From a bacterium (lineage in GTDB: Bacteria; Patescibacteriota; Patescibacteriia; UBA2196), in contig DAOOQN010000004.1 in assembly GCA_035388785.1 (NCBI GenBank), forward strand, positions 4,318 to 68,317: DNA of 64,000 nucleotides. The letters are read 5' to 3'. The notes beneath the pieces are model-generated. The model made no database searches, was not told where the DNA came from, and saw only the letters and a list, made by a program, of their open reading frames with translations. The translations under genes and the position numbers were made by a program. Shown one piece after another: positions 1-64,000 of the stretch (positions are counted from its first letter, which is position 1; every line of letters starts with the position of its first letter).

Positions 1-337
1 CATTTGTAATTGTCATTATACCTGTGGCTTTGCCAGGTTCGGTTTTAAAATTTTGTACCTCAAAACTTTTTACTATTTCTACCTCTTGTGTCGTGAGCGT
101 GCCATTTAAGACTACTTCAGTTGAAGTGGTGTTCAGTGGAATATTAAAAGTAAAGTTTTTTGCTTCCGGGGCTTCTTTGGGTTCCAAAGTAATAACAGCT
201 TTAGACAGAGTGAAGTAAACAATAATTAAAGTTAAAAGTGATGCTAAGATGATAAAAGAGAGTGCTATTTTTTTATATGGTCTATCGGGTGAAACAAATT
301 GTTCTTCTTGGAGGGTCTCTTTGTTTTGTTTAGGCAT
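1..337 (-). CDS. Hypothetical N-terminally membrane-anchored protein, partial (runs off window start). Begins MPKQNKETLQEEQFVSPDRPYKKIALSFIILASLLTLIIVYF...
   Basis: Manual translation of the minus strand from ATG at 337-335. Open to the window edge, with one predicted TM helix. It is absent from the ORF track because no stop falls inside the window. The + strand ORF 24-218 is antisense to it. Confidence 0.45.
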   Translation of the reverse strand, partial: MPKQNKETLQEEQFVSPDRPYKKIALSFIILASLLTLIIVYFTLSKAVITLEPKEAPEAKNFTFNIPLNTTSTEVVLNGTLTTQEVEIVKSFEVQNFKTEPGKATGIMTITN

Positions 338-353
338 ATTTTTTATTTATTAT

Positions 354-3300
354 TTATGTAAAAAATTTTAATTCCACACTGTTTTGGCCAATCATTTTTT
401 CAAGTGTCATTTTTATATTTTCATTATAGCTTATTTTATAATTTGTTTCAATTTTGCGACAGGCACCATTGTGATTGACAATAATGTTGACCTGCGTTTC
501 ACCAGGCGAGTTTAAAAAAACTTCTTTAATTTGATTGTGTATGATCGAGTCAAAAAAACGTGGCAAAGTCACTTGTAGATATTGTTCTACAGATTGTCTG
601 ATAATTGGTTGATTAAAATGTGGTGTGTTGTGGTTGTAAAATTGTCGTTGTGCATTGGTGTTATTATAGGAATTGGTATTTTGTAATTTTTGAATTACAG
701 CAGCGGTTTCTTCAATAGTAAAATTAAAACCATTTTCGACAATTATTTTTGCTTCTTCGTCGCGACTGGAAATTCGTCCGGTGATAGCAATAAATTTTTC
801 TACCTCCCAAATTAATTCAGTTTTTTTAAACACACTTGGAAAGACAATTAGTTCCATGGAGGTTGTCATATCTTCAATGGTGACAAAAAGCATTAGTTCG
901 TTTTTTTTGGTGAATATTTTTTTGACATTGCTTATTAGTCCTAAGCCTAAAATTTTTTCACCATCGTTCTTATTTTTTGTTTCAGTCAAGGTGGAAATTG
1001 CGCCGTTAACCTGTAAAGCCACAGCGCTAAAAGGGTGTGAGGAGACATATAAGCCCAAAAGCTCTTTTTCCCACGCCAATTTGTTTTGATCAATGGCCGC
1101 CGCGACTGGCTTGAGGTTTAGCGGTGGTAATTTTTTGGGCCCGACACCTTGATCATTAAAATTAAAAAGAGAAAACTGTTTACTGTCTTGGTCTTTTTTA
1201 CCATTTTTTATGTAATTTAAGATTTGATCAATATTTTCCACCACCATATTTCTTTCAATCAGAGAATCTAATGCACCACTTTTTGCCAACGCTTCCAAAG
1301 ATTTTTTATTTAAATTACGTGAATGCACGCGATTTAACAAATCCTCCAAACTCACAAACTTACCATTTTCTTGTCGTTCTTTAATTAGGAAAGTAATAAT
1401 ATCACTACCTAAATTTTTGATTGCCAGAAGTCCAAAACGGATAGTTTGATCAGAGACATAAGTAAAGCCGTGAAAAGATTCATTAATGTCGGGCGGTAGT
1501 ACCTGAATATTCATCTTTTTTGCTTCTTGGACTGTGGCTGCAATTTTTTCTGGCTCATCAAATTGCATTGTTAAAACAGCGGTCAAAAATTCAGCTGGCC
1601 AATGCGCTTTTAAATACGCAGTTTGGTAAGCCACCAGACCATACGAAGCTGCGTGCGCTTTATTAAAACCATAGGCGGCAAATGGTGTGATGAGTTGCCA
1701 AAGCTCATCTGTTTTTTCCTTTGATAAATTATTTTTTTGGCAACCGGTTTTAAACTTTTCTTCTTGAGCTGCCATTTCGGCCGGAATTTTTTTACCCATG
1801 GCTTTTCTAAATTTATCAGCCTCTTCCCAAGTATAGCCAGCCAGATTAATAGCGATCAGAAGCACATCGTCTTGATAGGTGATAATACCATAAGACATAT
1901 CCAAAATATCTTTGAGTCGTGGATCAAGATAGGTTATGGAGCTTGGATTGTGTTTACGACGAATAAATTCAGGAATAGATTCCATCGGTCCTGGACGATA
2001 TAAGGCCACCATGGCCATGATGTCAAAAATATTGGTCGGCTTCAAATCTATTAAATGTTTGGTCATGGCTGAGCCGCCCAATTGAAAAAGTCCGATAGTT
2101 TGTCCGTGTGAGAGCAGAGTAAAAGTCTCTTTATCATCCAGCGGAAGGTTATTGATATCCACTTCAATATTTTTTATTTTTTTAATTAATTTTACTGCCT
2201 CGCCTAAAATAGAAAGATTGGTGATACCCAAAAAATCAAATTTTAATAACCCGGCTGCTTCGGAAGATTTCATTTCGTACTGTGTTATTTTTTTACGTCC
2301 TGCTGGATCTCGTTGTAAGGGTACAAAATTGGTTATTTTACTGGGTGCGATTAAAGTTCCAGCAGCATGCACCGAAGCGTGTCGAGCGCAACCTTCAATT
2401 TTTTGTGCCAAGTCCAGCACTTGTTTACCTCTGGAGTCATTTTGGTAAATATTTTTTAATTCCTGATTTATTTCCAGCGCTTTTTTAATTGTCATAGGAA
2501 AACCCTGTGAGCCAAAGGGAATTAATTTTGATAATCGATCACCAAATTCATATGGCAGACCCAAAACACGTGTCACATCACGTACTGAACCACGCGCCAT
2601 CATGGTGCCAAAAGTACAGATTTGTGCCACACGGTCTTCACCATATTTTTGTTTGGCGTATTCAAATAATTCTTCGCGCCTGTTATCTGCAAAATCCATG
2701 TCAATATCTGGTGGTGTCGGACGGAAAGGATTTAAAAATCTCTCAAAGGGTAGTTTAAATTTTATGGGATCAATAGTAATGATACCAATACAATAACTGA
2801 CCAGTGATCCGGCGGCCGAACCGCGGGTGGTCACCACAATACCTTGCGTACGCGCCCAATTAATTAGATCAGCCACAGTCAAAAAATATGGAGAATAACC
2901 TTTATTTTTAATGACTTCCAATTCATAATTCAATCGGTCTTGATAAACCTTGGTTTGAGTTGGAATTTTTTCTTGTAAACCCTTTTCAGCTTGTATGCGT
3001 AATTCTTCATCGGCTGTTTTACCACTGGGAATCTCTACAGCTGGAAAATTCCATTTACCCAGATCCAATTCTAAATTGCACTGCTCGGCTATTTTTTGTG
3101 TATTGGCAATAGCATCGGGTAAATGTTTGAATTTTTCCTCCATTAGTTCTGGACTGGCAAAGGAACAGTCAAATTCACGCATCGTTAGACGCTTGGGATC
3201 GCTCAAAGTTGTTCCTGTGTTGATACACAAAAGTACTTCTTGTGCCTCAGCATCTTCTTTGTTTATATAATGAGCATCTTTGGTAACTATTAAAGGAGTG

Positions 3301-3893
3301 ACTGTTTTTTTTGATAGAGCAATAATTTTTTCAAAAAGCTCTTCCTGACCAGCAACGTTTTCGCCCAAATATACCATTTCCAAATAAAAATTTTCTGTTC
3401 CAAAAATGTTTTTGTATTCAAAGGTTAATTTTTCCGCTAAATTTAAGTCATTATTTCTTAAAGCGCGGGCAATTTCACCAGCCCAACAGGCCGAAGTGGC
3501 AATTAAACCGCCAGAGTATTTTTTTAAAACCTCTTTATCCAAACGTGGTTTATAATAAAAGCCATCTAGTTGAGCAATGGTAGCCAACTCAATTAAATTG
3601 TGGTAACCAACCAAGTCTTTAGCCAAAAGTATTAAGTGGGCCGGCTTGTCATCAATTTTTGTTTTTTTGTAGATCAATTTTCTGGGTGCTATGTAAGTTT
3701 CTATGCCAATAATTGGTTTGATGCCCGCATCCTTGGCTTTTTGATAAAATTCAATGGCGCCATACATTGCACCATGGTCAGTTAAAGCCATGGCCGGCAT
3801 TTTATATTCCACACATTTTTTTATGTATTCTTTAATTTTGGGCAGACCGTCCAAAAGGGAATAGTGTGAATGATTATGAAGATGGATGAACAT
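354..3893 (-). CDS. dnaE: DNA polymerase III alpha subunit (DnaE)
   Basis: 1179 aa. N-terminal PHP domain (HLHNHSHYSLLDG), the polymerase core, and a C-terminal OB fold. Length and motif order are typical of DnaE. Confidence 0.95.
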   Translation of the reverse strand: MFIHLHNHSHYSLLDGLPKIKEYIKKCVEYKMPAMALTDHGAMYGAIEFYQKAKDAGIKPIIGIETYIAPRKLIYKKTKIDDKPAHLILLAKDLVGYHNLIELATIAQLDGFYYKPRLDKEVLKKYSGGLIATSACWAGEIARALRNNDLNLAEKLTFEYKNIFGTENFYLEMVYLGENVAGQEELFEKIIALSKKTVTPLIVTKDAHYINKEDAEAQEVLLCINTGTTLSDPKRLTMREFDCSFASPELMEEKFKHLPDAIANTQKIAEQCNLELDLGKWNFPAVEIPSGKTADEELRIQAEKGLQEKIPTQTKVYQDRLNYELEVIKNKGYSPYFLTVADLINWARTQGIVVTTRGSAAGSLVSYCIGIITIDPIKFKLPFERFLNPFRPTPPDIDMDFADNRREELFEYAKQKYGEDRVAQICTFGTMMARGSVRDVTRVLGLPYEFGDRLSKLIPFGSQGFPMTIKKALEINQELKNIYQNDSRGKQVLDLAQKIEGCARHASVHAAGTLIAPSKITNFVPLQRDPAGRKKITQYEMKSSEAAGLLKFDFLGITNLSILGEAVKLIKKIKNIEVDINNLPLDDKETFTLLSHGQTIGLFQLGGSAMTKHLIDLKPTNIFDIMAMVALYRPGPMESIPEFIRRKHNPSSITYLDPRLKDILDMSYGIITYQDDVLLIAINLAGYTWEEADKFRKAMGKKIPAEMAAQEEKFKTGCQKNNLSKEKTDELWQLITPFAAYGFNKAHAASYGLVAYQTAYLKAHWPAEFLTAVLTMQFDEPEKIAATVQEAKKMNIQVLPPDINESFHGFTYVSDQTIRFGLLAIKNLGSDIITFLIKERQENGKFVSLEDLLNRVHSRNLNKKSLEALAKSGALDSLIERNMVVENIDQILNYIKNGKKDQDSKQFSLFNFNDQGVGPKKLPPLNLKPVAAAIDQNKLAWEKELLGLYVSSHPFSAVALQVNGAISTLTETKNKNDGEKILGLGLISNVKKIFTKKNELMLFVTIEDMTTSMELIVFPSVFKKTELIWEVEKFIAITGRISSRDEEAKIIVENGFNFTIEETAAVIQKLQNTNSYNNTNAQRQFYNHNTPHFNQPIIRQSVEQYLQVTLPRFFDSIIHNQIKEVFLNSPGETQVNIIVNHNGACRKIETNYKISYNENIKMTLEKMIGQNSVELKFFT

Positions 3894-4026
3894 AATTTTG
3901 GTTATTTTTTACCTTTATCAACTATATCTTATCAAACTAAAAAATGATTGACAAATAAAAAAACACCAGCCCAAAAGGCAAGTGTTTTTTTATTTTAAAG
4001 TAGAGCAATTTTTAAAGGTTATTTTT

Positions 4027-4341
4027 TTATTTTTTGCTTTTTTGTTTGTTTTTTGGGGCTGTACTTTCAGTACCATTTTTTTCGTTTTTAAAATAGCCAA
4101 CTATTTTGCTAATGCCTTCAGCCGCCAGATTTATATACAGGACTGTATTTTCCAATTTATCTTTGGCAGACTTAGTCAACTCGTCCAGTGTTTTTAATTT
4201 TTTCTTAATGCTGTTAGTAATTTGGTAAGCACGACGCATAATCATAATAATGTAGAAAAGCCACCAGCTAGTAAAAATGGTCAACCATAAAACACAGAAA
4301 GCAATTATGATATAAAGCAGGTCAAGTGAATTTTTTAGCAT
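4027..4341 (-). CDS. Small membrane protein with a coiled-coil tail (DUF948-like), hypothetical
   Basis: 104 aa. One N-terminal TM helix, then a charged and helical region, and a K-rich C-terminus. No motif I can assign. Confidence 0.4.
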   Translation of the reverse strand: MLKNSLDLLYIIIAFCVLWLTIFTSWWLFYIIMIMRRAYQITNSIKKKLKTLDELTKSAKDKLENTVLYINLAAEGISKIVGYFKNEKNGTESTAPKNKQKSKK

Positions 4342-4454
4342 ATTTTTATTTTTTAAATTAAATTTGCTGCGGTGGATAAATTATACCACTTTATTTTCTT
4401 TTGACAAAATTTGTGTTATAATAATTCTTATTAAGATTAAGTTAATTTTTCCCC

Positions 4455-5315
4455 ATGCCAGCAACGCTTCCCAAATGGTATTTAAGAGTCGCATATTTTT
4501 TTATTGCTAACCAAGTTATCATCAAACGGGCGGTTATTTTTATTTTTATATTTAGCAATATGCTCTTGTGGGGTTGGAATATTATAGCTTGGACTAATTA
4601 TCTCACCAACGCCAAAGTACATGACAGCACCATAGCCCTAATGCGTGAAAACTTAGTTAACTATGACAGCTTTAAAGCCTCTCACACTCCATTGGAACCA
4701 GAGATTTTACTGGTTTCAGCTGTGTCTAATGTTTCTGGTAAATATGATTTTTTGGCTAGAGTAAAAAATTTAAACATGGATTGGGCCATGACAAAAATTA
4801 AATACCGTTTTATTTATGCCGGTGGGGTGACAAATGTCAGAGAAAATTTTTTATTACCTGGTCAGGAAAAATATCTTTTTGCTTTTCTGGAAAATATTTC
4901 TGGAGCAGTGGGTGAACCACATTTAGAGATAATGGAAATAAGTTGGTGGCGAGTTAATCAGACGGAAGCCAATAAAATTATTGCCATTCTTAATGATCTT
5001 GCTTTTGCGGAAGAAAAATTTCAAAGCGTTGCGCAAAATTCAATTGTTTCTTTTAAAGCTAAAAATAATACACCCTATAGTTTTTGGGAGACTGGTTACC
5101 AGGTTATTCTATATGATGGTTCGCGGCCTATGGCTATCAATTATCTTTTGGCCACTAATTTTAAATCTGCTACAGAACAAGAATTGCAGGCCACTTGGTT
5201 TTCTACGCTTCCAAGTCCCAGTCGTATCGAAATTATAAGTGATGCAGACTTATTAAACCCTCAAAGCTATATGTCCACCTATGATAATTTAATGAGACCA
5301 CCCGGCCTTGAATGA
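4455..5315 (+). CDS. Hypothetical membrane-anchored protein, upstream of the SEDS gene and in the same orientation
   Basis: 286 aa with an N-terminal TM segment. A 30-nt gap separates it from the downstream FtsW/RodA gene, so they are probably co-transcribed. No recognisable catalytic motif. Confidence 0.4.
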   Translation: MPATLPKWYLRVAYFFIANQVIIKRAVIFIFIFSNMLLWGWNIIAWTNYLTNAKVHDSTIALMRENLVNYDSFKASHTPLEPEILLVSAVSNVSGKYDFLARVKNLNMDWAMTKIKYRFIYAGGVTNVRENFLLPGQEKYLFAFLENISGAVGEPHLEIMEISWWRVNQTEANKIIAILNDLAFAEEKFQSVAQNSIVSFKAKNNTPYSFWETGYQVILYDGSRPMAINYLLATNFKSATEQELQATWFSTLPSPSRIEIISDADLLNPQSYMSTYDNLMRPPGLE

Positions 5316-5345
5316 AATTTTAATTTGAGCTAGTATTGGTGTATT

Positions 5346-6449
5346 ATGATTTTTAATTTTTCCAAATTAAAGAATTTTGATTGGTCATTATTATTAATAA
5401 TTACACTTTTAGTTTGTATGGGTTTGGCTGTTATTTATAGTGTCACTTTGAGTCAGGAAAAACCCGACTATAGTTTGCTTAATAAGCAAATTATTTTTTT
5501 TGTGCTTGGTTTTGTGTTGTTGTTTGTTTTTGCTTTTTTTGATTATCGTGTTTTAGGCTCACTGGGTTTAATAATATATATTTTTTCATTATTACTTTTG
5601 GTGGCTGTGCTTTTTTTTGGCAGCACTTTTAAAGGCACACAGGGCTGGTTTAGTTTATTTGGTTTTGGTTTTCAGCCAGTCGAATTTGCCAAACTGGCTT
5701 TAATAATTTTTTTGGCGAAAATTTTGAGTGGTAACTCTGAAGATTGCTTGTCTCTAAAATTTATGTTATTGATTTTATTGTTGACAGTTTTACCAGTCAG
5801 TCTTGTCATTTTACAGCCAGATTTTGGTTCGGCCATGGTACTTTTATTCTGTGCTGTGGCTTTGTTATGGTTTGCTGGTTTGCCTAAAAAATATTTATAT
5901 ATATTATTTACAGTCTTAATAAGTGCACTAGTTGTGAGTTGGTTTTTTTTCATGATGCCTTACCAAAAAGAAAGAATTATGACTTTTTTAAACCCACTGC
6001 GCGATCCGTTAGACCAAGGTTATAACGTCAGACAATCTATAATTGCTATTGGTTCGGGCGAATTTTTGGGTCGTGGCTTGGGTTTGGGACCTCAAAGTCA
6101 GCTTAAGTTTTTGCCAGAAACAGCTGCTGATTTTATTTTTGCTTCATTAGGTGAAGAATTGGGTTTTGTGGGTATTTTTTTAATTTTTAGTCTTTATTTT
6201 TTATTTCTGTGGCGTATTTATAAAATAATAAAAATTACACGTGAAAATTTTTCTATGCTTTTAGTTTTAGGTATTACTAGTATGTTTTTTTTACAGATTA
6301 TCATTAATATTGGTATGGCTTTAGGATTATTGCCGGTGACTGGTTTGCCTTTGCCTTTTATCAGTTCGGGCGGCAGCTTTTTAATTATCAGTTTGGTGGC
6401 CGTGGGTATTTTAGAAAGCGTTTTAATGCGCAACAAAGGTGTAATCTAA
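5346..6449 (+). CDS. SEDS-family peptidoglycan glycosyltransferase (FtsW/RodA)
   Basis: 367 aa with about 10 TM helices. Conserved SEDS blocks are present (PVEFAKLALIIFLA, PDFGSAMV, LPFISSGGSF). I cannot tell FtsW from RodA. Confidence 0.85.
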   Translation: MIFNFSKLKNFDWSLLLIITLLVCMGLAVIYSVTLSQEKPDYSLLNKQIIFFVLGFVLLFVFAFFDYRVLGSLGLIIYIFSLLLLVAVLFFGSTFKGTQGWFSLFGFGFQPVEFAKLALIIFLAKILSGNSEDCLSLKFMLLILLLTVLPVSLVILQPDFGSAMVLLFCAVALLWFAGLPKKYLYILFTVLISALVVSWFFFMMPYQKERIMTFLNPLRDPLDQGYNVRQSIIAIGSGEFLGRGLGLGPQSQLKFLPETAADFIFASLGEELGFVGIFLIFSLYFLFLWRIYKIIKITRENFSMLLVLGITSMFFLQIIINIGMALGLLPVTGLPLPFISSGGSFLIISLVAVGILESVLMRNKGVI

Positions 6450-6461
6450 AAGTTTTATAAT

Positions 6462-6490
6462 TTGACATTTATATGGTTTACGCTTATAAT
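6462..6490 (+). promoter_or_regulatory. Sigma70-like promoter for rplY: TTGACA, 17-nt spacer, TATAAT
   Basis: Perfect consensus -35 TTGACA at 6462-6467, a 17-nt spacer, and -10 TATAAT at 6485-6490, about 28 nt upstream of the rplY ATG. Confidence 0.5.
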
Positions 6491-6517
6491 ATTTTTAATC
6501 AGTCATAACTATTTTTT

Positions 6518-7171
6518 ATGCAGAAAAAAATTGAGTTACAAGCGCAAACTAGAGTTGCCCTGGGTAAAGACAATAACGTTTTAAGAGCTGATAATTTGGT
6601 GCCCGCAGTCATTTACGGTCATGATTTTGTCAACCAAAACATTACTGTCAAATATAGTGATTTAGAAAAAGCTTACGCCGAAGGTGGCGAGTCTGTTTTG
6701 ATTGATTTAACAATCGACGACGGCGTCAGCCACAAGGTTATTATCCACACCATAGATCGAGATCCTTTAAAAGAACGATTTATACACGTAGATTTTTATA
6801 AAGTCAAAATGGATGAAAAAATTAAAACCGATGTGGCTTTGGAGTTCGTCGGTGAAGCTCCCGCTGTCAAAGAGTTGGGCGGATCTTTAATCAAAGCCAT
6901 GGATCATATTGAAATAGAGTGTTTGCCTGGCGATCTGATTCAAACTTTAGCTATTGATTTGTCCAAGTTAAAAACCTTTGGTGATTCAATCCGAGTTATT
7001 GATCTTGATATTCCGGCTAACATCACTTTATTGACTGCTAAAGATGCAACCATCGTTTTGGTTGAAGAAACAAAATCGGCGGCACCTGAGGAAACTTCCG
7101 TGCCAGCAACTGCTCCAGCAGAGGGTGAAAATATTCCCGTTGCAGCAGAAGAAAAAAATAAAGAAGATTAA
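6518..7171 (+). CDS. rplY: 50S ribosomal protein L25 / general stress protein Ctc
   Basis: 217 aa. The N-terminal L25 fold is recognisable (RVALGKDNNVLRADNLVPAVIYG ... IHTIDRDPLKERFIHVDFYKV), followed by an acidic C-terminal tail. Confidence 0.85.
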   Translation: MQKKIELQAQTRVALGKDNNVLRADNLVPAVIYGHDFVNQNITVKYSDLEKAYAEGGESVLIDLTIDDGVSHKVIIHTIDRDPLKERFIHVDFYKVKMDEKIKTDVALEFVGEAPAVKELGGSLIKAMDHIEIECLPGDLIQTLAIDLSKLKTFGDSIRVIDLDIPANITLLTAKDATIVLVEETKSAAPEETSVPATAPAEGENIPVAAEEKNKED

Positions 7172-7207
7172 TTTTTTTAATATTTTTTGTTTTAACACGC
7201 TCGTCTT

Positions 7208-7711
7208 ATGTTGTTTAACAATAAAAAAATTTCTCAAGGGTTCACTTTGGTAGAACTTTTAGTTGTTGTTTCCATTATGGGCTTACTGGCTACTTTGGCC
7301 ATAGCGGCTTTGCAAAGCGCGCGACAAAAAGGTCGTGATGCGCGCCGTCAGGGAGATATGAAACAAATAAAGACTGCCATTGAACTTTATTTTGATGCGA
7401 ATGGTTTTTATCCTCAATGTGCCGGTAATAATATTTGTACTAGTACTGGCTATCAGGGTAATATCCAAGCATTGGCCATAAGTCCAACCTATATGGTGAC
7501 AATACCCACAGATCCTAGAAACAGTAGTACAGTGTATGGTTATTATTATGCTCGCGGTTATAAAAAAACCGGTCCTAGTACTTTACTTGCTACTGGTTTA
7601 AATTCAGATTACGTTTTAGCCACTCGTCTAGAACTTCCAAATGATGCTGTCACATTAACTCCAAATAATGTTTGGGATAATGTTAATCTGAATTTGTTAT
7701 TGGGAAATTAA
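7208..7711 (+). CDS. Type IV pilin / pseudopilin-like protein with a class III (prepilin) signal
   Basis: The N-terminus KKISQG|FTLVELLVVVSIMGLLATLAI is the canonical prepilin peptidase site (G-1, E+5, hydrophobic helix). A globular C-terminal domain follows. Confidence 0.75.
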   Translation: MLFNNKKISQGFTLVELLVVVSIMGLLATLAIAALQSARQKGRDARRQGDMKQIKTAIELYFDANGFYPQCAGNNICTSTGYQGNIQALAISPTYMVTIPTDPRNSSTVYGYYYARGYKKTGPSTLLATGLNSDYVLATRLELPNDAVTLTPNNVWDNVNLNLLLGN

Positions 7712-7722
7712 AACAAAAACCA

Positions 7723-8238
7723 ATGTCCTTACAAGAACAAAATAGACTGGCAAATGCTAGATTACAGAAATTTTTTGTTTTAGCGGTTGTCGTCTTTGTT
7801 GTAGTTTTATTTATTACTTCTTTGGATGTTATTCAGGCTAAAATTCGGGATCAAAAACGTAAGGCTGATCTGCGGCAAATCAGCTTAGCCCTACAACTCT
7901 ATTTTGATAATTATCAAAAGTTTCCTCAAGTTGAAGATGATGATTGGTCGGGGTGGGATTTAAGTTTTGAACTTGGTGGCTCTCAACAATTATTTTTATC
8001 TAGACTTTCGCAAGTTGGTTATATTGATCACGTACCCGTTGATCCTTTAAATAACATAAATTATCTTTATCGTTATAGTTATTATCCAGCTGGATCTTTT
8101 GGTTGTAGCAAGGCCTTTTTTCTTTTACAAGCACTTAATTTTGAAAGTAGTGAAAAAAAACACGGTTCTGGTTCTTGTCCAGAATTTAATTTTGTTGATT
8201 TAGCTTCCAACGGTTATACCATTCAGGTTTTTGAATGA
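7723..8238 (+). CDS. Pilin-like paralogue lacking the canonical G/E cleavage motif
   Basis: An N-terminal hydrophobic helix (FFVLAVVVFVVVLFITSL) is followed by a block that resembles the preceding pilin (RKADLRQISLALQLYFDNYQKFPQ versus RDARRQGDMKQIKTAIELYFDANGFYPQ). The G-1/E+5 residues are not obvious. Confidence 0.45.
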   Translation: MSLQEQNRLANARLQKFFVLAVVVFVVVLFITSLDVIQAKIRDQKRKADLRQISLALQLYFDNYQKFPQVEDDDWSGWDLSFELGGSQQLFLSRLSQVGYIDHVPVDPLNNINYLYRYSYYPAGSFGCSKAFFLLQALNFESSEKKHGSGSCPEFNFVDLASNGYTIQVFE

Positions 8239-9314
8239 ATTATACAATGATGAAACATAAAATTTTTAAAAATAAAAAATTTATATTTGCCAGTCTGGGG
8301 CTGGTTTTTTTAATTTTAATTGGTGGAGTTGTATTTTTTTATGATTTAAAACAAAACATAATTAGTAATTCTGAAATTTTATTAATACAATCAAACGACG
8401 CTAAGGATTGTCTGTTTAAAAATCAACTCAGTGGAGTTTGTTTATCAGTAGAGCAAAAAAACCAATGGCCGGTAGCAATCATGATTGATAATCATCCAGA
8501 TGCCTGGCCTCAGTTTGGATTGAGCAAAGCATCTTTGGTTTATAGTACGTTGGTTGAAGGCGGTGCGACTCGTTTGATGGCTGTATTTTCTAACACCGAG
8601 GCGTTAAAGATTGGACCAGTTAGAAGTGCGCGGCCCTATTTTTTAATTTGGGCCAAAGAAATTGATGCTTTATATGGACATTCAGGTGGTTCTTTTGAGG
8701 CTATTGAAAAAATAAAAAAATACGAAATTATTAATCTCGAAGAAGCCACTAGTTATGGCCCGTTATATTTTTATCGTGACAAAAGTAAAGCTGCGCCGCA
8801 CAACCTTTTTACATCTGCCAAAAATTTATCCTTGGCCTTAAACGATTTTAATCTGGCCAGTTCAACACCGAGTTTTGTGACTTGGAAATTTTCGACTGAT
8901 GCCAACATGACTAGGCAACCAGCACAAAATATTAGCATTGATTATTCTGGTATGGATTTATTTGACATTGCTTACAGCTATAACACCACAACTGATTTGT
9001 ATTTACGTTTTCAAAATAAAAAACCGCACACAGACGGTCTGAATGATAAACAAATTGCGGTTCAAACAGTGATTATCCAATTTGTGCCAGAGGAAATACA
9101 TTTGGATGCGGCCGACAGATTACAAATTGATACACTGGGGGAAGGTCGAGCTTTAATTTTTTATCATGGAAAACAATTAATTGCGCATTGGAGTAAAAAA
9201 ATAATTACTGACCGCACTATTTTTTATACCGAAAGCAACGAAGAAGTTATCTTCCCGCCCGGTAATATTTGGGTGGAAGTTGTACCTGGAAAAAGGGATG
9301 TCCTGGTAGACTAA
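8235..9314 (+). CDS. DUF3048-like (YerB-type) membrane-anchored or lipoprotein-like protein
   Basis: 359 aa with an N-terminal TM segment. The block AIMIDNHPDAWPQFGLSKASLVYSTLVEGGATRLMAVF resembles the DUF3048 N-terminal domain. The start overlaps the stop of the preceding pilin-like gene (ATGA), which suggests an operon. Confidence 0.45.
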   Translation: MNYTMMKHKIFKNKKFIFASLGLVFLILIGGVVFFYDLKQNIISNSEILLIQSNDAKDCLFKNQLSGVCLSVEQKNQWPVAIMIDNHPDAWPQFGLSKASLVYSTLVEGGATRLMAVFSNTEALKIGPVRSARPYFLIWAKEIDALYGHSGGSFEAIEKIKKYEIINLEEATSYGPLYFYRDKSKAAPHNLFTSAKNLSLALNDFNLASSTPSFVTWKFSTDANMTRQPAQNISIDYSGMDLFDIAYSYNTTTDLYLRFQNKKPHTDGLNDKQIAVQTVIIQFVPEEIHLDAADRLQIDTLGEGRALIFYHGKQLIAHWSKKIITDRTIFYTESNEEVIFPPGNIWVEVVPGKRDVLVD

Positions 9315-9322
9315 AAACTAGT

Positions 9323-10234
9323 TTATTTGTTCCATAATTCAATCATTGCCAGTCTGATGCGACCAGCTAAATCTGGGTAAAAAGAGATGTTGGTTTGGTG
9401 GCTAGAAAAATTACGGCGGATAACTTTAAGCAAGCCGTTTTTTTGTTTAAAACCAATTTCACACAAAATAGTTTTTTTATTGGCAGAGATTTTTTTTAAT
9501 TGAGCGAATAGTTGCCGGTAAGCTTTAAGCCCGTCTTTGCCAGCAAATAATGCTTTGCGCGGTTCAAATTTTAAACCGATTTCTTCTGATCGAGCGGTTA
9601 TTTTTTTGTTGGGTAAATAGGGCAGGTTGGCAGTTATCAACAACTCTTCGCTATTTATGGAGTTGGAGTGTGCGGATTTTATATTTTTTATAAAAGGTGA
9701 CAAGAGATCGCTTTTAAAAAATTTTATTTTATTTTCAACTTCATGCAGTTTAGAATTTTTTTTAGCCACTCTTAAAGCTTGGCTGGAAATATCAACAGCA
9801 CAAATTGGTAATCTGAGATTATTTTTATTTTTTTGTATGTTTTTTAAAATAGCCACGGGAATACAACCAGAACCAGTTCCTACATCAATTAACTCATATT
9901 TTTTATTTGGATTGTTTTTAATAATTTCCAAAACTTTTTCCACCAAGAGTTCGGTTTCGGGGCGGGGGATTAAAACATTTTTGTTTACTAAAAAATCAAG
10001 GCCATAAAATTCTTTATGACCAACAAGATAGGCAATCGGTTCGCCTTTAGCTCGACGTTGAATCAAATTATTAAATTTTATTGTTTGGTTGGGGGTAAGT
10101 TTGGTTTCTGGGTGAGTAAAAATAAAAATTTTGTCTTTTTTTAAGACAAAAGCTAAAATAATTTCGGCATCCAGAATTGAAAATTTATGGCCAATTTTTT
10201 CTTTGATATCCAATAGAGCATCAGCGATTGTCAT
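9323..10234 (-). CDS. prmC: Release factor glutamine N5-methyltransferase (PrmC/HemK)
   Basis: 303 aa. The SAM-binding motif [11 protein letters not shown] and an NLPY motif (the NPPY variant) are present. It overlaps prfA by 4 nt, the classic prfA-prmC operon arrangement. Confidence 0.8.
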
Positions 10235-11271
10235 GTTTGGCTTTTTTTTAACTCCTCAATTATTTTTTCCAACCCCCCATCCATAATCGTGGCAATATTG
10301 TGCCAACTTTGCTTGACACGGTGATCTGTTATGCGATCTTGAGGAAAATTATAAGTGCGTATTTTTTCACTTCTGTCGCCACTACCAACTTGGGTTTTTC
10401 TTTCTGCTGATAAAGCTTGGTGTTTTTGTTCTTCATCTGCTGCTAAAATACGCGCGCGCAAAATTTGCATGGCTTTATCTTTGTTTTGTCCTTGTGAGCG
10501 TTCATCTTGGCATGAAACTACAATACCTGTGGGTAAGTGAGTGATACGTACAGCTGAATGAGTGGTGTTGACGCTTTGTCCGCCATGGCCGCCGGCACAA
10601 AAAGTATCAATTTTTAAATCTTTGGCTTCAATTTTAACATCCACCTCCTCAGCCTCGGGCATAACTGCCACCGTGACCGCCGAGGTGTGTATACGGCCGG
10701 CTTTTTCTGTTTCTGGCACTCTTTGTACACGGTGCGTGCCACTTTCATATTTTAACCAACCATAAACATTTTGGCCTTTGATTTCGAAAATAACTTCTTT
10801 AAATCCACCAATACCAATGCGGCTGGCGGTTATAATATCAGTTTTCCAATTCATTTTTTCTGCGAATCTGGCATACAGGCGAAACATTTCCGCTGCAAAC
10901 AAAGCTGATTCGTCACCGCCAGTTCCAGCTCTAATTTCCATAATAACATCTTTTTTGTCGAGTGGATTTTTTGGGTTTATATACTCTTCTATTATCTGGC
11001 GTAAGTTTTCGTTTTCAAGTTCAAGTTTGGAGTTTTCTTTCACGGCCATGTCTTTTAATTCCAGTTCATCACTAGTCATGAGGTGATTGTTGTCTTTTAT
11101 GTTATTAATATTTTTTTCCAGTTGATTAATTTTTTCCATAACTTCTTTCATTTCTGAAAGTTGTTTTATTGTGCTAATATATTTTTTTTGATCAGTCAAA
11201 ACAGCCGGGTCATTAATAACTCGTTCTAAATCCGCGTATTTTTCTCGTATTGATTGATAAGATGATGTCAT
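10231..11271 (-). CDS. prfA: Peptide chain release factor 1
   Basis: 346 aa. It carries the GGQ motif ([11 protein letters not shown]) and a PET tripeptide in the RF1 position ([17 protein letters not shown]). Confidence 0.9.
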
Positions 11272-11384
11272 AATTTCTAATTTTCAATTTCTAAACAATG
11301 TTTATAAATTATAAATTGAGAATTAAACAAAAAACCTGCCTTGGTGGTTAATTATAGCAGATTTTTTGAGATAATTTAAAACAG

Positions 11385-11699
11385 TTATTTTTTTGTGGTT
11401 TTTTTAGCTGATTTTACCACCTCAACATCCTTAGCTTTCTTGGCTTTTAAAGCTTGTCTTTTGGCAGTTTTACCTTTACTTTTACCAACTAAATTTTGGG
11501 TTTTGACAGTTTTTTCTTTAAATTTTTCTACCCGTCTGGCCGTATCAATTAATTTTTGATGACCGGTAAAAAAAGGATGACAAGCCGAACAAAGTTCAAC
11601 CTTAATTTCTTTTTGGGTGGAGCCGGTTTTAAAAGTGTTGCCGCAAGCGCAGACCACCACCGCGTCTTTATAATAGGTTGGATGAATGTCTTTTTTCAT
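11385..11699 (-). CDS. rpmE: 50S ribosomal protein L31 with a Lys-rich C-terminal extension
   Basis: The L31 core is clear ([29 protein letters not shown] ... [10 protein letters not shown]). It is followed by a ~45-aa K/A-rich tail. Confidence 0.8.
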
Positions 11700-11901
11700 A
11701 AATAAAATAATTTTAACTATTTTTAATTATCATCAGTTTAGCATGCTTTTTTAATCTTGACAAGAGACGGCTTTAAATGTTAGTCTTAATAGGTTAAAAA
11801 ATTATTAATAAATCACACACTTAAGTTTTTTATCTTGGTTGTCCTGCTAAAATTAACCTAGATATTTTTTAGACTCAAGTGGCGGGAAAAAGGACACAAT
11901 T

Positions 11902-12636
11902 ATGAAAAATGTTGAGCTAAAAAGCCTGATGCAAGCAGGTGTTCATTTTGGACATAAGTCTGTTAATTGGAATCCAAAAATGGGCCCATTTTTATATGGC
12001 ACCAAAGCTGGCGTCCATATTTTTAATTTGGAAAAAACAAAATCCCAATTAGAAGAAGCTTACGAATTTATAAAAAAAACAGTAGCCGGCGGTGGTACTG
12101 TATTATTTGTCGGTACCAAACCACAGGCCAAAGATATTGTCAGAAAATATGCCGCAGAAGCCGGTATGCCTTTTGTGACTGAACGCTGGCTGGGTGGCAC
12201 ATTGACCAACTTTGTGGAAATCAACAAATTGGTTAAAAAGTTAAATCATCTCATTCAAAGCTCAAATCATGAAGACTACGAGCAAAAATATACCAAAAAA
12301 GAGCGTTTAATTTTTAGCGAAGAGATGGTTGCATTGGAAAAAACAATTGGTGGTATTGTGACTTTACTAAAATTACCAGACGTAATTTTTGTTGCCAGTG
12401 TCAAGGCGGATAAAATTGCTGTTACTGAAGCCATAAAAACCAATGTGAAAATCGTGGGCATTTGTGATTCCAATACTAACCCTGATAAAGTTGATTATGT
12501 AGTACCAGCCAACGACGATGCACTTAAATCCATAGAACTTTTGGCAGCTTATTTTGCCGCCGCGGTTAAAGCAGGTAAAGAAGAAGCCCTACAACAAAAG
12601 CAAGAAATCCAAATAGAAAACAAAAATGTTGAATAA
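11902..12636 (+). CDS. rpsB: 30S ribosomal protein S2
   Basis: 244 aa. The S2 signature runs through the protein (GVHFGHKSVNWNPKMGPFLYG ... ). A good RBS (AAGGA) lies upstream. Confidence 0.95.
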   Translation: MKNVELKSLMQAGVHFGHKSVNWNPKMGPFLYGTKAGVHIFNLEKTKSQLEEAYEFIKKTVAGGGTVLFVGTKPQAKDIVRKYAAEAGMPFVTERWLGGTLTNFVEINKLVKKLNHLIQSSNHEDYEQKYTKKERLIFSEEMVALEKTIGGIVTLLKLPDVIFVASVKADKIAVTEAIKTNVKIVGICDSNTNPDKVDYVVPANDDALKSIELLAAYFAAAVKAGKEEALQQKQEIQIENKNVE

Positions 12637-12678
12637 AAATAATTTAGTTTTAAAATTTTAAAATTAATAAAAAACAAT

Positions 12679-13269
12679 ATGCAGATTGATTCCAAAATAA
12701 TTCAAAAGTTAAGAGCCACAACTGGTGCTGGCATTATGGATGTAAAAAAAGCTCTAGAAGAAGCAGGCGGTGATGAACAAAAAGCTTTGGAAATTTTAAG
12801 AATTAGAGGACAAAAAATTGCTACCAAAAAACAGGAAGAACGTGTGGCAAAAGAAGGCGCTATTGCTGCGTATGTGCATGCCAACGGTAAGGTGGCTGCT
12901 TTAGTTATGTTGGCTTGCGAAACCGATTTTGTGGCTAGAAATGAAGAATTTAAAAGTTTAGCCCATGATATTGCGATGCAAGTGGCAGCCATGAACCCAC
13001 AATTTTTAACAGCTGATAAAGTACCGCAGGATGTTGTGGAAAAAGAAAAAGAAATTATGCGTGCCAGTTTGCAAGATGAGAAAAAGCCGGCTGCTGTTCT
13101 GGAAAAGATTATGGCTGGCAAGCTGCAAAAGTTTTTTGAGGAAGTTTGTCTTTTGGAACAAAAATTTATCAAGGATGACACCAAAACCATTGCTGACTTA
13201 ATTAATGAACAGACAGCTAAGTTGGGTGAAAAGATTGAAGTCAAAAAAATTGCTCGTTTAAGTTTATAA
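12679..13269 (+). CDS. tsf: Elongation factor Ts (short form)
   Basis: 196 aa. An N-terminal UBA-like block (KLRATTGAGIMDVKKALEEAGGDEQKALEILR) is present, and the gene sits immediately downstream of rpsB, the conserved rpsB-tsf pair. Confidence 0.9.
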   Translation: MQIDSKIIQKLRATTGAGIMDVKKALEEAGGDEQKALEILRIRGQKIATKKQEERVAKEGAIAAYVHANGKVAALVMLACETDFVARNEEFKSLAHDIAMQVAAMNPQFLTADKVPQDVVEKEKEIMRASLQDEKKPAAVLEKIMAGKLQKFFEEVCLLEQKFIKDDTKTIADLINEQTAKLGEKIEVKKIARLSL

Positions 13270-13280
13270 CTCTTTTTTCT

Positions 13281-14102
13281 ATGTTGGTTGCTGAAGTTCA
13301 ATTTACACCTTGGGATAAAGTTTATTGGTTTAATCCCGCTGGCTCTGATTTGTGTGTTGGTGATTATGCGGTGGTAAATACTGATTTGGGTATGGAATTG
13401 GGTGCAGTGGTCAGTTTAAAAGAATTAACCGAGAGTGAAATTGGAACGCGCGAGATTAAGAATATTGTTCGTAAAGCCAATTTATCAGATTTAGATAAGG
13501 CCAAAGAAAGAAATACGCACAAAAAAGAAGTCATGGATACCTTTCGTTTGGCAGCGCAAAAAAATAATTTGGATATGAAACTGGTAGATGTGCATTTTTC
13601 CTTTGATGGCGGTCGTATTACATTTGCTTTTATTGCTGGTTCGCGGTTGGATTTTCGTGGTTTAGTAAAAGACTTAACACATACTTTTCAAAAATCAATT
13701 CGCATGCAACAACTAGGCGTGCGTGATGAAGCTAAATATTTGGGTAGTTGGGGTCCATGTGGTCGTGGTTTGTGTTGCCAGAATTTTTTAAAAGATTTGG
13801 GTCAGGTTTCAGCTGAATACGTGGAGATTCAGCAATTAATGCATCGTGGTAGTGATCGTTTGTCAGGTATGTGCGGGCGCTTACGTTGTTGTCTGCGTTA
13901 TGAAAAAGAAACTTATGAAAAATTAACCGCCAGCTTACCAGCCATTGGCACCAAGGTGCGAACTGATCATGGTCGGGGTGTTATCATTGCACATAATATT
14001 TTACGTCAAAGTGTTAATGTTCAGTTGGGGGGTGAGGGTGGTGCAACAGTAGAAATTCCCATTAAAAAGAATGATCAAGAAGAGGAAAAAAAAGATGGCT
14101 AA
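13281..14102 (+). CDS. PSP1 C-terminal domain protein (YaaT/RicT-like)
   Basis: 273 aa. Shows the PSP1 pattern plus the Cys-rich block GPCGRGLCCQNFL ... CGRLRCCLRYE that is characteristic of YaaT/RicT. Confidence 0.75.
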   Translation: MLVAEVQFTPWDKVYWFNPAGSDLCVGDYAVVNTDLGMELGAVVSLKELTESEIGTREIKNIVRKANLSDLDKAKERNTHKKEVMDTFRLAAQKNNLDMKLVDVHFSFDGGRITFAFIAGSRLDFRGLVKDLTHTFQKSIRMQQLGVRDEAKYLGSWGPCGRGLCCQNFLKDLGQVSAEYVEIQQLMHRGSDRLSGMCGRLRCCLRYEKETYEKLTASLPAIGTKVRTDHGRGVIIAHNILRQSVNVQLGGEGGATVEIPIKKNDQEEEKKDG

Positions 14103-14170
14103 AATCCATCTTTTTGCTTTTTTAATGGGCATGGTATAATAAAAATAATAAAAATTAAAAATTTTATTCT

Positions 14171-15214
14171 ATGTTTAATAATAAAAAGTCAGCCAAAAAA
14201 GATCATCAAATTAAAATTGCTATCAATGGTTTTGGCCGTATTGGACGTCAATCTTTTAAAATTGCTTTAAAGAAAAAAAATATTGAGGTAGTGGCAATTA
14301 ACGATTTGGGTAGTATTGAAAGTTTGGCTTATTTATTAAAACACGATTCGGTTTATGGTCATTACCCAGAGCAAGTTTCTTTTGATAGTCAAAACTTAAT
14401 AGTTAATGGTAAAAAAATCATTGTCTTAAATGAAAAAGAACCGTTAAAGCTTCCTTGGAAAAAAATGCAAGTGGATGTGGTTTTGGAATGCACAGGTTTT
14501 TTTACTGATGCAGTCGGAGCTGGACAACATCTTAAGGCTGGTGCTAAAAAGGTAATTATTTCGGCGCCGGGCAAAGACGATGTTGAACATACTTATGTTT
14601 TAGGAACCACAGAAACACAGAAAAAAGTTATAGATGGTGATATTATTTCCAATGCTTCTTGTACAACTAATTGTATTGCGCCAGTACTTCAGGTTTTGGA
14701 AAGTACTTTTGGAGTAGAGAAAGCCTTATTAAACACTTCACACGCTTATACTGTCAGTCAGGGCTTGGTGGATGGCCCCAATAAAAAAGATTTGCGTGAA
14801 GGCAGGGCGGCAGCTATAAATCAAGTACCGGCGGCTACCGGAGCTGCTAAAGCTACAGTCAAAGTAATTCCTGCTTTGCAAGGAATTTTTGATGGTATTG
14901 CCATTCGAGTACCCGTGCCGTGCGGTTCAATTTCAGATATCACCTGCGTGCTCAAAAAAAATGTCACGGTTGAACAAATTAATAACGCTTTTCGTCAAGC
15001 AATAAAAAAATCTTTATTTAAAAATATTTTAGCAGTTTCTGAAGAACCGCTGGTTTCAACCGATATTCTTGGTGACACTCATTCGGCTATTGTGGATTTG
15101 TCTTTAACTCGAGTGGTGGGTGGTAATTTGGTTAAAGTTATGGCGTGGTATGATAACGAATGGGGCTATTCCTGTCGTTTGGTTGAGATGGCTTTGGCAG
15201 TGATGGGAAAGTAA
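14171..15214 (+). CDS. gap: Glyceraldehyde-3-phosphate dehydrogenase
   Basis: 347 aa. The NAD-binding motif INGFGRIGR and the catalytic SCTTNC motif are both present. An extended -10 element (TGgTATAAT) lies at 14132-14140. Confidence 0.9.
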   Translation: MFNNKKSAKKDHQIKIAINGFGRIGRQSFKIALKKKNIEVVAINDLGSIESLAYLLKHDSVYGHYPEQVSFDSQNLIVNGKKIIVLNEKEPLKLPWKKMQVDVVLECTGFFTDAVGAGQHLKAGAKKVIISAPGKDDVEHTYVLGTTETQKKVIDGDIISNASCTTNCIAPVLQVLESTFGVEKALLNTSHAYTVSQGLVDGPNKKDLREGRAAAINQVPAATGAAKATVKVIPALQGIFDGIAIRVPVPCGSISDITCVLKKNVTVEQINNAFRQAIKKSLFKNILAVSEEPLVSTDILGDTHSAIVDLSLTRVVGGNLVKVMAWYDNEWGYSCRLVEMALAVMGK

Positions 15215-15266
15215 TAAATTAAAAATAAAGCGGCTGGCAATTAATTGCCAGCCGCTTATTAATTTT

Positions 15267-15803
15267 TTATTTTCTTAAACTAAATTCGCAGCCGCAATAA
15301 TTTTGTCGATAAAAAGCATAATCTTTGGCCAGTTGATTAGCCAACCGTGAACCATTATCTTGTTTCCAGTCAAAGTCATAAAATTTAATTTTTTCTTTTT
15401 CGGCGATTTGTTTACCCAATTGATTGATAATTTCTGAATTTTTATAAGGTGAAACAGTCAAGGTCGTGCCAAAAAAATCAAAATTGTTTTGTTTGGCTTT
15501 TTGGGCACTTATTTGCAAACGGTTTAAAAAACATATTTCACAACGTTGGCCACCCTCTAACTCATCTTTAAATTCAATTGTTTTTTCTAGCCACTCGGCG
15601 TGTTCATAATCACCATCTATAAAATTAACTCCTTTTTCTAAGCAATATTTTTGCATTTCAATTTTTCTTTTTTCATATTCATCAAGCGGATAGATATTTG
15701 GATTAAAATAAAAGACCGTTACCTCGAAATTTTTTTTTATTAATTCTTCAACCACGAATGCTCCACAGGGCGCGCAACAATCATGTAATAATATTTTGAA
15801 CAT
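15267..15803 (-). CDS. queH: Epoxyqueuosine reductase QueH (DUF208)
   Basis: 178 aa. Begins LLHDCCAPCG and has further Cys ligands (CEICF, CGC), as in QueH. Confidence 0.8.
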   Translation of the reverse strand: MFKILLHDCCAPCGAFVVEELIKKNFEVTVFYFNPNIYPLDEYEKRKIEMQKYCLEKGVNFIDGDYEHAEWLEKTIEFKDELEGGQRCEICFLNRLQISAQKAKQNNFDFFGTTLTVSPYKNSEIINQLGKQIAEKEKIKFYDFDWKQDNGSRLANQLAKDYAFYRQNYCGCEFSLRK

Positions 15804-15804
15804 A

Positions 15805-16236
15805 TTATTTTTTAAAGTAATAAACTGCTAAACCGGCCACAGTTCCCACGCCGTCGACTAGCCAATCCAAAAGACTGACCGAACGATTGGGGACAAAAGA
15901 CTGGTGCCATTCATCAGACAGCGCAAACAGAAGGCAAAAGGTTAGAACGACAAGCATTTTTTTGAAAGTATATTTTCCGCTGGCTGCCGTTAATAAATAG
16001 TTTAAGATTAAAAATTCAAAAAAGTGCGCGATTGAACCGTAATCAAAACTTTCTTGCGGGTACTGATCACCAGGAATATTGGACAGTAAAAAAATTATCA
16101 ACATCCAAAGTATGGCTGGTAGAATTTTGGTAATGAATTTTCCGCTTTTAAACATAATGTCATTAAGATTAACACATTTATTGCTCTTTTCAAAGTCTTT
16201 AAAAAATGTTATTCTACGTTTAAAGGTTTCAAACAT
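15805..16236 (-). CDS. VanZ-family membrane protein
   Basis: 143 aa with 4 TM helices. The VanZ signature LSDEWHQSFVPNRSVSLLDWLVDGVG is present. It abuts queH with a 1-nt gap. Confidence 0.7.
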   Translation of the reverse strand: MFETFKRRITFFKDFEKSNKCVNLNDIMFKSGKFITKILPAILWMLIIFLLSNIPGDQYPQESFDYGSIAHFFEFLILNYLLTAASGKYTFKKMLVVLTFCLLFALSDEWHQSFVPNRSVSLLDWLVDGVGTVAGLAVYYFKK

Positions 16237-16259
16237 TAATTCAATTTAAAATAAAATTT

Positions 16260-17033
16260 ATGGAAGAACAAAATTTTAATTGCTGCGTTGAGTGGAAAAA
16301 GCCAAAATTTATTCTTATACTGGTTGGTATTTTGATTTTGGGCGGAGTGGTCATTGTTTCCATTTTGCGTGATCGTATTGTGAACCAAAACATGAACCAA
16401 ATTACTGTCATGGGTCAGGCCAAGGTTGCTTATCAGCCTGATATTGCCATGGTAAATTTGGGCGTGCAAATTGATAAAGCTGATAAAGCTGAAAATGCTT
16501 TATCGCAGTTAAATGAAAAAGTCATCAAAATAATCACCGCCATCAAAGCGGCTGGTATTGCTGAAGCTGATATTCAAACGCAAAATTATTCCTTGTATCC
16601 GCAGTATGATTATCAGGATAATGTTTCTCGAGTATCGGGTTACAATGCCAACCAACAATTGGTAATTAAGGTTCGCGGGATTGATAAAAACACTCAGCTG
16701 GTCAATAAGGTCATCGCAGATGCCAGTAAAGCTGGCGCTAATCAAATTAATGGCATCACTTTTGATGTTTCCAAAGTAGATGAACTAAAACAGCAGGCGC
16801 GTTTAAAAGCCATTGCTGATGCGCGTGTTAAAAGTGCGGATTTGGCTGCGGCCGCGGGCGTAACTTTAAAAGAAGTAACTGGTTGGTATGAAAATATGTT
16901 GCAAGCTCCAAGTGCTTATGACGCTTCTTATTATGGCGGTAAGGGCGGTGCCAGCGCTGGTTCAACACCGCAAGTTACCGTGGGTAATCAAGAAATTATT
17001 GTTGAGATTGGCTTGAATTATAAGGTGCGCTAG
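16260..17033 (+). CDS. SIMPL / DUF541-like secreted or membrane-anchored protein
   Basis: 257 aa with an N-terminal TM segment. Overall similarity to 26-kDa periplasmic SIMPL-domain proteins, but motifs are weak. Confidence 0.5.
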   Translation: MEEQNFNCCVEWKKPKFILILVGILILGGVVIVSILRDRIVNQNMNQITVMGQAKVAYQPDIAMVNLGVQIDKADKAENALSQLNEKVIKIITAIKAAGIAEADIQTQNYSLYPQYDYQDNVSRVSGYNANQQLVIKVRGIDKNTQLVNKVIADASKAGANQINGITFDVSKVDELKQQARLKAIADARVKSADLAAAAGVTLKEVTGWYENMLQAPSAYDASYYGGKGGASAGSTPQVTVGNQEIIVEIGLNYKVR

Positions 17034-17064
17034 GTGTTTAAGTTTAAAAAATATAAATAATTTT

Positions 17065-17097
17065 AATGGCTTCATATTTTTTGAAGCCATTTTTATC
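17065..17097 (+). terminator. Intrinsic terminator after the SIMPL gene
   Basis: A 10-bp perfect stem (AATGGCTTCA / TGAAGCCATT) with a 7-nt loop is followed by a T-run. Confidence 0.55.
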
Positions 17098-17098
17098 T

Positions 17099-17127
17099 TT
17101 GACTAATTTAAAATAAAAAAGTATAAT
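17099..17127 (+). promoter_or_regulatory. Sigma70-like promoter for valS: TTGACT, 17-nt spacer, TATAAT
   Basis: -35 TTGACT at 17099-17104 and -10 TATAAT at 17122-17127, with a 17-nt spacer, about 15 nt upstream of valS. Confidence 0.5.
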
Positions 17128-17141
17128 AAATTCATAAAATT

Positions 17142-19376
17142 ATGCTTAAAGAAGGTCCCTATAATCCACAAGAACATGAAGAAAAAATTTACCAACTTTG
17201 GGAACAAAGCGGTTTTTTTAATCCTGACAATTTGCCACTTAGCCAAGAGGCACCTATTTTTTCCATAGCTATGCCACCGGTTAATGTAACTGGAGTTTTA
17301 CACTTGGGTCACGCCTTGGAAAATTCTTTAATGGATATTCAAATTCGCTATCAGCGTATGAATGGCAAAAGGGCAGTGATTATCCCAGGCACTGATCATG
17401 CGGCCATTGCCACGCAAGCCAAAGTGGAAAAAGAATTAATAAAATCTGGTCAATACAAAAATCCACGTCAAGAATTAGGCAGAGAAAAACTTTTAGAGAT
17501 TATTAAAGAATATGCAAAAAATTCTCAGACAACAATTTTAAATCAGATTAAAAAAATGGGCACTTCTTGTGATTGGTCGCGGCTGGCCTATACTTTTGAT
17601 GAAAAAAGAGAAAGAGCGGTTAATGAAATGTTTCGTCGAATGTATGAAGATGGTTTAATTTATCGCGGTTATAGAGTGGTTAATTGGTCAATAAAGGGTC
17701 AATCTACTTGTAGTGATGATGAATTGGTCCATGTCGAACAGAAAGGTTTTCTTTACTATTTTAAGTATAGCGCTGATTTTCCAATTACAATCGCGACTAC
17801 TCGTCCAGAAACAAAACTTGGTGATACGGCAGTGGCTGTTAATCCCAATGATGAGAGATATAAAAAATATATTGGACAGATCTTTAAGATTGATGTTGGA
17901 GCTAAGGACTTGTTAGAGATAAAAATTATCGCTGATGAAATGGTTGATCCAGAGTTTGGCACAGGCGCTGTTGGCGTCACGCCGGCGCACAGTTTAGTTG
18001 ATTACGAACTTAAAGAAAAACATAATTTGAAATTAATTCCAATCATTGATAAATTTGGTCGGCTAACAGAAAATGCCGGCAAGAATTATGCTGGTTTGAA
18101 AGTTTTAGAAGCCAGAGAAAAATTTTTAAATTGGCTTAAGACAAATAATTTATTTATAAAAGAAGAAGAAATAACCCAAAACGTGGGCACATCAGATAGA
18201 TTTGGCGATGTCATAGAGGCTTTGCCAATGGAGCAATGGTTTGTTAATGTGGGCAAAGAAGTTTCTGGACGAGGAAAAAGCCTCAAAGATTTAATGCGCG
18301 AGGCAGTGACAGTTGGCCATAATAATGATAAGAATAAAATTATAAAGATCTATCCAGAAAGATTTGAAAAAATTTATTTACAAAGAATTGATAATTTGCA
18401 CGATTGGTGCATTTCAAGACAAATTTGGTTTGGCCACAGAATTCCTATTTGGTATTGTGATGATTGTCAAAAAGTTTTTTATAGCGATAAGATTTTGGAA
18501 CTTTGTCCTAAATGCTCATCTAAAAAAATAAGACAAGATGAGGATACTTTAGATACTTGGTTTTCATCAGGAGCTTGGACATTTTCTATTTTAGGCTGGC
18601 CGGATAAAACAAAAGATTTAGAAAAATTTCACCCAACAACCTGGATGCAGATGGGCTATGAGATAGTTTTATTGTGGCTGGCAAGAATGGTGTTGATGTC
18701 CACTTACGCTTTAGATGATATTCCTTTTAAAGATGCCTATATTCATGGAATGTTGCGCGATATTCAAGGAAGAAAATTTTCAAAATCTCTTGGCAATGGC
18801 ATTGATCCTAGGGAAATATGTGATAAACACGGTACCGATGCTTTGAGAATGTCTTTGATTTTTAGTGTTACACCGGGCAATGATTCAAAATTTTATGAAG
18901 AAAAAGTTGTGGGTTTCAAAAGATTTGCCAATAAAATTTGGAATGCCAGCAAGTTTGTTTTAAATAATTTGGGAGAAAACTTTACCCTCTCCCCGAAGCT
19001 GACGCTTCAGGGGCTCCCTCTTGTCAAGGGGGAGATGGTCGCAGATGATGATAAAAATATTTTAGAAAAATTAACAGCTACCATCAAACAAACCACCACT
19101 AATCTAGACAATTTTATGTTTCATGAGGCAGCTCAGGATATTTATCAATTTTTCTGGCATGATTTGTGCGATGTTTATTTAGAGTCAGTTAAATCTCGTT
19201 TGAATGGTGAAGAAGGGGAGAATAAAGAAATTGCGCGCCAAGTGCTTTATTGTGTTTTATTAAACAGCTTAAAACTTTTGCATCCTTTTATGCCGTTTAT
19301 AACAGAGGTGATTTATCAAGAATTACCATTTAAAAATAAACAAAGTCTTATTATTGAGGACTGGCCAGAAGCTTAA
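17142..19376 (+). CDS. valS: Valyl-tRNA synthetase, short form without the C-terminal coiled coil
   Basis: 744 aa. The HIGH region PPVNVTGVLHLGHA, the KMSKS motif KFSKSLGN, and an editing domain are present. It contains a local GC-rich insert at 18985-19038. Confidence 0.85.
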   Translation: MLKEGPYNPQEHEEKIYQLWEQSGFFNPDNLPLSQEAPIFSIAMPPVNVTGVLHLGHALENSLMDIQIRYQRMNGKRAVIIPGTDHAAIATQAKVEKELIKSGQYKNPRQELGREKLLEIIKEYAKNSQTTILNQIKKMGTSCDWSRLAYTFDEKRERAVNEMFRRMYEDGLIYRGYRVVNWSIKGQSTCSDDELVHVEQKGFLYYFKYSADFPITIATTRPETKLGDTAVAVNPNDERYKKYIGQIFKIDVGAKDLLEIKIIADEMVDPEFGTGAVGVTPAHSLVDYELKEKHNLKLIPIIDKFGRLTENAGKNYAGLKVLEAREKFLNWLKTNNLFIKEEEITQNVGTSDRFGDVIEALPMEQWFVNVGKEVSGRGKSLKDLMREAVTVGHNNDKNKIIKIYPERFEKIYLQRIDNLHDWCISRQIWFGHRIPIWYCDDCQKVFYSDKILELCPKCSSKKIRQDEDTLDTWFSSGAWTFSILGWPDKTKDLEKFHPTTWMQMGYEIVLLWLARMVLMSTYALDDIPFKDAYIHGMLRDIQGRKFSKSLGNGIDPREICDKHGTDALRMSLIFSVTPGNDSKFYEEKVVGFKRFANKIWNASKFVLNNLGENFTLSPKLTLQGLPLVKGEMVADDDKNILEKLTATIKQTTTNLDNFMFHEAAQDIYQFFWHDLCDVYLESVKSRLNGEEGENKEIARQVLYCVLLNSLKLLHPFMPFITEVIYQELPFKNKQSLIIEDWPEA

Positions 19377-19403
19377 TTTTTATAATTTATTAATTATTAC
19401 TAA

Positions 19404-19430
19404 TTAGCACTCTTGACATGAGAGTGCTAA
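19404..19430 (+). promoter_or_regulatory. CIRCE operator (TTAGCACTC-N9-GAGTGCTAA) overlapping the hrcA promoter
   Basis: A perfect CIRCE consensus inverted repeat. A -35-like TTGACA lies inside the spacer, and a TATAAT-like -10 lies just downstream at about 19437-19442. Confidence 0.85.
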
Positions 19431-19539
19431 TTTTTGTATAATTAAAACAATAATCTAAATTTGACTATTTGTGGTTATAAAAAAAATAAGCCTAGTCTAT
19501 AAAATTTAGTTATCTTTATTGCTAATATTGGCCAAAAAT

Positions 19540-20214
19540 ATGTTATCGCGGCAAGATGAATTATTAAAAAGTATTGTTGAAGAATATTTAAAAACCGCGC
19601 AACCCGTGGGGTCAAAATTAATTGTGGATAAGTATTTAACTGATTTTTCTTCAGCCACTGTCAGAAATGATATGGTTGAGCTGGAAGAAATGGGATTAAT
19701 CTGTCAGCCTCACACTTCAGCTGGTCGTATCCCGACTGTTGAGGGTTATAAAAAATTTGTCGAAAATTACGTTGATTTAAAGCAGGTTTTAAATATTAAA
19801 GAACAGGAAAAAATAATTGCTTTGCTTTCTTTTAAAGAAGGTGAAGAAAAAATTAAATTATTGGCTAAAATTTTGGCGGAAAAATCAGGCTTGGCTATTT
19901 TTGTGGGTTTTAGCGCCAGTAATGTTTATTATACCGGCTTATCTAATATTTTTTCACAAAATGAATTTAAAGATTTAAATTTAATTTATCACATTTCAAC
20001 TGTCGTCGATCATCTTGATGAAGTCTTGCAGAAAATCTATAATAATAAAGATGCGACAGTGGAAATAAAAATTGGACACGAAAATCCTTTTGCCCGTGAT
20101 TGTTCAACCGTCTTTACCAAAATAAAAAATGTTTTGTTGGGTGTGATGGGACCGATGCGTATGAATTATCAAAAAAATGTTGAACTAATAAATTTTACTA
20201 GAAATATAATATAA
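19540..20214 (+). CDS. hrcA: Heat-inducible transcription repressor HrcA (short, ~225 aa)
   Basis: The N-terminal wHTH matches HrcA (RQDELLKSIVEEYLKTAQPVGSKLI ... TVRNDMVELEEMGLI). I prefer the ATG at 19540 because the track ORF begins at a TTG at 19519. It is shorter than the typical ~340-aa HrcA. Confidence 0.8.
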   Translation: MLSRQDELLKSIVEEYLKTAQPVGSKLIVDKYLTDFSSATVRNDMVELEEMGLICQPHTSAGRIPTVEGYKKFVENYVDLKQVLNIKEQEKIIALLSFKEGEEKIKLLAKILAEKSGLAIFVGFSASNVYYTGLSNIFSQNEFKDLNLIYHISTVVDHLDEVLQKIYNNKDATVEIKIGHENPFARDCSTVFTKIKNVLLGVMGPMRMNYQKNVELINFTRNII

Positions 20215-20220
20215 TTTTTT

Positions 20221-20712
20221 ATGACTGATAATAAAAAAGAAGAAAAAGAAAAAGAAGATAAAATTATTGCCGATCTAACTTTGCAAGTCGAAGAAAATTT
20301 AAATGGTTGGAAAAGAGCTCGCGCTGATTATGATAATTTAAAAAAGGAAACTCAGAAAGAAAAAGAAGAATTTGTTAAATTTGCCAATTTAAATCTGGTG
20401 ATTGGTTTAATTCCGGTTTATGATAACTTAAAGCTTTCTTTTCAACACCTACCAGAAGAATTAACTAACAATGGTTGGACCAAAGGCATCTTGCATATTA
20501 AAAATCAATTTAAAGAAGTTTTAAATTTTAATGCTGTGGAAGAAATTATACCCAAAATAGGCGACGAGTTTAATCCAGAACTACATGAGGCGGTTGATAA
20601 GCACAATACTGAAAAAACAGAAAAAGATAATAACAAAATTAAGGAAGTTTTATCCGATGGATATAAATTGAATGGTCGTGTTTTTAAACCCGCCCGCGTG
20701 ATAGTCGAATAA
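20221..20712 (+). CDS. grpE: Nucleotide exchange factor GrpE
   Basis: 163 aa. The GrpE C-terminal block is present (LSDGYKLNGRVFKPARVIV) and the gene sits between hrcA and dnaK. Confidence 0.8.
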   Translation: MTDNKKEEKEKEDKIIADLTLQVEENLNGWKRARADYDNLKKETQKEKEEFVKFANLNLVIGLIPVYDNLKLSFQHLPEELTNNGWTKGILHIKNQFKEVLNFNAVEEIIPKIGDEFNPELHEAVDKHNTEKTEKDNNKIKEVLSDGYKLNGRVFKPARVIVE

Positions 20713-20748
20713 TATTTTAGAATTTAAATAATTAATTTGTTCACCGTC

Positions 20749-20781
20749 CAGGCCCGCATATTTGTGGGAAGATCGGTGAAC
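20749..20781. promoter_or_regulatory. 8-bp inverted repeat GTTCACCG-N17-CGGTGAAC upstream of hsp20 (candidate operator)
   Basis: Found by direct inspection. It is not CIRCE or HAIR, and it sits 15 nt upstream of the hsp20 ATG. Confidence 0.3.
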
Positions 20782-20795
20782 CCAAAGATAAATTT

Positions 20796-21215
20796 ATGTC
20801 ATTAATTAAATGGACGCCGGTTTTACCAGATTCATTTGATGAAATGGACCGTTGGTTTGACTGGCCAACTTCAAAAATGTCTTTTAACTACGCACCAGCT
20901 ATTGATATTTGGCAAGATCAAGACAATGTCTATGCCGAATGTCCTTTGGCTGGCATTAATCCTGAAGATGTATCGATCTCGATTGAAAATGATGTTTTGA
21001 CCATTGAGGGTAAAAGCGAGAAAAAAAGTGAAGTTGATGAAAGAAGTTATTATCGCAAAGAAGTACGCTATGGATCTTTTCATCGTGTGGTGGCTTTGCC
21101 TGCGGCTGTTGACAGTGAACAGGCCAAAGCCGAGTATGAAAATGGTGTGCTAAAGGTTTCTATTCCCAAAGAGGCCAAAGCTAAGCCCAGAACCGTTAAA
21201 GTGGAAGTCAAATAA
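20796..21215 (+). CDS. Small heat-shock protein (Hsp20 / alpha-crystallin family)
   Basis: 139 aa. The alpha-crystallin domain is clear (PAIDIWQDQDNVYAECPLAGINPEDVSISIENDVLTIEGK ... GVLKVSIPK). Confidence 0.85.
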   Translation: MSLIKWTPVLPDSFDEMDRWFDWPTSKMSFNYAPAIDIWQDQDNVYAECPLAGINPEDVSISIENDVLTIEGKSEKKSEVDERSYYRKEVRYGSFHRVVALPAAVDSEQAKAEYENGVLKVSIPKEAKAKPRTVKVEVK

Positions 21216-21240
21216 TTTGCAAATAAAATATTTTAATTTT

Positions 21241-21282
21241 ATCATCCCGCAGTTTGATTATCTGATGTGGCTGCGGGATGAT
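21241..21282 (+). terminator. 12-bp perfect hairpin (ATCATCCCGCAG ... CTGCGGGATGAT) after hsp20
   Basis: A strong GC-containing stem-loop. The T-run after it is weak, so it may be a terminator or an attenuator. Confidence 0.5.
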
Positions 21283-21293
21283 AAACATTATTT

Positions 21294-21614
21294 ATGCTTA
21301 AAAAAAATATAACTGAATATGCGCTAAAATTAATTAAAATTTGTCCAGTCTGTGGTATGAATTATAAAATAGAAAATATCAATGCGGTGGAAGAAAATGC
21401 AGAAGATTTTTTGGTCTGTTTTTCTTGCTCGGCCTGTCAAAGCTCGCTTTTATCGCGAGTGATGAGTATGCCCTTTGGTTTGGTTGGCTCGGCCATTTTG
21501 ACTGATTTAAAAGTTGAAGAAATTGATAAATTTAAAGACAGTGAGCCGGTTACGGCCAATGATGTTTTGAATATTTATGAAAGACTTGAGTTTGGACGCG
21601 GAAGAAAAGAATAA
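21294..21614 (+). CDS. Hypothetical Zn-ribbon protein
   Basis: 106 aa with CPVCG ... CFSCSACQ cysteine pairs. It lies within the heat-shock block between hsp20 and dnaK. Confidence 0.4.
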   Translation: MLKKNITEYALKLIKICPVCGMNYKIENINAVEENAEDFLVCFSCSACQSSLLSRVMSMPFGLVGSAILTDLKVEEIDKFKDSEPVTANDVLNIYERLEFGRGRKE

Positions 21615-21658
21615 CTGTAAATAAATAATTAATAATATAAATAATTAAAAATAATTTT

Positions 21659-23575
21659 ATGTCAAAAATTCTAGGTATTGATTTGGGGACCACTAATTCA
21701 TGTATGTCAATTATGGAGGGTGGAGCTCCAAAAATTTTAGAAAACAAAGAAGGCAATCGCACCACACCTTCAATTGTAGCGATTAATAAAGCTGGGGAAA
21801 GACTGGTGGGTCTCTTGGCTAAAAGACAAGGTGTGACTAATCCAACTAACACTCTATTTTCTATTAAACGCTTAATTGGTCGTCGTTTTGAAGATGAAGA
21901 GGTGCAAAGAGATTTAAAAAACATGCCATTTAAAATCAAACAAGCTGGCGCTGGTGTAAAAATTGAAATGAGTGGTAAAGATTATACACCGCAAGAAATA
22001 TCGGCTATGGTTTTGGGGAAACTAAAAGCTGATGCTGAAGAAAAACTGGGTGAAAAAATCACCGAAGCTGTGATTACCGTACCAGCCTATTTTGATGATG
22101 CACAAAGACAAGCCACCAAAGAAGCTGGTGAGATTGCTGGCCTGACAGTTAAAAGAATTATTAACGAACCAACTGCTGCAGCTTTGGCTTATGGTTTTGA
22201 TAAGAAAAAAGGTCAACAAATTGCTGTCTATGATTTGGGTGGTGGTACTTTTGATATTTCCATTTTAGACATCTCTAGCGATACCGTGGAAGTTAAATCA
22301 ACCAACGGTGATACTCATTTAGGTGGCGATGATTTTGATCAAAGAATTATGGCCTGGATTTTGGACGAATTTAAAAAACAGGAAGGTATTGATATTTCCA
22401 AAGACCCCATGGCTTTACAGCGCGTTAAAGAAGCGGCTGAAAAAGCCAAGATTGAATTATCAACGGCAGGAGATACGGAAATTAATCAACCCTTTATTAC
22501 TTCTGGTGCTGAAGGACCAAAACATTTATTATTAAAAATGTCGCGCGCCAAATTGGAAGAGTTGGTGGGTGATTTGGTGGAGAAAACTTTAGAGCCAACT
22601 AAAAAAGCTTTAGCTGATGCTGGTTTAAAAGTTAGTGATATTGAAGAAATAATTATGGTTGGCGGTATGACCAGAATGCCGCTTGTCCAGCAAACTGTTG
22701 AAAAATTCTTTGGCAAAAAACCCAACATGACCGTTAATCCAGATGAAGTGGTGGCGGCTGGTGCGGCTGTCCAAGCTGGTGTTTTGCAGGGCGATGTCAA
22801 AGACGTTTTGCTTTTAGATGTGACGCCTTTGACTTTGGGTATTGAAACTTTGGGTGGTGTAGCCACGCCGTTGATTGATAGAAATACCACCATCCCAACT
22901 TCAAAATCGCAGGTCTTTTCAACAGCCGCTGATAACCAACCCAGTGTTGAAATTCATATTTTACAAGGCGAACGTCCTATGGCTGCAGATAACAAAACTC
23001 TAGGCAGATTTATCTTAGATGGTATTCCGCCAGCTCCACGTGGCATTCCACAAGTGGAAGTCAGTTTTGATATTGATGCCAATGGTATTTTAAATGTTAA
23101 GGCTAAAGATAAAGCCACAAATAAAGAACAAAAAATTACCATTACAGCTTCAACCGGACTTTCAAAAGACGAAGTGGAAAGAATGAAAAAAGAAGCTGAA
23201 TCACACGCCGAAGAAGATAAGAAAAAGAAAGAGCAGATTGAAATTAAAAATATGGCCGAAACCCTATATTACACCACAGAAAAAACTTTAAAAGATAATG
23301 CTGATAAAATTGATACTAATATTAAAAAAGATGTGGAAGAAAAATTAGAAGCTTTAAAAAAGGTTAAAGATGGTGAGGATGTGGAGGCCATTAAAAAAGC
23401 CACTGAAGAACTATCCACTTCCGCGCAAAAAATTGGTGAAGCCATGTATAAAGCTTCGCAAGCCGGGCAAACCCCAGAGGGTCAGCCCACTGAGGGTGAA
23501 CAAACCACCAGCGAAGATAAATCCACCCCCGGCGGAAAACCCGAAGAGGCGCAGTACGAAGAGGTAAAGAAATAA
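21659..23575 (+). CDS. dnaK: Chaperone DnaK (Hsp70)
   Basis: 638 aa. The Hsp70 signatures [16 protein letters not shown] and VGGMTRMP are present. The C-terminal tail is rich in Glu and Gln. Confidence 0.97.
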
Positions 23576-23593
23576 TTTGTAATCAAAAAAGTA

Positions 23594-23614
23594 GGGGCAG
23601 GTTTGAAACCTGCC
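23594..23614 (+). terminator. Hairpin GGGCAGGTTTGAAACCTGCCC after dnaK
   Basis: A 7-bp GC-rich stem with a 7-nt loop and a weak T-tract. Confidence 0.5.
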
Positions 23615-23640
23615 CTTGCAATAATAATTAAATAAAATTT

Positions 23641-23931
23641 ATGTCCAATCCAACACAAACTGAAATCAAAATTCAAGACAATTTTCCTGGTGGTGAGTAT
23701 GCCAATGCTATGCAAGTTTCTCATAATAAAGAGGAATTTATTTTAACATTTTTGAACATTCTGCCGCCTTCTGGTAGAGTGGCTGGAAAAATTATTACCA
23801 ACCCTGGCCACATGAAAAGAATGGTGGCTGCTTTAAGAGAAAATTTAGAAAAATATGAAGGTCAATTTGGAAAAATAGAGGAAGCTGTAGCACCAGAAAA
23901 AACTAACGAAGTAGGTTTTAAGGGAGAATAA
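23641..23931 (+). CDS. DUF3467-like small protein
   Basis: 96 aa. The pattern (ANAMQVSHNKEEFILTF) fits the DUF3467 family. It is inserted between dnaK and dnaJ. Confidence 0.5.
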   Translation: MSNPTQTEIKIQDNFPGGEYANAMQVSHNKEEFILTFLNILPPSGRVAGKIITNPGHMKRMVAALRENLEKYEGQFGKIEEAVAPEKTNEVGFKGE

Positions 23932-23939
23932 ATATAATT

Positions 23940-25070
23940 ATGTCTAAAGACTACTATCAAGTATTGGGTGTTTCTAAAACCGCTGGTCAGGATGAAATCA
24001 AAAAAGCCTTTCGTAAATTGGCGCATGAACACCATCCCGATAAAGCCAATGGCAATGAAGCCAAATTTAAGGAAATCAACGAGGCTTATCAGGTTTTAAG
24101 TAACACAGAAAAACGTCAACAATATGATCAGTTTGGCCAGACTTTTAATTCTGGTCAGGGTGGTTTTAATGCCAGCGGCTTTGGTGGTGGTCAAGGGTTC
24201 AATTGGCAAGATTTTGCACGCCAATCCGCCCAAGGTGGAGGAGGTGGTTTTTCTTTTAATGGTGAAGAATTTGATTTGGGCGATATTTTTGGTGATTTGT
24301 TTGGTGGTGGCCGTCGACAGAGTCGTGCCAGCACAAGAAGTCGAGCGGGTGAAGATATTGAAATAAGAATGGATATTGATTTTAAAGAAGCTGTTTTTGG
24401 AGCAGAAAAAGATATTGTTTTAGAAAAACAAGAAATTTGTTCTGTGTGTAATGGTCAGGGCAACGAGCCAGATAGTAAAATTATTACCTGCCCAGAATGT
24501 AAAGGTACGGGACAAGTTCATCAAACCCAACGTACGTTTTTTGGTTCGTTTGCCGCGGCAATTGTTTGTCCAACTTGTTTGGGAGCTGGCAAAAAACCGG
24601 AAAAGTTTTGTTCCAAATGTCACGGTGATGGGCGGATCAAGAATAAAAAAGAAATAAAAATTTCCATTCCAGCTGGCATTGATGAAGATCAGCAAATTAA
24701 AATTTCTGGCGCTGGCCACGTTGGTGTCAAAGGCGCACATTCGGGTGATTTATATGTTTCCTTTAAAATAGAAAAGGATAAAAATTTTCAACGCGACGGT
24801 TATAATATTTCATCTAAAGTTGAAATTAATATTGTACAGGCGGCCTTGGGTGATAAAATTGAAGTTTTAACCGTGGATGGTCCGGTGTTGTTAAAAATTC
24901 CAGATGGCACTCAAACAGGTAAAACTTTTGTTTTAAAAGATAAAGGTGTGCCGATTTTAAACTCTTATGGTCGCCGCGGTGATCACTTGGTGGAAGTTAT
25001 TGTCAAAACGCCAACCAAAATTTCTCGTCAAGGTAAAAAATTATTAGAAGAGTTAAAAGATGAATTATAA
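23940..25070 (+). CDS. dnaJ: Chaperone DnaJ (Hsp40)
   Basis: 376 aa. The J-domain with HPD (HHPDKANG), a G/F-rich region, and four CxxCxGxG zinc-finger repeats are present. Confidence 0.95.
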   Translation: MSKDYYQVLGVSKTAGQDEIKKAFRKLAHEHHPDKANGNEAKFKEINEAYQVLSNTEKRQQYDQFGQTFNSGQGGFNASGFGGGQGFNWQDFARQSAQGGGGGFSFNGEEFDLGDIFGDLFGGGRRQSRASTRSRAGEDIEIRMDIDFKEAVFGAEKDIVLEKQEICSVCNGQGNEPDSKIITCPECKGTGQVHQTQRTFFGSFAAAIVCPTCLGAGKKPEKFCSKCHGDGRIKNKKEIKISIPAGIDEDQQIKISGAGHVGVKGAHSGDLYVSFKIEKDKNFQRDGYNISSKVEINIVQAALGDKIEVLTVDGPVLLKIPDGTQTGKTFVLKDKGVPILNSYGRRGDHLVEVIVKTPTKISRQGKKLLEELKDEL

Positions 25071-25078
25071 AAAATAAA

Positions 25079-25108
25079 ATAATAGCTGCACAATTGTGCA
25101 GCTATTAT
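25079..25108. terminator. Perfect 30-nt palindrome ATAATAGCTGCACAATTGTGCAGCTATTAT between convergent dnaJ and corA
   Basis: A perfect palindrome with AT-rich flanks on both sides. I read it as a bidirectional terminator. Confidence 0.6.
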
Positions 25109-25145
25109 AAATTATAAAGTTAATTAAGAATAAAATTAAAAATTT

Positions 25146-26093
25146 TTAAATCCACTTTTTATGCTTAAAATAAAATATCATGCCCAACATAGCCAGGAAC
25201 ATAATACCAATAATATACCAAAAACCATACGGGCTGTTTATAAATGGCATGGAGTTAACGGTGTTCATTCCAAAAACAGAAGCAAAAAGAGTTAAGGGAA
25301 AAACAACGACAGAGAAAATTGTTAAAGTTTTGATAATTTGATTTAAGTGCTGAGAAACCAATGACTCATGGGTTTCATGTAAAGCATTGATAGTATCTTT
25401 ATAGTTTTCTAAAAAATCCCAAATATCTTTGGTGTGATTAACTAGATTATTATAATAAACCTGTAACTTATGAGTGGCAAAAAGTTTTTCTGAGCGGCTG
25501 ATTAGTTTTTGGATAATACTTTTATGAGCTTGCATGGCTTTGCGAAAATAAACAATATTGTGTTTGATGCGCATAATTTCGCGGATGATATCAATTTTAT
25601 TATGATCAATATTAAAAATTTTTGTTTCAATTGCATCAATGTCTTGGTTAATATGATTAAGTATTGGGAAACAATAATGCAATAAGTCGTTTAGTATTTC
25701 ATATAAAAGTACGGCTGGGTGTTCTCCTAGGTGATTGCCCGTATCTTTTTTCTTCTTATTGTTGTATTTGCGAAATAGCTCATTAATGGGTGGCAGTTGA
25801 TTATTGTGAACTGTGATCAAAAAGTTGCGTCCAATAAAAAAATCAACTTCAGAAGCCTCAATTTCCCCCGTGGCACTACTGTAATAGGGAAATTGTAAAA
25901 TCATAAAAATATAATCATCGTACTCTGTCAATTTTGGTCGTTGACTTGATGGTAAACAATCAGTTAGGTCTAATTCGTTAAAAGCAAAATTTTGTTTTAA
26001 CCAGTCAATTTGTTTTTGTCCTGGTGCATCAACACACACCCACTTTAAACCAGTGCCAAAATCATTAATTTTTATATGTTTTTCTATTCGCAT
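25146..26093 (-). CDS. corA: Magnesium/cobalt transporter CorA
   Basis: 315 aa. Two C-terminal TM helices carry the GMN motif (FGMNTVNSMPF). Confidence 0.85.
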   Translation of the reverse strand: MRIEKHIKINDFGTGLKWVCVDAPGQKQIDWLKQNFAFNELDLTDCLPSSQRPKLTEYDDYIFMILQFPYYSSATGEIEASEVDFFIGRNFLITVHNNQLPPINELFRKYNNKKKKDTGNHLGEHPAVLLYEILNDLLHYCFPILNHINQDIDAIETKIFNIDHNKIDIIREIMRIKHNIVYFRKAMQAHKSIIQKLISRSEKLFATHKLQVYYNNLVNHTKDIWDFLENYKDTINALHETHESLVSQHLNQIIKTLTIFSVVVFPLTLFASVFGMNTVNSMPFINSPYGFWYIIGIMFLAMLGMIFYFKHKKWI

Positions 26094-26134
26094 ATTTTAA
26101 TATTTGATGTGGATAATTATATTGTATCATTTTT

Positions 26135-26163
26135 TTGTCTTTTCCACAAAAAAATAGTATAAT
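26135..26163 (+). promoter_or_regulatory. Promoter-like TTGTCT, 17-nt spacer, TATAAT upstream of the 26191 ORF
   Basis: -35 at 26135-26140 and -10 TATAAT at 26158-26163. Confidence 0.45.
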
Positions 26164-26190
26164 ATTAAAGTCACATTATAAACTTTACTC

Positions 26191-26670
26191 ATGGCTTCCT
26201 TTATTCAACACAATCCAACCGAAACCAAGCCAGACGATAAATTTGAACATAATTTATCTGGCACAGAAACGACTACGGTTTTGACGCCGGAACTTAATAA
26301 ACCACAAGCAACCACGTCAAGTAGTCCTGTTTTAGTGTCAGCTATTTCTGACGTCAATGATGTTCAAAATCAATCTGGTGTAAGTTATAATAAAGATCCT
26401 TTACATGTGGCTATAGAAGATATTTTGGAAGAAAACTTAGCCGACCTTTATGTATCCTTAAGTCCGACTGAACAAATTAATTTTAAAAGGAAAGGCGACG
26501 AAACTGCTGGTAAAATTATAGATCTTTTGGCTACAACACAAGCTACTTTTAAAAAAATTTTTAATTTTATTTTAACGTGGCTAAAAACAATCCCGGGCGT
26601 TAATAAGTTTTTTTTGGAACAAGAAGCCAAGATCAAAGCAGATAAAATTATGCAACTAAAAATAGATTAA
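26191..26670 (+). CDS. Hypothetical protein at the head of ATPase locus A
   Basis: 159 aa. The N-terminus is rich in Thr, Ser and Pro and looks disordered. No motif I can assign. A 5-nt gap separates it from the ATPase gene. Confidence 0.4.
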   Translation: MASFIQHNPTETKPDDKFEHNLSGTETTTVLTPELNKPQATTSSSPVLVSAISDVNDVQNQSGVSYNKDPLHVAIEDILEENLADLYVSLSPTEQINFKRKGDETAGKIIDLLATTQATFKKIFNFILTWLKTIPGVNKFFLEQEAKIKADKIMQLKID

Positions 26671-26675
26671 TTTTT

Positions 26676-29246
26676 ATGCCTCCCTATGTTCCAACCTCAC
26701 CGCTAGAAACAGCTGGCCAAAATTTTTTTAATAGCCCATCTTTTTATGTTGGACTTTTTTTAATTGCCTTTATTGTTTTAGTCGTAATTTGTCTTTTGAT
26801 ATATCGCGCTTACGCGAAACATAATTATAAATTACCAGCTAAATATCGTCAGGTGGTTTTATTAATTTCAATGCCTAAAGAAGCACTGTCTGATAAAGAA
26901 GGTGGCAATGTAAATTCTATTGAAAAAATTCGTGAACAGATATCCTGGGCGGAAAATTTATGGGCACAAATTGGTGGCTTGAAAGCAGAAAAGGGATTCA
27001 AGGCCTGGTTGTATGGTCGGCACGATCATTTGTCTTTGGAGATTGTCGCGCATCAAAAGATGATTTATTTTTATATTGCAGTACCAAAATATTTGCAAAC
27101 CTATCTTGAGCAACAGCTACAAGCGCAATATTCTTATGCTCAAGTTGAAGAGGTTCCGGATTATAATATTTTTTCACCCACCGCGAGCGTTGTTTGTGCT
27201 AGTGTCAAACTTGAGAAACAAAACATGTTTCAAATTAAAACTTATAAAGAATTTGATGCTGACCCGTTAAACTCATTAACCAACATTTTAAGTAAACTTG
27301 GATCTGATGATAGCGCTGCCATCCAATTTGTTGTGCGCTCGGCTCACAAAAAATGGCGTACTGCAGGCTTAAAAATTGCCGCAGCCATGCAGCAGGGTAA
27401 ATCTTTGAAGGATGCTTTAAAAGCTAATAATAAAGATTTATTAAATACTTTAAGTAAGGGTTATAATGCACTGCTAAGCCAAGAAAGTGACAAAAAAAAC
27501 GATCAAGACAAAAGAGATGGTTTAACACCGGGTAGTTATCGTCTGTCGGCCAAAGAAGAAGAATTGGTCAAAAAAATTCAAGAAAAAAGTTCCAAAGCTG
27601 GTTTGGATGTTAATATTCGAGTGGTTGTGGCTGCTCAGAATTTACCGCTTGCTGATGCTTATTTGGCTAATATATTAAATTCTTTTGCTCAATATAATGT
27701 TTATGAATTTGGTAATGCTTTTAAGGTAGCCAAAAATAGTGGTGATGATAAAAATATTTCCGCTTTTATACATAGAATTTTTAATGATAAGAATAGCTTT
27801 GTCTTAAATACAGAAGAGTTGGCTTCGATTTTTCATTTTCCACTACCTTCCTGTGAAACACCAAACATACATTGGTTAGGTGCACGTAAGGCCGCAGCGC
27901 CGGTTAATATTCCGACTGAAGGTGTTGTGCTTGGTAAAAATATTTTTCGTGGCGGAGAAACACTGATTCGTATGAAACAAGAAGATCGCATGCGGCATAC
28001 ATATATTATCGGTATGACTGGTGCTGGCAAATCAGTTTTAATGGAAGAAATGGCCAAACAAGACATTGGGGCCGGTCGAGGTGTTTGTTTTATTGATCCA
28101 CACGGCACGGCTATTGATCGTATTATGCCCTGTATTCCAAAAGAAAGGCTTGAAGATGTTATCTATTTTGATCCTGCTGATACGGACCGACCAATTGGTT
28201 TAAATATGTTGGAAGCCAAGACACAACAAGAAATGGATTTTGCCACTTCAGAAATGATTAGTATTTTTTACAAACTTTTACCAGATCCTGCCATGGCCGG
28301 GCCAATGTTTGAACATTATATGCGTAATGCTTTGCTGGCTTTAATGGCTGATCAGGATGATCCTGGAACCTTGGTGGAGTTAGGACGAATTTTTACTGAT
28401 GAAGATTATCGTAAGAAAAAATTACATTATGTGCGCGATATTTTGGTAAAAGATTTTTGGGAAAGAGAATATGTAGCCTCGCAACGTGGCTCTATGGCTT
28501 CAGATATGCTTTCATATGTCATTTCTAAAACAGGTCGTTTTGTAGAAAATGAAATGATGCGCAATATTATTGGTCAGTCAATTTCAGGGTTTAATTTTCG
28601 CCAAGTTATGGATGAGGGTAAAATTTTGTTAGTCAATCTATCCAAAGGTAAAATTGGCGAGACCAATAGTAGCCTTTTGGGTTTAATTATTGTCTCGAAG
28701 CTACAGATGGCGGCCATGGCCAGGGCGGATTTGCCAGAAGAAAAAAGAAAAGATTTTATGTTATATATTGATGAGTTTCAAAATTATACCACTGATTCTA
28801 TGGCTATCATTTTAGCTGAAGCCAGAAAATATCGTTTAGCATTGATTATGGCTCATCAATATATTACGCAACTAGTCAAAGGTCAGGATACTTCCATTCG
28901 CGATGCTGTCTTTGGCAATGTGGGTAGTATGATTATTTTCCGTATTGGCGTAGAAGATGCCGAGATAATCGCCAAACAGTTTGCGCCCGTCTTTAATCAA
29001 CAAGATTTAATTAATATTGAAAAACGCAATGCTTATGTTAGACTCTTAATTGATGGTACAGCCAGTCGTCCCTTTAACATGGAATCCATGCCTTGGACTT
29101 TTGGTGATGAAAAAATTGTGACTGCCGTGAGTGAGTATTCTCGTCTAAAATATGGTCGTCCCAAAGATGAAGTCGAGAAGGAGATTATCCGACGGTCTAA
29201 AATAGGTGCTCTAGGTAAGGCTGCAGTTGATAATGAAGTTGAATAA
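26676..29246 (+). CDS. Membrane-anchored P-loop ATPase of the HerA/FtsK/TraD-VirD4 (T4CP-like) superfamily, fused form
   Basis: 856 aa. One N-terminal TM helix, a ~400-aa uncharacterised domain, then an ATPase with Walker A IIGMTGAGKSV, a CFIDPHG block, and Walker B YIDEFQNY. It is paralogous to the split pair at 35090-38458. Confidence 0.7.
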   Translation: MPPYVPTSPLETAGQNFFNSPSFYVGLFLIAFIVLVVICLLIYRAYAKHNYKLPAKYRQVVLLISMPKEALSDKEGGNVNSIEKIREQISWAENLWAQIGGLKAEKGFKAWLYGRHDHLSLEIVAHQKMIYFYIAVPKYLQTYLEQQLQAQYSYAQVEEVPDYNIFSPTASVVCASVKLEKQNMFQIKTYKEFDADPLNSLTNILSKLGSDDSAAIQFVVRSAHKKWRTAGLKIAAAMQQGKSLKDALKANNKDLLNTLSKGYNALLSQESDKKNDQDKRDGLTPGSYRLSAKEEELVKKIQEKSSKAGLDVNIRVVVAAQNLPLADAYLANILNSFAQYNVYEFGNAFKVAKNSGDDKNISAFIHRIFNDKNSFVLNTEELASIFHFPLPSCETPNIHWLGARKAAAPVNIPTEGVVLGKNIFRGGETLIRMKQEDRMRHTYIIGMTGAGKSVLMEEMAKQDIGAGRGVCFIDPHGTAIDRIMPCIPKERLEDVIYFDPADTDRPIGLNMLEAKTQQEMDFATSEMISIFYKLLPDPAMAGPMFEHYMRNALLALMADQDDPGTLVELGRIFTDEDYRKKKLHYVRDILVKDFWEREYVASQRGSMASDMLSYVISKTGRFVENEMMRNIIGQSISGFNFRQVMDEGKILLVNLSKGKIGETNSSLLGLIIVSKLQMAAMARADLPEEKRKDFMLYIDEFQNYTTDSMAIILAEARKYRLALIMAHQYITQLVKGQDTSIRDAVFGNVGSMIIFRIGVEDAEIIAKQFAPVFNQQDLINIEKRNAYVRLLIDGTASRPFNMESMPWTFGDEKIVTAVSEYSRLKYGRPKDEVEKEIIRRSKIGALGKAAVDNEVE

Positions 29247-29259
29247 TAAAATATTTTTT

Positions 29260-29844
29260 ATGTTAGAAAAGCTTTTTGGTTCCCGTACTAGAATAAAACT
29301 TCTTAAACTTTTTTTGACTGACCAAAATAGTAAGTTTTTTGTGCGTGAAATTACGCGCTTGACTGGTGAAAAAATAAATTCAGTTCGTCGAGAATTAGAT
29401 AATTTATCAGAACTGGGTTTACTGGAAGTAGTTGAAGAAATTACATTTGATAAAAAAGAAGAAAATAAGAAATTTTATCGCGTCAATAATAATTTTCCTT
29501 TATTGCGGGCTTTACAAGAAATTTTACTCAAAGCCAGACTTTTGGTGGAAAAAACATTGGCAACCAAGATTGATAAAATGGGTCATGTAAAATTTTTAGC
29601 ATTGAGCGGTTTTTTTGTGAACGATCCATATGCCCCGACTGATTTTTTAATTGTAGGACAGATTGATAAAAAAAAGTTAGCGCGTTTGGTTAATCAAATT
29701 TCCAAAGAATTTGGACAGGAATTACGTTATACCTGTTTTTCAACCCAAGAATTTAATTATCGCAATAAAATAACTGATAAATTTTTGTTTGAAGTTTTGG
29801 AAGGCAAAAAAATTGTGGTGCTTGATAGCTTGAGTAAAGAGTAG
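29260..29844 (+). CDS. wHTH regulator-like protein with a C-terminal degenerate minimal nucleotidyltransferase-like domain
   Basis: An N-terminal ArsR-like wHTH (LFGSRTRIKLLKLFL ... FVREITRLTGEKINSVRRELDNLSELGLLE) is followed by a C-terminal LSGFFVNDPYAPTDFLIVG block, which looks like an MNT GS...DxD motif with one Asp replaced. I prefer the ATG at 29260, because the track start at 29227 overlaps the upstream gene. Confidence 0.5.
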   Translation: MLEKLFGSRTRIKLLKLFLTDQNSKFFVREITRLTGEKINSVRRELDNLSELGLLEVVEEITFDKKEENKKFYRVNNNFPLLRALQEILLKARLLVEKTLATKIDKMGHVKFLALSGFFVNDPYAPTDFLIVGQIDKKKLARLVNQISKEFGQELRYTCFSTQEFNYRNKITDKFLFEVLEGKKIVVLDSLSKE

Positions 29845-29851
29845 AAAAACT

Positions 29852-30532
29852 ATGTTGGAAAGGTTACAAAAAATTTTATCACGTCATGGTATAGCTTCCC
29901 GTCGTAAGGCTGAGGAGCTAATTTTAGCTGGAGTTGTTTCTGTTAATGGACAGGTTGTTAAGTTGGGTGACAAAGCTGACGAAGAAAAAGACAGCATTGT
30001 GGTTGGTGGCAAAAAATTAACAACTGAAAAAAAAGATAATTTTGTTTATTATCTTTTAAATAAACCCGTGGGTTATGAGTGTTCTCTAAAAGGTCACAGC
30101 AAAAATACTCAACTGGCAGTTGATTTGGTGCCCAAAAACCCCCGTGTGTGGACCGTGGGACGTTTGGATAAGGATTCTTCTGGACTTCTGGTTTTAACCA
30201 ACGATGGGCAGTTGACCAACCAATTAACTCATCCAAAATTTGAACATGAAAAAGAATATTTAGTTAAGGTTAACAAAAAAATTGAGCCAGCATTTTTAAG
30301 TGGTCTAAAAAAGGGCGTCCACTTGACTGAAGGTTTAGCCAAAGCCGATGAGGTGCGTCAGGTCACCAAAGATTCTTTTAGTATAATTTTACACCAAGGT
30401 TGGAAGCGACAAATTAGACGTATGTGTTATGCTCTGGGTTATAATATTCTAACTTTAACCAGAATTAGAATTGGACAGTGGCAGCTGGGAAATTTAAAAG
30501 TAGGGGAGTATAAGATAATTTCAAATTTATAA
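29852..30532 (+). CDS. Pseudouridine synthase (RsuA/RluB family) with an S4 domain
   Basis: 226 aa. The S4 domain (LQKILSRHGIASRRKAEELILAGVVSVNG) and the catalytic block VGRLDKDSSGLLVLTNDG are present. Confidence 0.85.
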   Translation: MLERLQKILSRHGIASRRKAEELILAGVVSVNGQVVKLGDKADEEKDSIVVGGKKLTTEKKDNFVYYLLNKPVGYECSLKGHSKNTQLAVDLVPKNPRVWTVGRLDKDSSGLLVLTNDGQLTNQLTHPKFEHEKEYLVKVNKKIEPAFLSGLKKGVHLTEGLAKADEVRQVTKDSFSIILHQGWKRQIRRMCYALGYNILTLTRIRIGQWQLGNLKVGEYKIISNL

Positions 30533-30552
30533 TTTTTATTTTTTTAAATTAT

Positions 30553-30993
30553 ATGTATCTTTATTTGAACACCGCGGATTATAAATTTATGACTTTGGGT
30601 TTGATTAATAATCAAGGTCAAATTTTATGTCTAAAAAAAATAAAAGCCGAACATCAGCAAGCGGAAAAATTATTACTCAATCTGGAAAAAATATTTTTAA
30701 AGCAAGATAAAAGTTGGCGTCAAAACCTAAAAGGTATTGTTGCGGTTTTGGGTCCGGGCGGCTTTACAGCTTTAAGAATTGGTATTGCTACTGCCAACGC
30801 CTTGGCTTGGTCTTTGCAAGTCCCCATCTGCGGTGTAAAACCAAAAGGAAATATTTTTATCATGGGATTACAAGATGGGCAGCTAATAAGTATGGGTGTT
30901 AATAAGTTAAAAAAAATCAAAAAGTTTAAACAGCTATTGCCATTTTATGGTAGCGAGCCGCACATAACTTTTAAAAAACGTCTTGACACGTAA
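30553..30993 (+). CDS. tsaB: TsaB-like (t6A complex dimerisation subunit), short
   Basis: 146 aa. It carries GPGGFTALRIGIATANALAW, the TsaB/YeaZ motif. It is much shorter than canonical TsaB. Confidence 0.6.
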   Translation: MYLYLNTADYKFMTLGLINNQGQILCLKKIKAEHQQAEKLLLNLEKIFLKQDKSWRQNLKGIVAVLGPGGFTALRIGIATANALAWSLQVPICGVKPKGNIFIMGLQDGQLISMGVNKLKKIKKFKQLLPFYGSEPHITFKKRLDT

Positions 30994-31039
30994 CCTTTAT
31001 GGCGATAAAATAAGTTTAAATTAATTTAAAAGCATTTTT

Positions 31040-32707
31040 ATGAGTTTATCAACCAAATCACAGAACCGCTATAAATTGGCTGGCATTATTATTTTAGCCA
31101 TTTTTTGTGCTCTGATCGTTTATCCAAAAGTTCCTACTGGTACACCTCTGGAAAATTTTTGGAATAAATTTAAATTTCGTCTAGGCCTTGATTTGCAGGG
31201 TGGCGCGCACTTGGTCTATCAAGCCGACACCAGTCAAGTTGAAGGACGCGATCAAGCTTCGGCTGTGGCCGGTGTACGTGATGTTATTGAAAGGCGAGTG
31301 AATGCTTTTGGTGTATCCGAACCAGTTGTCCAAACTAATATGGTGGGTAACGATTATCGTGTTATCGTAGAATTGGCTGGTGTCAAAGACGTTGATCAAG
31401 CCATTCAAATGATTGGTGAAACACCTCTTTTGGAATTTAAAACTCAAAATCCTAATTATAGTTCTGAATTAACAGATGCTCAAAAAGCAGAATTAGAAAA
31501 ATATAACAACGAACAGAAAGCCAAAGCTGAAAAAGTTTTAAAAGAGACTTTGGTAAAAAATTCCGACTTTGAAAGTTTGGCCAAACAATATTCCGAAGAC
31601 CCAGGTTCTAAAGACCAGGGTGGAGATTTGGGTTGGGCCAAAAGAGGTATGTTTGTCAAAGAGTTTGAAGACGAGATTTTTGATATTTTGCAACCTGGTC
31701 AAACTTCACAAATTTTAGTTAAAACCAGTTTTGGTTATCATATAATTAAAAAAATTGCGGTGCGTGGTGAGGGTGTAGACTTAGAAGTCCATGCACAACA
31801 TATTTTATTTAAAACACAAAACGAAGCTGATATTGTTTCTGACGCTAACCAATGGCTCAATACTCAGCTATCTGGTAAAAACTTAACACGCGCTCAGGTG
31901 CAATTTGATCCACAATCTGGCCAACCGCAAGTTGGTTTAGAATTTAATGACGAAGGCAAAACATTATTTGCCGAAATTACTGAACAAAATGTTGGTAAAC
32001 CCGTGGCCATTTTTTTGGATGGTCAACCTATTTCTGTGCCCAGAGTTGATGAACCCATAAAAGAAGGCAAAGCAGTTATTAGTGGTCGTTTTAACATAAA
32101 AGAAGCCAAACAATTGGTGGAACGTTTAAATGCCGGAGCTTTACCAGTTCCAATTACTTTAATTTCACAAGAGACTGTTGGTGCTTCACTGGGACAAGAA
32201 TCTTTAAATAAGAGTTTATTTGCTGGCATTATTGGTTTAGTTGCTGTGGCTTTGTTTATGTTATTTTTTTATCGTCTACCTGGTTTAATTTCAGTAATTG
32301 CTTTAATTATTTATGCTTTGATTAACTTAATGCTTTATAAAACATTGTCTATAACCCTAACTTTGGCTGGCATTGCTGGTTTTATTCTGTCGATTGGTAT
32401 GGCTGTGGATGCTAATGTATTAATTTTTGAACGTCTAAAAGAAGAACTAAAAGCTGGCCGTGAAGTTTCTTCAGCAGTTGACGAGGGTTTTAAAAGAGCT
32501 TGGACGTCTATTCGTGATTCAAACATTTCATCTCTTATCACCTGTGTTATTTTATATTGGATAGGTACTTCAATGGTCAAAGGTTTTGCATTAACCTTGG
32601 CATTGGGTATTTTTATTTCTTTATTTTCTGCCATTACTGTCACCAGAACTTTTTTGAAGCTTTTCTTGATCAAATCTTTCAAAGATAAAAAATGGCTTTT
32701 TGGTTAA
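31040..32707 (+). CDS. secD: Protein translocase subunit SecD with an embedded parvulin (PpiC-type) PPIase domain
   Basis: 555 aa. A TM1 helix and the SecD P1 motif LGLDLQGGAHLVY are followed by a complete parvulin signature (SEDPGSKDQGGDLGWAKRGMFVKEFEDEIFDILQPGQTSQILVKTSFGYHIIKK) at about aa 145-250. The SecD head domain and six C-terminal TM helices follow. Confidence 0.9.
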   Translation: MSLSTKSQNRYKLAGIIILAIFCALIVYPKVPTGTPLENFWNKFKFRLGLDLQGGAHLVYQADTSQVEGRDQASAVAGVRDVIERRVNAFGVSEPVVQTNMVGNDYRVIVELAGVKDVDQAIQMIGETPLLEFKTQNPNYSSELTDAQKAELEKYNNEQKAKAEKVLKETLVKNSDFESLAKQYSEDPGSKDQGGDLGWAKRGMFVKEFEDEIFDILQPGQTSQILVKTSFGYHIIKKIAVRGEGVDLEVHAQHILFKTQNEADIVSDANQWLNTQLSGKNLTRAQVQFDPQSGQPQVGLEFNDEGKTLFAEITEQNVGKPVAIFLDGQPISVPRVDEPIKEGKAVISGRFNIKEAKQLVERLNAGALPVPITLISQETVGASLGQESLNKSLFAGIIGLVAVALFMLFFYRLPGLISVIALIIYALINLMLYKTLSITLTLAGIAGFILSIGMAVDANVLIFERLKEELKAGREVSSAVDEGFKRAWTSIRDSNISSLITCVILYWIGTSMVKGFALTLALGIFISLFSAITVTRTFLKLFLIKSFKDKKWLFG

Positions 32708-32750
32708 TTTTTTGCGTTAAGGAAAAAAATAAATTTAAAATTGTTTTATT

Positions 32751-33680
32751 ATGAATTTACACATCGTCAAAAATCGCAATTATTTTTTCATTTTTTCTGG
32801 AATTCTTGTAGTAGCTGGCCTTTTTAGCTTATATTTTTGGGGTTTAAAACCGGGCATTGATTTTACGGGCGGTTCTTTTTTGGAAATTAAGCTCAACAAT
32901 CAAAGTCAAGTTAATGCCCAAGAAATGGCCACTCAAATTCAAGCTGCTGTGTTAGATATTGGCGAGGTGCGCGTACAACCCACTGCCAGTGGTTTTATTG
33001 CACGTTCTCGTCATTTAACAGAAGCTCAACATCAAAGCATATTAGCAACTATGGATAAATTATATCCAGCCGATTCAACAGATGCTACTCAAGTTTGGGA
33101 AGAAGTAAGATTTGAATCAGTTGGGCCGATGATTGGGGTTGAACTAAAAAATAAAGCCATTTGGGCTTTGGCATTGGCCATGGCAGCCATAATTTTATAT
33201 ATCGCTTGGTCTTTTCGTAAAGTATCACGTCCGGTGGTTTCTTGGAAATATGGTGTTGGTGCGGTGATCGCTCTAATGCACGATTTAATAATTGTGACAG
33301 GAGCTTTTGCTATTTTTGGACATTTTTTTGGCTATGAAGTTGATTTGTTGTTTGTTTCCGCCCTGCTCACCATCCTTGGCTTTTCTGTGCATGATACTAT
33401 TGTTGTATATGATCGTACGCGTGAAAATTTAATTTACAGTCCACAAAAAACTTTTGACGAAACCTTAAATAAAGCTATTAATGAAACCATACACCGTTCC
33501 ATTAACACCTCTTTAACTGTTTTTTTAGTACTTTTAGCCCTTTATGTATTGGGTGGCGTGTCAACACAAAATTTTGTTTTAGCCTTAATGATCGGTGTGG
33601 TTATTGGTACCTATTCGTCAATTTTTGTCGCTTCAACACTGTTGATTGTTTGGCAACGATTGGGAAGTCGTAAAAATTAG
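32751..33680 (+). CDS. secF: Protein translocase subunit SecF
   Basis: 309 aa with a 6-TM SecF topology, immediately downstream of secD. Confidence 0.9.
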   Translation: MNLHIVKNRNYFFIFSGILVVAGLFSLYFWGLKPGIDFTGGSFLEIKLNNQSQVNAQEMATQIQAAVLDIGEVRVQPTASGFIARSRHLTEAQHQSILATMDKLYPADSTDATQVWEEVRFESVGPMIGVELKNKAIWALALAMAAIILYIAWSFRKVSRPVVSWKYGVGAVIALMHDLIIVTGAFAIFGHFFGYEVDLLFVSALLTILGFSVHDTIVVYDRTRENLIYSPQKTFDETLNKAINETIHRSINTSLTVFLVLLALYVLGGVSTQNFVLALMIGVVIGTYSSIFVASTLLIVWQRLGSRKN

Positions 33681-33729
33681 TCAAAATAACTCTTTTTAAC
33701 GGACTTTGTGTAAAATAACAAAGTAGACT

Positions 33730-33760
33730 GACAGGCTTAATGCCTGTCTCTTTCTTTATT
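33730..33760 (+). terminator. Intrinsic terminator after secF (GACAGGC-TTAAT-GCCTGTC plus T-run)
   Basis: A 7-bp GC stem followed by TCTTTCTTTATTT. Confidence 0.55.
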
Positions 33761-33788
33761 TGACATACTAAAATAAATCTGTTATACT
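33760..33788 (+). promoter_or_regulatory. Sigma70-like promoter TTGACA, 17-nt spacer, TATACT for the 33839 gene
   Basis: -35 TTGACA at 33760-33765 and -10 TATACT at 33783-33788. Confidence 0.5.
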
Positions 33789-33838
33789 AATTTCATAATC
33801 TTAAGTTTTAACTAACATTAGCTAAAATAAATAAAAAT

Positions 33839-34966
33839 ATGAGCGACATTTTAGATAAAGTCATATCTTCGGCCGATTTTAAAGAAAAAACCGCTATCTC
33901 TTGGACAGAGATTGTAAATTCTTTATTGGCTCTAATAAAGGCGCGTGAAGCCGAAATTTTACGTTTACGCTCTGGTTTGTATGACAATAAAGAACATACT
34001 TTGGAAGAAATTGGACGTAAAATGAATTTAACTCGTGAACGAGTGCGTCAATTAGAGAAAAACGCCAAAGATGACATCAAGGCTCATAAAAATTTTGATG
34101 GCATTATGGCACCAGCTAAAAACGCAGTTGAGCGGGCTTTGAATGAACATGGCGGCCTTTCCACTAAAGAAAGAATTTTGCAAACCGTTCTTATTAACTA
34201 TGAAATTGAAGATAATAAAAAGTTTTTACAATTTTTAATTGATAATTTTATTGATGAAGTGCAAGACGTTAAAAATAATCAGTTTGGCGAGGGTTGGCAT
34301 TTAAATGAACAGTATTTGAATTTGGCAGCTGAAGTTTTAGATCAAATTAAAATTTTAATTGAAACTAAAAATAATTTAGTGCAAGAAGATGAGTTGTTGG
34401 AAAATTTTCAAAAAACAGATTTTTATATAAATAATCAGGATAAATTTTTGCCTTTTTTAAGCAAAAATAGCAATGATTTAAGAAAGGTTCTAACTTCTTA
34501 TTTGGATTTATCGCATGAATTTGGTAAAACCCCCTTTAAACAGTGGGGTAAAGCAGACTGGCGCACAGTCACCCCCCGCAGGATTAATGATAAAATTTAT
34601 TCAATTTTGGATTGGTATAAACAACCAATGCACTTTCGTGATATTGCCGATAAAATTAACGCCGCCAAGTTTGATAAAAAAATGGCACATTCGGCCACCA
34701 TTCACAACGACCTGATTGCTGATGAACGTTTTGTTTTAATTGGTCGTGGTGTCTATGCTTTAAAGGATTGGGGTTATAAAAGTGGCGTAGTGGCTGATTT
34801 AATTGAAAAAATTATTAAGGGTGCTGAACAGCCTTTAAATAAAGAAGAAATTATTGCTGAAATTTTAAAACAAAGAGATGTAAAAGCTAACACTGTTTTG
34901 TTAGCACTTAATAAAGATGGTCGCTTTGAAAAAACAATTACTGGTGGATATAAATTAAAAATATAA
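33839..34966 (+). CDS. Sigma-70 region 4-like HTH protein with a C-terminal HARE-HTH-like domain
   Basis: 375 aa. An N-terminal block (EILRLRSGLYDNKEHTLEEIGRKMNLTRERVRQLEKNA) matches the sigma region 4 / LuxR-like HTH. A C-terminal block (IYSILDWYKQPMHFRDIADKIN ... VLIGRGVYALKDW) resembles the HARE-HTH of the RNAP delta subunit. Regions 1-3 of a sigma factor are absent. Confidence 0.5.
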   Translation: MSDILDKVISSADFKEKTAISWTEIVNSLLALIKAREAEILRLRSGLYDNKEHTLEEIGRKMNLTRERVRQLEKNAKDDIKAHKNFDGIMAPAKNAVERALNEHGGLSTKERILQTVLINYEIEDNKKFLQFLIDNFIDEVQDVKNNQFGEGWHLNEQYLNLAAEVLDQIKILIETKNNLVQEDELLENFQKTDFYINNQDKFLPFLSKNSNDLRKVLTSYLDLSHEFGKTPFKQWGKADWRTVTPRRINDKIYSILDWYKQPMHFRDIADKINAAKFDKKMAHSATIHNDLIADERFVLIGRGVYALKDWGYKSGVVADLIEKIIKGAEQPLNKEEIIAEILKQRDVKANTVLLALNKDGRFEKTITGGYKLKI

Positions 34967-34977
34967 TTTTATAAAAA

Positions 34978-35015
34978 AACCTACCTTGATAATTAATAGG
35001 GTAGGTGTTTTTGTT
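34978..35015 (+). terminator. Intrinsic terminator (ACCTACC ... GGTAGGT plus T-run) after the 33839 gene
   Basis: A 7-bp stem with a 13-nt loop is followed by TGTTTTTGTTTT. Confidence 0.5.
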
Positions 35016-35089
35016 TTGCATATTTTATGCTATAATATATATTGGAATTGTTTACATTTTTTGTCTAATTTATTCATTCTTTGTTTTGT

Positions 35090-36502
35090 ATGGAGTTTAT
35101 TTTGGATTTATTAAATTTAGATATAGTTAGTTTATCTACTTTGGGTGCCCATAACCCTTTTTATCTTATTTGGTTTTTCTTTATCCACGGTGGTTGGATA
35201 CTTTTTATTATCACATTTTTATTTCTTAGTCCGGTTCTGTGGATGGATTGGCGCCAAGGCTTGTATGCCAAGACCATTAAATGGATTTTTTTAGCTGTTG
35301 ATGTGCCGAGAAATAATGAACAATCACCCAAGGCAGTTGAACAAATTTTTAATCAAATCTGGGGCTCGATAACCGATTACACACTCTGGGCTAAGTTATG
35401 GCAGGGCAAATTCATGCCAAGTTTTAGTTTGGAATTGGTTTCTATTGATGGTTATATACAATATATTATTCGTACACCCAAACCATGGCGTGATTTAATT
35501 GAGTCAGCAATTTATGCTCAATATCCTGATGCTGAAATAGCCGAGATTGAAGATTATACCAAAGATATTACGCCAGATAATTTTGTGGAGAAGGGTTATG
35601 ATTTGTGGGGTACACAACTACAATTGACCAATTTAGAATATTATCCCATTCGAACGTATCCTTTTTTTGAACATTCTATTGCTAAAAAAATAGTTGATCC
35701 TATGTCGGCTCTACTAGAGATGATGAGCAAGTTAGGTCGTGGCGAACAGTTGTGGTATCAAATCATAATTAAACCCGTTGGTGATGATGTCTGGAAAGTT
35801 GGAGCTGAAAAATTAGTTAAAAAATTAATTGGCGCCGAAACCAAAGAAGAAACCCAAACTATTTTAGATGGTATTTTTAGTCGACTTTATAATACCACTA
35901 ATTTTTTATTACCACTGCAAAGCACTGAACAAAAAAAGGAACAAAAATTACCCTCCAAAGTTCTGTATATGTCAAAGGGGGAGTTGGAAACTGTGGCGGC
36001 TATCGAGATGAAAGCTTCTAAGACTGGTTTTAAAACCAAAATGCGCATGATTTATATTGGCAAAAAAGATGCGTTTTTTAAGCCACGTGGTTTGTCGCCA
36101 TTTTTTGGTGCTTTGCGACAATATGCTGGAGCTAATGGTTTTAAGCCAGCTGGTAAGACAGCCACTAAGGCCGAATATTTTTTTATTAAACCACGCATGT
36201 TATATAAACAAAAAAGAATCTTAAAACATTACAAATCACGCGCGTTGGATGCTGGAGTCAAAGAAGACGGTTATCTTTTAAATGTGGAAGAATTGGCCTC
36301 GGTCTATCACTTTCCTAGTATTGAAGTACCCACCAAGATGGTGCACACCTCTTTGAGTAAAAAAGTTCAGGCACCCATGAACATTCCCTTTGATGATTTT
36401 TTTGAACCGGAAATTTTGAGTAAAAAAGAACCTCAGTCTACAGATAGTATTACAAAAGATTCTGGATCGACTATGGCTCCGCCATCAAATTTACCAATTT
36501 AA
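35090..36502 (+). CDS. TM-anchored uncharacterised domain protein, the N-terminal half of split ATPase module B
   Basis: About 470 aa. It is homologous block-for-block to residues ~60-430 of the fused protein at 26676 (for example ELASVYHFPSIEVP versus ELASIFHFPLPSCETP). I prefer the ATG at 35090 over the TTG at 35081. Confidence 0.55.
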   Translation: MEFILDLLNLDIVSLSTLGAHNPFYLIWFFFIHGGWILFIITFLFLSPVLWMDWRQGLYAKTIKWIFLAVDVPRNNEQSPKAVEQIFNQIWGSITDYTLWAKLWQGKFMPSFSLELVSIDGYIQYIIRTPKPWRDLIESAIYAQYPDAEIAEIEDYTKDITPDNFVEKGYDLWGTQLQLTNLEYYPIRTYPFFEHSIAKKIVDPMSALLEMMSKLGRGEQLWYQIIIKPVGDDVWKVGAEKLVKKLIGAETKEETQTILDGIFSRLYNTTNFLLPLQSTEQKKEQKLPSKVLYMSKGELETVAAIEMKASKTGFKTKMRMIYIGKKDAFFKPRGLSPFFGALRQYAGANGFKPAGKTATKAEYFFIKPRMLYKQKRILKHYKSRALDAGVKEDGYLLNVEELASVYHFPSIEVPTKMVHTSLSKKVQAPMNIPFDDFFEPEILSKKEPQSTDSITKDSGSTMAPPSNLPI

Positions 36503-36511
36503 TTTTTTTGT

Positions 36512-38458
36512 ATGACTGTTTACGACCACGATCACGATCGTGAAATAACATATTTTGCTGCTACAAATTTTCGCAATCAAATGCTAAAGTTTGGCATTAA
36601 AACCGAGGATCGTCGGAGGCATGTTTATATTCTTGGTAAAACCGGTAGCGGTAAAACCACTTTGGAAGCCAATATGGCTCTGCAAGATATTGAACGCGGT
36701 CATGGTATGTGTTTGGTAGATCCACATGGCGATGTCCTAAATTCAGTTTTGGATTATATTCCGTCTCACCGGGTTAATGATGTGATTTACTTTAATCCAT
36801 CTGACACCGCATACCCAATAGCTTTTAATATTTTGGAAAATATTAATCCCGAACATAAGCATTTAGTGGCTTCTGGTTTAATGAGTGTTTTTAAAAAAAT
36901 ATGGGCCAATTTATGGTCGGCGCGCATGGAATATATTTTGAATAATTGTATTTTGGCTCTTTTGGATTCACCGGGTAATACATTATTGGGCATTATGCGC
37001 ATACTCACAGATAAAGATTTTCGTCGTAAAATTGTCGATAATATTAAAGATCCGGTGGTTAAATCTTTTTGGGTCAATGAATATGCCAATTATCAAGATC
37101 GATTTCGTCAGGAAGCCATTGCGCCAATTCAAAACAAAGTTGGACAGTTTTTATCTTCGGCGGTTATTCGTAATATTGTGGGTCAAACAAAATCTACCAT
37201 TGAACCCAGAAAAATAATTGATGAGGGAAAAATTTTACTGCTTGATTTGGCTAAAGGTAAAATTGGTGAAGACAATTCTTCTTTGTTGGGAGCCATGATG
37301 ATTACCAAAATTTGGTTGGCAGCCATGTCGCGTGTTGATATACCGGAAAACGAGCGTCTTGATTTTTATCTATATGTGGATGAGTTTCAGAATTTTGCCA
37401 CCGAATCTTTTGCTGATATTTTATCTGAAGCCAGAAAATATCGTTTAAATTTAACTGTAGCGCATCAATATATTGCCCAACTTGTTTCGCCTGATTCCAC
37501 CCGTGTTAAAGATGCTGTTTTTGGCAATGTGGGCACCATAATTTGTTTTCGTGTTGGTGGTGGTGATGCTAAAGAGTTAATTAAAGAATTTGAACCGACT
37601 TTTTTGGAAGAAGATCTTGTTAACATTGGTAAACATGAAATATTTTTAAAACTGATGATTGACGGTATGGCTTCGGCACCATTTAGTGCCAAAACCCTGC
37701 CGCCACTTTCCACTGGTCGTGAGAATAAAAATCGTGAAAAAATTGTGCGCATTTCACGTGAACGTTATTCTAATACCAAAGAAGAAGTTGAAGAAAAAAT
37801 TATGCGTTGGTCTGGTGTTGAAGAAATGTTTAAAGAGACTGCCAAATCTGAATATGTGGATGAAGAAAAAATGGTTTACAAAGAGACTCAAACTAAAACC
37901 AACAATTTAAGCACCAAGATAAAGGTAGTTGAAACAAAACCTGGGCAAGTGCAAACAGACGATAAAAAACATCTGGATGCTTTTTGTGATAATTGTGGTC
38001 AACCAACTCGTATTAACTTTCTACCAGATTTAAGTAAATCAATTTTTTGTCGTGATTGTTTGAAAGAGTTTAAAAAAGGCAGTATTGATCCACATAAATT
38101 AAAATCAAAAAACGGTCATCTTTCGGATATTGTTAAACAACAAAAGGCGGGTTTAGAACCAACTTTAGCAGTGTCAGAAGGGGCTATTTTAAGCCCTCAA
38201 AATACAAAAGTCTTGGAAAAAAGTTTAGCATCTGCTACAGTTACGGTACCCCCATCACCCGATCAAGTTTTGACAGCCAAAATTAAAAAGGCAAAAATAA
38301 ATTTTTTAGACAATCTAAAATATAAACCAGAGGAAATAAGTCAATCAACCGTCGGCTTGGATGCTTTAAAAGATATAAATCAAGTAGTACCCTTTAATAA
38401 GATTGGAACTAAAAAGGAATCTCAAAAAATTGATCCAGGGCAGGTGATCAGGTTTTAA
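36512..38458 (+). CDS. HerA/FtsK/TraD-VirD4-superfamily ATPase, the C-terminal half of split module B, with a C-terminal Zn-ribbon extension
   Basis: 648 aa. Walker A ILGKTGSGKTT, an LVDPHG block, and Walker B YVDEFQNF are present. It aligns with the C-terminal half of 26676, and adds a ~250-aa tail containing CDNCGQ ... CRDC. Confidence 0.7.
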   Translation: MTVYDHDHDREITYFAATNFRNQMLKFGIKTEDRRRHVYILGKTGSGKTTLEANMALQDIERGHGMCLVDPHGDVLNSVLDYIPSHRVNDVIYFNPSDTAYPIAFNILENINPEHKHLVASGLMSVFKKIWANLWSARMEYILNNCILALLDSPGNTLLGIMRILTDKDFRRKIVDNIKDPVVKSFWVNEYANYQDRFRQEAIAPIQNKVGQFLSSAVIRNIVGQTKSTIEPRKIIDEGKILLLDLAKGKIGEDNSSLLGAMMITKIWLAAMSRVDIPENERLDFYLYVDEFQNFATESFADILSEARKYRLNLTVAHQYIAQLVSPDSTRVKDAVFGNVGTIICFRVGGGDAKELIKEFEPTFLEEDLVNIGKHEIFLKLMIDGMASAPFSAKTLPPLSTGRENKNREKIVRISRERYSNTKEEVEEKIMRWSGVEEMFKETAKSEYVDEEKMVYKETQTKTNNLSTKIKVVETKPGQVQTDDKKHLDAFCDNCGQPTRINFLPDLSKSIFCRDCLKEFKKGSIDPHKLKSKNGHLSDIVKQQKAGLEPTLAVSEGAILSPQNTKVLEKSLASATVTVPPSPDQVLTAKIKKAKINFLDNLKYKPEEISQSTVGLDALKDINQVVPFNKIGTKKESQKIDPGQVIRF

Positions 38459-38466
38459 AACTCCGT

Positions 38467-40392
38467 ATGGCCAATCTTTTTGTCATTGAAGAAAAATCAC
38501 AAAAAATAAAAAATAGTAAACTTGATTTTTATAATCAGCAAATCAGTGGTGAATCTTTTGATTTTGATTCAAAACAAGAAGCACTTAAGGTAACCATTAA
38601 CAAGACCAGGGTGGTTATTTTTTTTATTTTTATTATTTTGTTTTTATTAATTTTTATATATAGAGCTTTTTATTTGCAAATTTTGAAAGGTAATTATTGG
38701 TATAATGTGGCTGAAGGTAATAGAATAAGAATTGAAAAACAAGTGCCACCGCGAGGTATAATTTTTGATCGCAATTTAAAATCTCTAGTTAATAATTCAC
38801 CTGATTTTATTTTATCTTTTGTGCCTTTTGACTTGGTTAATAATGCGGTAGAAATTGATCAAATTGTGTTTTTTTTGCAACAAGAAAAAATATTTTTTTC
38901 TGCTGATGAATTGCGAGAAAAGATAAAAAAAACTGATTCTCAATCCATTGAGCCAGTAGAAATTATTGATCAAATCACTTATGAACAAGCCCTAAAACTG
39001 ATGATGCAGATAGAAAATTTTCCGGCCTTACGTTTGAATTATATTAATAAACGTAATTATATTGATGTACGTTTTGGTTTAGCACATATTTTGGGTTATA
39101 TGGGTAAAATGGATGAAAAATCTTGGCAGAGTATGCAAAATAAAGATTATCTTTTAATTGACTGGATTGGTAAAAGTGGTTTAGAAAAGGTTTATGAAGA
39201 AAAATTACGGGGTGTGGTTGGAAAAAAAGAAGTTGAAGTTGATGCGCGTGGTGAAATCAAAAAAAATATTAGCAATAAAAAATTAGTCAAAGGCAATAGT
39301 TTAATTTTAGGTATTGATGCGGATTTTAATGCTTTTTTGACTGATAAACTGTGCACAGCAGCCAATCTATATGGTGCTAAGGCTGCTGCCTTGGCCGTTA
39401 ATCCGCAGAATGGTGAAATATTAGCTTTAGTGTCCTGTCCTATATATAATAATAACTATTTTAATAACACACTACTCTACCAGGCAGAAATTGAAAATTT
39501 ATTAGAAGATAAAAAACAGCCGCTTTTTAATCGCGCAGTACAAGGTGAGTATCCAGCGGGTTCAATTTTTAAATTAGTCATGGCTGCGGCTGGTTTACAA
39601 GAAAAAATTATTACCGAAGACACAAAGATAAATTCTACAGGTGGCATTAGTATTGGACAGTGGTTTTTTCCAGATTGGAAAGCTGGCGGTCATGGTCTAA
39701 CAAATATCACCAAAGCCATTGCTGAATCAGTGAATACTTTTTTTTATTATGTTGGTGGTGGATTTGGTGATGAATTTTCTGGTTTAGGATTGGAAAGAAT
39801 AGTCAGCTATGCCAATAAGTTTTATTTTAATCACGTCTTGGGTATTGATTTACCGGGTGAGGCCGATGGTTTTTTGCCCAGTCAAGAATGGAAAAAGAAA
39901 AATACCGGAGAAAACTGGTATATTGGTGATACCTATCATCTTTCTATTGGCCAAGGTGATTTAACAGTGACTCCTCTACAGATTTTGTCATTGACCAGTT
40001 ATTTTGCCAATGGTGGCACGCTGTATCAACCCCATTTATTAAAAGGCTTGATTGATGATAAAAATATTACCACCTATATAGAACCAAAAATTTTAGCAAA
40101 AAATATTGTTGACAATTTTAATGTTGAGCTTGTGCGCCAAGGTATGCGTCAAGCGGTTTTATCTGGCTCAGCCAGTTCATTACAAGATTTACCCGTAACT
40201 TCAGCCGCCAAGACCGGCACCGCTCAAGCTGGGGATAATCAACAACCACACGCGTGGTTTACTGTTTTTGCGCCTTTTGAAAAACCAGAAATAGTTATCA
40301 CAGTTTTAATTGAAAATGGTGTTGAGGGTAGTCTTACGGCTCTACCCGTCGTCAAAGATGCTTTGAGCTGGTATTTTACGCGGCCAAAATAA
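38467..40392 (+). CDS. Class B penicillin-binding protein (PBP2/FtsI-type transpeptidase)
   Basis: 641 aa. An N-terminal TM helix, the SxxK motif (GSIFK), SxN, and KTGTA are present. Confidence 0.85.
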   Translation: MANLFVIEEKSQKIKNSKLDFYNQQISGESFDFDSKQEALKVTINKTRVVIFFIFIILFLLIFIYRAFYLQILKGNYWYNVAEGNRIRIEKQVPPRGIIFDRNLKSLVNNSPDFILSFVPFDLVNNAVEIDQIVFFLQQEKIFFSADELREKIKKTDSQSIEPVEIIDQITYEQALKLMMQIENFPALRLNYINKRNYIDVRFGLAHILGYMGKMDEKSWQSMQNKDYLLIDWIGKSGLEKVYEEKLRGVVGKKEVEVDARGEIKKNISNKKLVKGNSLILGIDADFNAFLTDKLCTAANLYGAKAAALAVNPQNGEILALVSCPIYNNNYFNNTLLYQAEIENLLEDKKQPLFNRAVQGEYPAGSIFKLVMAAAGLQEKIITEDTKINSTGGISIGQWFFPDWKAGGHGLTNITKAIAESVNTFFYYVGGGFGDEFSGLGLERIVSYANKFYFNHVLGIDLPGEADGFLPSQEWKKKNTGENWYIGDTYHLSIGQGDLTVTPLQILSLTSYFANGGTLYQPHLLKGLIDDKNITTYIEPKILAKNIVDNFNVELVRQGMRQAVLSGSASSLQDLPVTSAAKTGTAQAGDNQQPHAWFTVFAPFEKPEIVITVLIENGVEGSLTALPVVKDALSWYFTRPK

Positions 40393-40476
40393 TTTTTTGT
40401 ATTTATTTTATAATAAAAAGAATTGCGATTTTTTGAGTTGATATGTTATAATAAAGTCAATAACAGTCATTTTTTT

Positions 40477-41727
40477 ATGTCAAAATCAAAACAAGAACCA
40501 AAAAATAAAACCTTAAAATTTCCTAAAGGATTTTTGTGGGGTACCGCGACTGCTGCTCATCAAATTGAAGGCGCTAATATAAATTCTGATTGGTGGCATT
40601 GGGAAGAAACTGGTGCTATGAAACATAAATCTGGTCAGGCCTGTGGTAGTTATCAACATTATTTGGATGATCATGAGATCATTGAAAAAATAAATAACAA
40701 CGCTTATCGTTTTTCAATTGAATGGTCTCGTATTGAACCGGATTGTGGTCATTTTAATCATGCAGCCATGCAGCACTATTTAGCAGTTATGGCTGATTTA
40801 AAAAAAAGAGGCATCAAAATAATACTTACTCTTCACCATTTTACCAATCCGGAATGGTTTGCAAATAAGGGTGGTTGGACAAATGTAAAAAGTGCCTGGT
40901 ATTTTAAACGCTATGTTAGTTTTGTGGCTGAAAATATTGGCGGTTTGGTTGATCTCTGGATTACTATAAACGAACCAGAGGTTTATGTTGACATGTGTTA
41001 TCACAAAGCTATTTGGCCACCGCAAGAAAAAAACACAAAAAAAGCACTGTGGGCTTATTTAAATATGGCATTGGCACACCGGATGGTGTATAAATTTTTA
41101 CATAAAAAATTAAAAAATCCACAGGTGGGTTTTGCTATGAATGTTATGTCGTTTGCTTCTTATCGTAAGCATCGTTTTTTGGAACTGCTTTATGTACATT
41201 TGGCTGATCGTTTTGTTAATCACTCTTTTTATGATTTGACAAAAAATAAACATGATTTTTTAGGCATTAATTATTATTTTCGTGTCCGTTTGAAACAAAA
41301 AGATGATGGTTGGTTGCCAGAAACAGAAGGCATCACAGAAGGTGAGCGTGACAAATCTGATGTAGGTTGGGTGATTTATCCGCATGGTATTTTTGATGTT
41401 CTGATGGATTTGTCAGATTTCAATCTTCCAATTTATATAACCGAAAACGGTGTCGCTGCCCAAGACGATTGCAAGCGTGAAAAATTTATTGTTGATCACT
41501 TAACTGAAATTTATCACGCTCTCAAAGCTGGTGTGGATGTCAGGGGTTATTTTCATTGGTCACTTTTAGATAATTTTGAATGGGAAAAGGGCTTTGAACC
41601 AAAATTTGGATTAGTGGATGTTGATTTAAAAACCTTTAAGAGAACCATCAAGCCCAGTGGTGAGTTGTATGCAAAAATCGCCAAAAATAATGCTGTATTG
41701 GGCGAGATGAGAGAACTTTTTGAATAA
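40477..41727 (+). CDS. Glycoside hydrolase family 1 beta-glucosidase
   Basis: The N-terminal GH1 signature FLWGTATAAHQIEG, the acid/base block TINEPEV, and the nucleophile block ITENG are all present. I prefer the ATG at 40477 because the track start at 40423 is a TTG. Confidence 0.85.
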   Translation: MSKSKQEPKNKTLKFPKGFLWGTATAAHQIEGANINSDWWHWEETGAMKHKSGQACGSYQHYLDDHEIIEKINNNAYRFSIEWSRIEPDCGHFNHAAMQHYLAVMADLKKRGIKIILTLHHFTNPEWFANKGGWTNVKSAWYFKRYVSFVAENIGGLVDLWITINEPEVYVDMCYHKAIWPPQEKNTKKALWAYLNMALAHRMVYKFLHKKLKNPQVGFAMNVMSFASYRKHRFLELLYVHLADRFVNHSFYDLTKNKHDFLGINYYFRVRLKQKDDGWLPETEGITEGERDKSDVGWVIYPHGIFDVLMDLSDFNLPIYITENGVAAQDDCKREKFIVDHLTEIYHALKAGVDVRGYFHWSLLDNFEWEKGFEPKFGLVDVDLKTFKRTIKPSGELYAKIAKNNAVLGEMRELFE

Positions 41728-41750
41728 GTTTTTACTTTTATTTTTTATTT

Positions 41751-42716
41751 ATGACTTGGTTAATAGTTGCTTTGGTGGCTTATTTTTTAAATGCCATCGC
41801 CATGGTTACTGATAAAGCTTTGTTAAAAAAAGACAAAATTGATAATCCATTTGTCTATGTTTTTTATATTGCGGCTTTGGGTTGTGTCCTCATGCTTTTT
41901 GTGATTCCTTTTGGTTTAAAAATTCCAGACACACTAACCATTTGGGTTTCTCTTTTAGCTGGCGCCACTTTTGTGTGGGCGTTACTCCTGATGTTTGCCG
42001 CTTTAAAAAAGGATGAAGCCAGTCGCGTCAACCCAATGGTGGGTGGGTTAACTCCGATTTTTGTTTTCATTTTTGCTTGGTATATTTTGGAAGAAAAATT
42101 AAACTATAATCAATACACTGGTCTCTTTTTTTTAATTGTTGGTTCTTTAATTATTGCTTTAGATTTTAAAAAACATGGTGCTTGGTCTTGGCTTAAGAAA
42201 AAATTTGGTTTACTGAATTTTAGTCTGCCGCAAATCAGAAAAACAATTTGGTTAGTTTTACCCGCAGCTATTCTTTTTGGTGTTTCAAACGTTCTAACAA
42301 AATATGTTTACGCTAATACAAAATTTTTAACAGGTTTCGTTTGGACCAGAGCAGGGTCACTGGTGGCAGTTATTTTATTACTTTTTGTGCCTGCTAATTT
42401 CAAAGCTATAAAGGACAGTTTAGTGCACAATAAAAAAGACAAATCTGGTGCTAAAAAAACAGGTGGTTTATTTCTTTTGGGACAGATCTGCGGTGGTAGC
42501 TCAGCAATTTTACAACAGTATGCTATTTTTTTAGGTTCAGTCACTTTAGTTCAAGCCATGCAGGGTATTCAATATGTTTTTGTATTTATTTTTGCCATGC
42601 TTTTAACTGTGTTTTTACCCAAAATTTTAAAAGAAGAGTTAACTAAAGAAATTTTAATTCAAAAAATTATTGGCATTCTAATTATTATTATTGGCTTATA
42701 TTTTGTAGCCACCTAA
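41751..42716 (+). CDS. Polytopic membrane protein (DMT/EamA-like), hypothetical
   Basis: 321 aa with about 10 TM helices. No diagnostic motif I can assign. Confidence 0.4.
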   Translation: MTWLIVALVAYFLNAIAMVTDKALLKKDKIDNPFVYVFYIAALGCVLMLFVIPFGLKIPDTLTIWVSLLAGATFVWALLLMFAALKKDEASRVNPMVGGLTPIFVFIFAWYILEEKLNYNQYTGLFFLIVGSLIIALDFKKHGAWSWLKKKFGLLNFSLPQIRKTIWLVLPAAILFGVSNVLTKYVYANTKFLTGFVWTRAGSLVAVILLLFVPANFKAIKDSLVHNKKDKSGAKKTGGLFLLGQICGGSSAILQQYAIFLGSVTLVQAMQGIQYVFVFIFAMLLTVFLPKILKEELTKEILIQKIIGILIIIIGLYFVAT

Positions 42717-42720
42717 ACAT

Positions 42721-43356
42721 ATGGACCACCAATTTACAAAAGATTATTTTTTTGGAAAAAAACTTTCAAATTACAAAAACTATAACTTATGGGATAATTC
42801 TTATTATTGGAAAGATGTTATAAAATACGTTAAAAAAAATAATCTTTCAGGAAAAATACTTGACGTTGGTTGTGCGTTTGGTTTTATGTTAAAGAGAATT
42901 AAGCCATATTTCAATCAAGTTTACGGTATAGATATTTCAGAATTTGCCATAGATCAGGCGCGTAAAAACACACCCACAGGAATTTTTAATGTAATCAATT
43001 TAAATAAAGAAGAATTACCATTTCCAGATAATTTTTTTGATTTTGTTACAGCGTTTGATGTTTTAGAACACACAGATGATGTAAAAAAGTCTTTAAATAA
43101 AATTACTTCTAAAATTAAAAATGGCGGTCAGCTTATGTTTAGTATGCCCTTAAAAAATACCTGGGCAGGAAAAATATTTTCTTGGTTTGATAAAGACGTA
43201 ACCCACGTAAGTATTCTTGAAGAAAATGATTTATTAAAAATAGTAAAAGAGTGCGATTTAAAAATTATTAAAAAAGGATATTATTTTAATGCACTTTATT
43301 TTAAGATTAGAGGCATTCCAGTTGATATTGAAATTGTTTGTGAAAAAAATAAATAA
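42721..43356 (+). CDS. Class I SAM-dependent methyltransferase
   Basis: 211 aa. SAM-binding motif I (ILDVGCAFGFM) and a Methyltransf_11-like layout are present. Confidence 0.7.
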   Translation: MDHQFTKDYFFGKKLSNYKNYNLWDNSYYWKDVIKYVKKNNLSGKILDVGCAFGFMLKRIKPYFNQVYGIDISEFAIDQARKNTPTGIFNVINLNKEELPFPDNFFDFVTAFDVLEHTDDVKKSLNKITSKIKNGGQLMFSMPLKNTWAGKIFSWFDKDVTHVSILEENDLLKIVKECDLKIIKKGYYFNALYFKIRGIPVDIEIVCEKNK

Positions 43357-43364
43357 TTTATTTA

Positions 43365-44363
43365 ATGAAAACTCACTATAAAATTTTTATTGGCGTGTTT
43401 ATTGTTTTTATTATTTTTTTAATAATAGCCAATTTTAATTTTGGCGCTGATAATAAAATAATTTGGGGTGCCACATTTTCCAAATTGCAAGCTCAAGAGT
43501 TGGGTATTGATTGGGTAATTGCTTATGGTGCCATGATTGATGAATTAAATTTAAAAACCGTTCGCTTACCAATCTATTGGCCGGATGTGGAAAAAAGTCC
43601 AGGAGTTTTTGATTTCTCAGCTTATGATTGGATGATTGAAAAAGCCTTACAAAAAAATATTGAAGTGGTACCGGTGTTAGGTCGACGCGTGCCACGCTGG
43701 CCAGAATGTCATACCCCAGAGATGTATAAAAATCTAACCGAAGACGAAATAAAAACAAAAATACTGGCTTTGCTTAAAGTTGAAGTGGAACATTTTAAAA
43801 AATATTCCAATATAAAAAAATGGCAGCTTGATAACGAACCGTTCGCTGATTTTTTTGGTCAGTGTCCACTTGGCGAGGAGAGTTTGGTACGTGAAGAAGC
43901 GGCCTTGGTGCGCTCACTTGATACACGTCCAGTTATGATGACTGAATCGGGCGAACTTTCCTCGTGGTTTAAGGGTGCAAAAATTGGTGATTTTTTGGGT
44001 GTATCTATGTATCGACAGACGTGGAATAAAAGATGGGGCTGGTTTAACTATCCTTTGCCACCAGCTTTTTATTATTTTAAAGCCCAAATAGTAAAACTTT
44101 TTACACCTGTCAAAAAAGTTATCAATACCGAGTTGCAAACAGAACCGTGGGCCATTGATAATAATTTAACAAAAATGGATTTATTTGATCAGTTTTATTC
44201 CATGGATTTGGCACAAGTAAAAAGTAACGTTAAATTTGCCCGTTCTGCTGGTCTGGATGAAGTTTATCTTTGGGGTGTGGAATGGTGGTGGTGGTTGGGT
44301 GATAAAAAAGGGGATTGGAGTTTTTGGGAATATGGCAAGACAATAAGTTCAGATAATTTTTAA
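43365..44363 (+). CDS. TM-anchored glycoside hydrolase, GH5/GH113-like (beta/alpha)8 barrel
   Basis: 332 aa. An N-terminal TM helix and a WQLDNEPF block (an NEP acid/base motif typical of clan GH-A) are present. The family assignment is tentative. Confidence 0.5.
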   Translation: MKTHYKIFIGVFIVFIIFLIIANFNFGADNKIIWGATFSKLQAQELGIDWVIAYGAMIDELNLKTVRLPIYWPDVEKSPGVFDFSAYDWMIEKALQKNIEVVPVLGRRVPRWPECHTPEMYKNLTEDEIKTKILALLKVEVEHFKKYSNIKKWQLDNEPFADFFGQCPLGEESLVREEAALVRSLDTRPVMMTESGELSSWFKGAKIGDFLGVSMYRQTWNKRWGWFNYPLPPAFYYFKAQIVKLFTPVKKVINTELQTEPWAIDNNLTKMDLFDQFYSMDLAQVKSNVKFARSAGLDEVYLWGVEWWWWLGDKKGDWSFWEYGKTISSDNF

Positions 44364-44406
44364 TTAAATAGATAAAATAATTACAGAATATGGGACAAAA
44401 ATAAAA

Positions 44407-44445
44407 CACCCCCGAAAAGATTGATGGGGGGTGCTGTTGTTTTGT
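44407..44445 (+). terminator. Intrinsic terminator CACCCCC ... GGGGGGTG plus T-run after the GH gene
   Basis: A GC-rich 7-8-bp stem followed by CTGTTGTTTTG. Confidence 0.5.
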
Positions 44446-44462
44446 AGCTCAGTCAGCCGGGT

Positions 44463-44855
44463 TTAAAATGGATTTACCCAGCCGGTGATCTCGATTCTCC
44501 AGCCGTGTAGTTCCATGATGATTGGAAACTTCTTTCCAAAATCCTTGGTATACGCAAAGTAATTGCTATATACCGACACTTCGACCACGTGCTTTGTAAG
44601 CTGACGTACTGTGGCAGAACCGCCACAGTCCACCAGCTTGCCGTCTTTATATAGCTTTATCAAACCGTTTCCCATGTAGGCGGTGGCCGGCACAGCGACC
44701 TCCAGGGTGATATGCCATCCCACGTTTACGTGGAGGCAGAGTTCATTAAACCCGGCCTTTATAATCGGGGTCGGGGTGACGGTGGTTTGTGCATTGGCGT
44801 TGACGACAAAGAGGGTCAGAGCCAGCACGATCAGTAGAAAAGACAGGTTTTTCAT
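44463..44855 (-). CDS. Small secreted protein encoded in an anomalously GC-rich (~50%) island; probably horizontally acquired
   Basis: Signal peptide MKNLSFLLIVLALTLFVVNANA followed by a ~110-aa mature domain. I prefer the ATG at 44855, which has a GGGAGG SD 7 nt upstream; the track ORF starts at a TTG at 44870. Codon usage (GCC, GGC, CTG, ACC) differs from the rest of the window. Confidence 0.55.
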   Translation of the reverse strand: MKNLSFLLIVLALTLFVVNANAQTTVTPTPIIKAGFNELCLHVNVGWHITLEVAVPATAYMGNGLIKLYKDGKLVDCGGSATVRQLTKHVVEVSVYSNYFAYTKDFGKKFPIIMELHGWRIEITGWVNPF

Positions 44856-45061
44856 GATACATCCTCCCAAAATAGATTATGCAACGATTCCACGAATTAT
44901 CTTTAGAATAACAGAGAGAGAGTTTTGTCAAGAGTAGTTATACACACAATTGAAATTTTGTGTAAAATTAGATAAATTTTGGATATTGATGATGTCTTTA
45001 AAACAAATAAAACTTATTTGTTTTTTTTAATAAATTAAGGTAAAATTTAAAGGTAAATTAA

Positions 45062-45135
45062 CGGGATATAGCGCAGTTGGCTAGCGCGCGTCGTTCGGGA
45101 CGACGAGGTCGCCGGTTCGAGTCCGGCTATCCCGA
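45062..45135 (+). tRNA. tRNA-Pro (anticodon CGG)
   Basis: I folded the cloverleaf by hand. Acceptor CGGGATA / TATCCCG. D-arm GCGC-AGTTGGCTA-GCGC. Anticodon arm CGTCG-TTCGGGA-CGACG, giving anticodon CGG with G37. T-arm GCCGG-TTCGAGT-CCGGC. No encoded CCA. Confidence 0.85.
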
Positions 45136-45156
45136 TAAAGTTGTTTAATATAATTA

Positions 45157-45191
45157 ATCTTGTTCAAAATATTTTTAAAATTTTGAGCAAG
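45157..45191. promoter_or_regulatory. Imperfect 12-bp inverted repeat (TCTTGTTCAAAAT-N9-ATTTTGAGCAAGA) upstream of the Cys-rich ORF
   Basis: An AT-rich inverted repeat with one mismatch, 14 nt upstream of the 45205 ATG. Its operator-like geometry resembles ArsR/SmtB-type 12-N-12 sites. Confidence 0.3.
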
Positions 45192-45204
45192 AACAGAGAT
45201 ACAT

Positions 45205-45342
45205 ATGGAAGATGAACAAAAAAAATGCACAGCTTGTGGTACCATAATTACTGACGAAACAAAGTGTGCTTGTAGTGAAAATTTATGTGCTGCCTGTTGC
45301 ACCTGTGATCCTGATTGCTCTTGTGGCTGTCAGGATAAATAG
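45205..45342 (+). CDS. 45-aa Cys-rich, metallothionein-like small protein
   Basis: MEDEQKKCTACGTIITDETKCACSENLCAACCTCDPDCSCGCQDK. It has 11 Cys in 45 aa, and its KCAC...LCAAC block resembles the bacterial SmtA KCACEPCLC core. It is below the ORF-track size cutoff. Confidence 0.45.
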   Translation: MEDEQKKCTACGTIITDETKCACSENLCAACCTCDPDCSCGCQDK

Positions 45343-45348
45343 ATTGCT

Positions 45349-46599
45349 ATGGATCTTTTTGACGAACATTATCAAAAAGAATTAGCCGCAAAAGCGCCGC
45401 TGGCCGATCGTCTTCGACCAGCGGCGCTGATTGATTATGTGGGCCAGGAAGAAATTATTGGTCCGGGTTCTCTTTTGCGTCAAGCCATAGAAAATGACGA
45501 ACTACCATCCATGATTTTGTGGGGGCCACCTGGTAGCGGTAAAACCACTCTGGCACGCATTATTGCTCAATTCACCAATTCTTTTTTTGTAGAAATTTCT
45601 GCTGTTACTTCCGGCGTTAAAGATTTGCGTGAAATAATTACTCAAGCAATAAATAAACGTAAACTTAATAATCAGCGCACCATTCTTTTTGTGGATGAAA
45701 TTCATCGTTGGAACAAAGCTCAACAAGATGGGCTTTTGCCTTTGATAGAGAAGGGAATTATGACTTTGATTGGTGCCACCACCGAAAATCCGTCTTTTGA
45801 AGTTATAGCGCCTTTATTATCACGTTCGCGAGTTTATGTCCTAAAGCCATTGTCACTGCCCAGTTTACAAATAATTATTCAGCGAGCTTTAACTGATACA
45901 GAAAAGGGACTGGCTAGTTATCAGGCTCTGTTGGACACCCAGGCTGAGATGTTATTATTGCAAGTCAGTAATGGCGATGCGCGCGTTATTCTAAATGCTT
46001 TGGAAATCGCTGTCAAAAATACTGCCCCCAATTCGCAAGGAAAAAGAATAGTTAATAAAAAAATAATTGCTGATGCTTTGCAGCAGCAGACCATGCTTTA
46101 TGATCGCGCGGGTGAAGAGCATTACAACATTATTTCGGCTTTACACAAATCTATGCGTGGCAATAATCCTGACGCTGCAGTTTACTGGTTGGCTAGAATG
46201 TTAGAAGCTGGTGAAGACCCGCTTTACATTGCCCGACGATTAGTGCGTTTTGCAGCCGAGGATGTGGGTTTGGCTGACAATTTTGCTGTCGTGCTGGCCA
46301 ATTCTGTTTTTGATGCATGTCACAAACTAGGTATGCCTGAGTGTAATGTCCACCTTACTCAATTGGTCATTTATCTGGCACAAGCCAAAAAAAGCATAGC
46401 AGCTTACCAGGCTTATGGCGCTGCACAAAAAGATATTAAAGAACTTGGCTATTTGCCTGTGCCATTGCATTTACGCAATGCGCCCACCAAACTAATGAAA
46501 GAGCTTAATTATGGTAAGGATTATAAATATACCCCCTTGGAAGATTCACAAGATCAAGAGTATTTTCCAGAAGAATTAAAAGGCAGAAAATATATTTAA
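45349..46599 (+). CDS. rarA: Replication-associated recombination protein A (RarA/MgsA AAA+ ATPase)
   Basis: 416 aa. The AAA+ block LRPAALIDYVGQEEIIG ... MILWGPPGSGKTTLARIIA and a C-terminal MgsA helical domain are present. Confidence 0.9.
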   Translation: MDLFDEHYQKELAAKAPLADRLRPAALIDYVGQEEIIGPGSLLRQAIENDELPSMILWGPPGSGKTTLARIIAQFTNSFFVEISAVTSGVKDLREIITQAINKRKLNNQRTILFVDEIHRWNKAQQDGLLPLIEKGIMTLIGATTENPSFEVIAPLLSRSRVYVLKPLSLPSLQIIIQRALTDTEKGLASYQALLDTQAEMLLLQVSNGDARVILNALEIAVKNTAPNSQGKRIVNKKIIADALQQQTMLYDRAGEEHYNIISALHKSMRGNNPDAAVYWLARMLEAGEDPLYIARRLVRFAAEDVGLADNFAVVLANSVFDACHKLGMPECNVHLTQLVIYLAQAKKSIAAYQAYGAAQKDIKELGYLPVPLHLRNAPTKLMKELNYGKDYKYTPLEDSQDQEYFPEELKGRKYI

Positions 46600-46625
46600 T
46601 TTTTTAATAAATCACATAAAATAAA

Positions 46626-46652
46626 CGGTAATAATAGCCGTTTTTTTATTTT
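46626..46652 (+). terminator. Intrinsic terminator (AACGG-taataatag-CCGTT plus T7) after rarA
   Basis: A short stem followed by a T-run. Confidence 0.55.
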
Positions 46653-46695
46653 TGTTTGTTTTTTTATAATTTTATAGCTAAGTGGATAACTATTA

Positions 46696-46724
46696 TTGAC
46701 ATAGTTAGTTATATATGATAATAT
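46696..46724 (+). promoter_or_regulatory. Sigma70-like promoter TTGACA, 17-nt spacer, TAATAT for the GT4 gene
   Basis: -35 at 46696-46701 and -10 at 46719-46724. Confidence 0.5.
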
Positions 46725-46764
46725 ATACAATTATCAAATTAAATATTCAAATATTAAAAAATAT

Positions 46765-47973
46765 ATGTTAAAAATCGCTTATATTGGTCAAAAAGGCATT
46801 CTTAATCCTTCTGGTGGAGGTGTAGAAACTCATGTGGAAGAACTTAGTGTGCGCATGGCTAAGAAGGGTTTCGATGTCTTTTTATATACTCGGCCACACT
46901 ATACACCCAAAGAATATAAAAAATATGAAGGTGTTAATTTAATTAGTTTACCTTCTATATACACTAAACACCTAGATGCTGGTTCACACACTTTTTTGGC
47001 TATTCTACATGCCATAAAAAATAAGGTTGATATAATTCATATCCATGGTATTGGACCGGCCTGGCTTTCTTTTATTCCAAGAATCGTTGCTCCCAAAATT
47101 AAAGTTATAGTAACTGCTCATAGTGAAGATTGGGAGCATAAAAAGTGGGGTATCTTTGCTCAATTTATGCTTAAATTTGGGGCGTTTATGTCCGCTGTTT
47201 TTGCTCATGAAGTTATTACTGTTTCCAAAAAATTACAAAAAAGATACCTAACACTCTATAAACGTTCCATAACTTTAATTCCTAACGGTGTGACTGTTCG
47301 GCAAAATGGTGATGTTAGTGATCATCTAATTAAACAATTTAATTTGACTAAAGAAAAATATATTTTGACGGTTTCACGTCTGGTTAGACATAAAGGTATT
47401 CACTATTTAATTGAAGCTTTTAAAAAAGTTAAGCTTAATCCAGAGTTTGCTGATTATAAATTAGTAATTGTTGGCCAAACTTCGTTTACAGATGATTATT
47501 ATGAATTTTTAAAAAGTTTAGTTGATGGTCGCGATGATATAATTTTTACCGGCGGTCAACGCGGTGAAATGTTGGAGCAACTCTACGCTCATAGTTACAT
47601 GTATGTTTCACCATCTCAATCCGAGGGTCTTTCTATTTCTCTTTTAGAAGCTATGGCTTATGCCAAACCAGTTTTGGTGTCTGATATTTCAGCCAACGCC
47701 GATTTGGTGGCGGGTGATGCTAGTTTGGGTGGTGTGGGTTTTATTTTTCGCAATACAGATATTAATGATCTAACTTATAAAATGGTTTTACTTTTAACTC
47801 ATGCACAAGTGGCTAGAAAAGTTGGCAAGAAAGCTAGAAGTTATGTCAAAATTTATTATAATTGGGAAGATGTCGTGGATAGAATTACCAAGATTTATAA
47901 AAGTTTAGTTCTAATTAAAGATAAAACTAAAAAAATCAAATCTGTCAGCTCAGAAAAGGTGGCTTGGGCTTAA
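46765..47973 (+). CDS. Glycosyltransferase family 4 (GT-B, retaining)
   Basis: 402 aa. The C-terminal EX7E-type block SPSQSEGLSISLLEAMAYAKPVLVSD is present. Confidence 0.85.
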   Translation: MLKIAYIGQKGILNPSGGGVETHVEELSVRMAKKGFDVFLYTRPHYTPKEYKKYEGVNLISLPSIYTKHLDAGSHTFLAILHAIKNKVDIIHIHGIGPAWLSFIPRIVAPKIKVIVTAHSEDWEHKKWGIFAQFMLKFGAFMSAVFAHEVITVSKKLQKRYLTLYKRSITLIPNGVTVRQNGDVSDHLIKQFNLTKEKYILTVSRLVRHKGIHYLIEAFKKVKLNPEFADYKLVIVGQTSFTDDYYEFLKSLVDGRDDIIFTGGQRGEMLEQLYAHSYMYVSPSQSEGLSISLLEAMAYAKPVLVSDISANADLVAGDASLGGVGFIFRNTDINDLTYKMVLLLTHAQVARKVGKKARSYVKIYYNWEDVVDRITKIYKSLVLIKDKTKKIKSVSSEKVAWA

Positions 47974-47999
47974 TGCATTAATTTATATTTTTACTAAAA

Positions 48000-48034
48000 A
48001 ATAACCCCACATTTCATGGGGTTATTTTTTGTTT
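48000..48034 (+). terminator. Intrinsic terminator (AATAACCCCA-catttca-TGGGGTTATT plus T-run) after the GT4 gene
   Basis: A 10-bp perfect stem followed by TTTTGTTTT. Confidence 0.6.
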
Positions 48035-48095
48035 TATATTAGACAAAAAAGTATTTTAATGCTAAGCTATAAGTACTAAAATAGTCATTATTATT

Positions 48096-49136
48096 ATGTT
48101 TAAAGCTGTTTTTGCCAAGTTTTCACATGACTTAGGGATTGATTTAGGCACAGCCAATACCCTGGTTTATGTACGTGGCAAAGGTATTATTATTAATCAA
48201 CCTTCAGTAGTTGCTATCAATACCAAAACAGATAGAATTTTAGCCGTTGGTGATGAGGCTAGAAAAATGTTGGGTAAGACTCCGCCGCACATTATTGTTT
48301 CTAAACCACTAGTTAATGGAATTATTTCTGATTTTGAAGTCACAGAAAAAATGCTTAAATATTTTATTGACCAAGTACATCGTCAGGCTTATAGTGTTTT
48401 GTCGCGTCCACGGGTGGTAATCGGTATTCCGCTTGATATTACAGAAGTTGAAAAGAAGGCGGTTGAAGATGCGGCACTATCGGCTGGGGCCAGAGAAGTT
48501 TTTTTAGTTGAAGAACCAATGGCAGCAGCTATTGGTGCGCGTTTGCCCATTCAAGATGCTGTGGGTAATATGGTGGTTGATATTGGTGGTGGCACTACTC
48601 AAATTGCGGTTATGTCTTTGGGTGGAGTAGTAGCCAGTAAATCCCTCCCCATCGGTGGTGATGAATTTAATGTTGATATAATTCAATATGTGCGTGACAA
48701 GTTTAATTTATACATTGGTGAAATGACGGCTGAAGATATAAAAATTAAAATTGGCTCTGTAATTTATGAAGATCGTGGTTTGGAAATGGAAGTTCGGGGT
48801 CGTGATGTTCTTTCCGGTTTGCCGCGTGTTAATAAAATTTCCAGCGCTCACATTCGTGAAGCTATTTTTAAGTCCATTCGTACTATTATTGAAAACATCA
48901 AATACACGGTTGAAAATACGCCGCCCGAACTAGTTTCCGAAATATATGAGCGGGGCATTCTTTTAACCGGCGGTGGAGCTCTTTTTCGTGGATTGCCAGA
49001 TTTAATTAAAGAAGAAACCAAAATTCCAACCCAAGTTTTAGATGATCCTTTGACCTCTGTGGTACGTGGTGCTGGAATAATTTTGGAAGATCTTGAGGGT
49101 TTATCCAATATTTTAGTACCCACAATGAAGGATTAA
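48096..49136 (+). CDS. mreB: Rod shape-determining protein MreB
   Basis: 346 aa. The actin-like ATPase motifs are present (DLGIDLGTANTLVYV, VVDIGGGTTQIAV). Confidence 0.95.
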   Translation: MFKAVFAKFSHDLGIDLGTANTLVYVRGKGIIINQPSVVAINTKTDRILAVGDEARKMLGKTPPHIIVSKPLVNGIISDFEVTEKMLKYFIDQVHRQAYSVLSRPRVVIGIPLDITEVEKKAVEDAALSAGAREVFLVEEPMAAAIGARLPIQDAVGNMVVDIGGGTTQIAVMSLGGVVASKSLPIGGDEFNVDIIQYVRDKFNLYIGEMTAEDIKIKIGSVIYEDRGLEMEVRGRDVLSGLPRVNKISSAHIREAIFKSIRTIIENIKYTVENTPPELVSEIYERGILLTGGGALFRGLPDLIKEETKIPTQVLDDPLTSVVRGAGIILEDLEGLSNILVPTMKD

Positions 49137-49139
49137 ATT

Positions 49140-49937
49140 ATGCTTCAAAAGTTTTATAAAAAAAGTTTTTTATTTTTGGTAATAATATTTTTTTTTATTT
49201 CATTGTATTATCTTGGGTTATTTAAACCTCTTAAATCATTCGCTGGTCAAGTTTTAAAGTATCCCTTAGGCTGGTCTTATTCAGCTGGTCGTCAGGTTTC
49301 TTCTTTTTTTAATATTTTTAAAAATAACTCTTACTTAATTAAGAGTAATCAAGAGCTAAGTGATAAATTAATTATCTTAGAACAAGAAAATATTGACTTA
49401 AAAAAAATCATTGAACAAAAAAATATCAGTGATGAAGAATTGCTGTTTTTGAGTCAGCAGAACGTTAAAGCCATTGCTGCCAAAATTATTTCTCGTGGTA
49501 TATCTGGTAATGTAAACACTTTAATTATAAATAAAGGTCAAATTGATGGCCTACGAGAGGGGATGGTAATTACGGCAAAAAATGGTTTGGTTTTAGGTAA
49601 AATAATTAAAACTGAAGATAAACTAGCGCACGTGTTACTTCTAACCGATTCAAATTCACGTCTCAGTGCGGCCAGTGATAAGGATAAAACTTTAGTTGGT
49701 ATAGTTCATGGTAATTTTGATCTGAGTTTGAAATTAGAATACATTTTAAGGGATAAAAACATTGCGGCTAACGATTTAATTGTCACTTCAGGTCAAGAAG
49801 AATTAGTTCCCGCTGGTCTAATTATTGGTACTGTAAATGAGGTCTTTGAAGATTCACGTGAACTTTTTAAAACTGCACGCATTGTGCAGCCGGAAACTGC
49901 TTATAATATTGACATTGTTAATGTAATCATGCCTTAA
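49140..49937 (+). CDS. mreC: Rod shape-determining protein MreC
   Basis: 265 aa. An N-terminal TM helix, a coiled coil, and the conserved block DLIVTSGQEELVPAGLIIGTV are present. It sits immediately downstream of mreB. Confidence 0.7.
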   Translation: MLQKFYKKSFLFLVIIFFFISLYYLGLFKPLKSFAGQVLKYPLGWSYSAGRQVSSFFNIFKNNSYLIKSNQELSDKLIILEQENIDLKKIIEQKNISDEELLFLSQQNVKAIAAKIISRGISGNVNTLIINKGQIDGLREGMVITAKNGLVLGKIIKTEDKLAHVLLLTDSNSRLSAASDKDKTLVGIVHGNFDLSLKLEYILRDKNIAANDLIVTSGQEELVPAGLIIGTVNEVFEDSRELFKTARIVQPETAYNIDIVNVIMP

Positions 49938-49942
49938 AATTT

Positions 49943-50449
49943 ATGTTCAAAAAAATATTTATTAATATTATTTTAATTTTGATTGTTTATTTTTTTTCTA
50001 TTTCTTTCTTATCATCTTTTTGGCCGTTTACTAATTTGTTTCTACCTTTGTTCGTATTTGTGTTAATGTTTTTTGAAAATCGTCTAGCTATACTGTGGTC
50101 GTGTGGGGCTGGGTTTTTATTAGATGTAGTGTCACCACTTCCATTTGGTTCATATTTATTGTTTTTTTGTCTCACTTATTTAGTTTTAAAATATTTAAAT
50201 CAAAATTTTTTTACCAATCAGTCTCTAAATACTTTTTTTGCACTTACTCTGGTGGATAATATTTTTTTACTAATCTTTCTATTTTTAGAAAAAAAAATTC
50301 TAATACTTTTTGACAATAACTTTTTTATTGTTTTTTCGTTTTGGCAAATAGCTACACAACTAATTTTAACTTTTTTAACTTGTATGGTGTTATTTTTTAC
50401 CCTGCGTTTCTTTACCAACCGTTTACGTCTTGATTTATTGCCGCGTTAA
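49943..50449 (+). CDS. mreD: Probable MreD (small polytopic membrane protein)
   Basis: 168 aa with about 5 TM helices. The call rests on position downstream of mreBC, because the sequence is not diagnostic. Confidence 0.45.
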   Translation: MFKKIFINIILILIVYFFSISFLSSFWPFTNLFLPLFVFVLMFFENRLAILWSCGAGFLLDVVSPLPFGSYLLFFCLTYLVLKYLNQNFFTNQSLNTFFALTLVDNIFLLIFLFLEKKILILFDNNFFIVFSFWQIATQLILTFLTCMVLFFTLRFFTNRLRLDLLPR

Positions 50450-50452
50450 TTT

Positions 50453-51550
50453 ATGTTGAAGACAAAACAAAAAATTTTGGTTGGTATGTCGGGCGGAGTT
50501 GATTCGGCTGTTGCCGCTGCACTACTCAAGCAACAAGGTTTTGATGTCACGGGTGTTTTTATGATCAATTGGCATGAAAAAAATGAATTGGTCTCAACCG
50601 GCACCTGCACTTGGGAACAAGATCAGGCCGATGCGCGTCGAGTGGCTGAAATTTTGGGTATCAAAATTTATACTTGGGATTTTAGTGCGGCTTATCAAAA
50701 ATATGTTTTTTCTTATTTTTTGCAGGCTTATGAGCAAGGGTTAACTCCCAATCCGGATACATTATGCAATAAATATATTAAATTTGGTTTATTTTTAGAA
50801 CAAGCCAAACAATTGGGTTTTGATAAAATTGCCACCGGACATTATGCCAAAGTAATAAAAAAAAATGATTACAAGCTAATAACTGCTAAAGATAAAAATA
50901 AAGATCAAACCTATTTTCTTTATGAGTTGGGTCAAAAAGAATTAGCCCAAGTGTTGTTTCCACTTGCGGGTTTAAAAAAAGAAAAAGTCCGTCACCTAGC
51001 ACGAACTTTAAATTTGCCGGTGTGTTATAAAAAAGACAGTTACGGCATTTGTTATATTGGTGAAAAAAAAATGAAAGACTTTTTAACCCCCTTTATAAAA
51101 AAAAACCCTGGTGATATTGTTAATGAAGATGGTCATGTTTTAGGACAGCATGCTGGTTTGTTCAATTATACTCTTGGCCAACGACAAGGCATTGGTATTG
51201 GTGGTGGTCAGGGACCATTTTTTGTATTAAAAAAAGATTTGTCAAATAACCGCTTGATAGTCACTAATAACACTCAGCATTCCGATTTTTATACTTGTCA
51301 TGTTAAACTTAAGCAGATAAACTGGTTAAGCGGTTTTCAGCCAACCTTACCTATAAATTGTTGGGGGCGGTTCCGTCATTTACAAAAATTATTACCCTTA
51401 ACCATACAGGATACTCAAAATACAGAATTACTAGTTAAATTCAAACAGCCACAAAGAGCTGTGGCCAAGGGGCAGGTTTTAGTTTTTTATAAATCACTTA
51501 ATTTGTGGCACAAAAACTATGAAGTTTTGGGTGGTGGTATAATAGCTTAA
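50453..51550 (+). CDS. mnmA: tRNA-specific 2-thiouridylase MnmA
   Basis: 365 aa. The PP-loop VGMSGGVDSAV and the catalytic Cys block are present. Confidence 0.9.
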   Translation: MLKTKQKILVGMSGGVDSAVAAALLKQQGFDVTGVFMINWHEKNELVSTGTCTWEQDQADARRVAEILGIKIYTWDFSAAYQKYVFSYFLQAYEQGLTPNPDTLCNKYIKFGLFLEQAKQLGFDKIATGHYAKVIKKNDYKLITAKDKNKDQTYFLYELGQKELAQVLFPLAGLKKEKVRHLARTLNLPVCYKKDSYGICYIGEKKMKDFLTPFIKKNPGDIVNEDGHVLGQHAGLFNYTLGQRQGIGIGGGQGPFFVLKKDLSNNRLIVTNNTQHSDFYTCHVKLKQINWLSGFQPTLPINCWGRFRHLQKLLPLTIQDTQNTELLVKFKQPQRAVAKGQVLVFYKSLNLWHKNYEVLGGGIIA

Positions 51551-51580
51551 AACTATGGTTGTTTTTATAAGTTTATTGCT

Positions 51581-53080
51581 ATGCTAGCAAAAACAAAATA
51601 TCGTCTCTTAGAAATTATTCCTGGTGCCACATTGTGGCTAAGTTTTGTTTTTGTTGTTATTTTGTCTTTTGTCAAACCATTGTGGATTATTTATTTTATT
51701 TTAGTTTATGATCTATATTGGTTTATTAGAATTATGTATTTTGTATTATATTTGGTTTTAAGTTTAAAAAAATATCGTGCTGTCAATAAAGTTGATTGGT
51801 TGAAAGAAATCAAAAAAATTGGTAATTATGAAAAATATTATCATTTAATTTTTTTGCCAAATTATAAAGAGGGTATAAAAGTTTTTGAAGACACGTTTAA
51901 CGGTCTGGCTCACGCCGATTATGATACTCAAAAATTTATTATAGTTTTAAATAGAGAAGAGAGAGCGGGCAAGGAATATACAGAGCAATTTTTAAAAGAC
52001 GCAGCCATTATTCAAGAGAAATACGGTCATAAATTTTATAAAATTTTACCTTATATTCATCCCGCAACTCCAGCCAATGAATTGCCGGGCAAGGGCTCTA
52101 ATTGTACTTGGGCTGCCAAGAAAGTAAAAGAGGAAATAATTGATGCAGAAAATATCCCCTACGAGAATATAATTGTTTCTAATTTTGATTCAGATACTTT
52201 TGTCTATCCGCAATATTTTGCCAGGTTAATGTATCTATGGCTAACCGCAGAAAAACCTCATCAACATTCTTATCAACCGTTAACTTTGTACAATAATAAC
52301 GCTTGGGATGCACCGTCATTTGCCAGGGTCGTGGCTAATTCCACAACTTTTTGGTTAATGGCAGATAAAGCTAGACCCGAAAGACTATTTACTTTTTCTT
52401 CGCACTCCATGAGTTTTAAGACTTTAGTGGAAGTAGGATATTGGGAAACAAATATTGTGACAGAAGATTCTAGAATTTTTTTACAATGTTTTAAATATTA
52501 CCATGGCAATTATTCTACTATTCCAATGTATGTACCAATTTCTATGGATACGGTGATGGGAGAAACTTTGTGGCAAACCATTAAAGGACAATATAGACAA
52601 ATGCGGCGCTGGGCTTGGTCAGTCGAGCATTTTCCCTGGATGATTACCAGATTTTTTAATGATAAAAGTATTTCGTGGTTAAAGAAGTTTAGATATTTGT
52701 TTAATCAGACAGAGGGCCAGTTTTCGTGGGCCACCGGCCCGATATTTATGATGGTTTTAGGACGTTTGCCTTTGTATGTGGCTTCGTATAAGCACATGGA
52801 AAATGCGATTGTGCAAAATGCGCCTTTTGTGATGGAAGTGATTATGGCTATGGCCATGATTGGTATAGTTTTTTGTGCTATTATTAATGTTTTCTTTTTG
52901 CCAGAAAGACCGGCAAAATATAAACAAGCAAAGTGGATAGTTATGATTTTACAGTGGTTTCTAATGCCCATAACCATGATTGCTTTTGGCTCCATTCCAG
53001 CAACTGACGCGCAAACCCGTTTAATGTTGGGTGGTAAGTTTAGATTGGGTTTTGATGTCACACAGAAACACAGGAAATAA
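51581..53080 (+). CDS. Processive family-2 glycosyltransferase (cellulose/chitin/hyaluronan-synthase-like) with flanking TM helices
   Basis: 499 aa. It shows DSDT (DxD), TEDSRIF (TED), and the QxxRW motif (QYRQMRRW), with TM helices at both ends. Confidence 0.6.
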   Translation: MLAKTKYRLLEIIPGATLWLSFVFVVILSFVKPLWIIYFILVYDLYWFIRIMYFVLYLVLSLKKYRAVNKVDWLKEIKKIGNYEKYYHLIFLPNYKEGIKVFEDTFNGLAHADYDTQKFIIVLNREERAGKEYTEQFLKDAAIIQEKYGHKFYKILPYIHPATPANELPGKGSNCTWAAKKVKEEIIDAENIPYENIIVSNFDSDTFVYPQYFARLMYLWLTAEKPHQHSYQPLTLYNNNAWDAPSFARVVANSTTFWLMADKARPERLFTFSSHSMSFKTLVEVGYWETNIVTEDSRIFLQCFKYYHGNYSTIPMYVPISMDTVMGETLWQTIKGQYRQMRRWAWSVEHFPWMITRFFNDKSISWLKKFRYLFNQTEGQFSWATGPIFMMVLGRLPLYVASYKHMENAIVQNAPFVMEVIMAMAMIGIVFCAIINVFFLPERPAKYKQAKWIVMILQWFLMPITMIAFGSIPATDAQTRLMLGGKFRLGFDVTQKHRK

Positions 53081-53158
53081 AAAATAAACATATAAAAAAC
53101 TTGAATTTTAGATCAAAAAGAGTTAAGATTATAACTGATAAAAACAAAAAAACAAACA

Positions 53159-53743
53159 ATGATTTTTTTCTTAAAAAATTTAAAACCGTATTTTAGTCGG
53201 CCAATTTTAGCCTTATTGTTGATCAGTGGACTTTTCATGTTCGCTTTTAATCTGTTAAGTCCAATTTTTGCTATTTTTGTAGAAGATGTGGGCGGCGATA
53301 TCACTACCGCTTCCACTGCTTCAGCAATTTTTTTAGCCACAGCTGGGTTACTGACCTTTGTCGCTGGCAAATATGAAAATGTTTTGAAAGAAAAAGAATT
53401 GGGTATCATGTGGGCGCAGTTTGTTTTGGGTATTGGTTATCTTTTATATTATTTTACTGACAGTGTTGCTATGGTTTATGTTGTTCAGATTGTTTTGGGA
53501 ATTGGGGAAGCCCTGTATTGGCCGGCCTTTCATGCAGTTTATGCACAACACGCTAATGGTCAAAATTCTATTACCCAATGGAGTATTTATGATGGCTTGG
53601 CGTATTTAATTCCAGCCGTTGGCGCTGAACTTGGCGGTTGGTTGGTGAAATGGTATGGTTTTGGTGTGGTATTTTTAATTATGGCCACTATTTCTTTTTT
53701 AGCCGGACTTTTTATTTTATTTTTACCTAGAAAGGTACTCTAA
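53159..53743 (+). CDS. Six-TM, MFS-like half-size membrane protein
   Basis: 194 aa with 6 predicted TM helices. It is either truncated or a genuine half-transporter. Confidence 0.4.
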   Translation: MIFFLKNLKPYFSRPILALLLISGLFMFAFNLLSPIFAIFVEDVGGDITTASTASAIFLATAGLLTFVAGKYENVLKEKELGIMWAQFVLGIGYLLYYFTDSVAMVYVVQIVLGIGEALYWPAFHAVYAQHANGQNSITQWSIYDGLAYLIPAVGAELGGWLVKWYGFGVVFLIMATISFLAGLFILFLPRKVL

Positions 53744-53750
53744 TACATAT

Positions 53751-56489
53751 ATGTCAATTTTAACTAAAATTTTTGGTGACGCTAACGAACGGGTTATTAA
53801 AAATTTAAAAAATACAGTTTTGTTAGCTAATAAATTAGAAACTAAAATTAAACTTTTTAAAATCGATGATTTTAAAGAGAAAACTTTTTTTTACAAAAAA
53901 AAACTAGCTGATAAATCTTTTGCCGAACAGCAGATAATTTTAGACGAAATTTTGCCAGAGGTTTTTGCTTTAGTACGTGAGGCAGCGCACAGGACTTTAG
54001 GGCAGCGGCACTATGATGTTCAACTTTTGGCTGGCATGGTTTTACACCAAGGCAACATAGCTGAAATGCGTACTGGTGAAGGTAAAACATTGGCGGCCAC
54101 AGTGGCTGTTTATTTAAACGCCTTGACTGGTCGTGGGGTGCACGTTATTACAGTCAATGATTATTTATCCCGTCGTGATGCTGTGTGGATGGGGCAGGTC
54201 TATAATTATTTGGGTCTGTCAACCGGGTGTTTAAACCATGAGACCGCTTTTTTGTATGACAGTACTTATCATGAATTGGGTAATATGGATAATGAGCGTG
54301 ATACAACAGGTTCTTTTAAAGTATTAGATAAATTTTTACGACCCGTGCCACGCCAAGAAGCCTATCTGGCCGATATAACTTATGGCACGAATAATGAATT
54401 TGGTTTTGACTATTTGCGCGACAACATGGTGCAAGGTTTAAATGAGAAGGTCCAGCGCGAACTCCATTATGCTGTGGTGGATGAAGTTGATTCAATTTTA
54501 ATTGATGAAGCACGCACACCTCTTATCATTTCCGCACCCGATATGGAATCAACTGATAAATATCGTCAATTTGCAGAGTTGGTTGAAAGGTTGCGGGAAA
54601 GCGAGGATTATAATATTGATGAAAAAATGAAAGCTTCAACTTTAACCGAAGCCGGTATTGCTAAAATGGAAAAATGGTTAAATGTGGAAAATATTTATAC
54701 TGATCGTGGAGTGCGCGATGTGCATCATATTGAACAAGCCTTGCGTGCCAAGGTTTTATTTAAAAAAGATCGCGACTATGTAATTAAAGATGGTGAAATT
54801 CTTATTGTAGACGAGTTTACTGGGCGACTTATGATTGGACGTCGTTATTCTGATGGTTTGCATCAGGCCATTGAAGCCAAAGAAAATGTGGCTGTCAAAC
54901 AGGAATCAGTCACTATGGCCACCATTACTTTTCAAAATTATTTTCGCATGTATCAAAAATTGGCTGGTATGACTGGCACAGCCGCCACTGAAGCTGAAGA
55001 ATTGTCTAAAATTTATAATTTGGATGTAGTAGTTATTCCAACCAATAAACCAATGATAAGAATTGATAAGTCTGATGCAATTTTTAAAAATGTTAATGGT
55101 AAATATCAACGCTTAGTTAAAGAAATTAAGAAGCGCCACAAAGTTGGTCAGCCTGTTTTAGTAGGCACAATTTCTATTGAAAATAACGAATACTTGTCAG
55201 AATTATTAAAACGTGAAGGTGTACCACACGAACTTTTAAACGCCAAAAATCATGAGCGTGAAGCAGAAATTATTGCTCAAGCTGGTCGTGTTGGTGCAGT
55301 GACTATTGCCACCAATATGGCTGGTCGTGGTGTGGATATTATTTTGGGTGGTAACCCAGTTAATAAAGAGGATCAGGAAAAAGTCAAAGCCTTGGGTGGT
55401 TTATGCGTTTTAGGCACAGAAAGACATGAATCTCGTCGTATTGATAATCAGTTGCGTGGTCGCGCTGGACGTCAAGGCGATAGTGGTGAAACACATTTCT
55501 TTGTTTCTATGGAAGATGATTTGATGCGTATTTTTGGTGGCGACAAAATGAAATCAATTTTGCAGGCTTTGGGTTTAGAAGATGATAAACCGATTGAAAA
55601 TAAAATGATTTCTAATTCTATTGAAAAAGCACAGATGAAAGTTGAGGGCCACAATTTTGATATCAGAAAGCACCTAGTTGAATATGATGATGTAATTAAT
55701 AAACACCGTGAAGTAATCTATAAAAAAAGGAATGAAGTCCTGGCTGCCAACAGTACTGGTCAAGCCATGCAAGATGATATCTTAAAATTTTTACAAGAAG
55801 AGTTAGAAACAGTGGTTAATTTTCATACACAAAACGAGGATGAAAGTTTGTGGAATCTGGATGAAATTTATGAAGTTGTGGATACTATTTTTCCAGTTCC
55901 ACTTTCAGTGCGTATTAAAATTGAAGACATTAAAGACACGGCCGGTGATATAAAACAAGATTCTTTGGCCAAAGAAAAACTTATTAATTATCTTTTTAAT
56001 TTAGGAAAAATCGCTTATCAAGAACTAGAAGAAAAAATAAATTCTGATGAAAAAATCAAAGCTCAGCTGAAAGAAGGTCTGGAACCCATGCGCGCTGTGG
56101 AGCGCGCCATGTTATTGCGTTCCATTGATACTTTGTGGGTTGAACACATTGACTCCATGGATCACATGCGTGAGGGTATTGGCTTGACTGGTTATGGGCA
56201 AAAAGACCCGTTGGTGGAATATAAAAAAGAAGCTCATCGTATGTTTTCTGAGCTTCTGGCCAATATTCGCAAGCAAATTGTTTATACAATTTTTAAAATT
56301 GGCTTAGTTAACACTGCCAATCAAACAACCTCTCAAACCAATCCCAATTTAATTATTAAAAATCAATCCGAAAGTACCTACATCGGCGCAGAAAAAGATA
56401 AATCGACTTATAATAAAGAAAAAATTGGTCGCAATGATTTTTGTCCTTGTGGTAGCGGTTTAAAATTTAAGAAATGTCATGGGAAATAA
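53751..56489 (+). CDS. secA: Preprotein translocase ATPase SecA
   Basis: 912 aa. The DEAD-like motor motifs (MRTGEGKTL, DEVDSILIDEART) and a C-terminal Zn finger CPCGSGLKFKKCHG are present. Confidence 0.97.
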   Translation: MSILTKIFGDANERVIKNLKNTVLLANKLETKIKLFKIDDFKEKTFFYKKKLADKSFAEQQIILDEILPEVFALVREAAHRTLGQRHYDVQLLAGMVLHQGNIAEMRTGEGKTLAATVAVYLNALTGRGVHVITVNDYLSRRDAVWMGQVYNYLGLSTGCLNHETAFLYDSTYHELGNMDNERDTTGSFKVLDKFLRPVPRQEAYLADITYGTNNEFGFDYLRDNMVQGLNEKVQRELHYAVVDEVDSILIDEARTPLIISAPDMESTDKYRQFAELVERLRESEDYNIDEKMKASTLTEAGIAKMEKWLNVENIYTDRGVRDVHHIEQALRAKVLFKKDRDYVIKDGEILIVDEFTGRLMIGRRYSDGLHQAIEAKENVAVKQESVTMATITFQNYFRMYQKLAGMTGTAATEAEELSKIYNLDVVVIPTNKPMIRIDKSDAIFKNVNGKYQRLVKEIKKRHKVGQPVLVGTISIENNEYLSELLKREGVPHELLNAKNHEREAEIIAQAGRVGAVTIATNMAGRGVDIILGGNPVNKEDQEKVKALGGLCVLGTERHESRRIDNQLRGRAGRQGDSGETHFFVSMEDDLMRIFGGDKMKSILQALGLEDDKPIENKMISNSIEKAQMKVEGHNFDIRKHLVEYDDVINKHREVIYKKRNEVLAANSTGQAMQDDILKFLQEELETVVNFHTQNEDESLWNLDEIYEVVDTIFPVPLSVRIKIEDIKDTAGDIKQDSLAKEKLINYLFNLGKIAYQELEEKINSDEKIKAQLKEGLEPMRAVERAMLLRSIDTLWVEHIDSMDHMREGIGLTGYGQKDPLVEYKKEAHRMFSELLANIRKQIVYTIFKIGLVNTANQTTSQTNPNLIIKNQSESTYIGAEKDKSTYNKEKIGRNDFCPCGSGLKFKKCHGK

Positions 56490-56497
56490 AAATATGA

Positions 56498-56838
56498 AAT
56501 TAATTTTTTCAGCATTTTCCAAACATCTATTTTATTTTAGAATGCATATTTCTAAGTATATTTTGGAAAATAACAATGTACCTTTAAATCCTTTTATGAT
56601 TCACGAGTATTTTATGTTGGACACTATTGCACGCGATAAAATTAGAGAATCTAATAATTTATTAGTAGAAAAAGCCGATGAATTGTGGGTATTTGGTGAT
56701 ATTAGCAATGGTGTTTTGGCAGAGATTGAATTGGCCAAGACAAATAATAAACCCATTCGTTATTTCCAGGTTATTGGTTCAAAAGATATCAAAGAAATAA
56801 CTGCGGAGGAAGCCAAAATAGAACACGATTTAGAATAA
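56498..56838 (+). CDS. Hypothetical small protein (DUF4406 / nucleoside-deoxyribosyltransferase-like?)
   Basis: About 113 aa. I prefer the ATG at 56498 after the secA stop, because the track start at 56479 overlaps secA. The block ELWVFGDISNGVLAEIELAKTNNKPIRYF has weak family resemblance only. Confidence 0.4.
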
Positions 56839-56862
56839 ATTAAAATATAATTGTATAAAAAA

Positions 56863-56963
56863 TGCCGCAGAAGATGTTTCCTGCGGCAGAGCCTAACCTG
56901 TCACTCCTTCAATGGAGGTTATGGATGAAGGAGAAGTGGGGGATGGCTCGAAATCTCCCTCAC
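56863..56963 (+). ncRNA. Candidate structured RNA element (three consecutive GC-rich hairpins) upstream of the pduL-ackA-OFOR operon
   Basis: H1: TGCCGCAG(AA)-gatgt-(TTC)CTGCGGCA. H2: CTCCTTCA ... TGAAGGAG. H3: GTGGGGGA-TGGCTCGAAATC-TCCCTCAC. Local GC content is well above the window background. I cannot assign a class. Confidence 0.3.
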
Positions 56964-57018
56964 GGTTAATATAATTATAGCAAGTTTCTGTATAAAAAGC
57001 AATAACTTAAAAAACTAT

Positions 57019-57594
57019 ATGAAAAAAATAAAAATTCCAGTTGAAGTTTCTGCACGACATATTCATTTAAGTCAAAGGGATTTGGATAAACTTTTTGGTA
57101 AAAACTATATTTTACATAAACTAAAAGATTTATCGCAAGTCGGCGATTTTGCTGCCAAAGAAAAAGTTGAGTTGGTTAAACCAAACAACTGTATGAATAG
57201 TTTAAGAATTGTTGGCCCGGCACGGGCTGAAAGTCAAATCGAACTATCTTTCACTGATGCTGTACATTTAGGAATAGACGCACCCACAACACTATCTGGT
57301 AAACTGGAAAACGTCAAAGCTTTTTTAGATGTTAAAGGATCTTTGGGTAAAGTTAAAGTCAAAGTTATTGTGCCCGAACGCCATCTGCATTGTTCACTAG
57401 AAGAGGCCAAAAAATATAATCTCAAAGATGGACAAAAGGTTAGCGTAGAAATTATTGGTCAGCGTGGATTGGTGTTTAATAATATAATTGTGCGCACTGG
57501 CGTTGATTTTAAAATGTCTTGTCACCTTGATACTGACGAAGCCAACGCCTGCGGCTTAAACAAGGTCTGTGGCATAGGCACGCTAATTTTATAA
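57019..57594 (+). CDS. PduL-type phosphate acyltransferase (phosphotransacetylase/propanoyltransferase)
   Basis: 191 aa. The PduL repeat VEVSARHIHLS ... VPERHLHCS (two half-domains) is present. Confidence 0.75.
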   Translation: MKKIKIPVEVSARHIHLSQRDLDKLFGKNYILHKLKDLSQVGDFAAKEKVELVKPNNCMNSLRIVGPARAESQIELSFTDAVHLGIDAPTTLSGKLENVKAFLDVKGSLGKVKVKVIVPERHLHCSLEEAKKYNLKDGQKVSVEIIGQRGLVFNNIIVRTGVDFKMSCHLDTDEANACGLNKVCGIGTLIL

Positions 57595-57612
57595 AATAAA
57601 ATTAAAAATTTT

Positions 57613-58695
57613 ATGTCCACAATTTTAATTTTAAATATTGGTTCCACTTCATTTAAGTATGAATTTTTTAATGCAGGCAATTTAGCCTCGATGCATAAAG
57701 GCGAGTTTAAAATAGCAGAACACAATAAAGATGACTGGGAAGAAAATATCAAACATCTCTTTCGCAATATGGTTAGAGAAATTGGTAACCTTGATGAACT
57801 GGTGGCTATTGGTCATCGTGTGGTGCATGGTGGCGATAAATTTAAAACTACGCGAAAAATAACAGCTCAAGAAATTTTTGAATTAGAACAATGTAATAGT
57901 TTGGCTCCTTTACATAATCCATATAATTTGGCTGGTATTAAGGCCGCTTTAGAATATTTTCCAGAAGTTGCAAACTATGCTGTTTTTGATACAGCCTTTT
58001 TTAGTACTCTACCTACGGCGGCCAAAATTTATCCCATTCCTTATCAATATTTTGAAGAATTTGGTATAAAAAAATATGGCTTTCACGGTATTTCCCATCA
58101 TTATGCTTTAGAAGAAAGTGCTCGTTTAATTAAAAAACCAGTTGCAGAGATTAATGTTATTACTGTGCATTTGGGTGGTGGTTGTTCTGTGGCAGCCGTA
58201 CGTCAAGGCCAGCCCATTGATACTTCCATGGGTTACACTCCGCTTGAAGGTTTAATGATGCAAACCAGAAGCGGAGATCTTGACCCTGGTGTTATAATGC
58301 AAATACTTAATAATTTATCAGTCACACACCCCACTGCAGATAAATTATTAGAAAAATTAAATCAAGTTTTAAATTTTGAATCGGGCTTAAAAGGCATTGC
58401 TGGAAAAGATGATTATCTGGAACTTTTACAAGCTGTGGAATGGGGTGAAGAACAGGCAGTTTTGGCATTTGAAATGTTTACTAATCGTATTAAAAAATAT
58501 ATTGGTGCCTATCTGTTTTTACTTGATCATGTTGATGCCATAGCTTTTACTGGAAAAATCGGGGCTGGTAATCCTGTGACGCGCAAAAAAATTTGTGCTA
58601 AAATGAATTTATTAAAAGATATTCCTATTTTGAGCATTGAACCGCATGAAGAATTAGCTATGGCTAGAGAAGTGACAGAAAAATTAAATTTTTAG
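57613..58695 (+). CDS. ackA: Acetate/propionate kinase
   Basis: 360 aa. The N-terminal ILILNIGSTSFKY block and the ASKHA-fold motifs are present. Confidence 0.85.
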   Translation: MSTILILNIGSTSFKYEFFNAGNLASMHKGEFKIAEHNKDDWEENIKHLFRNMVREIGNLDELVAIGHRVVHGGDKFKTTRKITAQEIFELEQCNSLAPLHNPYNLAGIKAALEYFPEVANYAVFDTAFFSTLPTAAKIYPIPYQYFEEFGIKKYGFHGISHHYALEESARLIKKPVAEINVITVHLGGGCSVAAVRQGQPIDTSMGYTPLEGLMMQTRSGDLDPGVIMQILNNLSVTHPTADKLLEKLNQVLNFESGLKGIAGKDDYLELLQAVEWGEEQAVLAFEMFTNRIKKYIGAYLFLLDHVDAIAFTGKIGAGNPVTRKKICAKMNLLKDIPILSIEPHEELAMAREVTEKLNF

Positions 58696-58698
58696 TTT

Positions 58699-60441
58699 AT
58701 GGATCATTTAACCATAAAAATAGTTGGTCCAGCCGGCTTTGGTATCAAGGTTACAGGCATGATGCTGGCTAAACACTTTTTAAGAAGTGACTGTTTTGTG
58801 TTTGCCTACACCGAATATCCATCCTTAATTCGTGGCGGACATAATACTTTTCAAGTTGATATAGCAAAAAAAGAAATTAATTCCGCAGCTGAAAAATGTG
58901 ATATTTTAATTGCTTTAAACAAAGACAGTTTAATTAAAGAATTAAAAAATATAAACACTAGTGGTCTAATTATTTATGATGAACAAATAGAAATTGATTT
59001 TTCTTTGCCAAACAAAATAAATCTTTTACCGTCACCTTTAATGGAGATAGCTAAAAATAACGGTGGTGAATTAATGAAAAATACAGTTGCCCTTGGGATA
59101 TTACTAGGAGCTTTAAATTTATCTTTAGAAAATTTGAATAAAATTTTAACAGAAACTTTTGGACACAAAGGCGCAATAGCAGAACAAAACAAAAAGGCTG
59201 TTCAAGCTGGTCTTGAGTGGATAAAAAATAATCCAATTAATTCAAAAATTGCAGCACAATATATAATGACGGTAAATAATAACAAGAGTTTTAAACAAGA
59301 TAATTTATTTATCTCTGGCAATCAGGCTTGTGCTTTGGGAGCCATAGCCGCTGGTTGTCAGCTTTATTCAGCCTATCCCATGACTCCAGCCAGTGAAATT
59401 TTGCATTATTTGGTCGCTAAACAGCAGGCAAGCGGTATGGTGGTCCATCAGCCAGAAGATGAAATTGCGGCCGTCCACGTGGCTCTAGGGGCTTCATTTA
59501 CGGGCTCCAGGGCTGCCTGTGGCACTTCTGGAGGTGGTTTTGCTCTTATGAATGAGGGTCTATCGCTGGCTGGTATGTTAGAGTTGCCAATAGTTATTTT
59601 TGAAGTTATGCGTCCAGCGCCAGCCACTGGTTTACCCACCTGGACCGAACAGGGAGATTTAATGTATGTGGTTCACGCTGGTCATGGTGATTTTCCACGT
59701 CTTGTCTTGGCCCCTGGAAATCCAACTGAATGTTTTTTATTAACTCAGCAAGCTTTTAATCTGGCTGATAAATATCAAATTCCAGTTATTGTTTTATCTG
59801 ATAAATTTTTGGGTGAATCAACTTATACAACAAGCAAAAAATTATTTTCAAAAATAGAAAAGAAGGCACGAGGAAAAATTTTAATAGTTAATCAAAATCA
59901 ATTGGCCGAAAACCAAACTTTGTTTGCGCGTTATAAAAACGAAAAAGACAATGTTTCACCACGTCCCATCCCCGGAGTTTTAAATGGAGAATATATTGCC
60001 AATTCTGATGAGCATGACGAATTTGGTTTAACCAACGAGTCAACTGTCTGTCGCAATGAGCAGATGAAAAGAAGAATGGGTAAAACATTAAATTTAAAAA
60101 AAGAAATTCCTTTACCAACTTTATATGGTCCAAAAAGCGCTAATCTAACTTTAGTTTGTTGGGGTTCAATGTTAGGTCCAAGTTTAGATGCCTTGAATGA
60201 AATTAATAAAGACAAAAAACAAATTAATTTAATTCATTTTAGTTATGTTTGGCCGCTACCCTTGGGTTTGGATAAATTTTTAAAACAATTTAGTAAATTA
60301 ATTTTAATAGAAAATAATTTTTCCGCTCAACTTGGTATTTTAATTCGTCAAGAAACTGGCACTGAAATAAAAGATAAAATTTTAAAATATGATGGTCGTC
60401 CACTTTGGAAAGAAGAAATAATAAAAACCGTTAAAAAATAA
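58699..60441 (+). CDS. 2-oxoacid:ferredoxin oxidoreductase, fused gamma-alpha subunit
   Basis: 580 aa. An N-terminal gamma-type domain (IKIVGPAGFGIKVTG ... RGGHNTFQVDI) is followed by an alpha domain (ISGNQACALGAIAAG ... PMTPASEI). Confidence 0.85.
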   Translation: MDHLTIKIVGPAGFGIKVTGMMLAKHFLRSDCFVFAYTEYPSLIRGGHNTFQVDIAKKEINSAAEKCDILIALNKDSLIKELKNINTSGLIIYDEQIEIDFSLPNKINLLPSPLMEIAKNNGGELMKNTVALGILLGALNLSLENLNKILTETFGHKGAIAEQNKKAVQAGLEWIKNNPINSKIAAQYIMTVNNNKSFKQDNLFISGNQACALGAIAAGCQLYSAYPMTPASEILHYLVAKQQASGMVVHQPEDEIAAVHVALGASFTGSRAACGTSGGGFALMNEGLSLAGMLELPIVIFEVMRPAPATGLPTWTEQGDLMYVVHAGHGDFPRLVLAPGNPTECFLLTQQAFNLADKYQIPVIVLSDKFLGESTYTTSKKLFSKIEKKARGKILIVNQNQLAENQTLFARYKNEKDNVSPRPIPGVLNGEYIANSDEHDEFGLTNESTVCRNEQMKRRMGKTLNLKKEIPLPTLYGPKSANLTLVCWGSMLGPSLDALNEINKDKKQINLIHFSYVWPLPLGLDKFLKQFSKLILIENNFSAQLGILIRQETGTEIKDKILKYDGRPLWKEEIIKTVKK

Positions 60442-60444
60442 ATT

Positions 60445-61287
60445 ATGTCGGATTTAAATAAAATAACTCTTGGATCTTTTAATACCAACTATCAGCCCAC
60501 CTGGTGTCCGGGTTGTGGTGATTTTGGTATTTGGACAGCCTTAAAAATGGCTTTGGTTGATTTACAAATTCCAACCCATCAGTTAGCCATTGTCTATGGT
60601 ATTGGTTGTGGTGGCAATATGGCTTCAACTATAAAATGCTATGCTTTTCATTCTTTACACGGTCGAACTCTACCAGTTGCTTTAGGTATTAAATTGGCTA
60701 ATAAAAACTTAACAGTCATTGCTGTTGCTGGTGACGGAGATCAATACAGTGAAGGCACCAACCATTTAATTCATCTGGCACGTTATAATGCCAATTTGAC
60801 TTTAATTGTTTGTAATAATCAGCTTTTTTCTTTAACCACTGGCCAAACTTCGCCTACTTCTGATGAAGGAATTATTTCTAAAACGACTCCCAAAGGCGAA
60901 GTAAAACAGCCACTTGACCCCTTGGCGTTATCACTAATTTCTGGTGCTACTTTTGTGGCGCGCGGCGCAGCTTTTGAAATCCAGGCCCTAAAAGAATTGA
61001 TCAAAAAAGCCATTTTACATCAGGGTTTTTCTCATCTTGATGTTTTGCAACAATGTGTAACTTTTAATAAAGTTAATACTATTGAGTGGTATAAGCAGAA
61101 AATATATTCTCTGGAACAAGCCGGGCACAAAACAGATGATTTTAAAATGGCCGTGGAAAAAAGTAGAGAACACACAAAATTACCATTGGGAATTTTTTAT
61201 GAAGTTAAGCAACCAACCTATGAAGAAGAAATATCCAATGCTCCAATGGCTTTTGATTTTAAAAAAGCTCTAATGGAATTTATTTAA
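60445..61287 (+). CDS. 2-oxoacid:ferredoxin oxidoreductase beta subunit (TPP-binding)
   Basis: 280 aa. The blocks WCPGCGDFG and GDGD are present. Confidence 0.85.
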   Translation: MSDLNKITLGSFNTNYQPTWCPGCGDFGIWTALKMALVDLQIPTHQLAIVYGIGCGGNMASTIKCYAFHSLHGRTLPVALGIKLANKNLTVIAVAGDGDQYSEGTNHLIHLARYNANLTLIVCNNQLFSLTTGQTSPTSDEGIISKTTPKGEVKQPLDPLALSLISGATFVARGAAFEIQALKELIKKAILHQGFSHLDVLQQCVTFNKVNTIEWYKQKIYSLEQAGHKTDDFKMAVEKSREHTKLPLGIFYEVKQPTYEEEISNAPMAFDFKKALMEFI

Positions 61288-61297
61288 TTTTTATAAA

Positions 61298-63070
61298 GTG
61301 AAAGATAAAATTTTAATCCATCAAAAAAGATGGCGTCTAAAGTCGCCGTGCCCCAGTGAGTTTATTGAAAATTTTCCCGCCTACAGTGGGATTATTTTGC
61401 AATTACTCTACGATCGCGGTTTAGATACGCAAGAAAAAATTGATGATTTTTTTAATCCAGATTATAGCCAAGGAATTCATGATCCATTTTTGTTTTTAGA
61501 TATGCGCAAGGCCGTGGCTCGTATTGAAACTGCTATAAAAAATAAAGAAAAAATATTAATTCATGGTGACTATGATGCTGATGGGGTAACTGCTACGGTG
61601 GTTTTAGAAAAGACATTGAGCAAATTGGGTGCTATTGGTGTTGATTTTTTTATTCCACACCGCGATCTTGATGGTTATGGTTTAAATTTAAAAAACGCAG
61701 AAAATTTTGTTGCCCAAGGAATAAATTTAGTTATTACTGTTGATTGTGGTATCACAAATTTTGAAGCCATAAAATTTTTAAAGGAAAAAAATATCGACAC
61801 CATAATCGTTGATCATCATTTAGAATTGGAAAATTTGCCAGATGCCTATGCTATTTTAAATTGTTCTTTAAAGAGGGAAGCTTATCCTTATAAAAAATTA
61901 GCTGGCGTGGGAATGGTTTTTAAATTAGCTCAGGCACTTTTTTTACAACAAAAAAATTCTGAGCAATATGCGGCTTTTGAAAAATGGTTATTGGATTTGG
62001 TGGCCATTGGTACCATTGGTGATGTCTCGCCAATTTTGGGTGAAAATAGAACTTTGGTCAAATACGGCTTAATGGTTTTAAATAAAACGCCACGCAAAGG
62101 GTTACAAGAATTGATTTGTATTGCCAGTCTTTCTAGCGGTGAAGAATTAAAGGGTTTGCCCCTGGGTAGTGATTTATACAATTTAAATGTTCGCAATATA
62201 AGTTTTCAGATTGTACCACGTTTAAATGCGGCTGGTCGTATCGATCATGCCAGTTTGGCATACAATCTTTTGACCACAGAAGATGAGATGACTGCTATTG
62301 CTTTAGCACAAGATATTCAAAATAAAAACATTAAACGGCAAAAAATTGCTGAGCAAATGCTCATAGAGGCTAAAAAACAGTTTGATAAAGTGAGTGATAA
62401 AAATAAAATATTAATTGCTTGCCAAGAAAATTGGACACCTGGTTTGGTTGGCTTGGTAGCTGGTAAATTAAAAGATGAATTTTTTAGACCAGTAATTCTG
62501 TTTGCTCATCAAAAAGACACCTACATTGGTTCGGGACGCAGTATTGTCGAGTTTAATATTACTGAAGCTCTACAGAGCACTAGTGCTTTACTGGAACGTT
62601 TTGGTGGCCATTCACAAGCCTGTGGATTATCAATTAAGGGTGAAAAAAACTATCAAGATTTTTTAAAAAAAATAACTTTAGAAGCAGAAAAAAAACTAAA
62701 AAATACAGATTTAAAACCAGCCATTGACATTGATATGGAAATAAAATTAGCTGACTTAAACTGGGAACTCTATGATCAACTGGAACAGTTTGAACCTTTT
62801 GCTGAGGCTAACCCCATGCCACTATTTTTAATTAAAAAATTAAAAATAGAACAAATAGAGTCGGTTGGAAAAGACAGTAAACATTTGCGTTTTTATTTTT
62901 CACAAAATAATTTGAGTCGCAAAGCCATTTCTTTTGGCACAGCTGAAGAGTGGGGAAGTGTTTTAAAAATTGGTGATTTAATTGATGCGGTGGTAGAATT
63001 TGGAATTAACGAATGGAATGGAAATCGTGAATTACAATTAAAAGTTGTAGATATAAAATTAAGTTCCTGA
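61298..63070 (+). CDS. recJ: Single-stranded-DNA-specific exonuclease RecJ
   Basis: 590 aa. The DHH motifs are present (HGDYDADGVTAT, TVDCGI, IVDHH), followed by a DHHA1 domain. The start codon is a GTG. Confidence 0.8.
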   Translation: MKDKILIHQKRWRLKSPCPSEFIENFPAYSGIILQLLYDRGLDTQEKIDDFFNPDYSQGIHDPFLFLDMRKAVARIETAIKNKEKILIHGDYDADGVTATVVLEKTLSKLGAIGVDFFIPHRDLDGYGLNLKNAENFVAQGINLVITVDCGITNFEAIKFLKEKNIDTIIVDHHLELENLPDAYAILNCSLKREAYPYKKLAGVGMVFKLAQALFLQQKNSEQYAAFEKWLLDLVAIGTIGDVSPILGENRTLVKYGLMVLNKTPRKGLQELICIASLSSGEELKGLPLGSDLYNLNVRNISFQIVPRLNAAGRIDHASLAYNLLTTEDEMTAIALAQDIQNKNIKRQKIAEQMLIEAKKQFDKVSDKNKILIACQENWTPGLVGLVAGKLKDEFFRPVILFAHQKDTYIGSGRSIVEFNITEALQSTSALLERFGGHSQACGLSIKGEKNYQDFLKKITLEAEKKLKNTDLKPAIDIDMEIKLADLNWELYDQLEQFEPFAEANPMPLFLIKKLKIEQIESVGKDSKHLRFYFSQNNLSRKAISFGTAEEWGSVLKIGDLIDAVVEFGINEWNGNRELQLKVVDIKLSS

Positions 63071-63075
63071 TTTTT

Positions 63076-63498
63076 GTGCCTAAAAAAATTATAGCTTTTA
63101 CTGATGGTGGAGCCAGAAACAACCCAGGACCAGCCGGCATTGGGGTGGTATTTTTTGTTGCAGAAAATTTAACCAAACCATTGGCAACCTATAAAAAATA
63201 CATTGGTTCCACCACTAATAACCAAGCCGAGTATAAAGCTGTAGTCTTGGCTTTAGAAGAAGCCAAAAAATTAAAAGTCCAAGAAATTGAAGTGAGGCTC
63301 GATTCAGAGCTAGTTTGCAATCAAATTAATGGTCAATTTAAATTAAAAAATAAAGATTTCCAGGATAGTTTTATTAAAATTTGGAATTTAAGGCAAAGCT
63401 TTAAAAAATCAATTTTTAAATATATTCCACGCGAACAAAACAAATTAGCTGATAAATTAGTTAACCAAGCTATTGATGCAGCCAGCTTAAATTATTGA
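63076..63498 (+). CDS. rnhA: Ribonuclease HI
   Basis: 140 aa. The block FTDGGARNNPGPAGIGVV ... TNNQAEYKAVVLALE is present. The start codon is a GTG. Confidence 0.75.
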   Translation: MPKKIIAFTDGGARNNPGPAGIGVVFFVAENLTKPLATYKKYIGSTTNNQAEYKAVVLALEEAKKLKVQEIEVRLDSELVCNQINGQFKLKNKDFQDSFIKIWNLRQSFKKSIFKYIPREQNKLADKLVNQAIDAASLNY

Positions 63499-63547
63499 CA
63501 AAAAAAAATATCCACTGTATTCTATACATATTATATTTTTTATTTAT

Positions 63548-64000
63548 ATGCTAGGCAAACAAACTTACATCACCCTTGAGGGTTTAGAAAAACTCAAACA
63601 AGAACTCTTGACCTTAAAAAATATCAAACGTAAAGACGTTCTTGAACGTATCCAAATTGCCAAAGAATATGGTGATTTATCTGAAAATGCCGAATATGCT
63701 GACGCCAGAGACGAACAAGCTTTTATTGAAGGACGTATCGCCGAACTGGAAGAATTCATGAAAAACGCCATTATTATTAAAGAACAAAGTAAAAACATTA
63801 GTGTTAATATTGGCAGCGTGGTAAAAATAAAAGACAAAAGTAATAAAACAGTTAAAGAATATGAAATTGTTGGTTCACAAGAATCTGATCCTCTGTCTGG
63901 TAAAATATCTAACGAATCGCCTTTGGGTAAAGCTTTTCTGGGACACAAAGTTGGCGAAGTTGTGTCAGTTAGTTTACCAAAAGGTGTGATAGAATATGAA
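63548..64000 (+). CDS. greA: Transcription elongation factor GreA (partial, runs off the window end)
   Basis: Manual translation gives MLGKQTYITLEGLEKLKQELLTLKN ... EYGDLSENAEYADARDEQAFIEGRIAELE, the GreA N-terminal coiled coil. The track ORF 63565-63948 on the minus strand is antisense to this gene. Confidence 0.8.
   Translation, partial: MLGKQTYITLEGLEKLKQELLTLKNIKRKDVLERIQIAKEYGDLSENAEYADARDEQAFIEGRIAELEEFMKNAIIIKEQSKNISVNIGSVVKIKDKSNKTVKEYEIVGSQESDPLSGKISNESPLGKAFLGHKVGEVVSVSLPKGVIEYE

Follow-up and report, generated by a model that had tools for sequence, protein, structure and literature searches.

The window analysed here, a 64,000-nucleotide stretch of Patescibacteria DNA, harbored a complete secD gene (31040..32707, on the forward strand, as are all features described below), an uninterrupted ORF that includes its stop codon and encodes 555 aa. 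This ORF is a bona fide SecD. Its product scored 396 bits against the secD family model TIGR01129 (cutoff 244.4), with aa 48-539 covering profile positions 1-397; its closest solved relative by alignment was the T. thermophilus SecDF 3AQP (E 4.6e-83), and Foldseek matched the SecD model to the SecDF crystal structures 5XAN, 5YHF and 3AQP (E 1e-22 to 1e-24). The secF gene (32751..33680) was found 43 nt downstream as a separate gene of 309 aa, scoring 274.8 bits against the family model TIGR00966 (cutoff 160). A promoter-like site, TTGACA-17-TAAAAT (30983..31011), lies 29 nt ahead of the start codon of secD; it agreed with the consensus at 11 of 12 positions, this being a consensus match of a kind that occurred across the region no more often than expected from shuffling. 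On the other side, 50 nt past the secF stop, a terminator-like hairpin (33730..33748) presented a 7-bp stem with five GC pairs and a T-rich tail on both strands, and nine terminator-like sites were counted in the region against 2.7 expected. Judged from its sequence, this hairpin would close the secD-secF unit, which is compact. Searching all six-frame ORFs of the window with hmmsearch --max revealed no second parvulin or PrsA gene.

SecD is the proton-driven partner of SecF, pulling exported proteins out of the SecYEG channel. Its canonical domain order, composed of TM1, the GG motif, the P1 base and head, and a C-terminal RND-type membrane domain (PF07549, PF21760, PF22599, PF02355), was recovered here, and Pfam ordered the matches as Sec_GG (aa 44-65), SecD_1st (79-137), a parvulin block, SecDF_P1_head (275-370) and SecD_SecF_C (372-540). 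The N-terminal transmembrane helix (aa 5-27; 31052..31120), helical in the AlphaFold2 model and aligned to TM1 of T. thermophilus SecDF from residue 5 onward, puts the chain on the extracytoplasmic side as far as about aa 385. The GG motif (LGLDLQGG) and the P1 N-terminal subdomain follow (31169..31450; PF07549, PF21760), aligning to T. thermophilus SecDF 5-123, and the subdomain terminates in the conserved strand GETPLLEFK. The P1 head subdomain (31862..32149; PF22599, E 2.7e-30) aligns to T. thermophilus SecDF from residue 159 onward, and since its match begins at profile position 19, roughly 18 positions at the start of the head have given way to the insert. The membrane domain (32153..32659; PF02355) carries D457 (nt 32408-32410), which aligns with T. 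thermophilus D340 and was invariant among 47 homologues, while the alignment to 3AQP revealed that SecF retains the equivalents of D637 and R671 in the segments VHDTIVV and IHRSIN. These three residues are functionally important in the proton pathway of T. thermophilus SecDF. Their retention indicates that the proton pathway of this SecD/SecF pair is intact and that the protein is, as far as its residues tell, a working SecD.

The parvulin unit within SecD P1

The first-pass annotation had proposed that a parvulin-type domain lay within the P1 region, between the GG motif and the P1 head, and this was borne out by profile searches, by the alignment with solved SecDF structures, and by two AlphaFold2 models with a fold search. 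The peptides on which the proposal was based do lie in the single uninterrupted 555-aa ORF, the flagged segment 31472-31790 corresponding to aa 145-250. The profile significance without which the proposal was to count as refuted was reached with a large excess: Pfam matched Rotamase_3 to aa 152-239 (E 7.4e-24, 85 bits against a cutoff of 22.5) and Rotamase to aa 150-238 (E 2.7e-20, 73.6 bits against 21.7), scores that put the block far above chance. The whole inserted unit spans about aa 137-272 (31448..31855) and comprises a linker, the long helix alpha1, the parvulin core, a hairpin, a beta1 strand and a short exit helix. In the alignment to T. thermophilus SecDF, 134 aa stand where that protein has the 35 residues 124-158, and the gap at the insertion site measured 139 aa in this SecD against 0-60 aa in insert-less SecDs. 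The segment from alpha1 to beta4 (aa 146-242; 31475..31765), which the Rotamase and Rotamase_3 profiles recognize, includes a helix at 146-170, the GGDLGW strand at 196-201 and the FGYHIIKK strand at 232-242; its best sequence match in the PDB was SurA (E 2.5e-19), and B. anthracis PrsA1 was also matched (E 2.7e-17).

The insert was predicted to be a discrete domain, as the check suggested by the first-pass annotation had anticipated. AlphaFold2 folded it alone with a pLDDT of 92.4 and a pTM of 0.85, and in the full-length model the 10-residue blocks over residues 151-260 averaged a pLDDT of 91-95; the pTM of the full-length model was only 0.54, and the position of the insert relative to the P1 head, the base and the SecY exit is presumptive. 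Foldseek superposed the insert on the PrsA1 parvulin 6XD8 with an rmsd of 1.6 Å over 71 columns at 55% identity, and on CsPin 2RQS with an rmsd of 1.8 Å over 80 columns, with TMt values of 0.68-0.69 for both. The models thus assign the insert to the parvulin fold, a four-stranded antiparallel sheet packed by helices.

Strand order and active site

The parvulin signature that had been described as complete is present, but it is incomplete within 31472-31790, given that beta1, the strand holding the first catalytic His, comes after beta4 in the chain. The canonical order beta1-alpha1-3-beta2-alpha4-beta3-beta4 was not followed, as there is no beta1 ahead of alpha1, and the flagged block matched Rotamase only from profile position 9 and Rotamase_3 only from position 29. 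The displaced strand, EVHAQHILFK (aa 249-258; 31784..31813), follows beta4 through a 6-residue hairpin and carries H254. When aa 246-265 were relocated to the N-terminus, the Rotamase match reached profile position 1 and rose from 77.5 to 82.3 bits, and the Rotamase_3 match rose from 87.4 to 93.8 bits, whereas the native SecD flank PLLEFKTQ added nothing. SurA aligned to the insert as its P1 core, linker and the beta1 strand of P2 (EVHARHILLK in SurA against EVHAQHILFK here), a configuration suggesting that the insert descended from a tandem parvulin. The only strands of the insert model were beta2, beta3, beta4 and the displaced strand, and the central slot beside beta2 must be filled by a partner strand; the 10-residue blocks over the displaced strand averaged a pLDDT of 91-98 across both models and 97-98 in the insert-only model. 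In the Foldseek alignments, the N-terminal 14 residues of the target remained unaligned, as expected if the beta1 of the insert sits elsewhere in the chain. Altogether, profiles and models suggest that the parvulin of this SecD appears to be circularly permuted, with the displaced strand presumably occupying the beta1 slot. The permuted domain is a variant of parvulin and not a different fold.

The catalytic residues were identified as D187 (nt 31598-31600), T229 (31724-31726), H234 (31739-31741) and H254 (31799-31801), corresponding to Cys113, Thr152, His157 and His59 of Pin1. An Asp at the position of Pin1 Cys113 is compatible with activity. The tetrad [DE][TS]HH was complete in 122 of the 129 one-unit homologues, and the hydrophobic-pocket residues F209, F231, Y233 and L197 were likewise conserved; such conservation of the tetrad across aligned sequences is hard to explain otherwise than by selection on the active site. 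In the two-unit homologues (n = 16), His was retained in none of the outer cores, in 15 of the middle beta1 strands, in all 16 inner cores and in two of the trailing beta1 strands. By this pattern, each of these proteins keeps one complete site, that of the inner parvulin, while the outer parvulin enclosing it has degenerated.

Distribution and variants of the fusion

The suggested survey of SecD architectures in related lineages revealed that the fusion recurs widely in Patescibacteria. The insert was present in all 120 of the best homologues (57-96% identity), in 66 of the best 150 cluster representatives at 50% identity, and in 46 GTDB species genomes, almost all of them Patescibacteria. 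Consequently, the description of the fusion as unusual holds in comparison with model organisms, but within Patescibacteria it is common and conserved. Fusion loci titled Gammaproteobacteria, Lysobacteraceae, Bdellovibrionales and Binatia were also seen. Spread of the fusion to such non-CPR hosts was considered and set aside: the C-terminal parts of these SecDs scored like those of bona fide Patescibacteria (393-468 bits) and many of the loci had a GC of 0.28-0.45, including 0.30 for the "Lysobacteraceae" locus, for which reasons the host labels were treated as unreliable. The matches from Gemmatimonadota, Bacteroidota and archaea were all stand-alone parvulins.

Patescibacteria SecDs were found in one-unit, two-unit and longer forms of 770-1100 aa, and some were insert-less. 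A survey of the CPR reported PrsA annotations in all CPR classes; together with the insert-less SecDs, this indicates that the insert is not universal and not demonstrably a replacement for PrsA. Pfam detected no SurA-N or PrsA-NC chaperone domain in the 770-1100-aa forms at E <= 1e-3. By eye, the extra sequence of these forms resembles further degenerate parvulin units.

Proposed function in relation to known foldases

The SecD described here shares with canonical SecD/SecDF (T. thermophilus 3AQP/5YHF; D. radiodurans 5XAM/5XAN) the GG motif, the P1 N-terminal subdomain, the P1 head, the membrane domain, the D340 equivalent and the partner SecF, and differs from it in having, where the P1 head begins, a folded parvulin instead of residues 124-158. 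Among foldases, the closest solved parvulin domain is that of PrsA, the lipoprotein foldase of Firmicutes (B. anthracis 6XD8/6VJ4, B. subtilis 4WO7/1ZK6), with which the insert shares the Asp at the Pin1-Cys113 position, the FGYHII motif, and an extracytoplasmic, membrane-tethered location; PrsA also works on proteins exported by Sec in bacteria that have no outer membrane, a condition proposed for Patescibacteria as well. In contrast to PrsA, the insert lacks the NC chaperone domain, the lipobox and the dimerisation module, its strand order is permuted, and its tether is a covalent insertion into SecD instead of a lipid anchor. The PrsA family models PRK03095, PRK02998 and PRK03002 gave 70.7, 76.7 and 53.4 bits against cutoffs of 361, 360 and 343, with only the parvulin part aligning, and on this sequence evidence the fusion is not a PrsA: its parvulin is PrsA-like and its flanks are SecD subdomains. 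SurA (E. coli 1M5Y), in which two parvulins, P1 and P2, occur in tandem, is soluble and periplasmic and keeps the canonical strand order, whereas the insert has neither its N-terminal nor its C-terminal chaperone module; the SurA family model PRK10770 reached 54.5 bits against a cutoff of 394, and no SurA_N match was found. The earlier label of a PrsA/SurA-like foldase is thus apt for the parvulin domain, but it does not extend to the chaperone (NC or SurA-N) domains and lipobox, which are absent, nor to family models, which remained far below their cutoffs.

Other foldases have been placed at the translocon without being fused to it. PpiD, whose parvulin is catalytically inactive, stands alone as a protein and brings its own chaperone domains and TM anchor; the parvulin described here belongs to the SecD chain and has kept the tetrad. 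In the PpiD-YfgM complex, the membrane-anchored, parvulin-containing PpiD is found at the periplasmic face of SecYEG, where it receives emerging chains (PMC9643414), and for SurA an interaction with the holotranslocon, which contains SecDF, has been reported (PMC9987972). In M. pneumoniae, a dome formed by PrsA-related PPIC domains (Mdp444/436/489) lies directly over SecDF-SecYEG (10.1101/2025.04.25.650208; 10.1101/2024.09.05.611430), and a single PPIC domain presents catalytic residues, with substrate density touching that domain (10.1101/2025.04.25.650208). This system resembles the present one in belonging to a genome-reduced organism and, as is proposed for Patescibacteria, one without an outer membrane, and its one active PPIC domain parallels the one intact site per SecD. 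However, the dome is put together non-covalently from separate, large lipoproteins that contain SurA-like chaperone domains, and here a small parvulin, or a nested pair, is fused into SecD.

Set beside the architecture, fold, insertion point, residue conservation, lineage-wide recurrence and intact proton pathway documented above, it is reasonably probable that the parvulin in SecD P1 serves as a membrane-tethered foldase on SecDF, with PPIase activity, substrate contact and coupling as its predicted properties. In this proposal, the P1 arm would have acquired the parvulin where its N-terminal part, the base, meets the P1 head that binds substrate, and the chain would run from the LEFK strand of the base through helix alpha1, the core, beta4, the hairpin and beta1 into the head; given that the entry and exit points of the permuted domain are adjacent, the unit could form a discrete knob on the arm. 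As an unfolded chain emerges and is caught and let go by the P1 head, the parvulin next to the head may bind the chain and isomerise its Xaa-Pro bonds, which would speed up folding at the translocon exit. Patescibacteria have been proposed to lack an outer membrane (PMC12102498), and a soluble foldase would be lost from such a small cell. We infer, as a well-motivated reading of these comparisons, that the SecD parvulin would couple export to folding.

The alternatives concern the origin and completeness of the insert as well as its role. An assembly or sequencing chimera, with a fragment of a parvulin gene joined to secD, is an a priori possibility in any metagenome-derived sequence, but nothing beyond this spoke for it and it deserves practically no credence: the reading frame is continuous, the model is confident, the composition is even (GC 0.33-0.43 across the insert region, with no discontinuity), and the identical 555-aa protein occurred on 16 contigs, the seven places shown being different Logan, JGI and ENA samples with the same neighbour genes, so that the homologues, the 46 genomes and the recurrence across independent samples and assemblers all argue against it. 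It is also unlikely that aa 249-258 are only a linker or a tandem-parvulin relic, with the parvulin unpermuted and either incomplete or completed by the SecD LLEFK strand as its beta1. LLEFKTQN and HILFKTQN do resemble each other in this SecD, the pairing of aa 249-258 in the beta1 slot is presumptive, and the trailing strand, mostly devoid of His in two-unit forms, is able to degenerate. Yet the LLEFK flank yielded no profile gain, whereas the trailing strand extended the match to position 1; His254 was conserved jointly with His234 in one-unit forms; the insert-only model stayed compact and confident without LLEFK (with the trailing-strand pLDDT and pTM given above); and LLEFK belongs to the conserved SecD_1st subdomain, found in insert-less SecDs too. 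A role of LLEFK as the parvulin beta1 was rejected on these grounds. As for the FKTQN at both insert edges (13 of 15 nt identical), a junction duplication, target-site-like or by strand swapping, was considered and attributed to chance, the similarity not being conserved among homologues (LEFKEQ against ILIKTK).

Regarding the role of the insert, the parvulin could be a non-catalytic holdase or clamp that enlarges the grip of the P1 head, with prolyl isomerase chemistry irrelevant to the selected role, a reading that we consider possible although clearly less probable than the foldase. In SurA, PpiD and PrsA, the parvulin domains frequently show little catalytic activity or are not required for chaperoning, a function established as largely separable from PPIase activity, and conserved residues are therefore no proof that isomerase activity is the selected function. 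In addition, a degenerate outer parvulin has been retained in the two-unit and longer forms, which indicates that selection also favors a role without catalysis, the longest forms seem to contain more such units, and only one in three PPIC subunits of the Mycoplasma dome has catalytic residues. Against a holdase-only role stand the full tetrad of one-unit proteins and the His retained at the inner site of two-unit forms (16/16 core, 15/16 strand), and the two roles are not mutually exclusive. Far less probable is a lineage-specific P1 decoration unrelated to the folding of Sec substrates, such as a spacer or a contact with the cell wall, S-layer or host surface in an episymbiont. P1 is a known hot spot of size variation, with gaps of 0-480 aa at the insertion site across SecDs and a much larger P1 in E. 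coli SecD (5MG3 alignment offset), and CPR bacteria have unusual envelopes and lifestyles; however, a conserved active site and pocket are not expected of a mere spacer, and the position beside the substrate-binding head, together with known foldase-translocon partnerships, favors a substrate role.

A bolder version of the foldase proposal, which we regard as speculative and rather doubtful, is that the SecD of many Patescibacteria contains the first recognised natural circularly permuted parvulin, derived from a tandem parvulin by duplication and truncation, and forms with it a PMF-driven mobile foldase hinged to the moving P1 head, in which translocation and prolyl isomerisation would be mechanically coupled. 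The two-unit forms might then be relatives or intermediates of the permutation, and every power stroke of SecDF would bring the chain, as it emerges, to the isomerase site. If true, this would be a "Rosetta-stone" fusion, indicating that bacterial export includes, as a general and ancestral step, a hand-over from SecDF to parvulins of the PrsA/SurA/PpiD type.

The full-text literature, with subscription-only papers outside the coverage, yielded no description of a SecD-parvulin fusion or of a permuted parvulin, and as far as could be found the fusion is apparently undescribed. Work continues on how exported proteins leaving the Sec channel reach the folding factors outside the cytoplasm, and the known links (PpiD-YfgM, SurA-holotranslocon and the Mycoplasma dome) are all non-covalent and hard to capture. 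A natural covalent parvulin-SecDF fusion, predicted to be catalytically intact and conserved across a large radiation of genome-reduced bacteria, would be independent evolutionary evidence that export and folding belong together. Being compact and contained in one polypeptide, it also lends itself to structural and biochemical tests of a coupling between export and folding, and its apparent permutation and nested two-unit forms provide a clear natural example of permutation and insertion in the parvulin fold. The fusion proteins are annotated as "SecD" only, through which the predicted PPIase activity of CPR genomes has been overlooked.

The secD-secF locus and the P1 insertion site

An uninterrupted forward-strand ORF of 555 aa (31040-32707) encodes a SecD family member, as indicated by its score against the NCBIfam secD model (396 bits, cutoff 244.4), its domain order and its proton-pathway residues. 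Pfam placed Sec_GG at aa 44-65, SecD_1st, the N-terminal part of the extracytoplasmic P1 arm, at aa 79-137, Rotamase_3/Rotamase at aa 150-239 (E = 7.4e-24 and 2.7e-20), SecDF_P1_head at aa 275-370 and SecD_SecF_C at aa 372-540. This order agreed with the first-pass annotation, which had located a parvulin-type PPIase block (31472-31790, corresponding to SecD aa 145-250) within one ORF between the GG motif and the P1 head, and the peptides that it had cited were found. The secF ORF (32751-33680, forward strand, 309 aa; 274.8 bits, NCBIfam cutoff 160) starts 43 nt after secD; by consensus match only, a promoter-like site (TTGACA-17-TAAAAT) precedes secD by 29 nt and a terminator-like hairpin is located 3′ of secF. 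In the SecDF structural literature, T. thermophilus D340, D637 and R671 act in proton conduction. D340 aligned with SecD D457, which was invariant in homologues, and the equivalents of D637 and R671 were kept in SecF; judged from this alignment, the SecDF motor is intact.

Alignment with T. thermophilus SecDF (3AQP) paired aa 12-141 with residues 5-123 and aa 276-541 with residues 159-424, leaving 134 residues at the insertion site in SecD versus 35 in Thermus. The Pfam P1-head match began only at position 19, and in the long relatives examined it began at positions 17-20, or at 47 in one. The insert (aa 137-272) comes after TM1 (helix 5-27) and before the membrane domain, a location that would, by homology, make it extracytoplasmic. 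It was also observed that the peptide FKTQN occurs at both insert edges (31433-31447 and 31808-31822; aa 132-136 and 257-261), with 13/15 identical nucleotides; a junction duplication was considered, and since the motif is not kept in homologues the repeat is probably a coincidence.

A sequencing or assembly chimera, which the first-pass annotation had raised as a possible refutation, was dismissed, as GC was continuous across the region and the identical 555-aa protein was encoded on 16 contigs. In the seven places shown, from different Logan, JGI and ENA samples, secD always lay between the same tsaB-like gene and secF. In the window, this gene (30553-30993, just upstream of secD) encodes a 146-aa TsaB/TsaD-fold protein whose match to the family profile is limited to the N-terminal ~60 residues of the latter, and its start was called to give 134 or 146 aa in other contigs.

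A probable circularly permuted parvulin

The full-length AlphaFold2 model had a mean pLDDT of 84, with 10-residue blocks over 151-260 averaging 91-95, and its best structural matches were SecDF crystal structures; its pTM was only 0.54, leaving the inter-domain geometry uncertain. When the insert was modelled alone (39 aligned homologues), pLDDT reached 92.4 and pTM 0.85, and the model superposed on the parvulin of B. anthracis PrsA1 (6XD8; rmsd 1.6 Å, 71 columns, 55% identity) and on CsPin (2RQS; 1.8 Å, 80 columns), also matching a B. fragilis multi-domain PPIase (8HM3; TMq 0.70). By sequence, the nearest solved relatives were SurA (E = 2.5e-19) and PrsA1 (E = 2.7e-17). Structure prediction thereby bore out the proposal of a discrete domain, the modelled insert folding on its own as a parvulin.

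The Pfam match started at position 9 (Rotamase) or 29 (Rotamase_3), so that no beta1 strand precedes helix alpha1. Beta4 (FGYHIIKK, strand 232-242) is linked by a turn of 6 residues to EVHAQHILFK (strand 249-258), which corresponds to the parvulin beta1 consensus and bears the first catalytic His. The previously claimed parvulin signature was present but not complete within the flagged block, the beta1 strand being placed after beta4, in an apparently permuted order. By profile, fold and catalytic tetrad, the insert falls within the parvulin/PpiC superfamily, but it departs from the canonical strand order and is thus a permuted variant. Moving the strand in silico to the N-terminus extended the Rotamase match to profile position 1 and raised it from 77.5 to 82.3 bits (Rotamase_3, from 87.4 to 93.8 bits), and nothing was gained with the native upstream SecD flank GETPLLEFKTQ. 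SurA aligned to the insert as its P1 core, the inter-domain linker and beta1 of P2 (…LRGES…EVHARHILLK), the pattern that would be expected of a tandem parvulin truncated at both ends.

In the canonical parvulin sheet, beta1 lies between beta2 and beta4. The insert-only model was compact and placed EVHAQHILFK in blocks of mean pLDDT 97-98; it contained just four strand segments, with a core superposing on canonical parvulins, and its predicted beta2 (GDLGWA) requires a pairing strand in the central slot. The Pin1 tetrad C113/T152/H157/H59 corresponded to D187/T229/H234/H254 and was complete as [DE][TS]HH in 122 of the 129 homologues with one parvulin core, which means that H254 is conserved jointly with H234. 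Taken together, the profile shift, the SurA alignment, the model and this conservation make it very probable that the trailing strand completes the domain by occupying the beta1 slot. Since beta1 runs straight into alpha1 in canonical parvulins, the entry (alpha1 N-terminus) and the exit (beta1 C-terminus) of the permuted domain are adjacent, which would render it insertable.

Distribution and multi-unit forms

The survey of SecD architectures in relatives, proposed in the first-pass annotation, revealed that the insert recurs and that almost all named carriers belong to Patescibacteria (CPR) groups. The same Pfam set was found in 120/120 best cluster representatives (57-100% identity), assigned, where named, to Patescibacteria, Parcubacteria, Kuenen-, Komeili- or Buchananbacteria. 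When 1.84 billion 50%-identity representatives were scanned exhaustively with HMMER, 66 of the 150 best SecDs proved to have one or more parvulin cores at this same site. In GTDB species-representative genomes, the best 80 parvulin matches included 46 that were SecD-embedded, with genome titles comprising Falkow-, Kuenen-, Kerfeld-, Komeili-, Magasanikii-, Moranii-, Parcu- and Saccharibacteria and 'Patescibacteria group'; the other 34 were stand-alone parvulins (Gemmatimonadota, Bacteroidota, archaea and other groups). A few SecD-embedded loci (L002-L005, L009, L013, L049 and L066) come from MAGs titled 'uncultured Gammaproteobacteria', 'Lysobacteraceae' (GC 0.30), 'Bdellovibrionales' or 'Candidatus Binatia', and carry a CPR-type SecD-parvulin. 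These titles were regarded as unreliable because the SecD scores were indistinguishable from those of bona fide CPR, and they look taxonomically wrong, or the contigs mis-binned.

The insert is not universal in CPR: a 473-aa SecD of an Azambacteria/Patescibacteria cluster (P0145) has only 30 residues at the site, and another Patescibacteria SecD (P0138) has an 89-aa insert with no parvulin signal. Among 258 retrieved SecDs with both flanking parts placeable, gaps of 0-60 aa lacked a parvulin core, those of ~120-180 aa held one unit (139 aa in the window SecD), those of ~220-280 aa held two cores, or one detectable, and the longest forms reached ~480 aa. Evidently, the P1 insertion site has been reshaped several times in the course of the Patescibacteria radiation.

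Two-unit relatives (~670-700 aa) followed the order alpha1, core A, beta1, alpha1, core B, beta1′. In 16 such proteins the catalytic His was kept in 0/16 cores A, 15/16 middle beta1 strands, 16/16 cores B and 2/16 trailing beta1′ strands, a pattern identifying the inner unit (beta1 and core B) as a canonical, intact parvulin; core A and the trailing strand, which make up the outer part, lost their His jointly. Such a pattern is consistent with a degenerate permuted parvulin on the outside whose beta4-beta1 hairpin accommodates a canonical one, with one complete predicted catalytic site kept per protein. Longer forms (770-1119 aa), including SecDF fusions, one of which is named Candidatus Peribacterales, carried a full-length canonical parvulin (profile 1-97), and the sequence before it looks like further degenerate units. 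In the 795-aa relative P0165, a hydrophobic TM-like stretch, WWQLIAYLVALGAGIAFVSSALGLFIG, was noted at ~430-460, after the parvulin, in the expected extracytoplasmic P1 head region.

Possible role at the translocon exit and genomic setting

In the established model, SecDF draws on the proton gradient to move its P1 head, and the swinging head captures the unfolded chain as it emerges and pulls it out of SecYEG. A parvulin at the base-head junction would ride beside the chain-binding surface of the P1 head and, at the exit of the translocon, could bind the chain on its release and isomerise its Xaa-Pro bonds. Such a tethered foldase is the reading that we favour, with some reserve, because the active site is conserved. 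The main rival, which does not exclude a foldase role, is a purely non-catalytic holdase or clamp; the retention of degenerate units indicates that non-catalytic value exists, and even so this reading is rather unlikely. A tethered foldase would be useful to Patescibacteria, which have been proposed to lack an outer membrane (PMC12102498), so that a soluble foldase could be lost. No stand-alone prsA was found within the 64-kb window; replacement of PrsA by the SecD insert is unproven, since a freshwater-CPR survey reported PrsA annotations in all CPR classes.

The insert belongs to neither the PrsA nor the SurA family (53-77 bits, cutoffs 343-394), whose chaperone domains are absent from the window SecD, and may plausibly work like a PrsA welded onto SecD. 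The same problem is met in Firmicutes by lipid-anchored PrsA, in E. coli by PpiD-YfgM (PMC9643414) and SurA (PMC9987972) stationed at the translocon, and in M. pneumoniae by a PrsA-like dome over SecDF-SecYEG, where substrate density touches the single active PPIC domain (10.1101/2025.04.25.650208; 10.1101/2024.09.05.611430). Hundreds of sequences like the present one are already in public databases; they are labelled just 'protein translocase subunit SecD', and their precomputed Pfam results include Rotamase. In the full text of about 8 million papers and preprints, subscription-only literature lying outside this search, neither a fusion of SecD with a parvulin nor a parvulin of circularly permuted order was found to be described. 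Motor and foldase domain are both known, and their covalent, permuted arrangement appears new; the general idea, like the components, is established, and the function is one that we infer. A lineage-wide covalent SecD-PPIase is notable for secretion specialists and renders export-folding coupling directly testable within one polypeptide.

The window is ordinary chromosome (GC 0.35) with dnaE, rodA, prfA, gap, dnaK/dnaJ, corA, PBP2, mreB, secA, ackA and recJ. The 912-aa SecA (53751-56489), with a SEC-C zinc motif, is encoded on the same strand as secDF, 21 kb further downstream, so that the translocon ATPase and the modified SecD share one chromosomal neighbourhood. No Pfam match (E <= 1e-3 or 1e-4) was obtained for the ORFs at 29227-29844 (205 aa), 35081-36502 (473 aa), 4455-5315 (286 aa) and 43365-44363 (332 aa). 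On either side of the secDF neighbourhood lies a TrwB/VirD4-like type IV coupling-protein ATPase, one (26676-29246, 856 aa) with an N-terminal TM segment and ~400 residues without assignment (DUF8128 in precomputed hits), the other (36512-38458, 648 aa) with a treble-clef zinc finger; the 473-aa ORF has a precomputed hit to the same DUF8128 family in related contigs. Thousands of such VirD4-like genes have been reported in Patescibacteria, mostly distant from virB4 (PMC12102498). Directly 3′ of secF, a 375-aa protein (33839-34966), whose position was kept in all independent contigs, contains only sigma-70 region 4 (aa 30-77) and HARE-HTH (aa 255-311), without region 2. The sole tRNA in the 64 kb is a tRNA-Pro (CGG) at 45062-45135.

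What the first reader, a model, noticed from the sequence alone, without database searches (positions are those of the whole stretch)
35090..38458. Locus B: the same module split into two genes, with a C-terminal Zn-ribbon tail, directly upstream of the PBP2 gene
ORF 35090-36502 aligns block-for-block with the N-domain of the fused protein. One example is ELASVYHFPSIEVPTKMVHTS ... QAPMNIPFDD versus ELASIFHFPLPSCETPNIHWLGARK ... APVNIPTEG. ORF 36512-38458 aligns with its ATPase half (YILGKTGSGKTT / LVDPHG / YVDEFQNF). Fused and split paralogues coexisting suggests an ancient duplication with domain fission or fusion. The extra ~250-aa tail with CDNCGQ ... CRDC suggests an added nucleic-acid or partner-binding module. 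The 9-nt gap to the PBP gene suggests co-transcription with cell-wall machinery.
Basis: seen in the sequence. Interest (0 to 1): 0.7.

Follow-up and report, generated by a model that had tools for sequence, protein, structure and literature searches.

The report
Split VirB4-like secretion-type ATPase gene pair
Two adjacent genes in this candidate-phyla-radiation (Patescibacteria) genome together encode a membrane anchor and an ATP-driven motor that a neighbouring gene encodes as one protein; the pair is real and widespread, the anchor has the predicted fold of the front half of the secretion ATPase VirB4, and the link to the cell-wall gene next door is local only.

Summary
ORF1 (35090-36502) matches the N-half of the fused 856-aa protein at 26676-29246 (BLASTP E 3e-22; profile-profile E 1e-45). 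ORF2 (36512-38458) matches its ATPase half (43.5% identity, E 2e-121).

The split is not an artefact. Independent assemblies carry it, and it is kept in about 60 of 76 related Patescibacteria loci. The fused form is a separate, equally widespread orthologous group.

ORF2 is a soluble P-loop ATPase of the VirB4/VirD4 (coupling-protein) clade. It carries a CxxC-x17-CxxC zinc ribbon and a conserved C-terminal PG[QE]xVx motif.

The conserved neighbours are SecD-SecF and a sigma-region-4/HARE-HTH gene. PBP2 follows only in the one 94%-identical relative.

These genes most likely correspond to the 'orphan' coupling-protein homologues reported at about two per Patescibacteria genome, away from type IV secretion loci.

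Most likely mechanism (inferred): a membrane-tethered ring motor assembled from two chains. The substrate is unknown.

I rate it a new variant of a known kind, of moderate interest.

The parts
34979..35006 (+). Terminator-like hairpin with a T-run after the upstream sigma-r4/HARE-HTH gene. It marks the 5' boundary of the locus B transcription unit.
   Evidence: 10-bp stem, 4 GC pairs, tail GTTTTTGTTT. Consensus scan only.
35015..35043 (+). Promoter-like site (TTTGCA, 17-nt spacer, TATATT) upstream of ORF1.
   Evidence: 9 of 12 matches. This is weak evidence, because such sites are as frequent in shuffled sequence.
35090..36502 (+). ORF1, 470 aa. A DUF8128 (PF26449) protein: membrane anchor plus a cytoplasmic domain with a VirB4 N-terminal-domain-like fold.
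35153..35242 (+). The only hydrophobic segment of ORF1 (aa 22-51). The flank before it is acidic and the flank after it is basic, which implies N-terminus outside and globular domain in the cytoplasm.
   Evidence: Kyte-Doolittle window 23-54, mean 2.18; a single long helix, 23-62. The topology is inferred from the positive-inside rule.
36371..36499 (+). Two PxN[IL]P motifs (APMNIP at aa 428-433, PPSNLPI at aa 464-470) separated by a low-confidence linker. The second sits at the extreme C-terminus and is nearly invariant. It is a candidate docking peptide for the ATPase.
   Evidence: P429 and P469 invariant; P433, P465, N467 and L468 at 90% or more; the fused protein has one such motif directly before its ATPase domain. 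The docking role is inferred.
36512..38458 (+). ORF2, 648 aa. A soluble P-loop ATPase of the VirB4/VirD4 (T4CP) clade with a C-terminal tail.
36635..36658 (+). Walker A motif GKTGSGKT (aa 42-49).
37364..37390 (+). Walker B region FYLYVDEFQ (aa 285-293).
37985..38059 (+). CxxC-x17-CxxC zinc ribbon (aa 492-516).
   Evidence: PF23477, 34.0 bits vs cut-off 27. (TIGR04272, 35.3 bits vs cut-off 36). (the same motif in about 45 of about 62 orthologous ATPases). (family members bind Zn by ICP-MS).
38432..38455 (+). Conserved extreme C-terminal motif DPGQVIRF (family pattern PG[QE]x[VI]x, 7-9 residues from the end).
   Evidence: present in 84 of 120 ORF2-family proteins against about 0.004 expected per window. 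Absent from the fused family.
38467..40392 (+). PBP2 (mrdA) gene. It is a neighbour only and is not a conserved part of the module.
   Evidence: TIGR03423, 525.6 bits vs cut-off 455. (adjacent in 1 of 80 related loci).
33839..34966 (+). Gene for a sigma-70 region 4 + HARE-HTH protein. It is a frequently conserved upstream neighbour.
   Evidence: directly upstream of the DUF8128 gene in 34 of 64 loci.
31040..33680 (+). secD-secF, conserved upstream synteny block.
   Evidence: SecF lies within 2.5 kb upstream in 44 of 64 loci.
26191..29246 (+). Locus A: a conserved small ORF (26191-26670, 159 aa) followed by the fused DUF8128-ATPase paralogue (26676-29246, 856 aa).

Best explanation
Locus B is the two-gene form of a membrane ATPase found across Patescibacteria. 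The same genome also encodes it as one polypeptide, at locus A.

Shown:
- ORF1 is a DUF8128 protein with one N-terminal hydrophobic anchor. Its globular domain has the predicted fold of the N-terminal domain of VirB4, the signature ATPase of type IV secretion.
- ORF2 is a soluble Walker A/B ATPase of the VirB4/VirD4 branch of the FtsK-HerA superfamily. By sequence it is nearest to coupling proteins (TrwB, TraD).
- ORF2 has no transmembrane domain of its own. It has gained a CxxC-x17-CxxC zinc ribbon and a conserved C-terminal PG[QE]xVx peptide.
- The break falls exactly in the linker after a PxN[IL]P motif.
- The gene pair is kept adjacent, often overlapping or a few bases apart, in most relatives.

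Inferred:
- The two chains dock and rebuild the locus A architecture. The invariant C-terminal PPxNLP tail of ORF1 is the likely docking peptide.
- They form a membrane-tethered ring motor on the cytoplasmic face.
- ATP hydrolysis drives a polymer or an assembly step at the envelope.
- The zinc-ribbon tail selects the substrate or a partner.
- It is a chromosomal housekeeping machine, not part of a conjugative element. It probably works independently of the Patescibacteria type IV secretion locus.
- The fused state is probably ancestral and locus B is a fission.
- The PBP2 adjacency is a recent local rearrangement.
For: - Paralogy.
- The split is real and conserved. Three independent assemblies hold identical genes. 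An ATPase gene lies directly downstream in about 62 of about 76 loci with room, with gaps from -113 to +168 nt and no conserved frame. The only apparent fusion, L016, is a run of 100 N.
- Two distinct orthologous groups.
- ORF2 has no hydrophobic segment and ORF1 has one.
- Terminal motifs.
- Housekeeping context with no relaxase, integrase, VirB6 or VirB8 in the window and unremarkable composition.
- Literature: 5,713 VirD4-type homologues in 2,918 of 3,035 Patescibacteria genomes, only 148 near virB4, with VirB4 in 2,417 genomes (PMC12102498).
Against: - No experiment or complex prediction shows that ORF1 and ORF2 bind each other.
- About 14 related loci have a DUF8128 gene without an adjacent ATPase gene.
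- The VirB4-like fold rests on a predicted structure. Sequence identity is 8-9% and Foldseek TM-scores are low (about 0.3). No sequence-level link was found: no PF03135 hit, and hhalign against pGO1 TrsD gave probability 0.4%.
- The part of TrwK that aligned was not printed. I deduce it is the N-terminal domain only because no ATPase-domain structures appear among ORF1's hits.
- The substrate is unknown.
- Independence from the type IV secretion system is argued from distribution, not tested.
Confidence: 0.65

Rival explanations
1. The pair is a true type IV coupling protein. It works in trans with the Patescibacteria type IV secretion system encoded elsewhere and delivers substrates to it. 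The VirB4-like N-domain would serve to dock onto the VirB3/VirB6/VirB8 inner-membrane complex.
For: - The best sequence matches are coupling proteins: TrwB_AAD_bind, TraG-D_C, TraD, the CD1115 family, TrwB and DotL.
- Coupling-protein genes are often encoded away from virB4 (PMC12102498).
- About 80% of Patescibacteria genomes have VirB4.
- In S. epibionticum both the secretion system and one ATPase of this type (SEML1_0142) are essential.
Against: - The homologues occur in 2,918 genomes, against 2,417 with VirB4, and are almost never linked to it.
- Relaxases are rare, so there is no DNA substrate of the classical kind.
- ORF2 lacks the coupling-protein transmembrane domain.
- All NCBIfam coupling-protein equivalog cut-offs are missed by a wide margin, e.g. 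50.5 vs 366 bits.
- The other S. epibionticum homologue (SEML1_0293) is dispensable while the secretion system is essential.
Confidence: 0.22
2. The module works with the Sec pathway (SecDF, SecA), for example in export or membrane insertion or extraction of envelope proteins or pilins. VirB4 is thought to dislocate pilin from the membrane in a comparable way.
For: - SecF lies within 2.5 kb upstream in 44 of 64 loci.
- SecA lies further upstream in 19 of 47 loci.
- The VirB4-like N-domain.
Against: - The synteny may simply be inherited within one class-level lineage.
- A sigma-r4/HARE-HTH gene often intervenes.
- In this window a terminator-like hairpin separates the two units.
- Nothing suggests protein-substrate recognition. 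The zinc ribbon and the coupling-protein-like helical insert point, weakly, to nucleic acid.
Confidence: 0.08
3. One reading: the module is functionally coupled to cell-wall synthesis and is co-transcribed with PBP2.
For: An 8-nt gap and no predicted terminator between ORF2 and mrdA.
Against: - PBP2 follows the ATPase only in L004, the 94%-identical relative. In the other 79 loci it does not.
- Elsewhere PBP2 sits with mreB-mreC (L019).
- In this genome mreBCD (48096-50449) and rodA/ftsW (5346-6449) lie elsewhere.
Confidence: 0.03
4. A remnant of an integrated conjugative element, or an anti-phage defence ATPase (HerA, DptH or MADS type).
For: - PADLOC mad8 hits of 57-66 bits and weak HerA hits.
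Against: - Fixed chromosomal synteny with housekeeping genes across many lineages.
- Near-universal at about two copies per genome.
- No partner defence genes, relaxase or integrase nearby.
- Normal GC content.
- Listed as a core, Patescibacteria-enriched family in S. epibionticum.
Confidence: 0.02

Closest known systems
VirB4 (TrwK of plasmid R388; PDB 7o42, 8rtd; C-terminal domain 4ag5)
   Different: - No sequence-level membership: TIGR00929 scores 16-28 bits against a cut-off of 643, and PF03135 gives no hit.
- It has its own N-terminal membrane anchor.
- No VirB3, VirB6 or VirB8 neighbours.
- It is split into two genes at locus B.
- It carries a zinc-ribbon tail.
Type IV coupling proteins (VirD4, TrwB, TraD, DotL)
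   Same: These are the best sequence relatives of ORF2. The Pfam families TrwB_AAD_bind, T4SS-DNA_transf and TraG-D_C score above cut-off. The paralogue's model shows a helical insert between Walker A and Walker B.
   Different: - ORF2 has no transmembrane domain.
- The anchor is a separate protein with a VirB4-like domain that coupling proteins lack.
- There is no relaxase or secretion locus nearby.
- All curated equivalog cut-offs are missed.
The 'orphan' VirD4-type homologues of Patescibacteria (Quinonero-Coronel et al. 2025, PMC12102498)
   Same: Almost certainly the same genes: about two per genome, chromosomal and far from virB4. [quoted passage not shown]
   Different: The parts of that paper I read do not describe the DUF8128 N-domain, its VirB4-like fold, the fused and split paralogue pair, the zinc ribbon or the SecDF synteny. 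No paper in the searched library mentions DUF8128.
TrsD-TrsE of Staphylococcus plasmid pGO1 (a separate VirB4-N-terminal-like protein next to VirB4)
   Same: The same gene logic: a gene for a VirB4-N-terminal-like protein directly upstream of the ATPase gene (description in PMC12102498).
   Different: - No detectable sequence relationship to DUF8128 (hhalign probability 0.4%).
- TrsD is 227 aa, against 470 aa for ORF1.
- TrsD-TrsE lies inside a complete conjugation locus.
S. epibionticum SEML1_0141/0142 and SEML1_0294/0293 (Wang et al. 2023, PMC10633639)
   Same: - Both large proteins are Patescibacteria-enriched core proteins with the P-loop or coupling-protein domain starting near residue 380-400.
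- One follows a 139-aa hypothetical gene, as at locus A.
- The other follows a sigma-like gene, as in the locus B context.
   Different: - Both appear fused (1019 and 921 aa).
- Tn-seq calls SEML1_0142 essential and SEML1_0293 non-essential.

Membership tests
DUF8128 (Pfam PF26449) | Match to the family profile | tested here: met
   Precomputed Pfam hits for ORF1, its homologues and the N-half of the fused protein. The local Pfam copy lacks this model and returned nothing.
Type IV coupling protein (VirD4/TrwB/TraD) | FtsK/HerA-type nucleotide-binding domain with Walker A/B and a match to coupling-protein profiles | tested here: met
   TrwB_AAD_bind 40.6 bits (cut-off 20.5), T4SS-DNA_transf 24.2 (20.1), TraG-D_C 26.1 (22). 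TrwB is the best solved sequence match.
Type IV coupling protein (VirD4/TrwB/TraD) | N-terminal transmembrane domain on the same polypeptide | tested here: not met
   No hydrophobic segment in ORF2. Walker A begins at residue 42.
Type IV coupling protein (VirD4/TrwB/TraD) | Curated NCBIfam equivalog or subfamily score | tested here: not met
   SXT_TraD 50.5 bits vs 366; CD1115 family 44.4 vs 250; TOL TraD 30.6 vs 647.
Type IV coupling protein (VirD4/TrwB/TraD) | Genetic association with a relaxase or mating-pair-formation genes | tested here: not met
   None among the annotated ORFs of the 64-kb window or in related loci.
VirB4 | N-terminal domain fold followed by an ATPase domain | tested here: met
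VirB4 | Match to VirB4 sequence profiles (TIGR00929, PF03135) | tested here: not met
   TIGR00929 scores 16.0 and 28.2 bits against a cut-off of 643.1, and only at the P-loop. No PF03135 hit in any of 45 DUF8128 proteins.
VirB4 | Neighbouring VirB3, VirB6 or VirB8 genes | tested here: not met
   Absent from the window and from related loci.
TrsD/TraD family (split VirB4 N-terminal-like protein) | Sequence similarity to TrsD | tested here: not met
   hhalign of the DUF8128 alignment against pGO1 TrsD: probability 0.4%. The target was a single sequence, so sensitivity was limited.
CxxC-x17-CxxC zinc ribbon (PF23477 / TIGR04272) | Profile match and four cysteines with 17-residue spacing | tested here: met
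   PF23477 scores 34.0 bits vs 27. TIGR04272 scores 35.3 vs 36, just below. The motif spans aa 492-516. Zinc binding itself is not testable here.
FtsK/SpoIIIE DNA translocase | Match to FtsK profiles, with FtsK as the nearest fold | tested here: not met
PBP2 (mrdA), the downstream gene | TIGR03423 equivalog score | tested here: met
   525.6 bits vs cut-off 455.

The most novel reading that the evidence does not exclude
DUF8128 plus its ATPase is a secretion-system-independent envelope translocase found across Patescibacteria. It keeps a VirB4-type N-terminal domain on a coupling-protein-type motor. That would make it a surviving intermediate between VirB4 and coupling proteins, or their ancestral form.

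The two paralogues would have divided the work. The fused one, with its small partner protein, would be essential. The split one would have gained a zinc ribbon and terminal docking peptides to handle a nucleic-acid substrate, such as DNA scavenged from the host.
Probability: 0.15. Interest if true: 0.8.

Novelty: new variant of a known kind. Interest (0 to 1): 0.55.

Why it matters
Patescibacteria make up a large share of bacterial diversity. Nearly every genome carries about two coupling-protein-like ATPases of unknown role, away from the type IV secretion genes.

Three results turn these vague 'orphan' annotations into a defined two-component machine with testable interfaces:
- These ATPases always come with a VirB4-like membrane-anchored N-domain, either fused or as a separate gene.
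- The two forms are ancient paralogues.
- The split form has its own zinc ribbon and terminal peptide motifs.

The hybrid architecture also bears on how VirB4 and coupling proteins diverged.

A genetically tractable relative, S. epibionticum, appears to have both paralogues, one essential and one dispensable. If orthology holds, function can be probed directly.

Tried and rejected
- **Frameshift or assembly artefact.** Rejected. Identical split genes occur in ENA and two Logan assemblies. The split is kept in relatives with varied gap lengths and frames.
- **Programmed read-through.** ORF1 and ORF2 share a frame here. The frame is not conserved among relatives, where about one third are in frame, as chance predicts.
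- **The one 'fused' locus-B-type gene (L016, 1016 aa).** It is an artefact of a 100-N run.
- **Sequence-level links from DUF8128 to known families.** All found nothing:
  - local Pfam and NCBIfam scans
  - a Pfam scan of all 45 family members at E up to 10
  - a PDB sequence profile search
  - hhalign against pGO1 TrsD
- **Discriminating VirB4 from coupling protein for the ATPase half.** hhalign of the fused family against pGO1 TrsE (VirB4) and TrsK (coupling protein) gave equal weak matches (E about 1e-5 each).
- **Databases that were unavailable.** R388 (BR000038) is not in the plasmid collection. The afdb50 fold library was unavailable.
- **Defence-system reading.** Only generic ATPase similarity (mad8, HerA).
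- **Loci without an adjacent ATPase.** What follows is glycosyltransferases, DUF4012 or DUF11 surface proteins, or DnaG-RpoD, not an alternative motor.
- **Rfam and tRNA scans.** Nothing relevant to the locus.
Full report
**Setting**

The window is low-GC (about 35%) with even composition. It is filled with housekeeping genes: dnaE, prfA, rodA/ftsW, leuS, dnaK-dnaJ, corA, secD-secF, mrdA, mreBCD, mnmA, secA, ackA, a 2-oxoacid:ferredoxin oxidoreductase and recJ.

The exact ORF1 and ORF2 proteins are on record from an NCBI 'MAG TPA bacterium' contig of 340 kb. The closest species-level genome is Patescibacteria group bacterium UBA2196, at 94% identity. So this is a chromosomal region of a candidate-phyla-radiation bacterium.

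**Observation**

ORF1 (35090-36502, 470 aa) and ORF2 (36512-38458, 648 aa) exist as described. The fused comparator is ORF 26676-29246 (856 aa).

- BLASTP within the window: ORF1 vs fused aa 27-413, E 3.5e-22, 23% identity. ORF2 aa 20-447 vs fused aa 424-854, E 2.5e-121, 43.5% identity. Nothing else scores below E 0.1.
- Profile-profile comparison of the two families: probability 100%, E 1.1e-45 over 379 columns.
- Both N-domains are Pfam DUF8128, PF26449.

Small corrections. The ORF2-PBP2 gap is 8 nt. The ORF2 tail is about 200 aa. ORF1 and ORF2 share a reading frame and are separated by TAA TTT TTT TGT.

**Is the split real?**

Yes.

- The same two genes occur in at least three independent assemblies (ENA and two Logan runs).
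- A DUF8128 profile scan of one genome per species found at least 582 relatives. I examined 80 loci.
- In about 62 of about 76 loci with enough downstream sequence, an ATPase gene without an N-domain follows directly. Gaps run from -113 to +168 nt and the frame is not conserved. That argues against both error and programmed read-through.
- The single apparent fusion (L016) spans a run of 100 N.
- The best 120 relatives of ORF1 are all 382-551 aa. The 150 best cluster representatives are 366-691 aa.
- The best 120 relatives of ORF2 are 536-797 aa and lack PF26449.
- The best 120 relatives of the fused protein are 751-904 aa. All carry PF26449 and none carries the zinc finger.
- In a neighbour-joining tree of ATPase domains the two types are reciprocally monophyletic. 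Identity is 66% and 73% within types and 44% between them.

So the duplication predates the divergence of the sampled lineages (Kuenen-, Kerfeld-, Buchanan-, Magasanik-, Uhr- and Falkowbacteria, and Paceibacter).

**What the parts are**

ORF1:
- It has one hydrophobic stretch (aa 22-51) between an acidic N-terminus and a basic flank. By the positive-inside rule the globular part is cytoplasmic.
- No sequence method links it to a characterised family.
- An AlphaFold2 model built on 45 homologues is confident (pLDDT 80.3, pTM 0.75).
- The 13 significant Foldseek hits are all TrwK chains.
- ORF1 has no P-loop, and none of the many solved ATPase domains (4ag5, TrwB, HerA) appears in its hit list. 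The match must therefore be to VirB4's N-terminal domain. This is a deduction, since the aligned ranges were not printed.

ORF2:
- It has Walker A (aa 42-49) and Walker B (aa 285-293) motifs.
- It scores above cut-off for the coupling-protein families TrwB_AAD_bind, T4SS-DNA_transf and TraG-D_C, and for DUF87.
- TrwB and DotL are its nearest solved sequences.
- It has no transmembrane segment.

All curated equivalog thresholds for TraD, VirD4, VirB4 and CedD are missed by a wide margin.

**Tail and terminal motifs**

- The ORF2 tail holds a CxxC-x17-CxxC zinc ribbon at aa 492-516. PF23477 is above cut-off and TIGR04272 is 0.7 bit below.
- The same motif is present in about 45 of about 62 orthologues.
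- Small archaeal proteins with this domain bind zinc by ICP-MS (PMC12704099).
- Beyond the zinc ribbon the tail is variable, but 84 of 120 family members end in PG[QE]x[VI]x, 7-9 residues from the C-terminus. The window has DPGQVIRF. About 0.004 matches are expected by chance, and the fused family lacks the motif.
- Split-type DUF8128 proteins carry PxN[IL]P twice. One copy aligns with the single copy that precedes the ATPase domain in the fused protein. The second is nearly invariant at the extreme C-terminus: PPSNLPI.

I read these as docking peptides acquired or retained after fission. That is inference.

**Neighbourhood**

- A terminator-like hairpin (34979-35006) and a weak promoter-like site precede ORF1. 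No terminator is predicted between ORF1, ORF2 and mrdA. Local co-transcription with PBP2 is therefore plausible.
- Across relatives, PBP2 follows the ATPase only in L004, the 94%-identical genome. Elsewhere PBP2 sits after mreB-mreC (L019).
- The conserved neighbours lie upstream. SecF is within 2.5 kb in 44 of 64 loci. A sigma-70-region-4/HARE-HTH gene is directly upstream in 34 of 64. One or the other is present in 58 of 64. SecA lies further upstream in 19 of 47.
- Locus A has its own conserved context: corA on the opposite strand, then a small 159-193-aa protein with a conserved helical C-terminal half, then the fused gene. That small protein has no counterpart at locus B.

**Comparison with what is known**

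- A 2025 survey found 5,713 VirD4-type homologues in 2,918 of 3,035 Patescibacteria genomes, with only 148 near virB4. VirB4 was present in 2,417 genomes. The authors noted that these genes may have been exapted (PMC12102498). Two per genome fits the A and B paralogues seen here.
- The sections of that paper I read do not mention the N-domain, and no paper in the searched library mentions DUF8128.
- That survey also reports TrsD, a separate VirB4-N-terminal-like protein next to virB4. In pGO1, trsD sits directly upstream of the VirB4 gene. This is the same gene logic as locus B. However, DUF8128 shows no sequence relation to TrsD.
- In S. epibionticum Tn-seq tables, SEML1_0142 is 1019 aa, has its P-loop domain at 381-800, is preceded by a 139-aa hypothetical gene, and is essential. 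SEML1_0293 is 921 aa, has its coupling-protein domain at 402-719, is preceded by a sigma-like gene, and is dispensable. Both are flagged as core and Patescibacteria-enriched (PMC10633639). Their resemblance to loci A and B is a lead. I could not fetch their sequences, so orthology is untested.

**Mechanism**

Shown:
- homology of the two loci
- conserved fission at the linker
- a membrane anchor on ORF1 only
- the VirB4-like fold (from a predicted structure)
- a coupling-protein-like motor
- chromosomal housekeeping context

Inferred:
- ORF1 and ORF2 dock to form a membrane-tethered ring ATPase equivalent to the locus A protein.
- ATP hydrolysis drives translocation or assembly at the envelope.
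- The zinc-ribbon tail recruits the substrate or a partner.

I favour a role independent of conjugation, and probably of the type IV secretion locus, because the family is more widespread than VirB4 and never linked to it. A role in trans as the secretion system's coupling protein remains the main rival. Sec-linked, cell-wall-linked, mobile-element and defence readings are weaker, for the reasons given under each rival.

**Verdict**

The thing itself is a catalogued but uncharacterised family. The new points are the VirB4-like identity of DUF8128, the fixed fused and split paralogue pair, the terminal motifs and the SecDF-side synteny. I rate it a new variant of a known kind, with interest 0.55.

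Noticed in passing
window 26191-26670: A small ORF (159 aa, no Pfam hit, no hydrophobic segment) lies directly upstream of the fused DUF8128-ATPase gene. The arrangement corA(-) | small ORF | fused gene recurs in three distant relatives. The C-terminal half is conserved (...IPGVNKFFLEQEAKIKADKI). It is a likely accessory subunit of locus A, with no counterpart at locus B. In S. epibionticum a 139-aa gene in the same position (SEML1_0141) is called essential.
   Followed up: partly
window 38432-38455 and ORF2 homologues P0121-P0240: A conserved extreme C-terminal peptide PG[QE]x[VI]x is present in 84 of 120 split-type ATPases and absent from the fused family. Its binding partner is unknown.
   Followed up: partly
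window 33839-34966: A 375-aa protein made of sigma-70 region 4 plus a HARE-HTH domain, with no regions 2 or 3. It lies directly upstream of the DUF8128 gene in 34 of 64 related loci. A sigma-like gene in the equivalent position in S. epibionticum (SEML1_0294) is essential by Tn-seq.
   Followed up: partly
window 45205-45342: A 45-aa ORF with 13 cysteines (MEDEQKKCTACGTIITDETKCACSENLCAACCTCDPDCSCGCQDK) lies between tRNA-Pro(cgg) at 45062-45135 and the MgsA-like AAA+ gene. It could be a metal-binding or modified peptide, or it could be chance.
   Followed up: no
window 38467-40392, 48096-50449 and 5346-6449: The cell-elongation genes are scattered. mrdA (PBP2) is detached from mreB-mreC-(mreD) and from rodA/ftsW. 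In relative L019, PBP2 follows mreB-mreC.
   Followed up: partly
L047, L057, L062, L066, L074 (downstream of the DUF8128 gene): In five related genomes the DUF8128 gene is followed by a GT4 glycosyltransferase, a DUF4012 protein of about 800-900 aa and a DUF11/DUF7619 surface-type protein of about 650 aa, not by the ATPase. Where the ATPase partner sits in those genomes is unknown.
   Followed up: partly
L016 5221-8289: An apparent 1016-aa fused DUF8128-ATPase-zinc-ribbon gene in a public MAG is produced by a 100-N run that bridges two genes. This is a caution for automated domain-architecture counts.
   Followed up: yes
window 31040-32707: SecD carries an inserted rotamase (PpiC-type) domain, according to precomputed Pfam hits (Rotamase, Rotamase_3).
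   Followed up: no

Follow-up and report, generated by a model that had tools for sequence, protein, structure and literature searches.

A bacterial window of 64 kb (the whole stretch of DNA analysed here) contains one short segment, 44446-44900, that is far richer in G and C than its surroundings and lies next to a tRNA-Pro gene. The locus raises the question of whether this segment is a recent arrival from a higher-GC donor, as the preliminary description proposed, or a long-standing resident with an unusual composition of another origin. Our preferred answer, to which we assign a probability of roughly 0.45, is a resident orphan gene that codes for a secreted all-beta protein and has its GC-rich silent sites maintained for the sake of mRNA structure. 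Below we describe the gene, its relatives and the folding of its transcript, and weigh the rival explanations.

The gene and its product

The mean GC content of the window is 0.351, somewhat above the background of about 32% assumed initially. The segment 44446-44900 reaches 0.484, the coding sequence within it (44463-44855) 0.491, and a sliding-window plot confirmed the island as the top GC peak of the 64 kb, the maximum being the 400-bp window from 44451 (0.50; mean 0.351, standard deviation 0.042). The anomaly is almost wholly confined to third codon positions, where the gene lies about nine standard deviations out. Its GC1, GC2 and GC3 are 0.51, 0.35 and 0.61, compared to 0.450±0.059, 0.325±0.054 and 0.281±0.037 for the 59 other open reading frames (ORFs) of the window, the highest GC3 among these being 0.368. 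The codons GCC, ACC and CTG, already named in the preliminary description, are indeed enriched along with ATC, AAG, GTC and GTG, and they displace the genome's usual GCT, ACT, TTA, ATT, AAA and GTT. The amino-acid composition of the encoded protein is native: the FYMINK fraction is 0.315 versus 0.328 in a sample of the resident proteome, the GARP fraction 0.20 versus 0.21, and the Lys:Arg ratio 9:2. The GC excess is purely synonymous, and the sharp break in GC content and codon usage, confined to one small signal-peptide gene, is borne out.

The island consists of a single coding sequence and its own terminator hairpin, and its edges are sharp. The coding sequence of the 130-aa pre-protein occupies 44463..44855 on the minus strand, with the ATG at 44855-44853 and the TAA at 44465-44463, and the GC boundary falls on this start codon. 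A Shine-Dalgarno sequence (GGGAGG, 44863..44868, minus strand) lies 7 nt 5' of the ATG, and its GGAGG is kept at the orthologous loci of two sister species, termed L010 and L011. A -35-like box, TTGACA (44926..44931, minus strand), is shared by the three orthologous loci; a canonical -10 element is lacking 16-18 nt from it, and a consensus scan reported no minus-strand promoter here. Both motifs are embedded in an AT-rich intergenic region (44856..45061; GC 0.24, or 0.238 as measured), which is conserved between species roughly as the flanking DNA and separates the gene from tRNA-Pro. The tRNA gene (anticodon CGG; 45062..45135, plus strand) was identified by ARAGORN and by Rfam (RF00005, 66.2 bits).

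On the 3' side, the stretch 44364-44462, comprising the 3' UTR and the terminator, has a GC content of 0.384. The intrinsic terminator (44395..44436, minus strand; RNAfold) is a GC-rich stem-loop followed by TTTTATTTTT. In RNAfold the 67 nt of 44396-44462 form a 9-bp G/C stem at -20.2 kcal/mol, and the stem-loop is also present in L010 and L011. The scanner overlooked this terminator, since its loop exceeds 8 nt, and the hairpin was then confirmed by folding. It is predicted to work in both directions, serving the 130-aa gene as well as the convergent gene 43365-44363. The island thus sits between a terminator (44395-44436) and the tRNA-Pro gene (from 45062), just as the preliminary description stated. 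The adjacency to the tRNA holds as well, but the gene, being on the minus strand, points away from the tRNA and lies on its 5' side, not at its 3' end. The ORFs in 43365-46599 comprise a glycoside hydrolase (GH)-like gene of 332 aa (43365-44363), the 130-aa gene, a Cys-rich ORF of 45 aa and MgsA.

The 130-aa ORF is a real protein-coding gene under purifying selection, as shown by comparison with its orthologues. The annotated frame is free of stops with an omega of 0.26-0.33 (0.27-0.29 when all six frames were compared), the remaining five frames contain stops and give an omega of 0.4-1.4, and all indels between orthologues are multiples of three and hence in-frame. Antisense ORFs such as 44683-44937 (plus strand) are regarded as by-products, their frames having stops or an omega of at least 0.4. 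A structured RNA gene was also rejected as an account of the island: in searches of the window and of 44300-45200, Rfam returned the tRNA alone, all remaining matches having E >0.7 and scores far below the gathering thresholds.

The protein begins with MKNLSFLLIVLALTLFVVNANA, followed by QTT at the predicted mature end. These first 22 residues (44790..44855, minus strand) read as a Sec-type signal peptide with the layout MKN / LSFLLIVLALTLFVV / NANA|Q: an n-region with Lys, a hydrophobic core of 15 residues, A-x-A at -3/-1 and no lipobox Cys, with cleavage predicted after ANA. The motif is kept in all four homologues, and in the AlphaFold2 (AF2) model residues 4-21 form a lone helix apart from the mature domain. 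Judging from its sequence, the protein is a candidate for secretion via Sec and processing by signal peptidase I. The mature domain of about 108 aa (44466..44789, minus strand) is predicted by the AF2 model and the alignment to be all-beta with seven strands, and carries the conserved motifs LHVNVGW, YSNYFAY and ITGW. With an alignment of four sequences, AF2 gave a mean pLDDT of 80.4 (about 90 over residues 31-126), compared to 55 with two sequences only.

No established family accommodates this domain. Foldseek against PDB and BFVD yielded no significant fold match, the best hits being Ig-like sandwiches with E of about 0.01 and TM scores of 0.3-0.4; the top entries were IrmA (PDB 5ek5), TEAD and MHC alpha-3 type sandwiches at 6-14% identity. 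A sequence search of PDB gave no match, and Pfam assigned no family to the 130-aa protein or to its homologues P0003 and P0004. A hit to PF11389 (Porin_OmpL1; 15.8 bits, E 0.0083) was discarded as it falls below the 27-bit gathering threshold. On the basis of these searches and the model, the protein appears to be an orphan whose fold is predicted with confidence and which lacks recognisable relatives. Its gene evolves quickly, with a dN of 0.17-0.27 against 0.035-0.05 for the flanks, i.e. about five times higher. High dN is typical of exposed proteins, and our best guess from this rate is that the product probably acts at the cell surface or outside the cell.

Relatives of the locus in AT-rich genomes

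By searches with the flanking genes, the organism falls within Patescibacteria (CPR), close to UBA2196 and Kuenenbacteria. At least 16 independently assembled contigs (ENA, JGI, Logan, NCBI) carry the identical protein with its neighbouring genes unchanged; they are 99.9-100% identical to the window and show no alternative allele. A chimeric or contaminated assembly, against which the preliminary description had cautioned, is at odds with this recurrence. The Logan contigs break within the conserved tRNA.

Orthologues occupy the same slot in L010 (70% amino-acid identity) and in L011, a UBA2196 member (about 60%), and the order of the slot is common to the three species: GH-like 332-aa gene, 130-aa gene, tRNA-Pro, Cys-rich small ORF, MgsA. 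The synonymous divergence of the flanks is 0.13-0.57 between the window and L010 and 0.6-0.84 between the window and L011. By these comparisons, the gene appears to have been in place before the three sister species diverged. The recent acquisition suggested earlier does not fit same-slot orthologues in two sister species at a flank dS of 0.13-0.84. More distant relatives differ at the slot: L013 carries 1.9 kb of small ORFs, followed by the same tRNA-Pro, Cys-rich ORF and MgsA, and L012 carries a DUF4012 gene. The gene accordingly entered or arose in the ancestor of the small clade, or else was lost elsewhere, and its origin may be either an old transfer or de novo.

Beyond these loci relatives are scarce. 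HMMER, run exhaustively on 1.84 billion cluster representatives, retrieved P0003 and P0004 as the only further members, other matches being repeats or noise, and a word-indexed search of 5.8 billion clusters returned the protein itself and P0002 only. P0003 is the L011 orthologue. P0004 (126 aa, E 6e-9, 36% identical) has the same architecture as the window protein. Pattern scans of metagenome (JGI) and viral contigs found no relatives, tblastn against phages and plasmids gave no match, and across all collections searched no donor homologue emerged, be it from GC-rich genomes, phages, plasmids or viral contigs. Every copy of the homologues with an examinable contig is located in an AT-rich genome; on the P0004 contigs the other genes have a GC of about 0.30 and a GC3 of about 0.25. 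These results speak against the postulated higher-GC donor, possibly a host. The homologues in low-GC genomes are as GC-rich as the window gene, with a GC3 of 0.53 (L010), 0.62 (L011) and 0.66 (P0004), a pattern that the preliminary description itself took to indicate selection rather than transfer.

P0004 belongs to a second AT-rich genome (loci L025, L030, L031 and L033), which co-occurs in the same samples and may be a CPR member, having DUF4012 and many glycosyltransferases as CPR-like traits. This genome carries several GC-rich genes, each of which starts with a signal peptide, at a GC3 of 0.48-0.72. One island comprises P0004 and P0009 (447 aa), in place of which another strain with 98%-identical flanks has P0013 and P0010; a further island holds a 330-aa gene and a 220-aa lipoprotein-like gene. 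Three of the GC-rich genes encode C-terminal FlgD_ig/Por_Secre_tail domains that are 50-77% identical to type IX secretion system (T9SS) sorting domains of Zixibacteria, Marinimicrobia, Ignavibacteriales and KSB1, and some have a foreign-looking amino-acid composition. Judged from these similarities, transfer from GC-richer diderm bacteria very probably does happen in this community. Every GC3 outlier in the AT-rich loci examined encodes a signal-peptide protein, in a sample that is biased in that most loci were retrieved via such genes.

Silent sites and folding of the transcript

The folding of the coding sequence was assessed by the z-score of its minimum free energy (MFE) relative to synonymous-codon shuffles, which keep the protein and the codon counts. 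The four homologues gave -3.2 (window), -2.5, -4.4 and -6.1, and the window gene ranged from -3.2 to -4.3 across folding runs; against dinucleotide shuffles the window transcript scored -3.15. Ordinary genes fold much less tightly: 24 native AT-rich genes of the window gave -0.68±1.24, 12 windows of AT-rich genes from the second genome +0.7 to -2.8, and 27 ordinary genes of GC-rich genomes (GC3 0.46-0.88) -0.69±1.15. GC-richness alone is thus not the source of the folding excess, as the genes of GC-rich genomes behave like any others. Relative to all 63 controls (-0.72±1.18) the family differs with a Mann-Whitney P of 0.001, where three of the four homologues are orthologues and hence non-independent samples. 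Taken by itself the signal of the window gene is moderate, since 3% of the controls are as low as -3.19. The GC-rich signal-peptide genes of the second genome gave z-scores of -2.8 to -8.4 (P=4e-7 versus controls), and the coding sequence of P0010 is a chain of near-perfect hairpins of 8-15 bp.

The signal survives shuffling within blocks of 33 codons (z -2.2 to -3.8 for the homologues and -2.2 to -5.2 overall; window gene -2.2). Over 14 windows, folding is tighter for the sense strand (mean z -4.66) than for its antisense counterpart (-3.16), which suggests that the mRNA, not the DNA, is concerned. The property in question is hairpin density and not one particular fold. With three sequences, and hence little power, RNAalifold found no conserved structure; its covariation term was +5.9, and 5 of 110 pairs were compensatory with many others broken. 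The longest local hairpin of the coding sequence (44598..44639, minus strand; repeat scan and folding) has 18-nt arms, a 6-nt loop and a perfect 8-bp core, ACTGTGGC/GCCACAGT, and is kept only in part in L010 and L011. Perfect hairpins whose stems reach 7 bp or more are enriched in some genes only (window P=0.07), and the MFE z-score was preferred to their count as the robust measure. A role of downstream C-runs in sequestering the Shine-Dalgarno sequence was considered and rejected: its pairing probability is 0.59-0.87, where controls give 0.48±0.26, and its partners lack conservation.

The GC excess is not the passive relic of a recent insertion: it is limited to synonymous sites in a protein of native amino-acid composition, is common to all homologues and goes along with excess mRNA structure. 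In the reading that we prefer, the silent sites of the 130-aa gene would be held G/C-rich by selection acting on the transcript. Its target could be dense local hairpins that make the mRNA stable or long-lived, or alternatively a paced translation of the exported protein. The excess folding is computed in silico; that the transcript is under selection, and what this would serve in the cell, is what we infer. More tentatively, and with rather less confidence, the gene may exemplify an undescribed class in AT-rich, small-genome (CPR-type) bacteria, namely signal-peptide genes recoded towards G/C with dense mRNA hairpins. The members proposed are self-contained genes with a GC3 of 0.5-0.7 over a background of 0.25-0.28 and folding z-scores of -3 to -8.

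The course of third-position changes bears on the most serious rival, an ancient transfer. According to this explanation, the gene entered the ancestor of the three species from a GC-richer donor that is unsampled or no longer recognisable, and has since ameliorated slowly, so that its GC excess is passive. On the window branch, parsimony counts 5 GC>AT and 8 AT>GC changes, although AT-biased neutrality predicts about 79% GC>AT (P=0.0015), and the excess of GC>AT changes that amelioration would leave is missing; for sequences this divergent, polarising changes by parsimony introduces a bias. The L010 branch, where 12 changes run GC>AT and 3 run AT>GC and GC3 is lower, does look like decay, and maintenance of GC3 is therefore not universal. 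Synonymous S/W turnover in the flanks gives a relaxation factor of about 0.53 per lineage since the split of window and L011, and at this rate a passive decay to the present GC3 requires a root GC3 of about 0.8-1.0. Such a root is hard to reconcile with the native amino-acid composition of the protein, given that with a value of about 0.8 the donor should have had a GC content of 60% or more, and its proteins would be expected to be rich in Arg, Ala and Gly. In a two-state likelihood model, a stationary GC3 of about 0.57 beats decay towards 0.25 by just 0.4-2.7 lnL, and neutral decay from a root GC3 of about 0.78-0.81 fits only slightly worse.

The absence of the gene from the slot in L013 and L012, with small ORFs and a DUF4012 gene in its place, and the variable content of this tRNA-side slot between relatives also agree with an ancient transfer. 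The rival is further kept alive by the community transfer of T9SS-tail genes, since co-occurring AT-rich genomes hold GC-rich genes with C-terminal domains of the FCB type. Against it stand the failure to find a donor homologue in any collection searched and the position of the GC edge at the start codon, next to an AT-rich 5' region that is conserved like the flanks. Further points against it are the folding excess, which has no parallel in the ordinary genes examined from GC-rich genomes, and the equally high GC3 of the very distant homologue P0004 in another AT-rich genome. On balance we consider an ancient transfer somewhat unlikely.

Younger origins

Recurrent replacement of a cassette, in which alleles are imported through the conserved flanks from a GC-rich pool and each copy is young, is less plausible still and in our judgement improbable. 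Its model is the second genome, where a strain-level swap took place between 98%-identical flanks (L033 versus L030, upstream of GHL15). At the window locus, the amino-acid identity of the gene is 59-70% compared to about 92% for the flanks, its synonymous sites differ twice as much between window and L010 as those of the flanks (0.40 versus 0.20), and its pairwise distances are nearly star-like. Yet amino-acid identity and dN keep the grouping of the flanks (window with L010), the databases searched contain no source pool, and the contigs of the window species, drawn from many samples, represent one allele at 99.9-100% identity. Moreover, replacement leaves the GC-rich and hairpin-rich nature of the pool unexplained.

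A recent, integrase-mediated island at tRNA-Pro, derived from a host or another high-GC donor, has very little in its favour other than a compositional outlier adjoining a tRNA gene. The gene starts 206 bp from the tRNA, on its 5' side; the ORFs between 43365 and 46599 include no integrase or other mobility gene, and 43800-45600 contains no att-like direct repeat or tRNA fragment, only chance repeats of at most 23 nt. No empty-site polymorphism was seen among the closest species, as the gene is present in three of three (window, L010 and L011) and differences appear in the distant L012 and L013 only. What has been described as insertion at a tRNA hotspot is a lone coding sequence behind a native-looking promoter region, in three species at a dS of 0.6-0.85, for which no donor was found. 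The tRNA-Pro gene is a neighbour and not an integration site. Compositional islands by tRNA genes are routinely scored as recent horizontal transfer, and here this default fails on its own criteria.

The remaining options are equally remote: ordinary translational selection would suit the strong Shine-Dalgarno sequence and the self-contained transcription unit, which suggest expression, but codon adaptation is excluded by a GC3 of only 0.30-0.34 in the window's genes for ribosomal proteins L31 and L25, DnaK and Hsp20, while an assembly chimera, a non-coding RNA and an antisense gene conflict with the at least 16 independent contigs, the Rfam result and the stops and omega values of the other frames, respectively.

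If the proposed class of recoded, hairpin-rich signal-peptide genes exists, GC islands in such genomes are not readable as horizontal transfer, the GC3 of an individual gene can be doubled through mRNA structure, and fast-evolving surface or secreted proteins may be made from specially stable or specially handled transcripts. Confirmation of a gene-specific synonymous recoding tied to mRNA structure would call for caution with HGT detectors that rely on GC3, would provide a tractable bacterial case of strong selection on coding-region RNA structure, and would yield a marker set (high GC3, hairpin-rich, signal peptide) for likely CPR-host contact proteins.

Comparison with known systems

The locus resembles tRNA-linked genomic islands in that a deviant segment adjoins a tRNA gene and the content of the slot varies among distant relatives. 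It differs from them by its location on the 5' side, the lack of an integrase and of att sites, the presence of one coding sequence only, the retention across three species and the GC edge at the start codon.

In the model of Lawrence and Ochman, compositionally atypical "alien" genes reportedly undergo amelioration. The window gene shares with such genes the status of a GC3 outlier in an AT-rich genome and, in L010, an excess of GC>AT changes. In contrast to them, it has a native amino-acid composition and no known donor, and it has kept its GC3 despite an S/W turnover of about 0.5 per lineage in the flanks; a passive relic is also not expected to show excess mRNA folding.

With small secreted proteins of the Ig-like or beta-sandwich type, such as IrmA of E. 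coli (5ek5), the product has in common a putatively secreted all-beta domain of about 110 aa. The correspondence ends there, as E is at least 0.01, TM scores are 0.3-0.4, sequence similarity is absent and no Pfam family applies.

A further parallel is selection on mRNA structure within coding regions. Katz and Burge are said to have described selection for secondary structure in coding regions in 2003, and Mauger et al. reportedly connected structured coding sequences to functional half-life in 2019. As in that work, the native sequence folds better than its synonymous shuffles, and the sense strand better than the antisense strand. Here, however, the effect is strong and confined to particular genes (z -3 to -8 versus about -0.7 in controls), is accompanied by a doubled GC3 in an AT-rich genome and, among the examples seen, concerns signal-peptide genes only. 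The coupling of a gene-specific GC3 doubling to excess coding-region structure, as deduced from in-silico folding and a few sequences, appears to be undescribed in the literature searched. Taken together, the data point to a gene-specific synonymous recoding tied to mRNA structure in symbiont-like CPR genomes.

Surroundings of the target gene

Between the tRNA-Pro gene and MgsA lies an ORF of 45 codons (window 45205-45342, + strand), the product of which is Cys-rich, harbours CxxC and CC motifs and may be a small metal-binding protein. Pfam yields no match. The ORF is conserved as a 52-aa ORF in the sister-species locus L011 and as the C-terminal part of an 82-aa ORF in the more distant relative L013. 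The window also carries a methyltransferase gene (42721-43356, + strand; GC3 0.19), whose GC content of 0.26 is the minimum of the neighbourhood. Its position is occupied in UBA2196 (L011/L026) by a gene for a 243-aa GT2 glycosyltransferase, and its dS versus the sister-species locus L010 amounts to 0.13, far below the 0.27-0.57 of its neighbours. The replacement and the low dS hint at another exchangeable slot or at recent recombination.

Contig ends at tRNA-Pro are no evidence of structural variation. The window species has six Logan contigs: five end inside this gene (45098-45112), and the sixth stops 1 nt short of its end. Here the assembly breaks because k-mers are shared with other genomes.

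Composition and folding outliers in the window

Second to the peak at the target gene, GC is highest in the window at 59151-59750 (0.49 over 400 bp). This peak is located within a pyruvate:ferredoxin oxidoreductase-type gene (58699-60441, + strand), the GC3 of which is only 0.24 overall, and is presumably driven by amino-acid content. Regarding mRNA folding, the only native control genes that come near the z of the target gene are the Hsp20 gene (20796-21215), the ORF following it (21294-21614) and an RNase H gene (63076-63498), with values of -2.9 to -3.6 versus synonymous shuffles. RNA structure with a regulatory role may be present in the heat-shock genes among them.

GC-rich signal-peptide genes in AT-rich genomes

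P0011, a FlgD_ig/Por_Secre_tail signal-peptide protein, is encoded on a 206-kb contig from JGI 3300009105 (L035 10001-11302), which is very AT-rich (GC3 about 0.2) and features an archaeal-type AF_1845 domain gene nearby. The P0011 gene is GC-elevated too (GC3 0.41), and its folding excess is weak (z -1.1 to -2.0).

Several signal-peptide genes of the second AT-rich genome, found in the same samples as the window species (L033 2492-4444 and 8519-10627, L025 106-1994, L031 2099-3987), reach a GC3 of 0.48-0.72. All show extreme folding z values (-2.8 to -8.4), and each possesses its own AT-rich promoter-like region, a GGAGG motif and a GC-rich terminator. L033 positions 3600-3690, which lie between two of the GC-rich genes, combine an acceptor-like stem (GAGAGAG…CTCTCTC) with T-loop motifs resembling GGTTCGAG. 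This tRNA-like sequence is accepted neither by ARAGORN nor by Rfam (E up to 1) and may therefore represent the degenerate remains of a tRNA.

Upstream of the GHL15 gene, strains differ by a cassette swap (L033 8519-10627 versus L030 1-1610 plus L031 2099-3987): one strain (L033) carries the GC-rich genes for the signal-peptide proteins P0013 and P0010, and others carry those for P0004, a distant target homologue, and P0009. The DNA downstream, on the GHL15 side, is 98% identical between strains, and the cassettes are alignable only over C-terminal-domain segments (78-81%). In several contigs the ends fall exactly at this slot.

A 330-aa protein encoded by one of the GC-rich genes of this genome terminates in …GGATIVF, which resembles the end of an outer-membrane beta-barrel. 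Three of the GC-rich genes encode T9SS-type C-terminal sorting domains, which are typical of FCB-group diderms.
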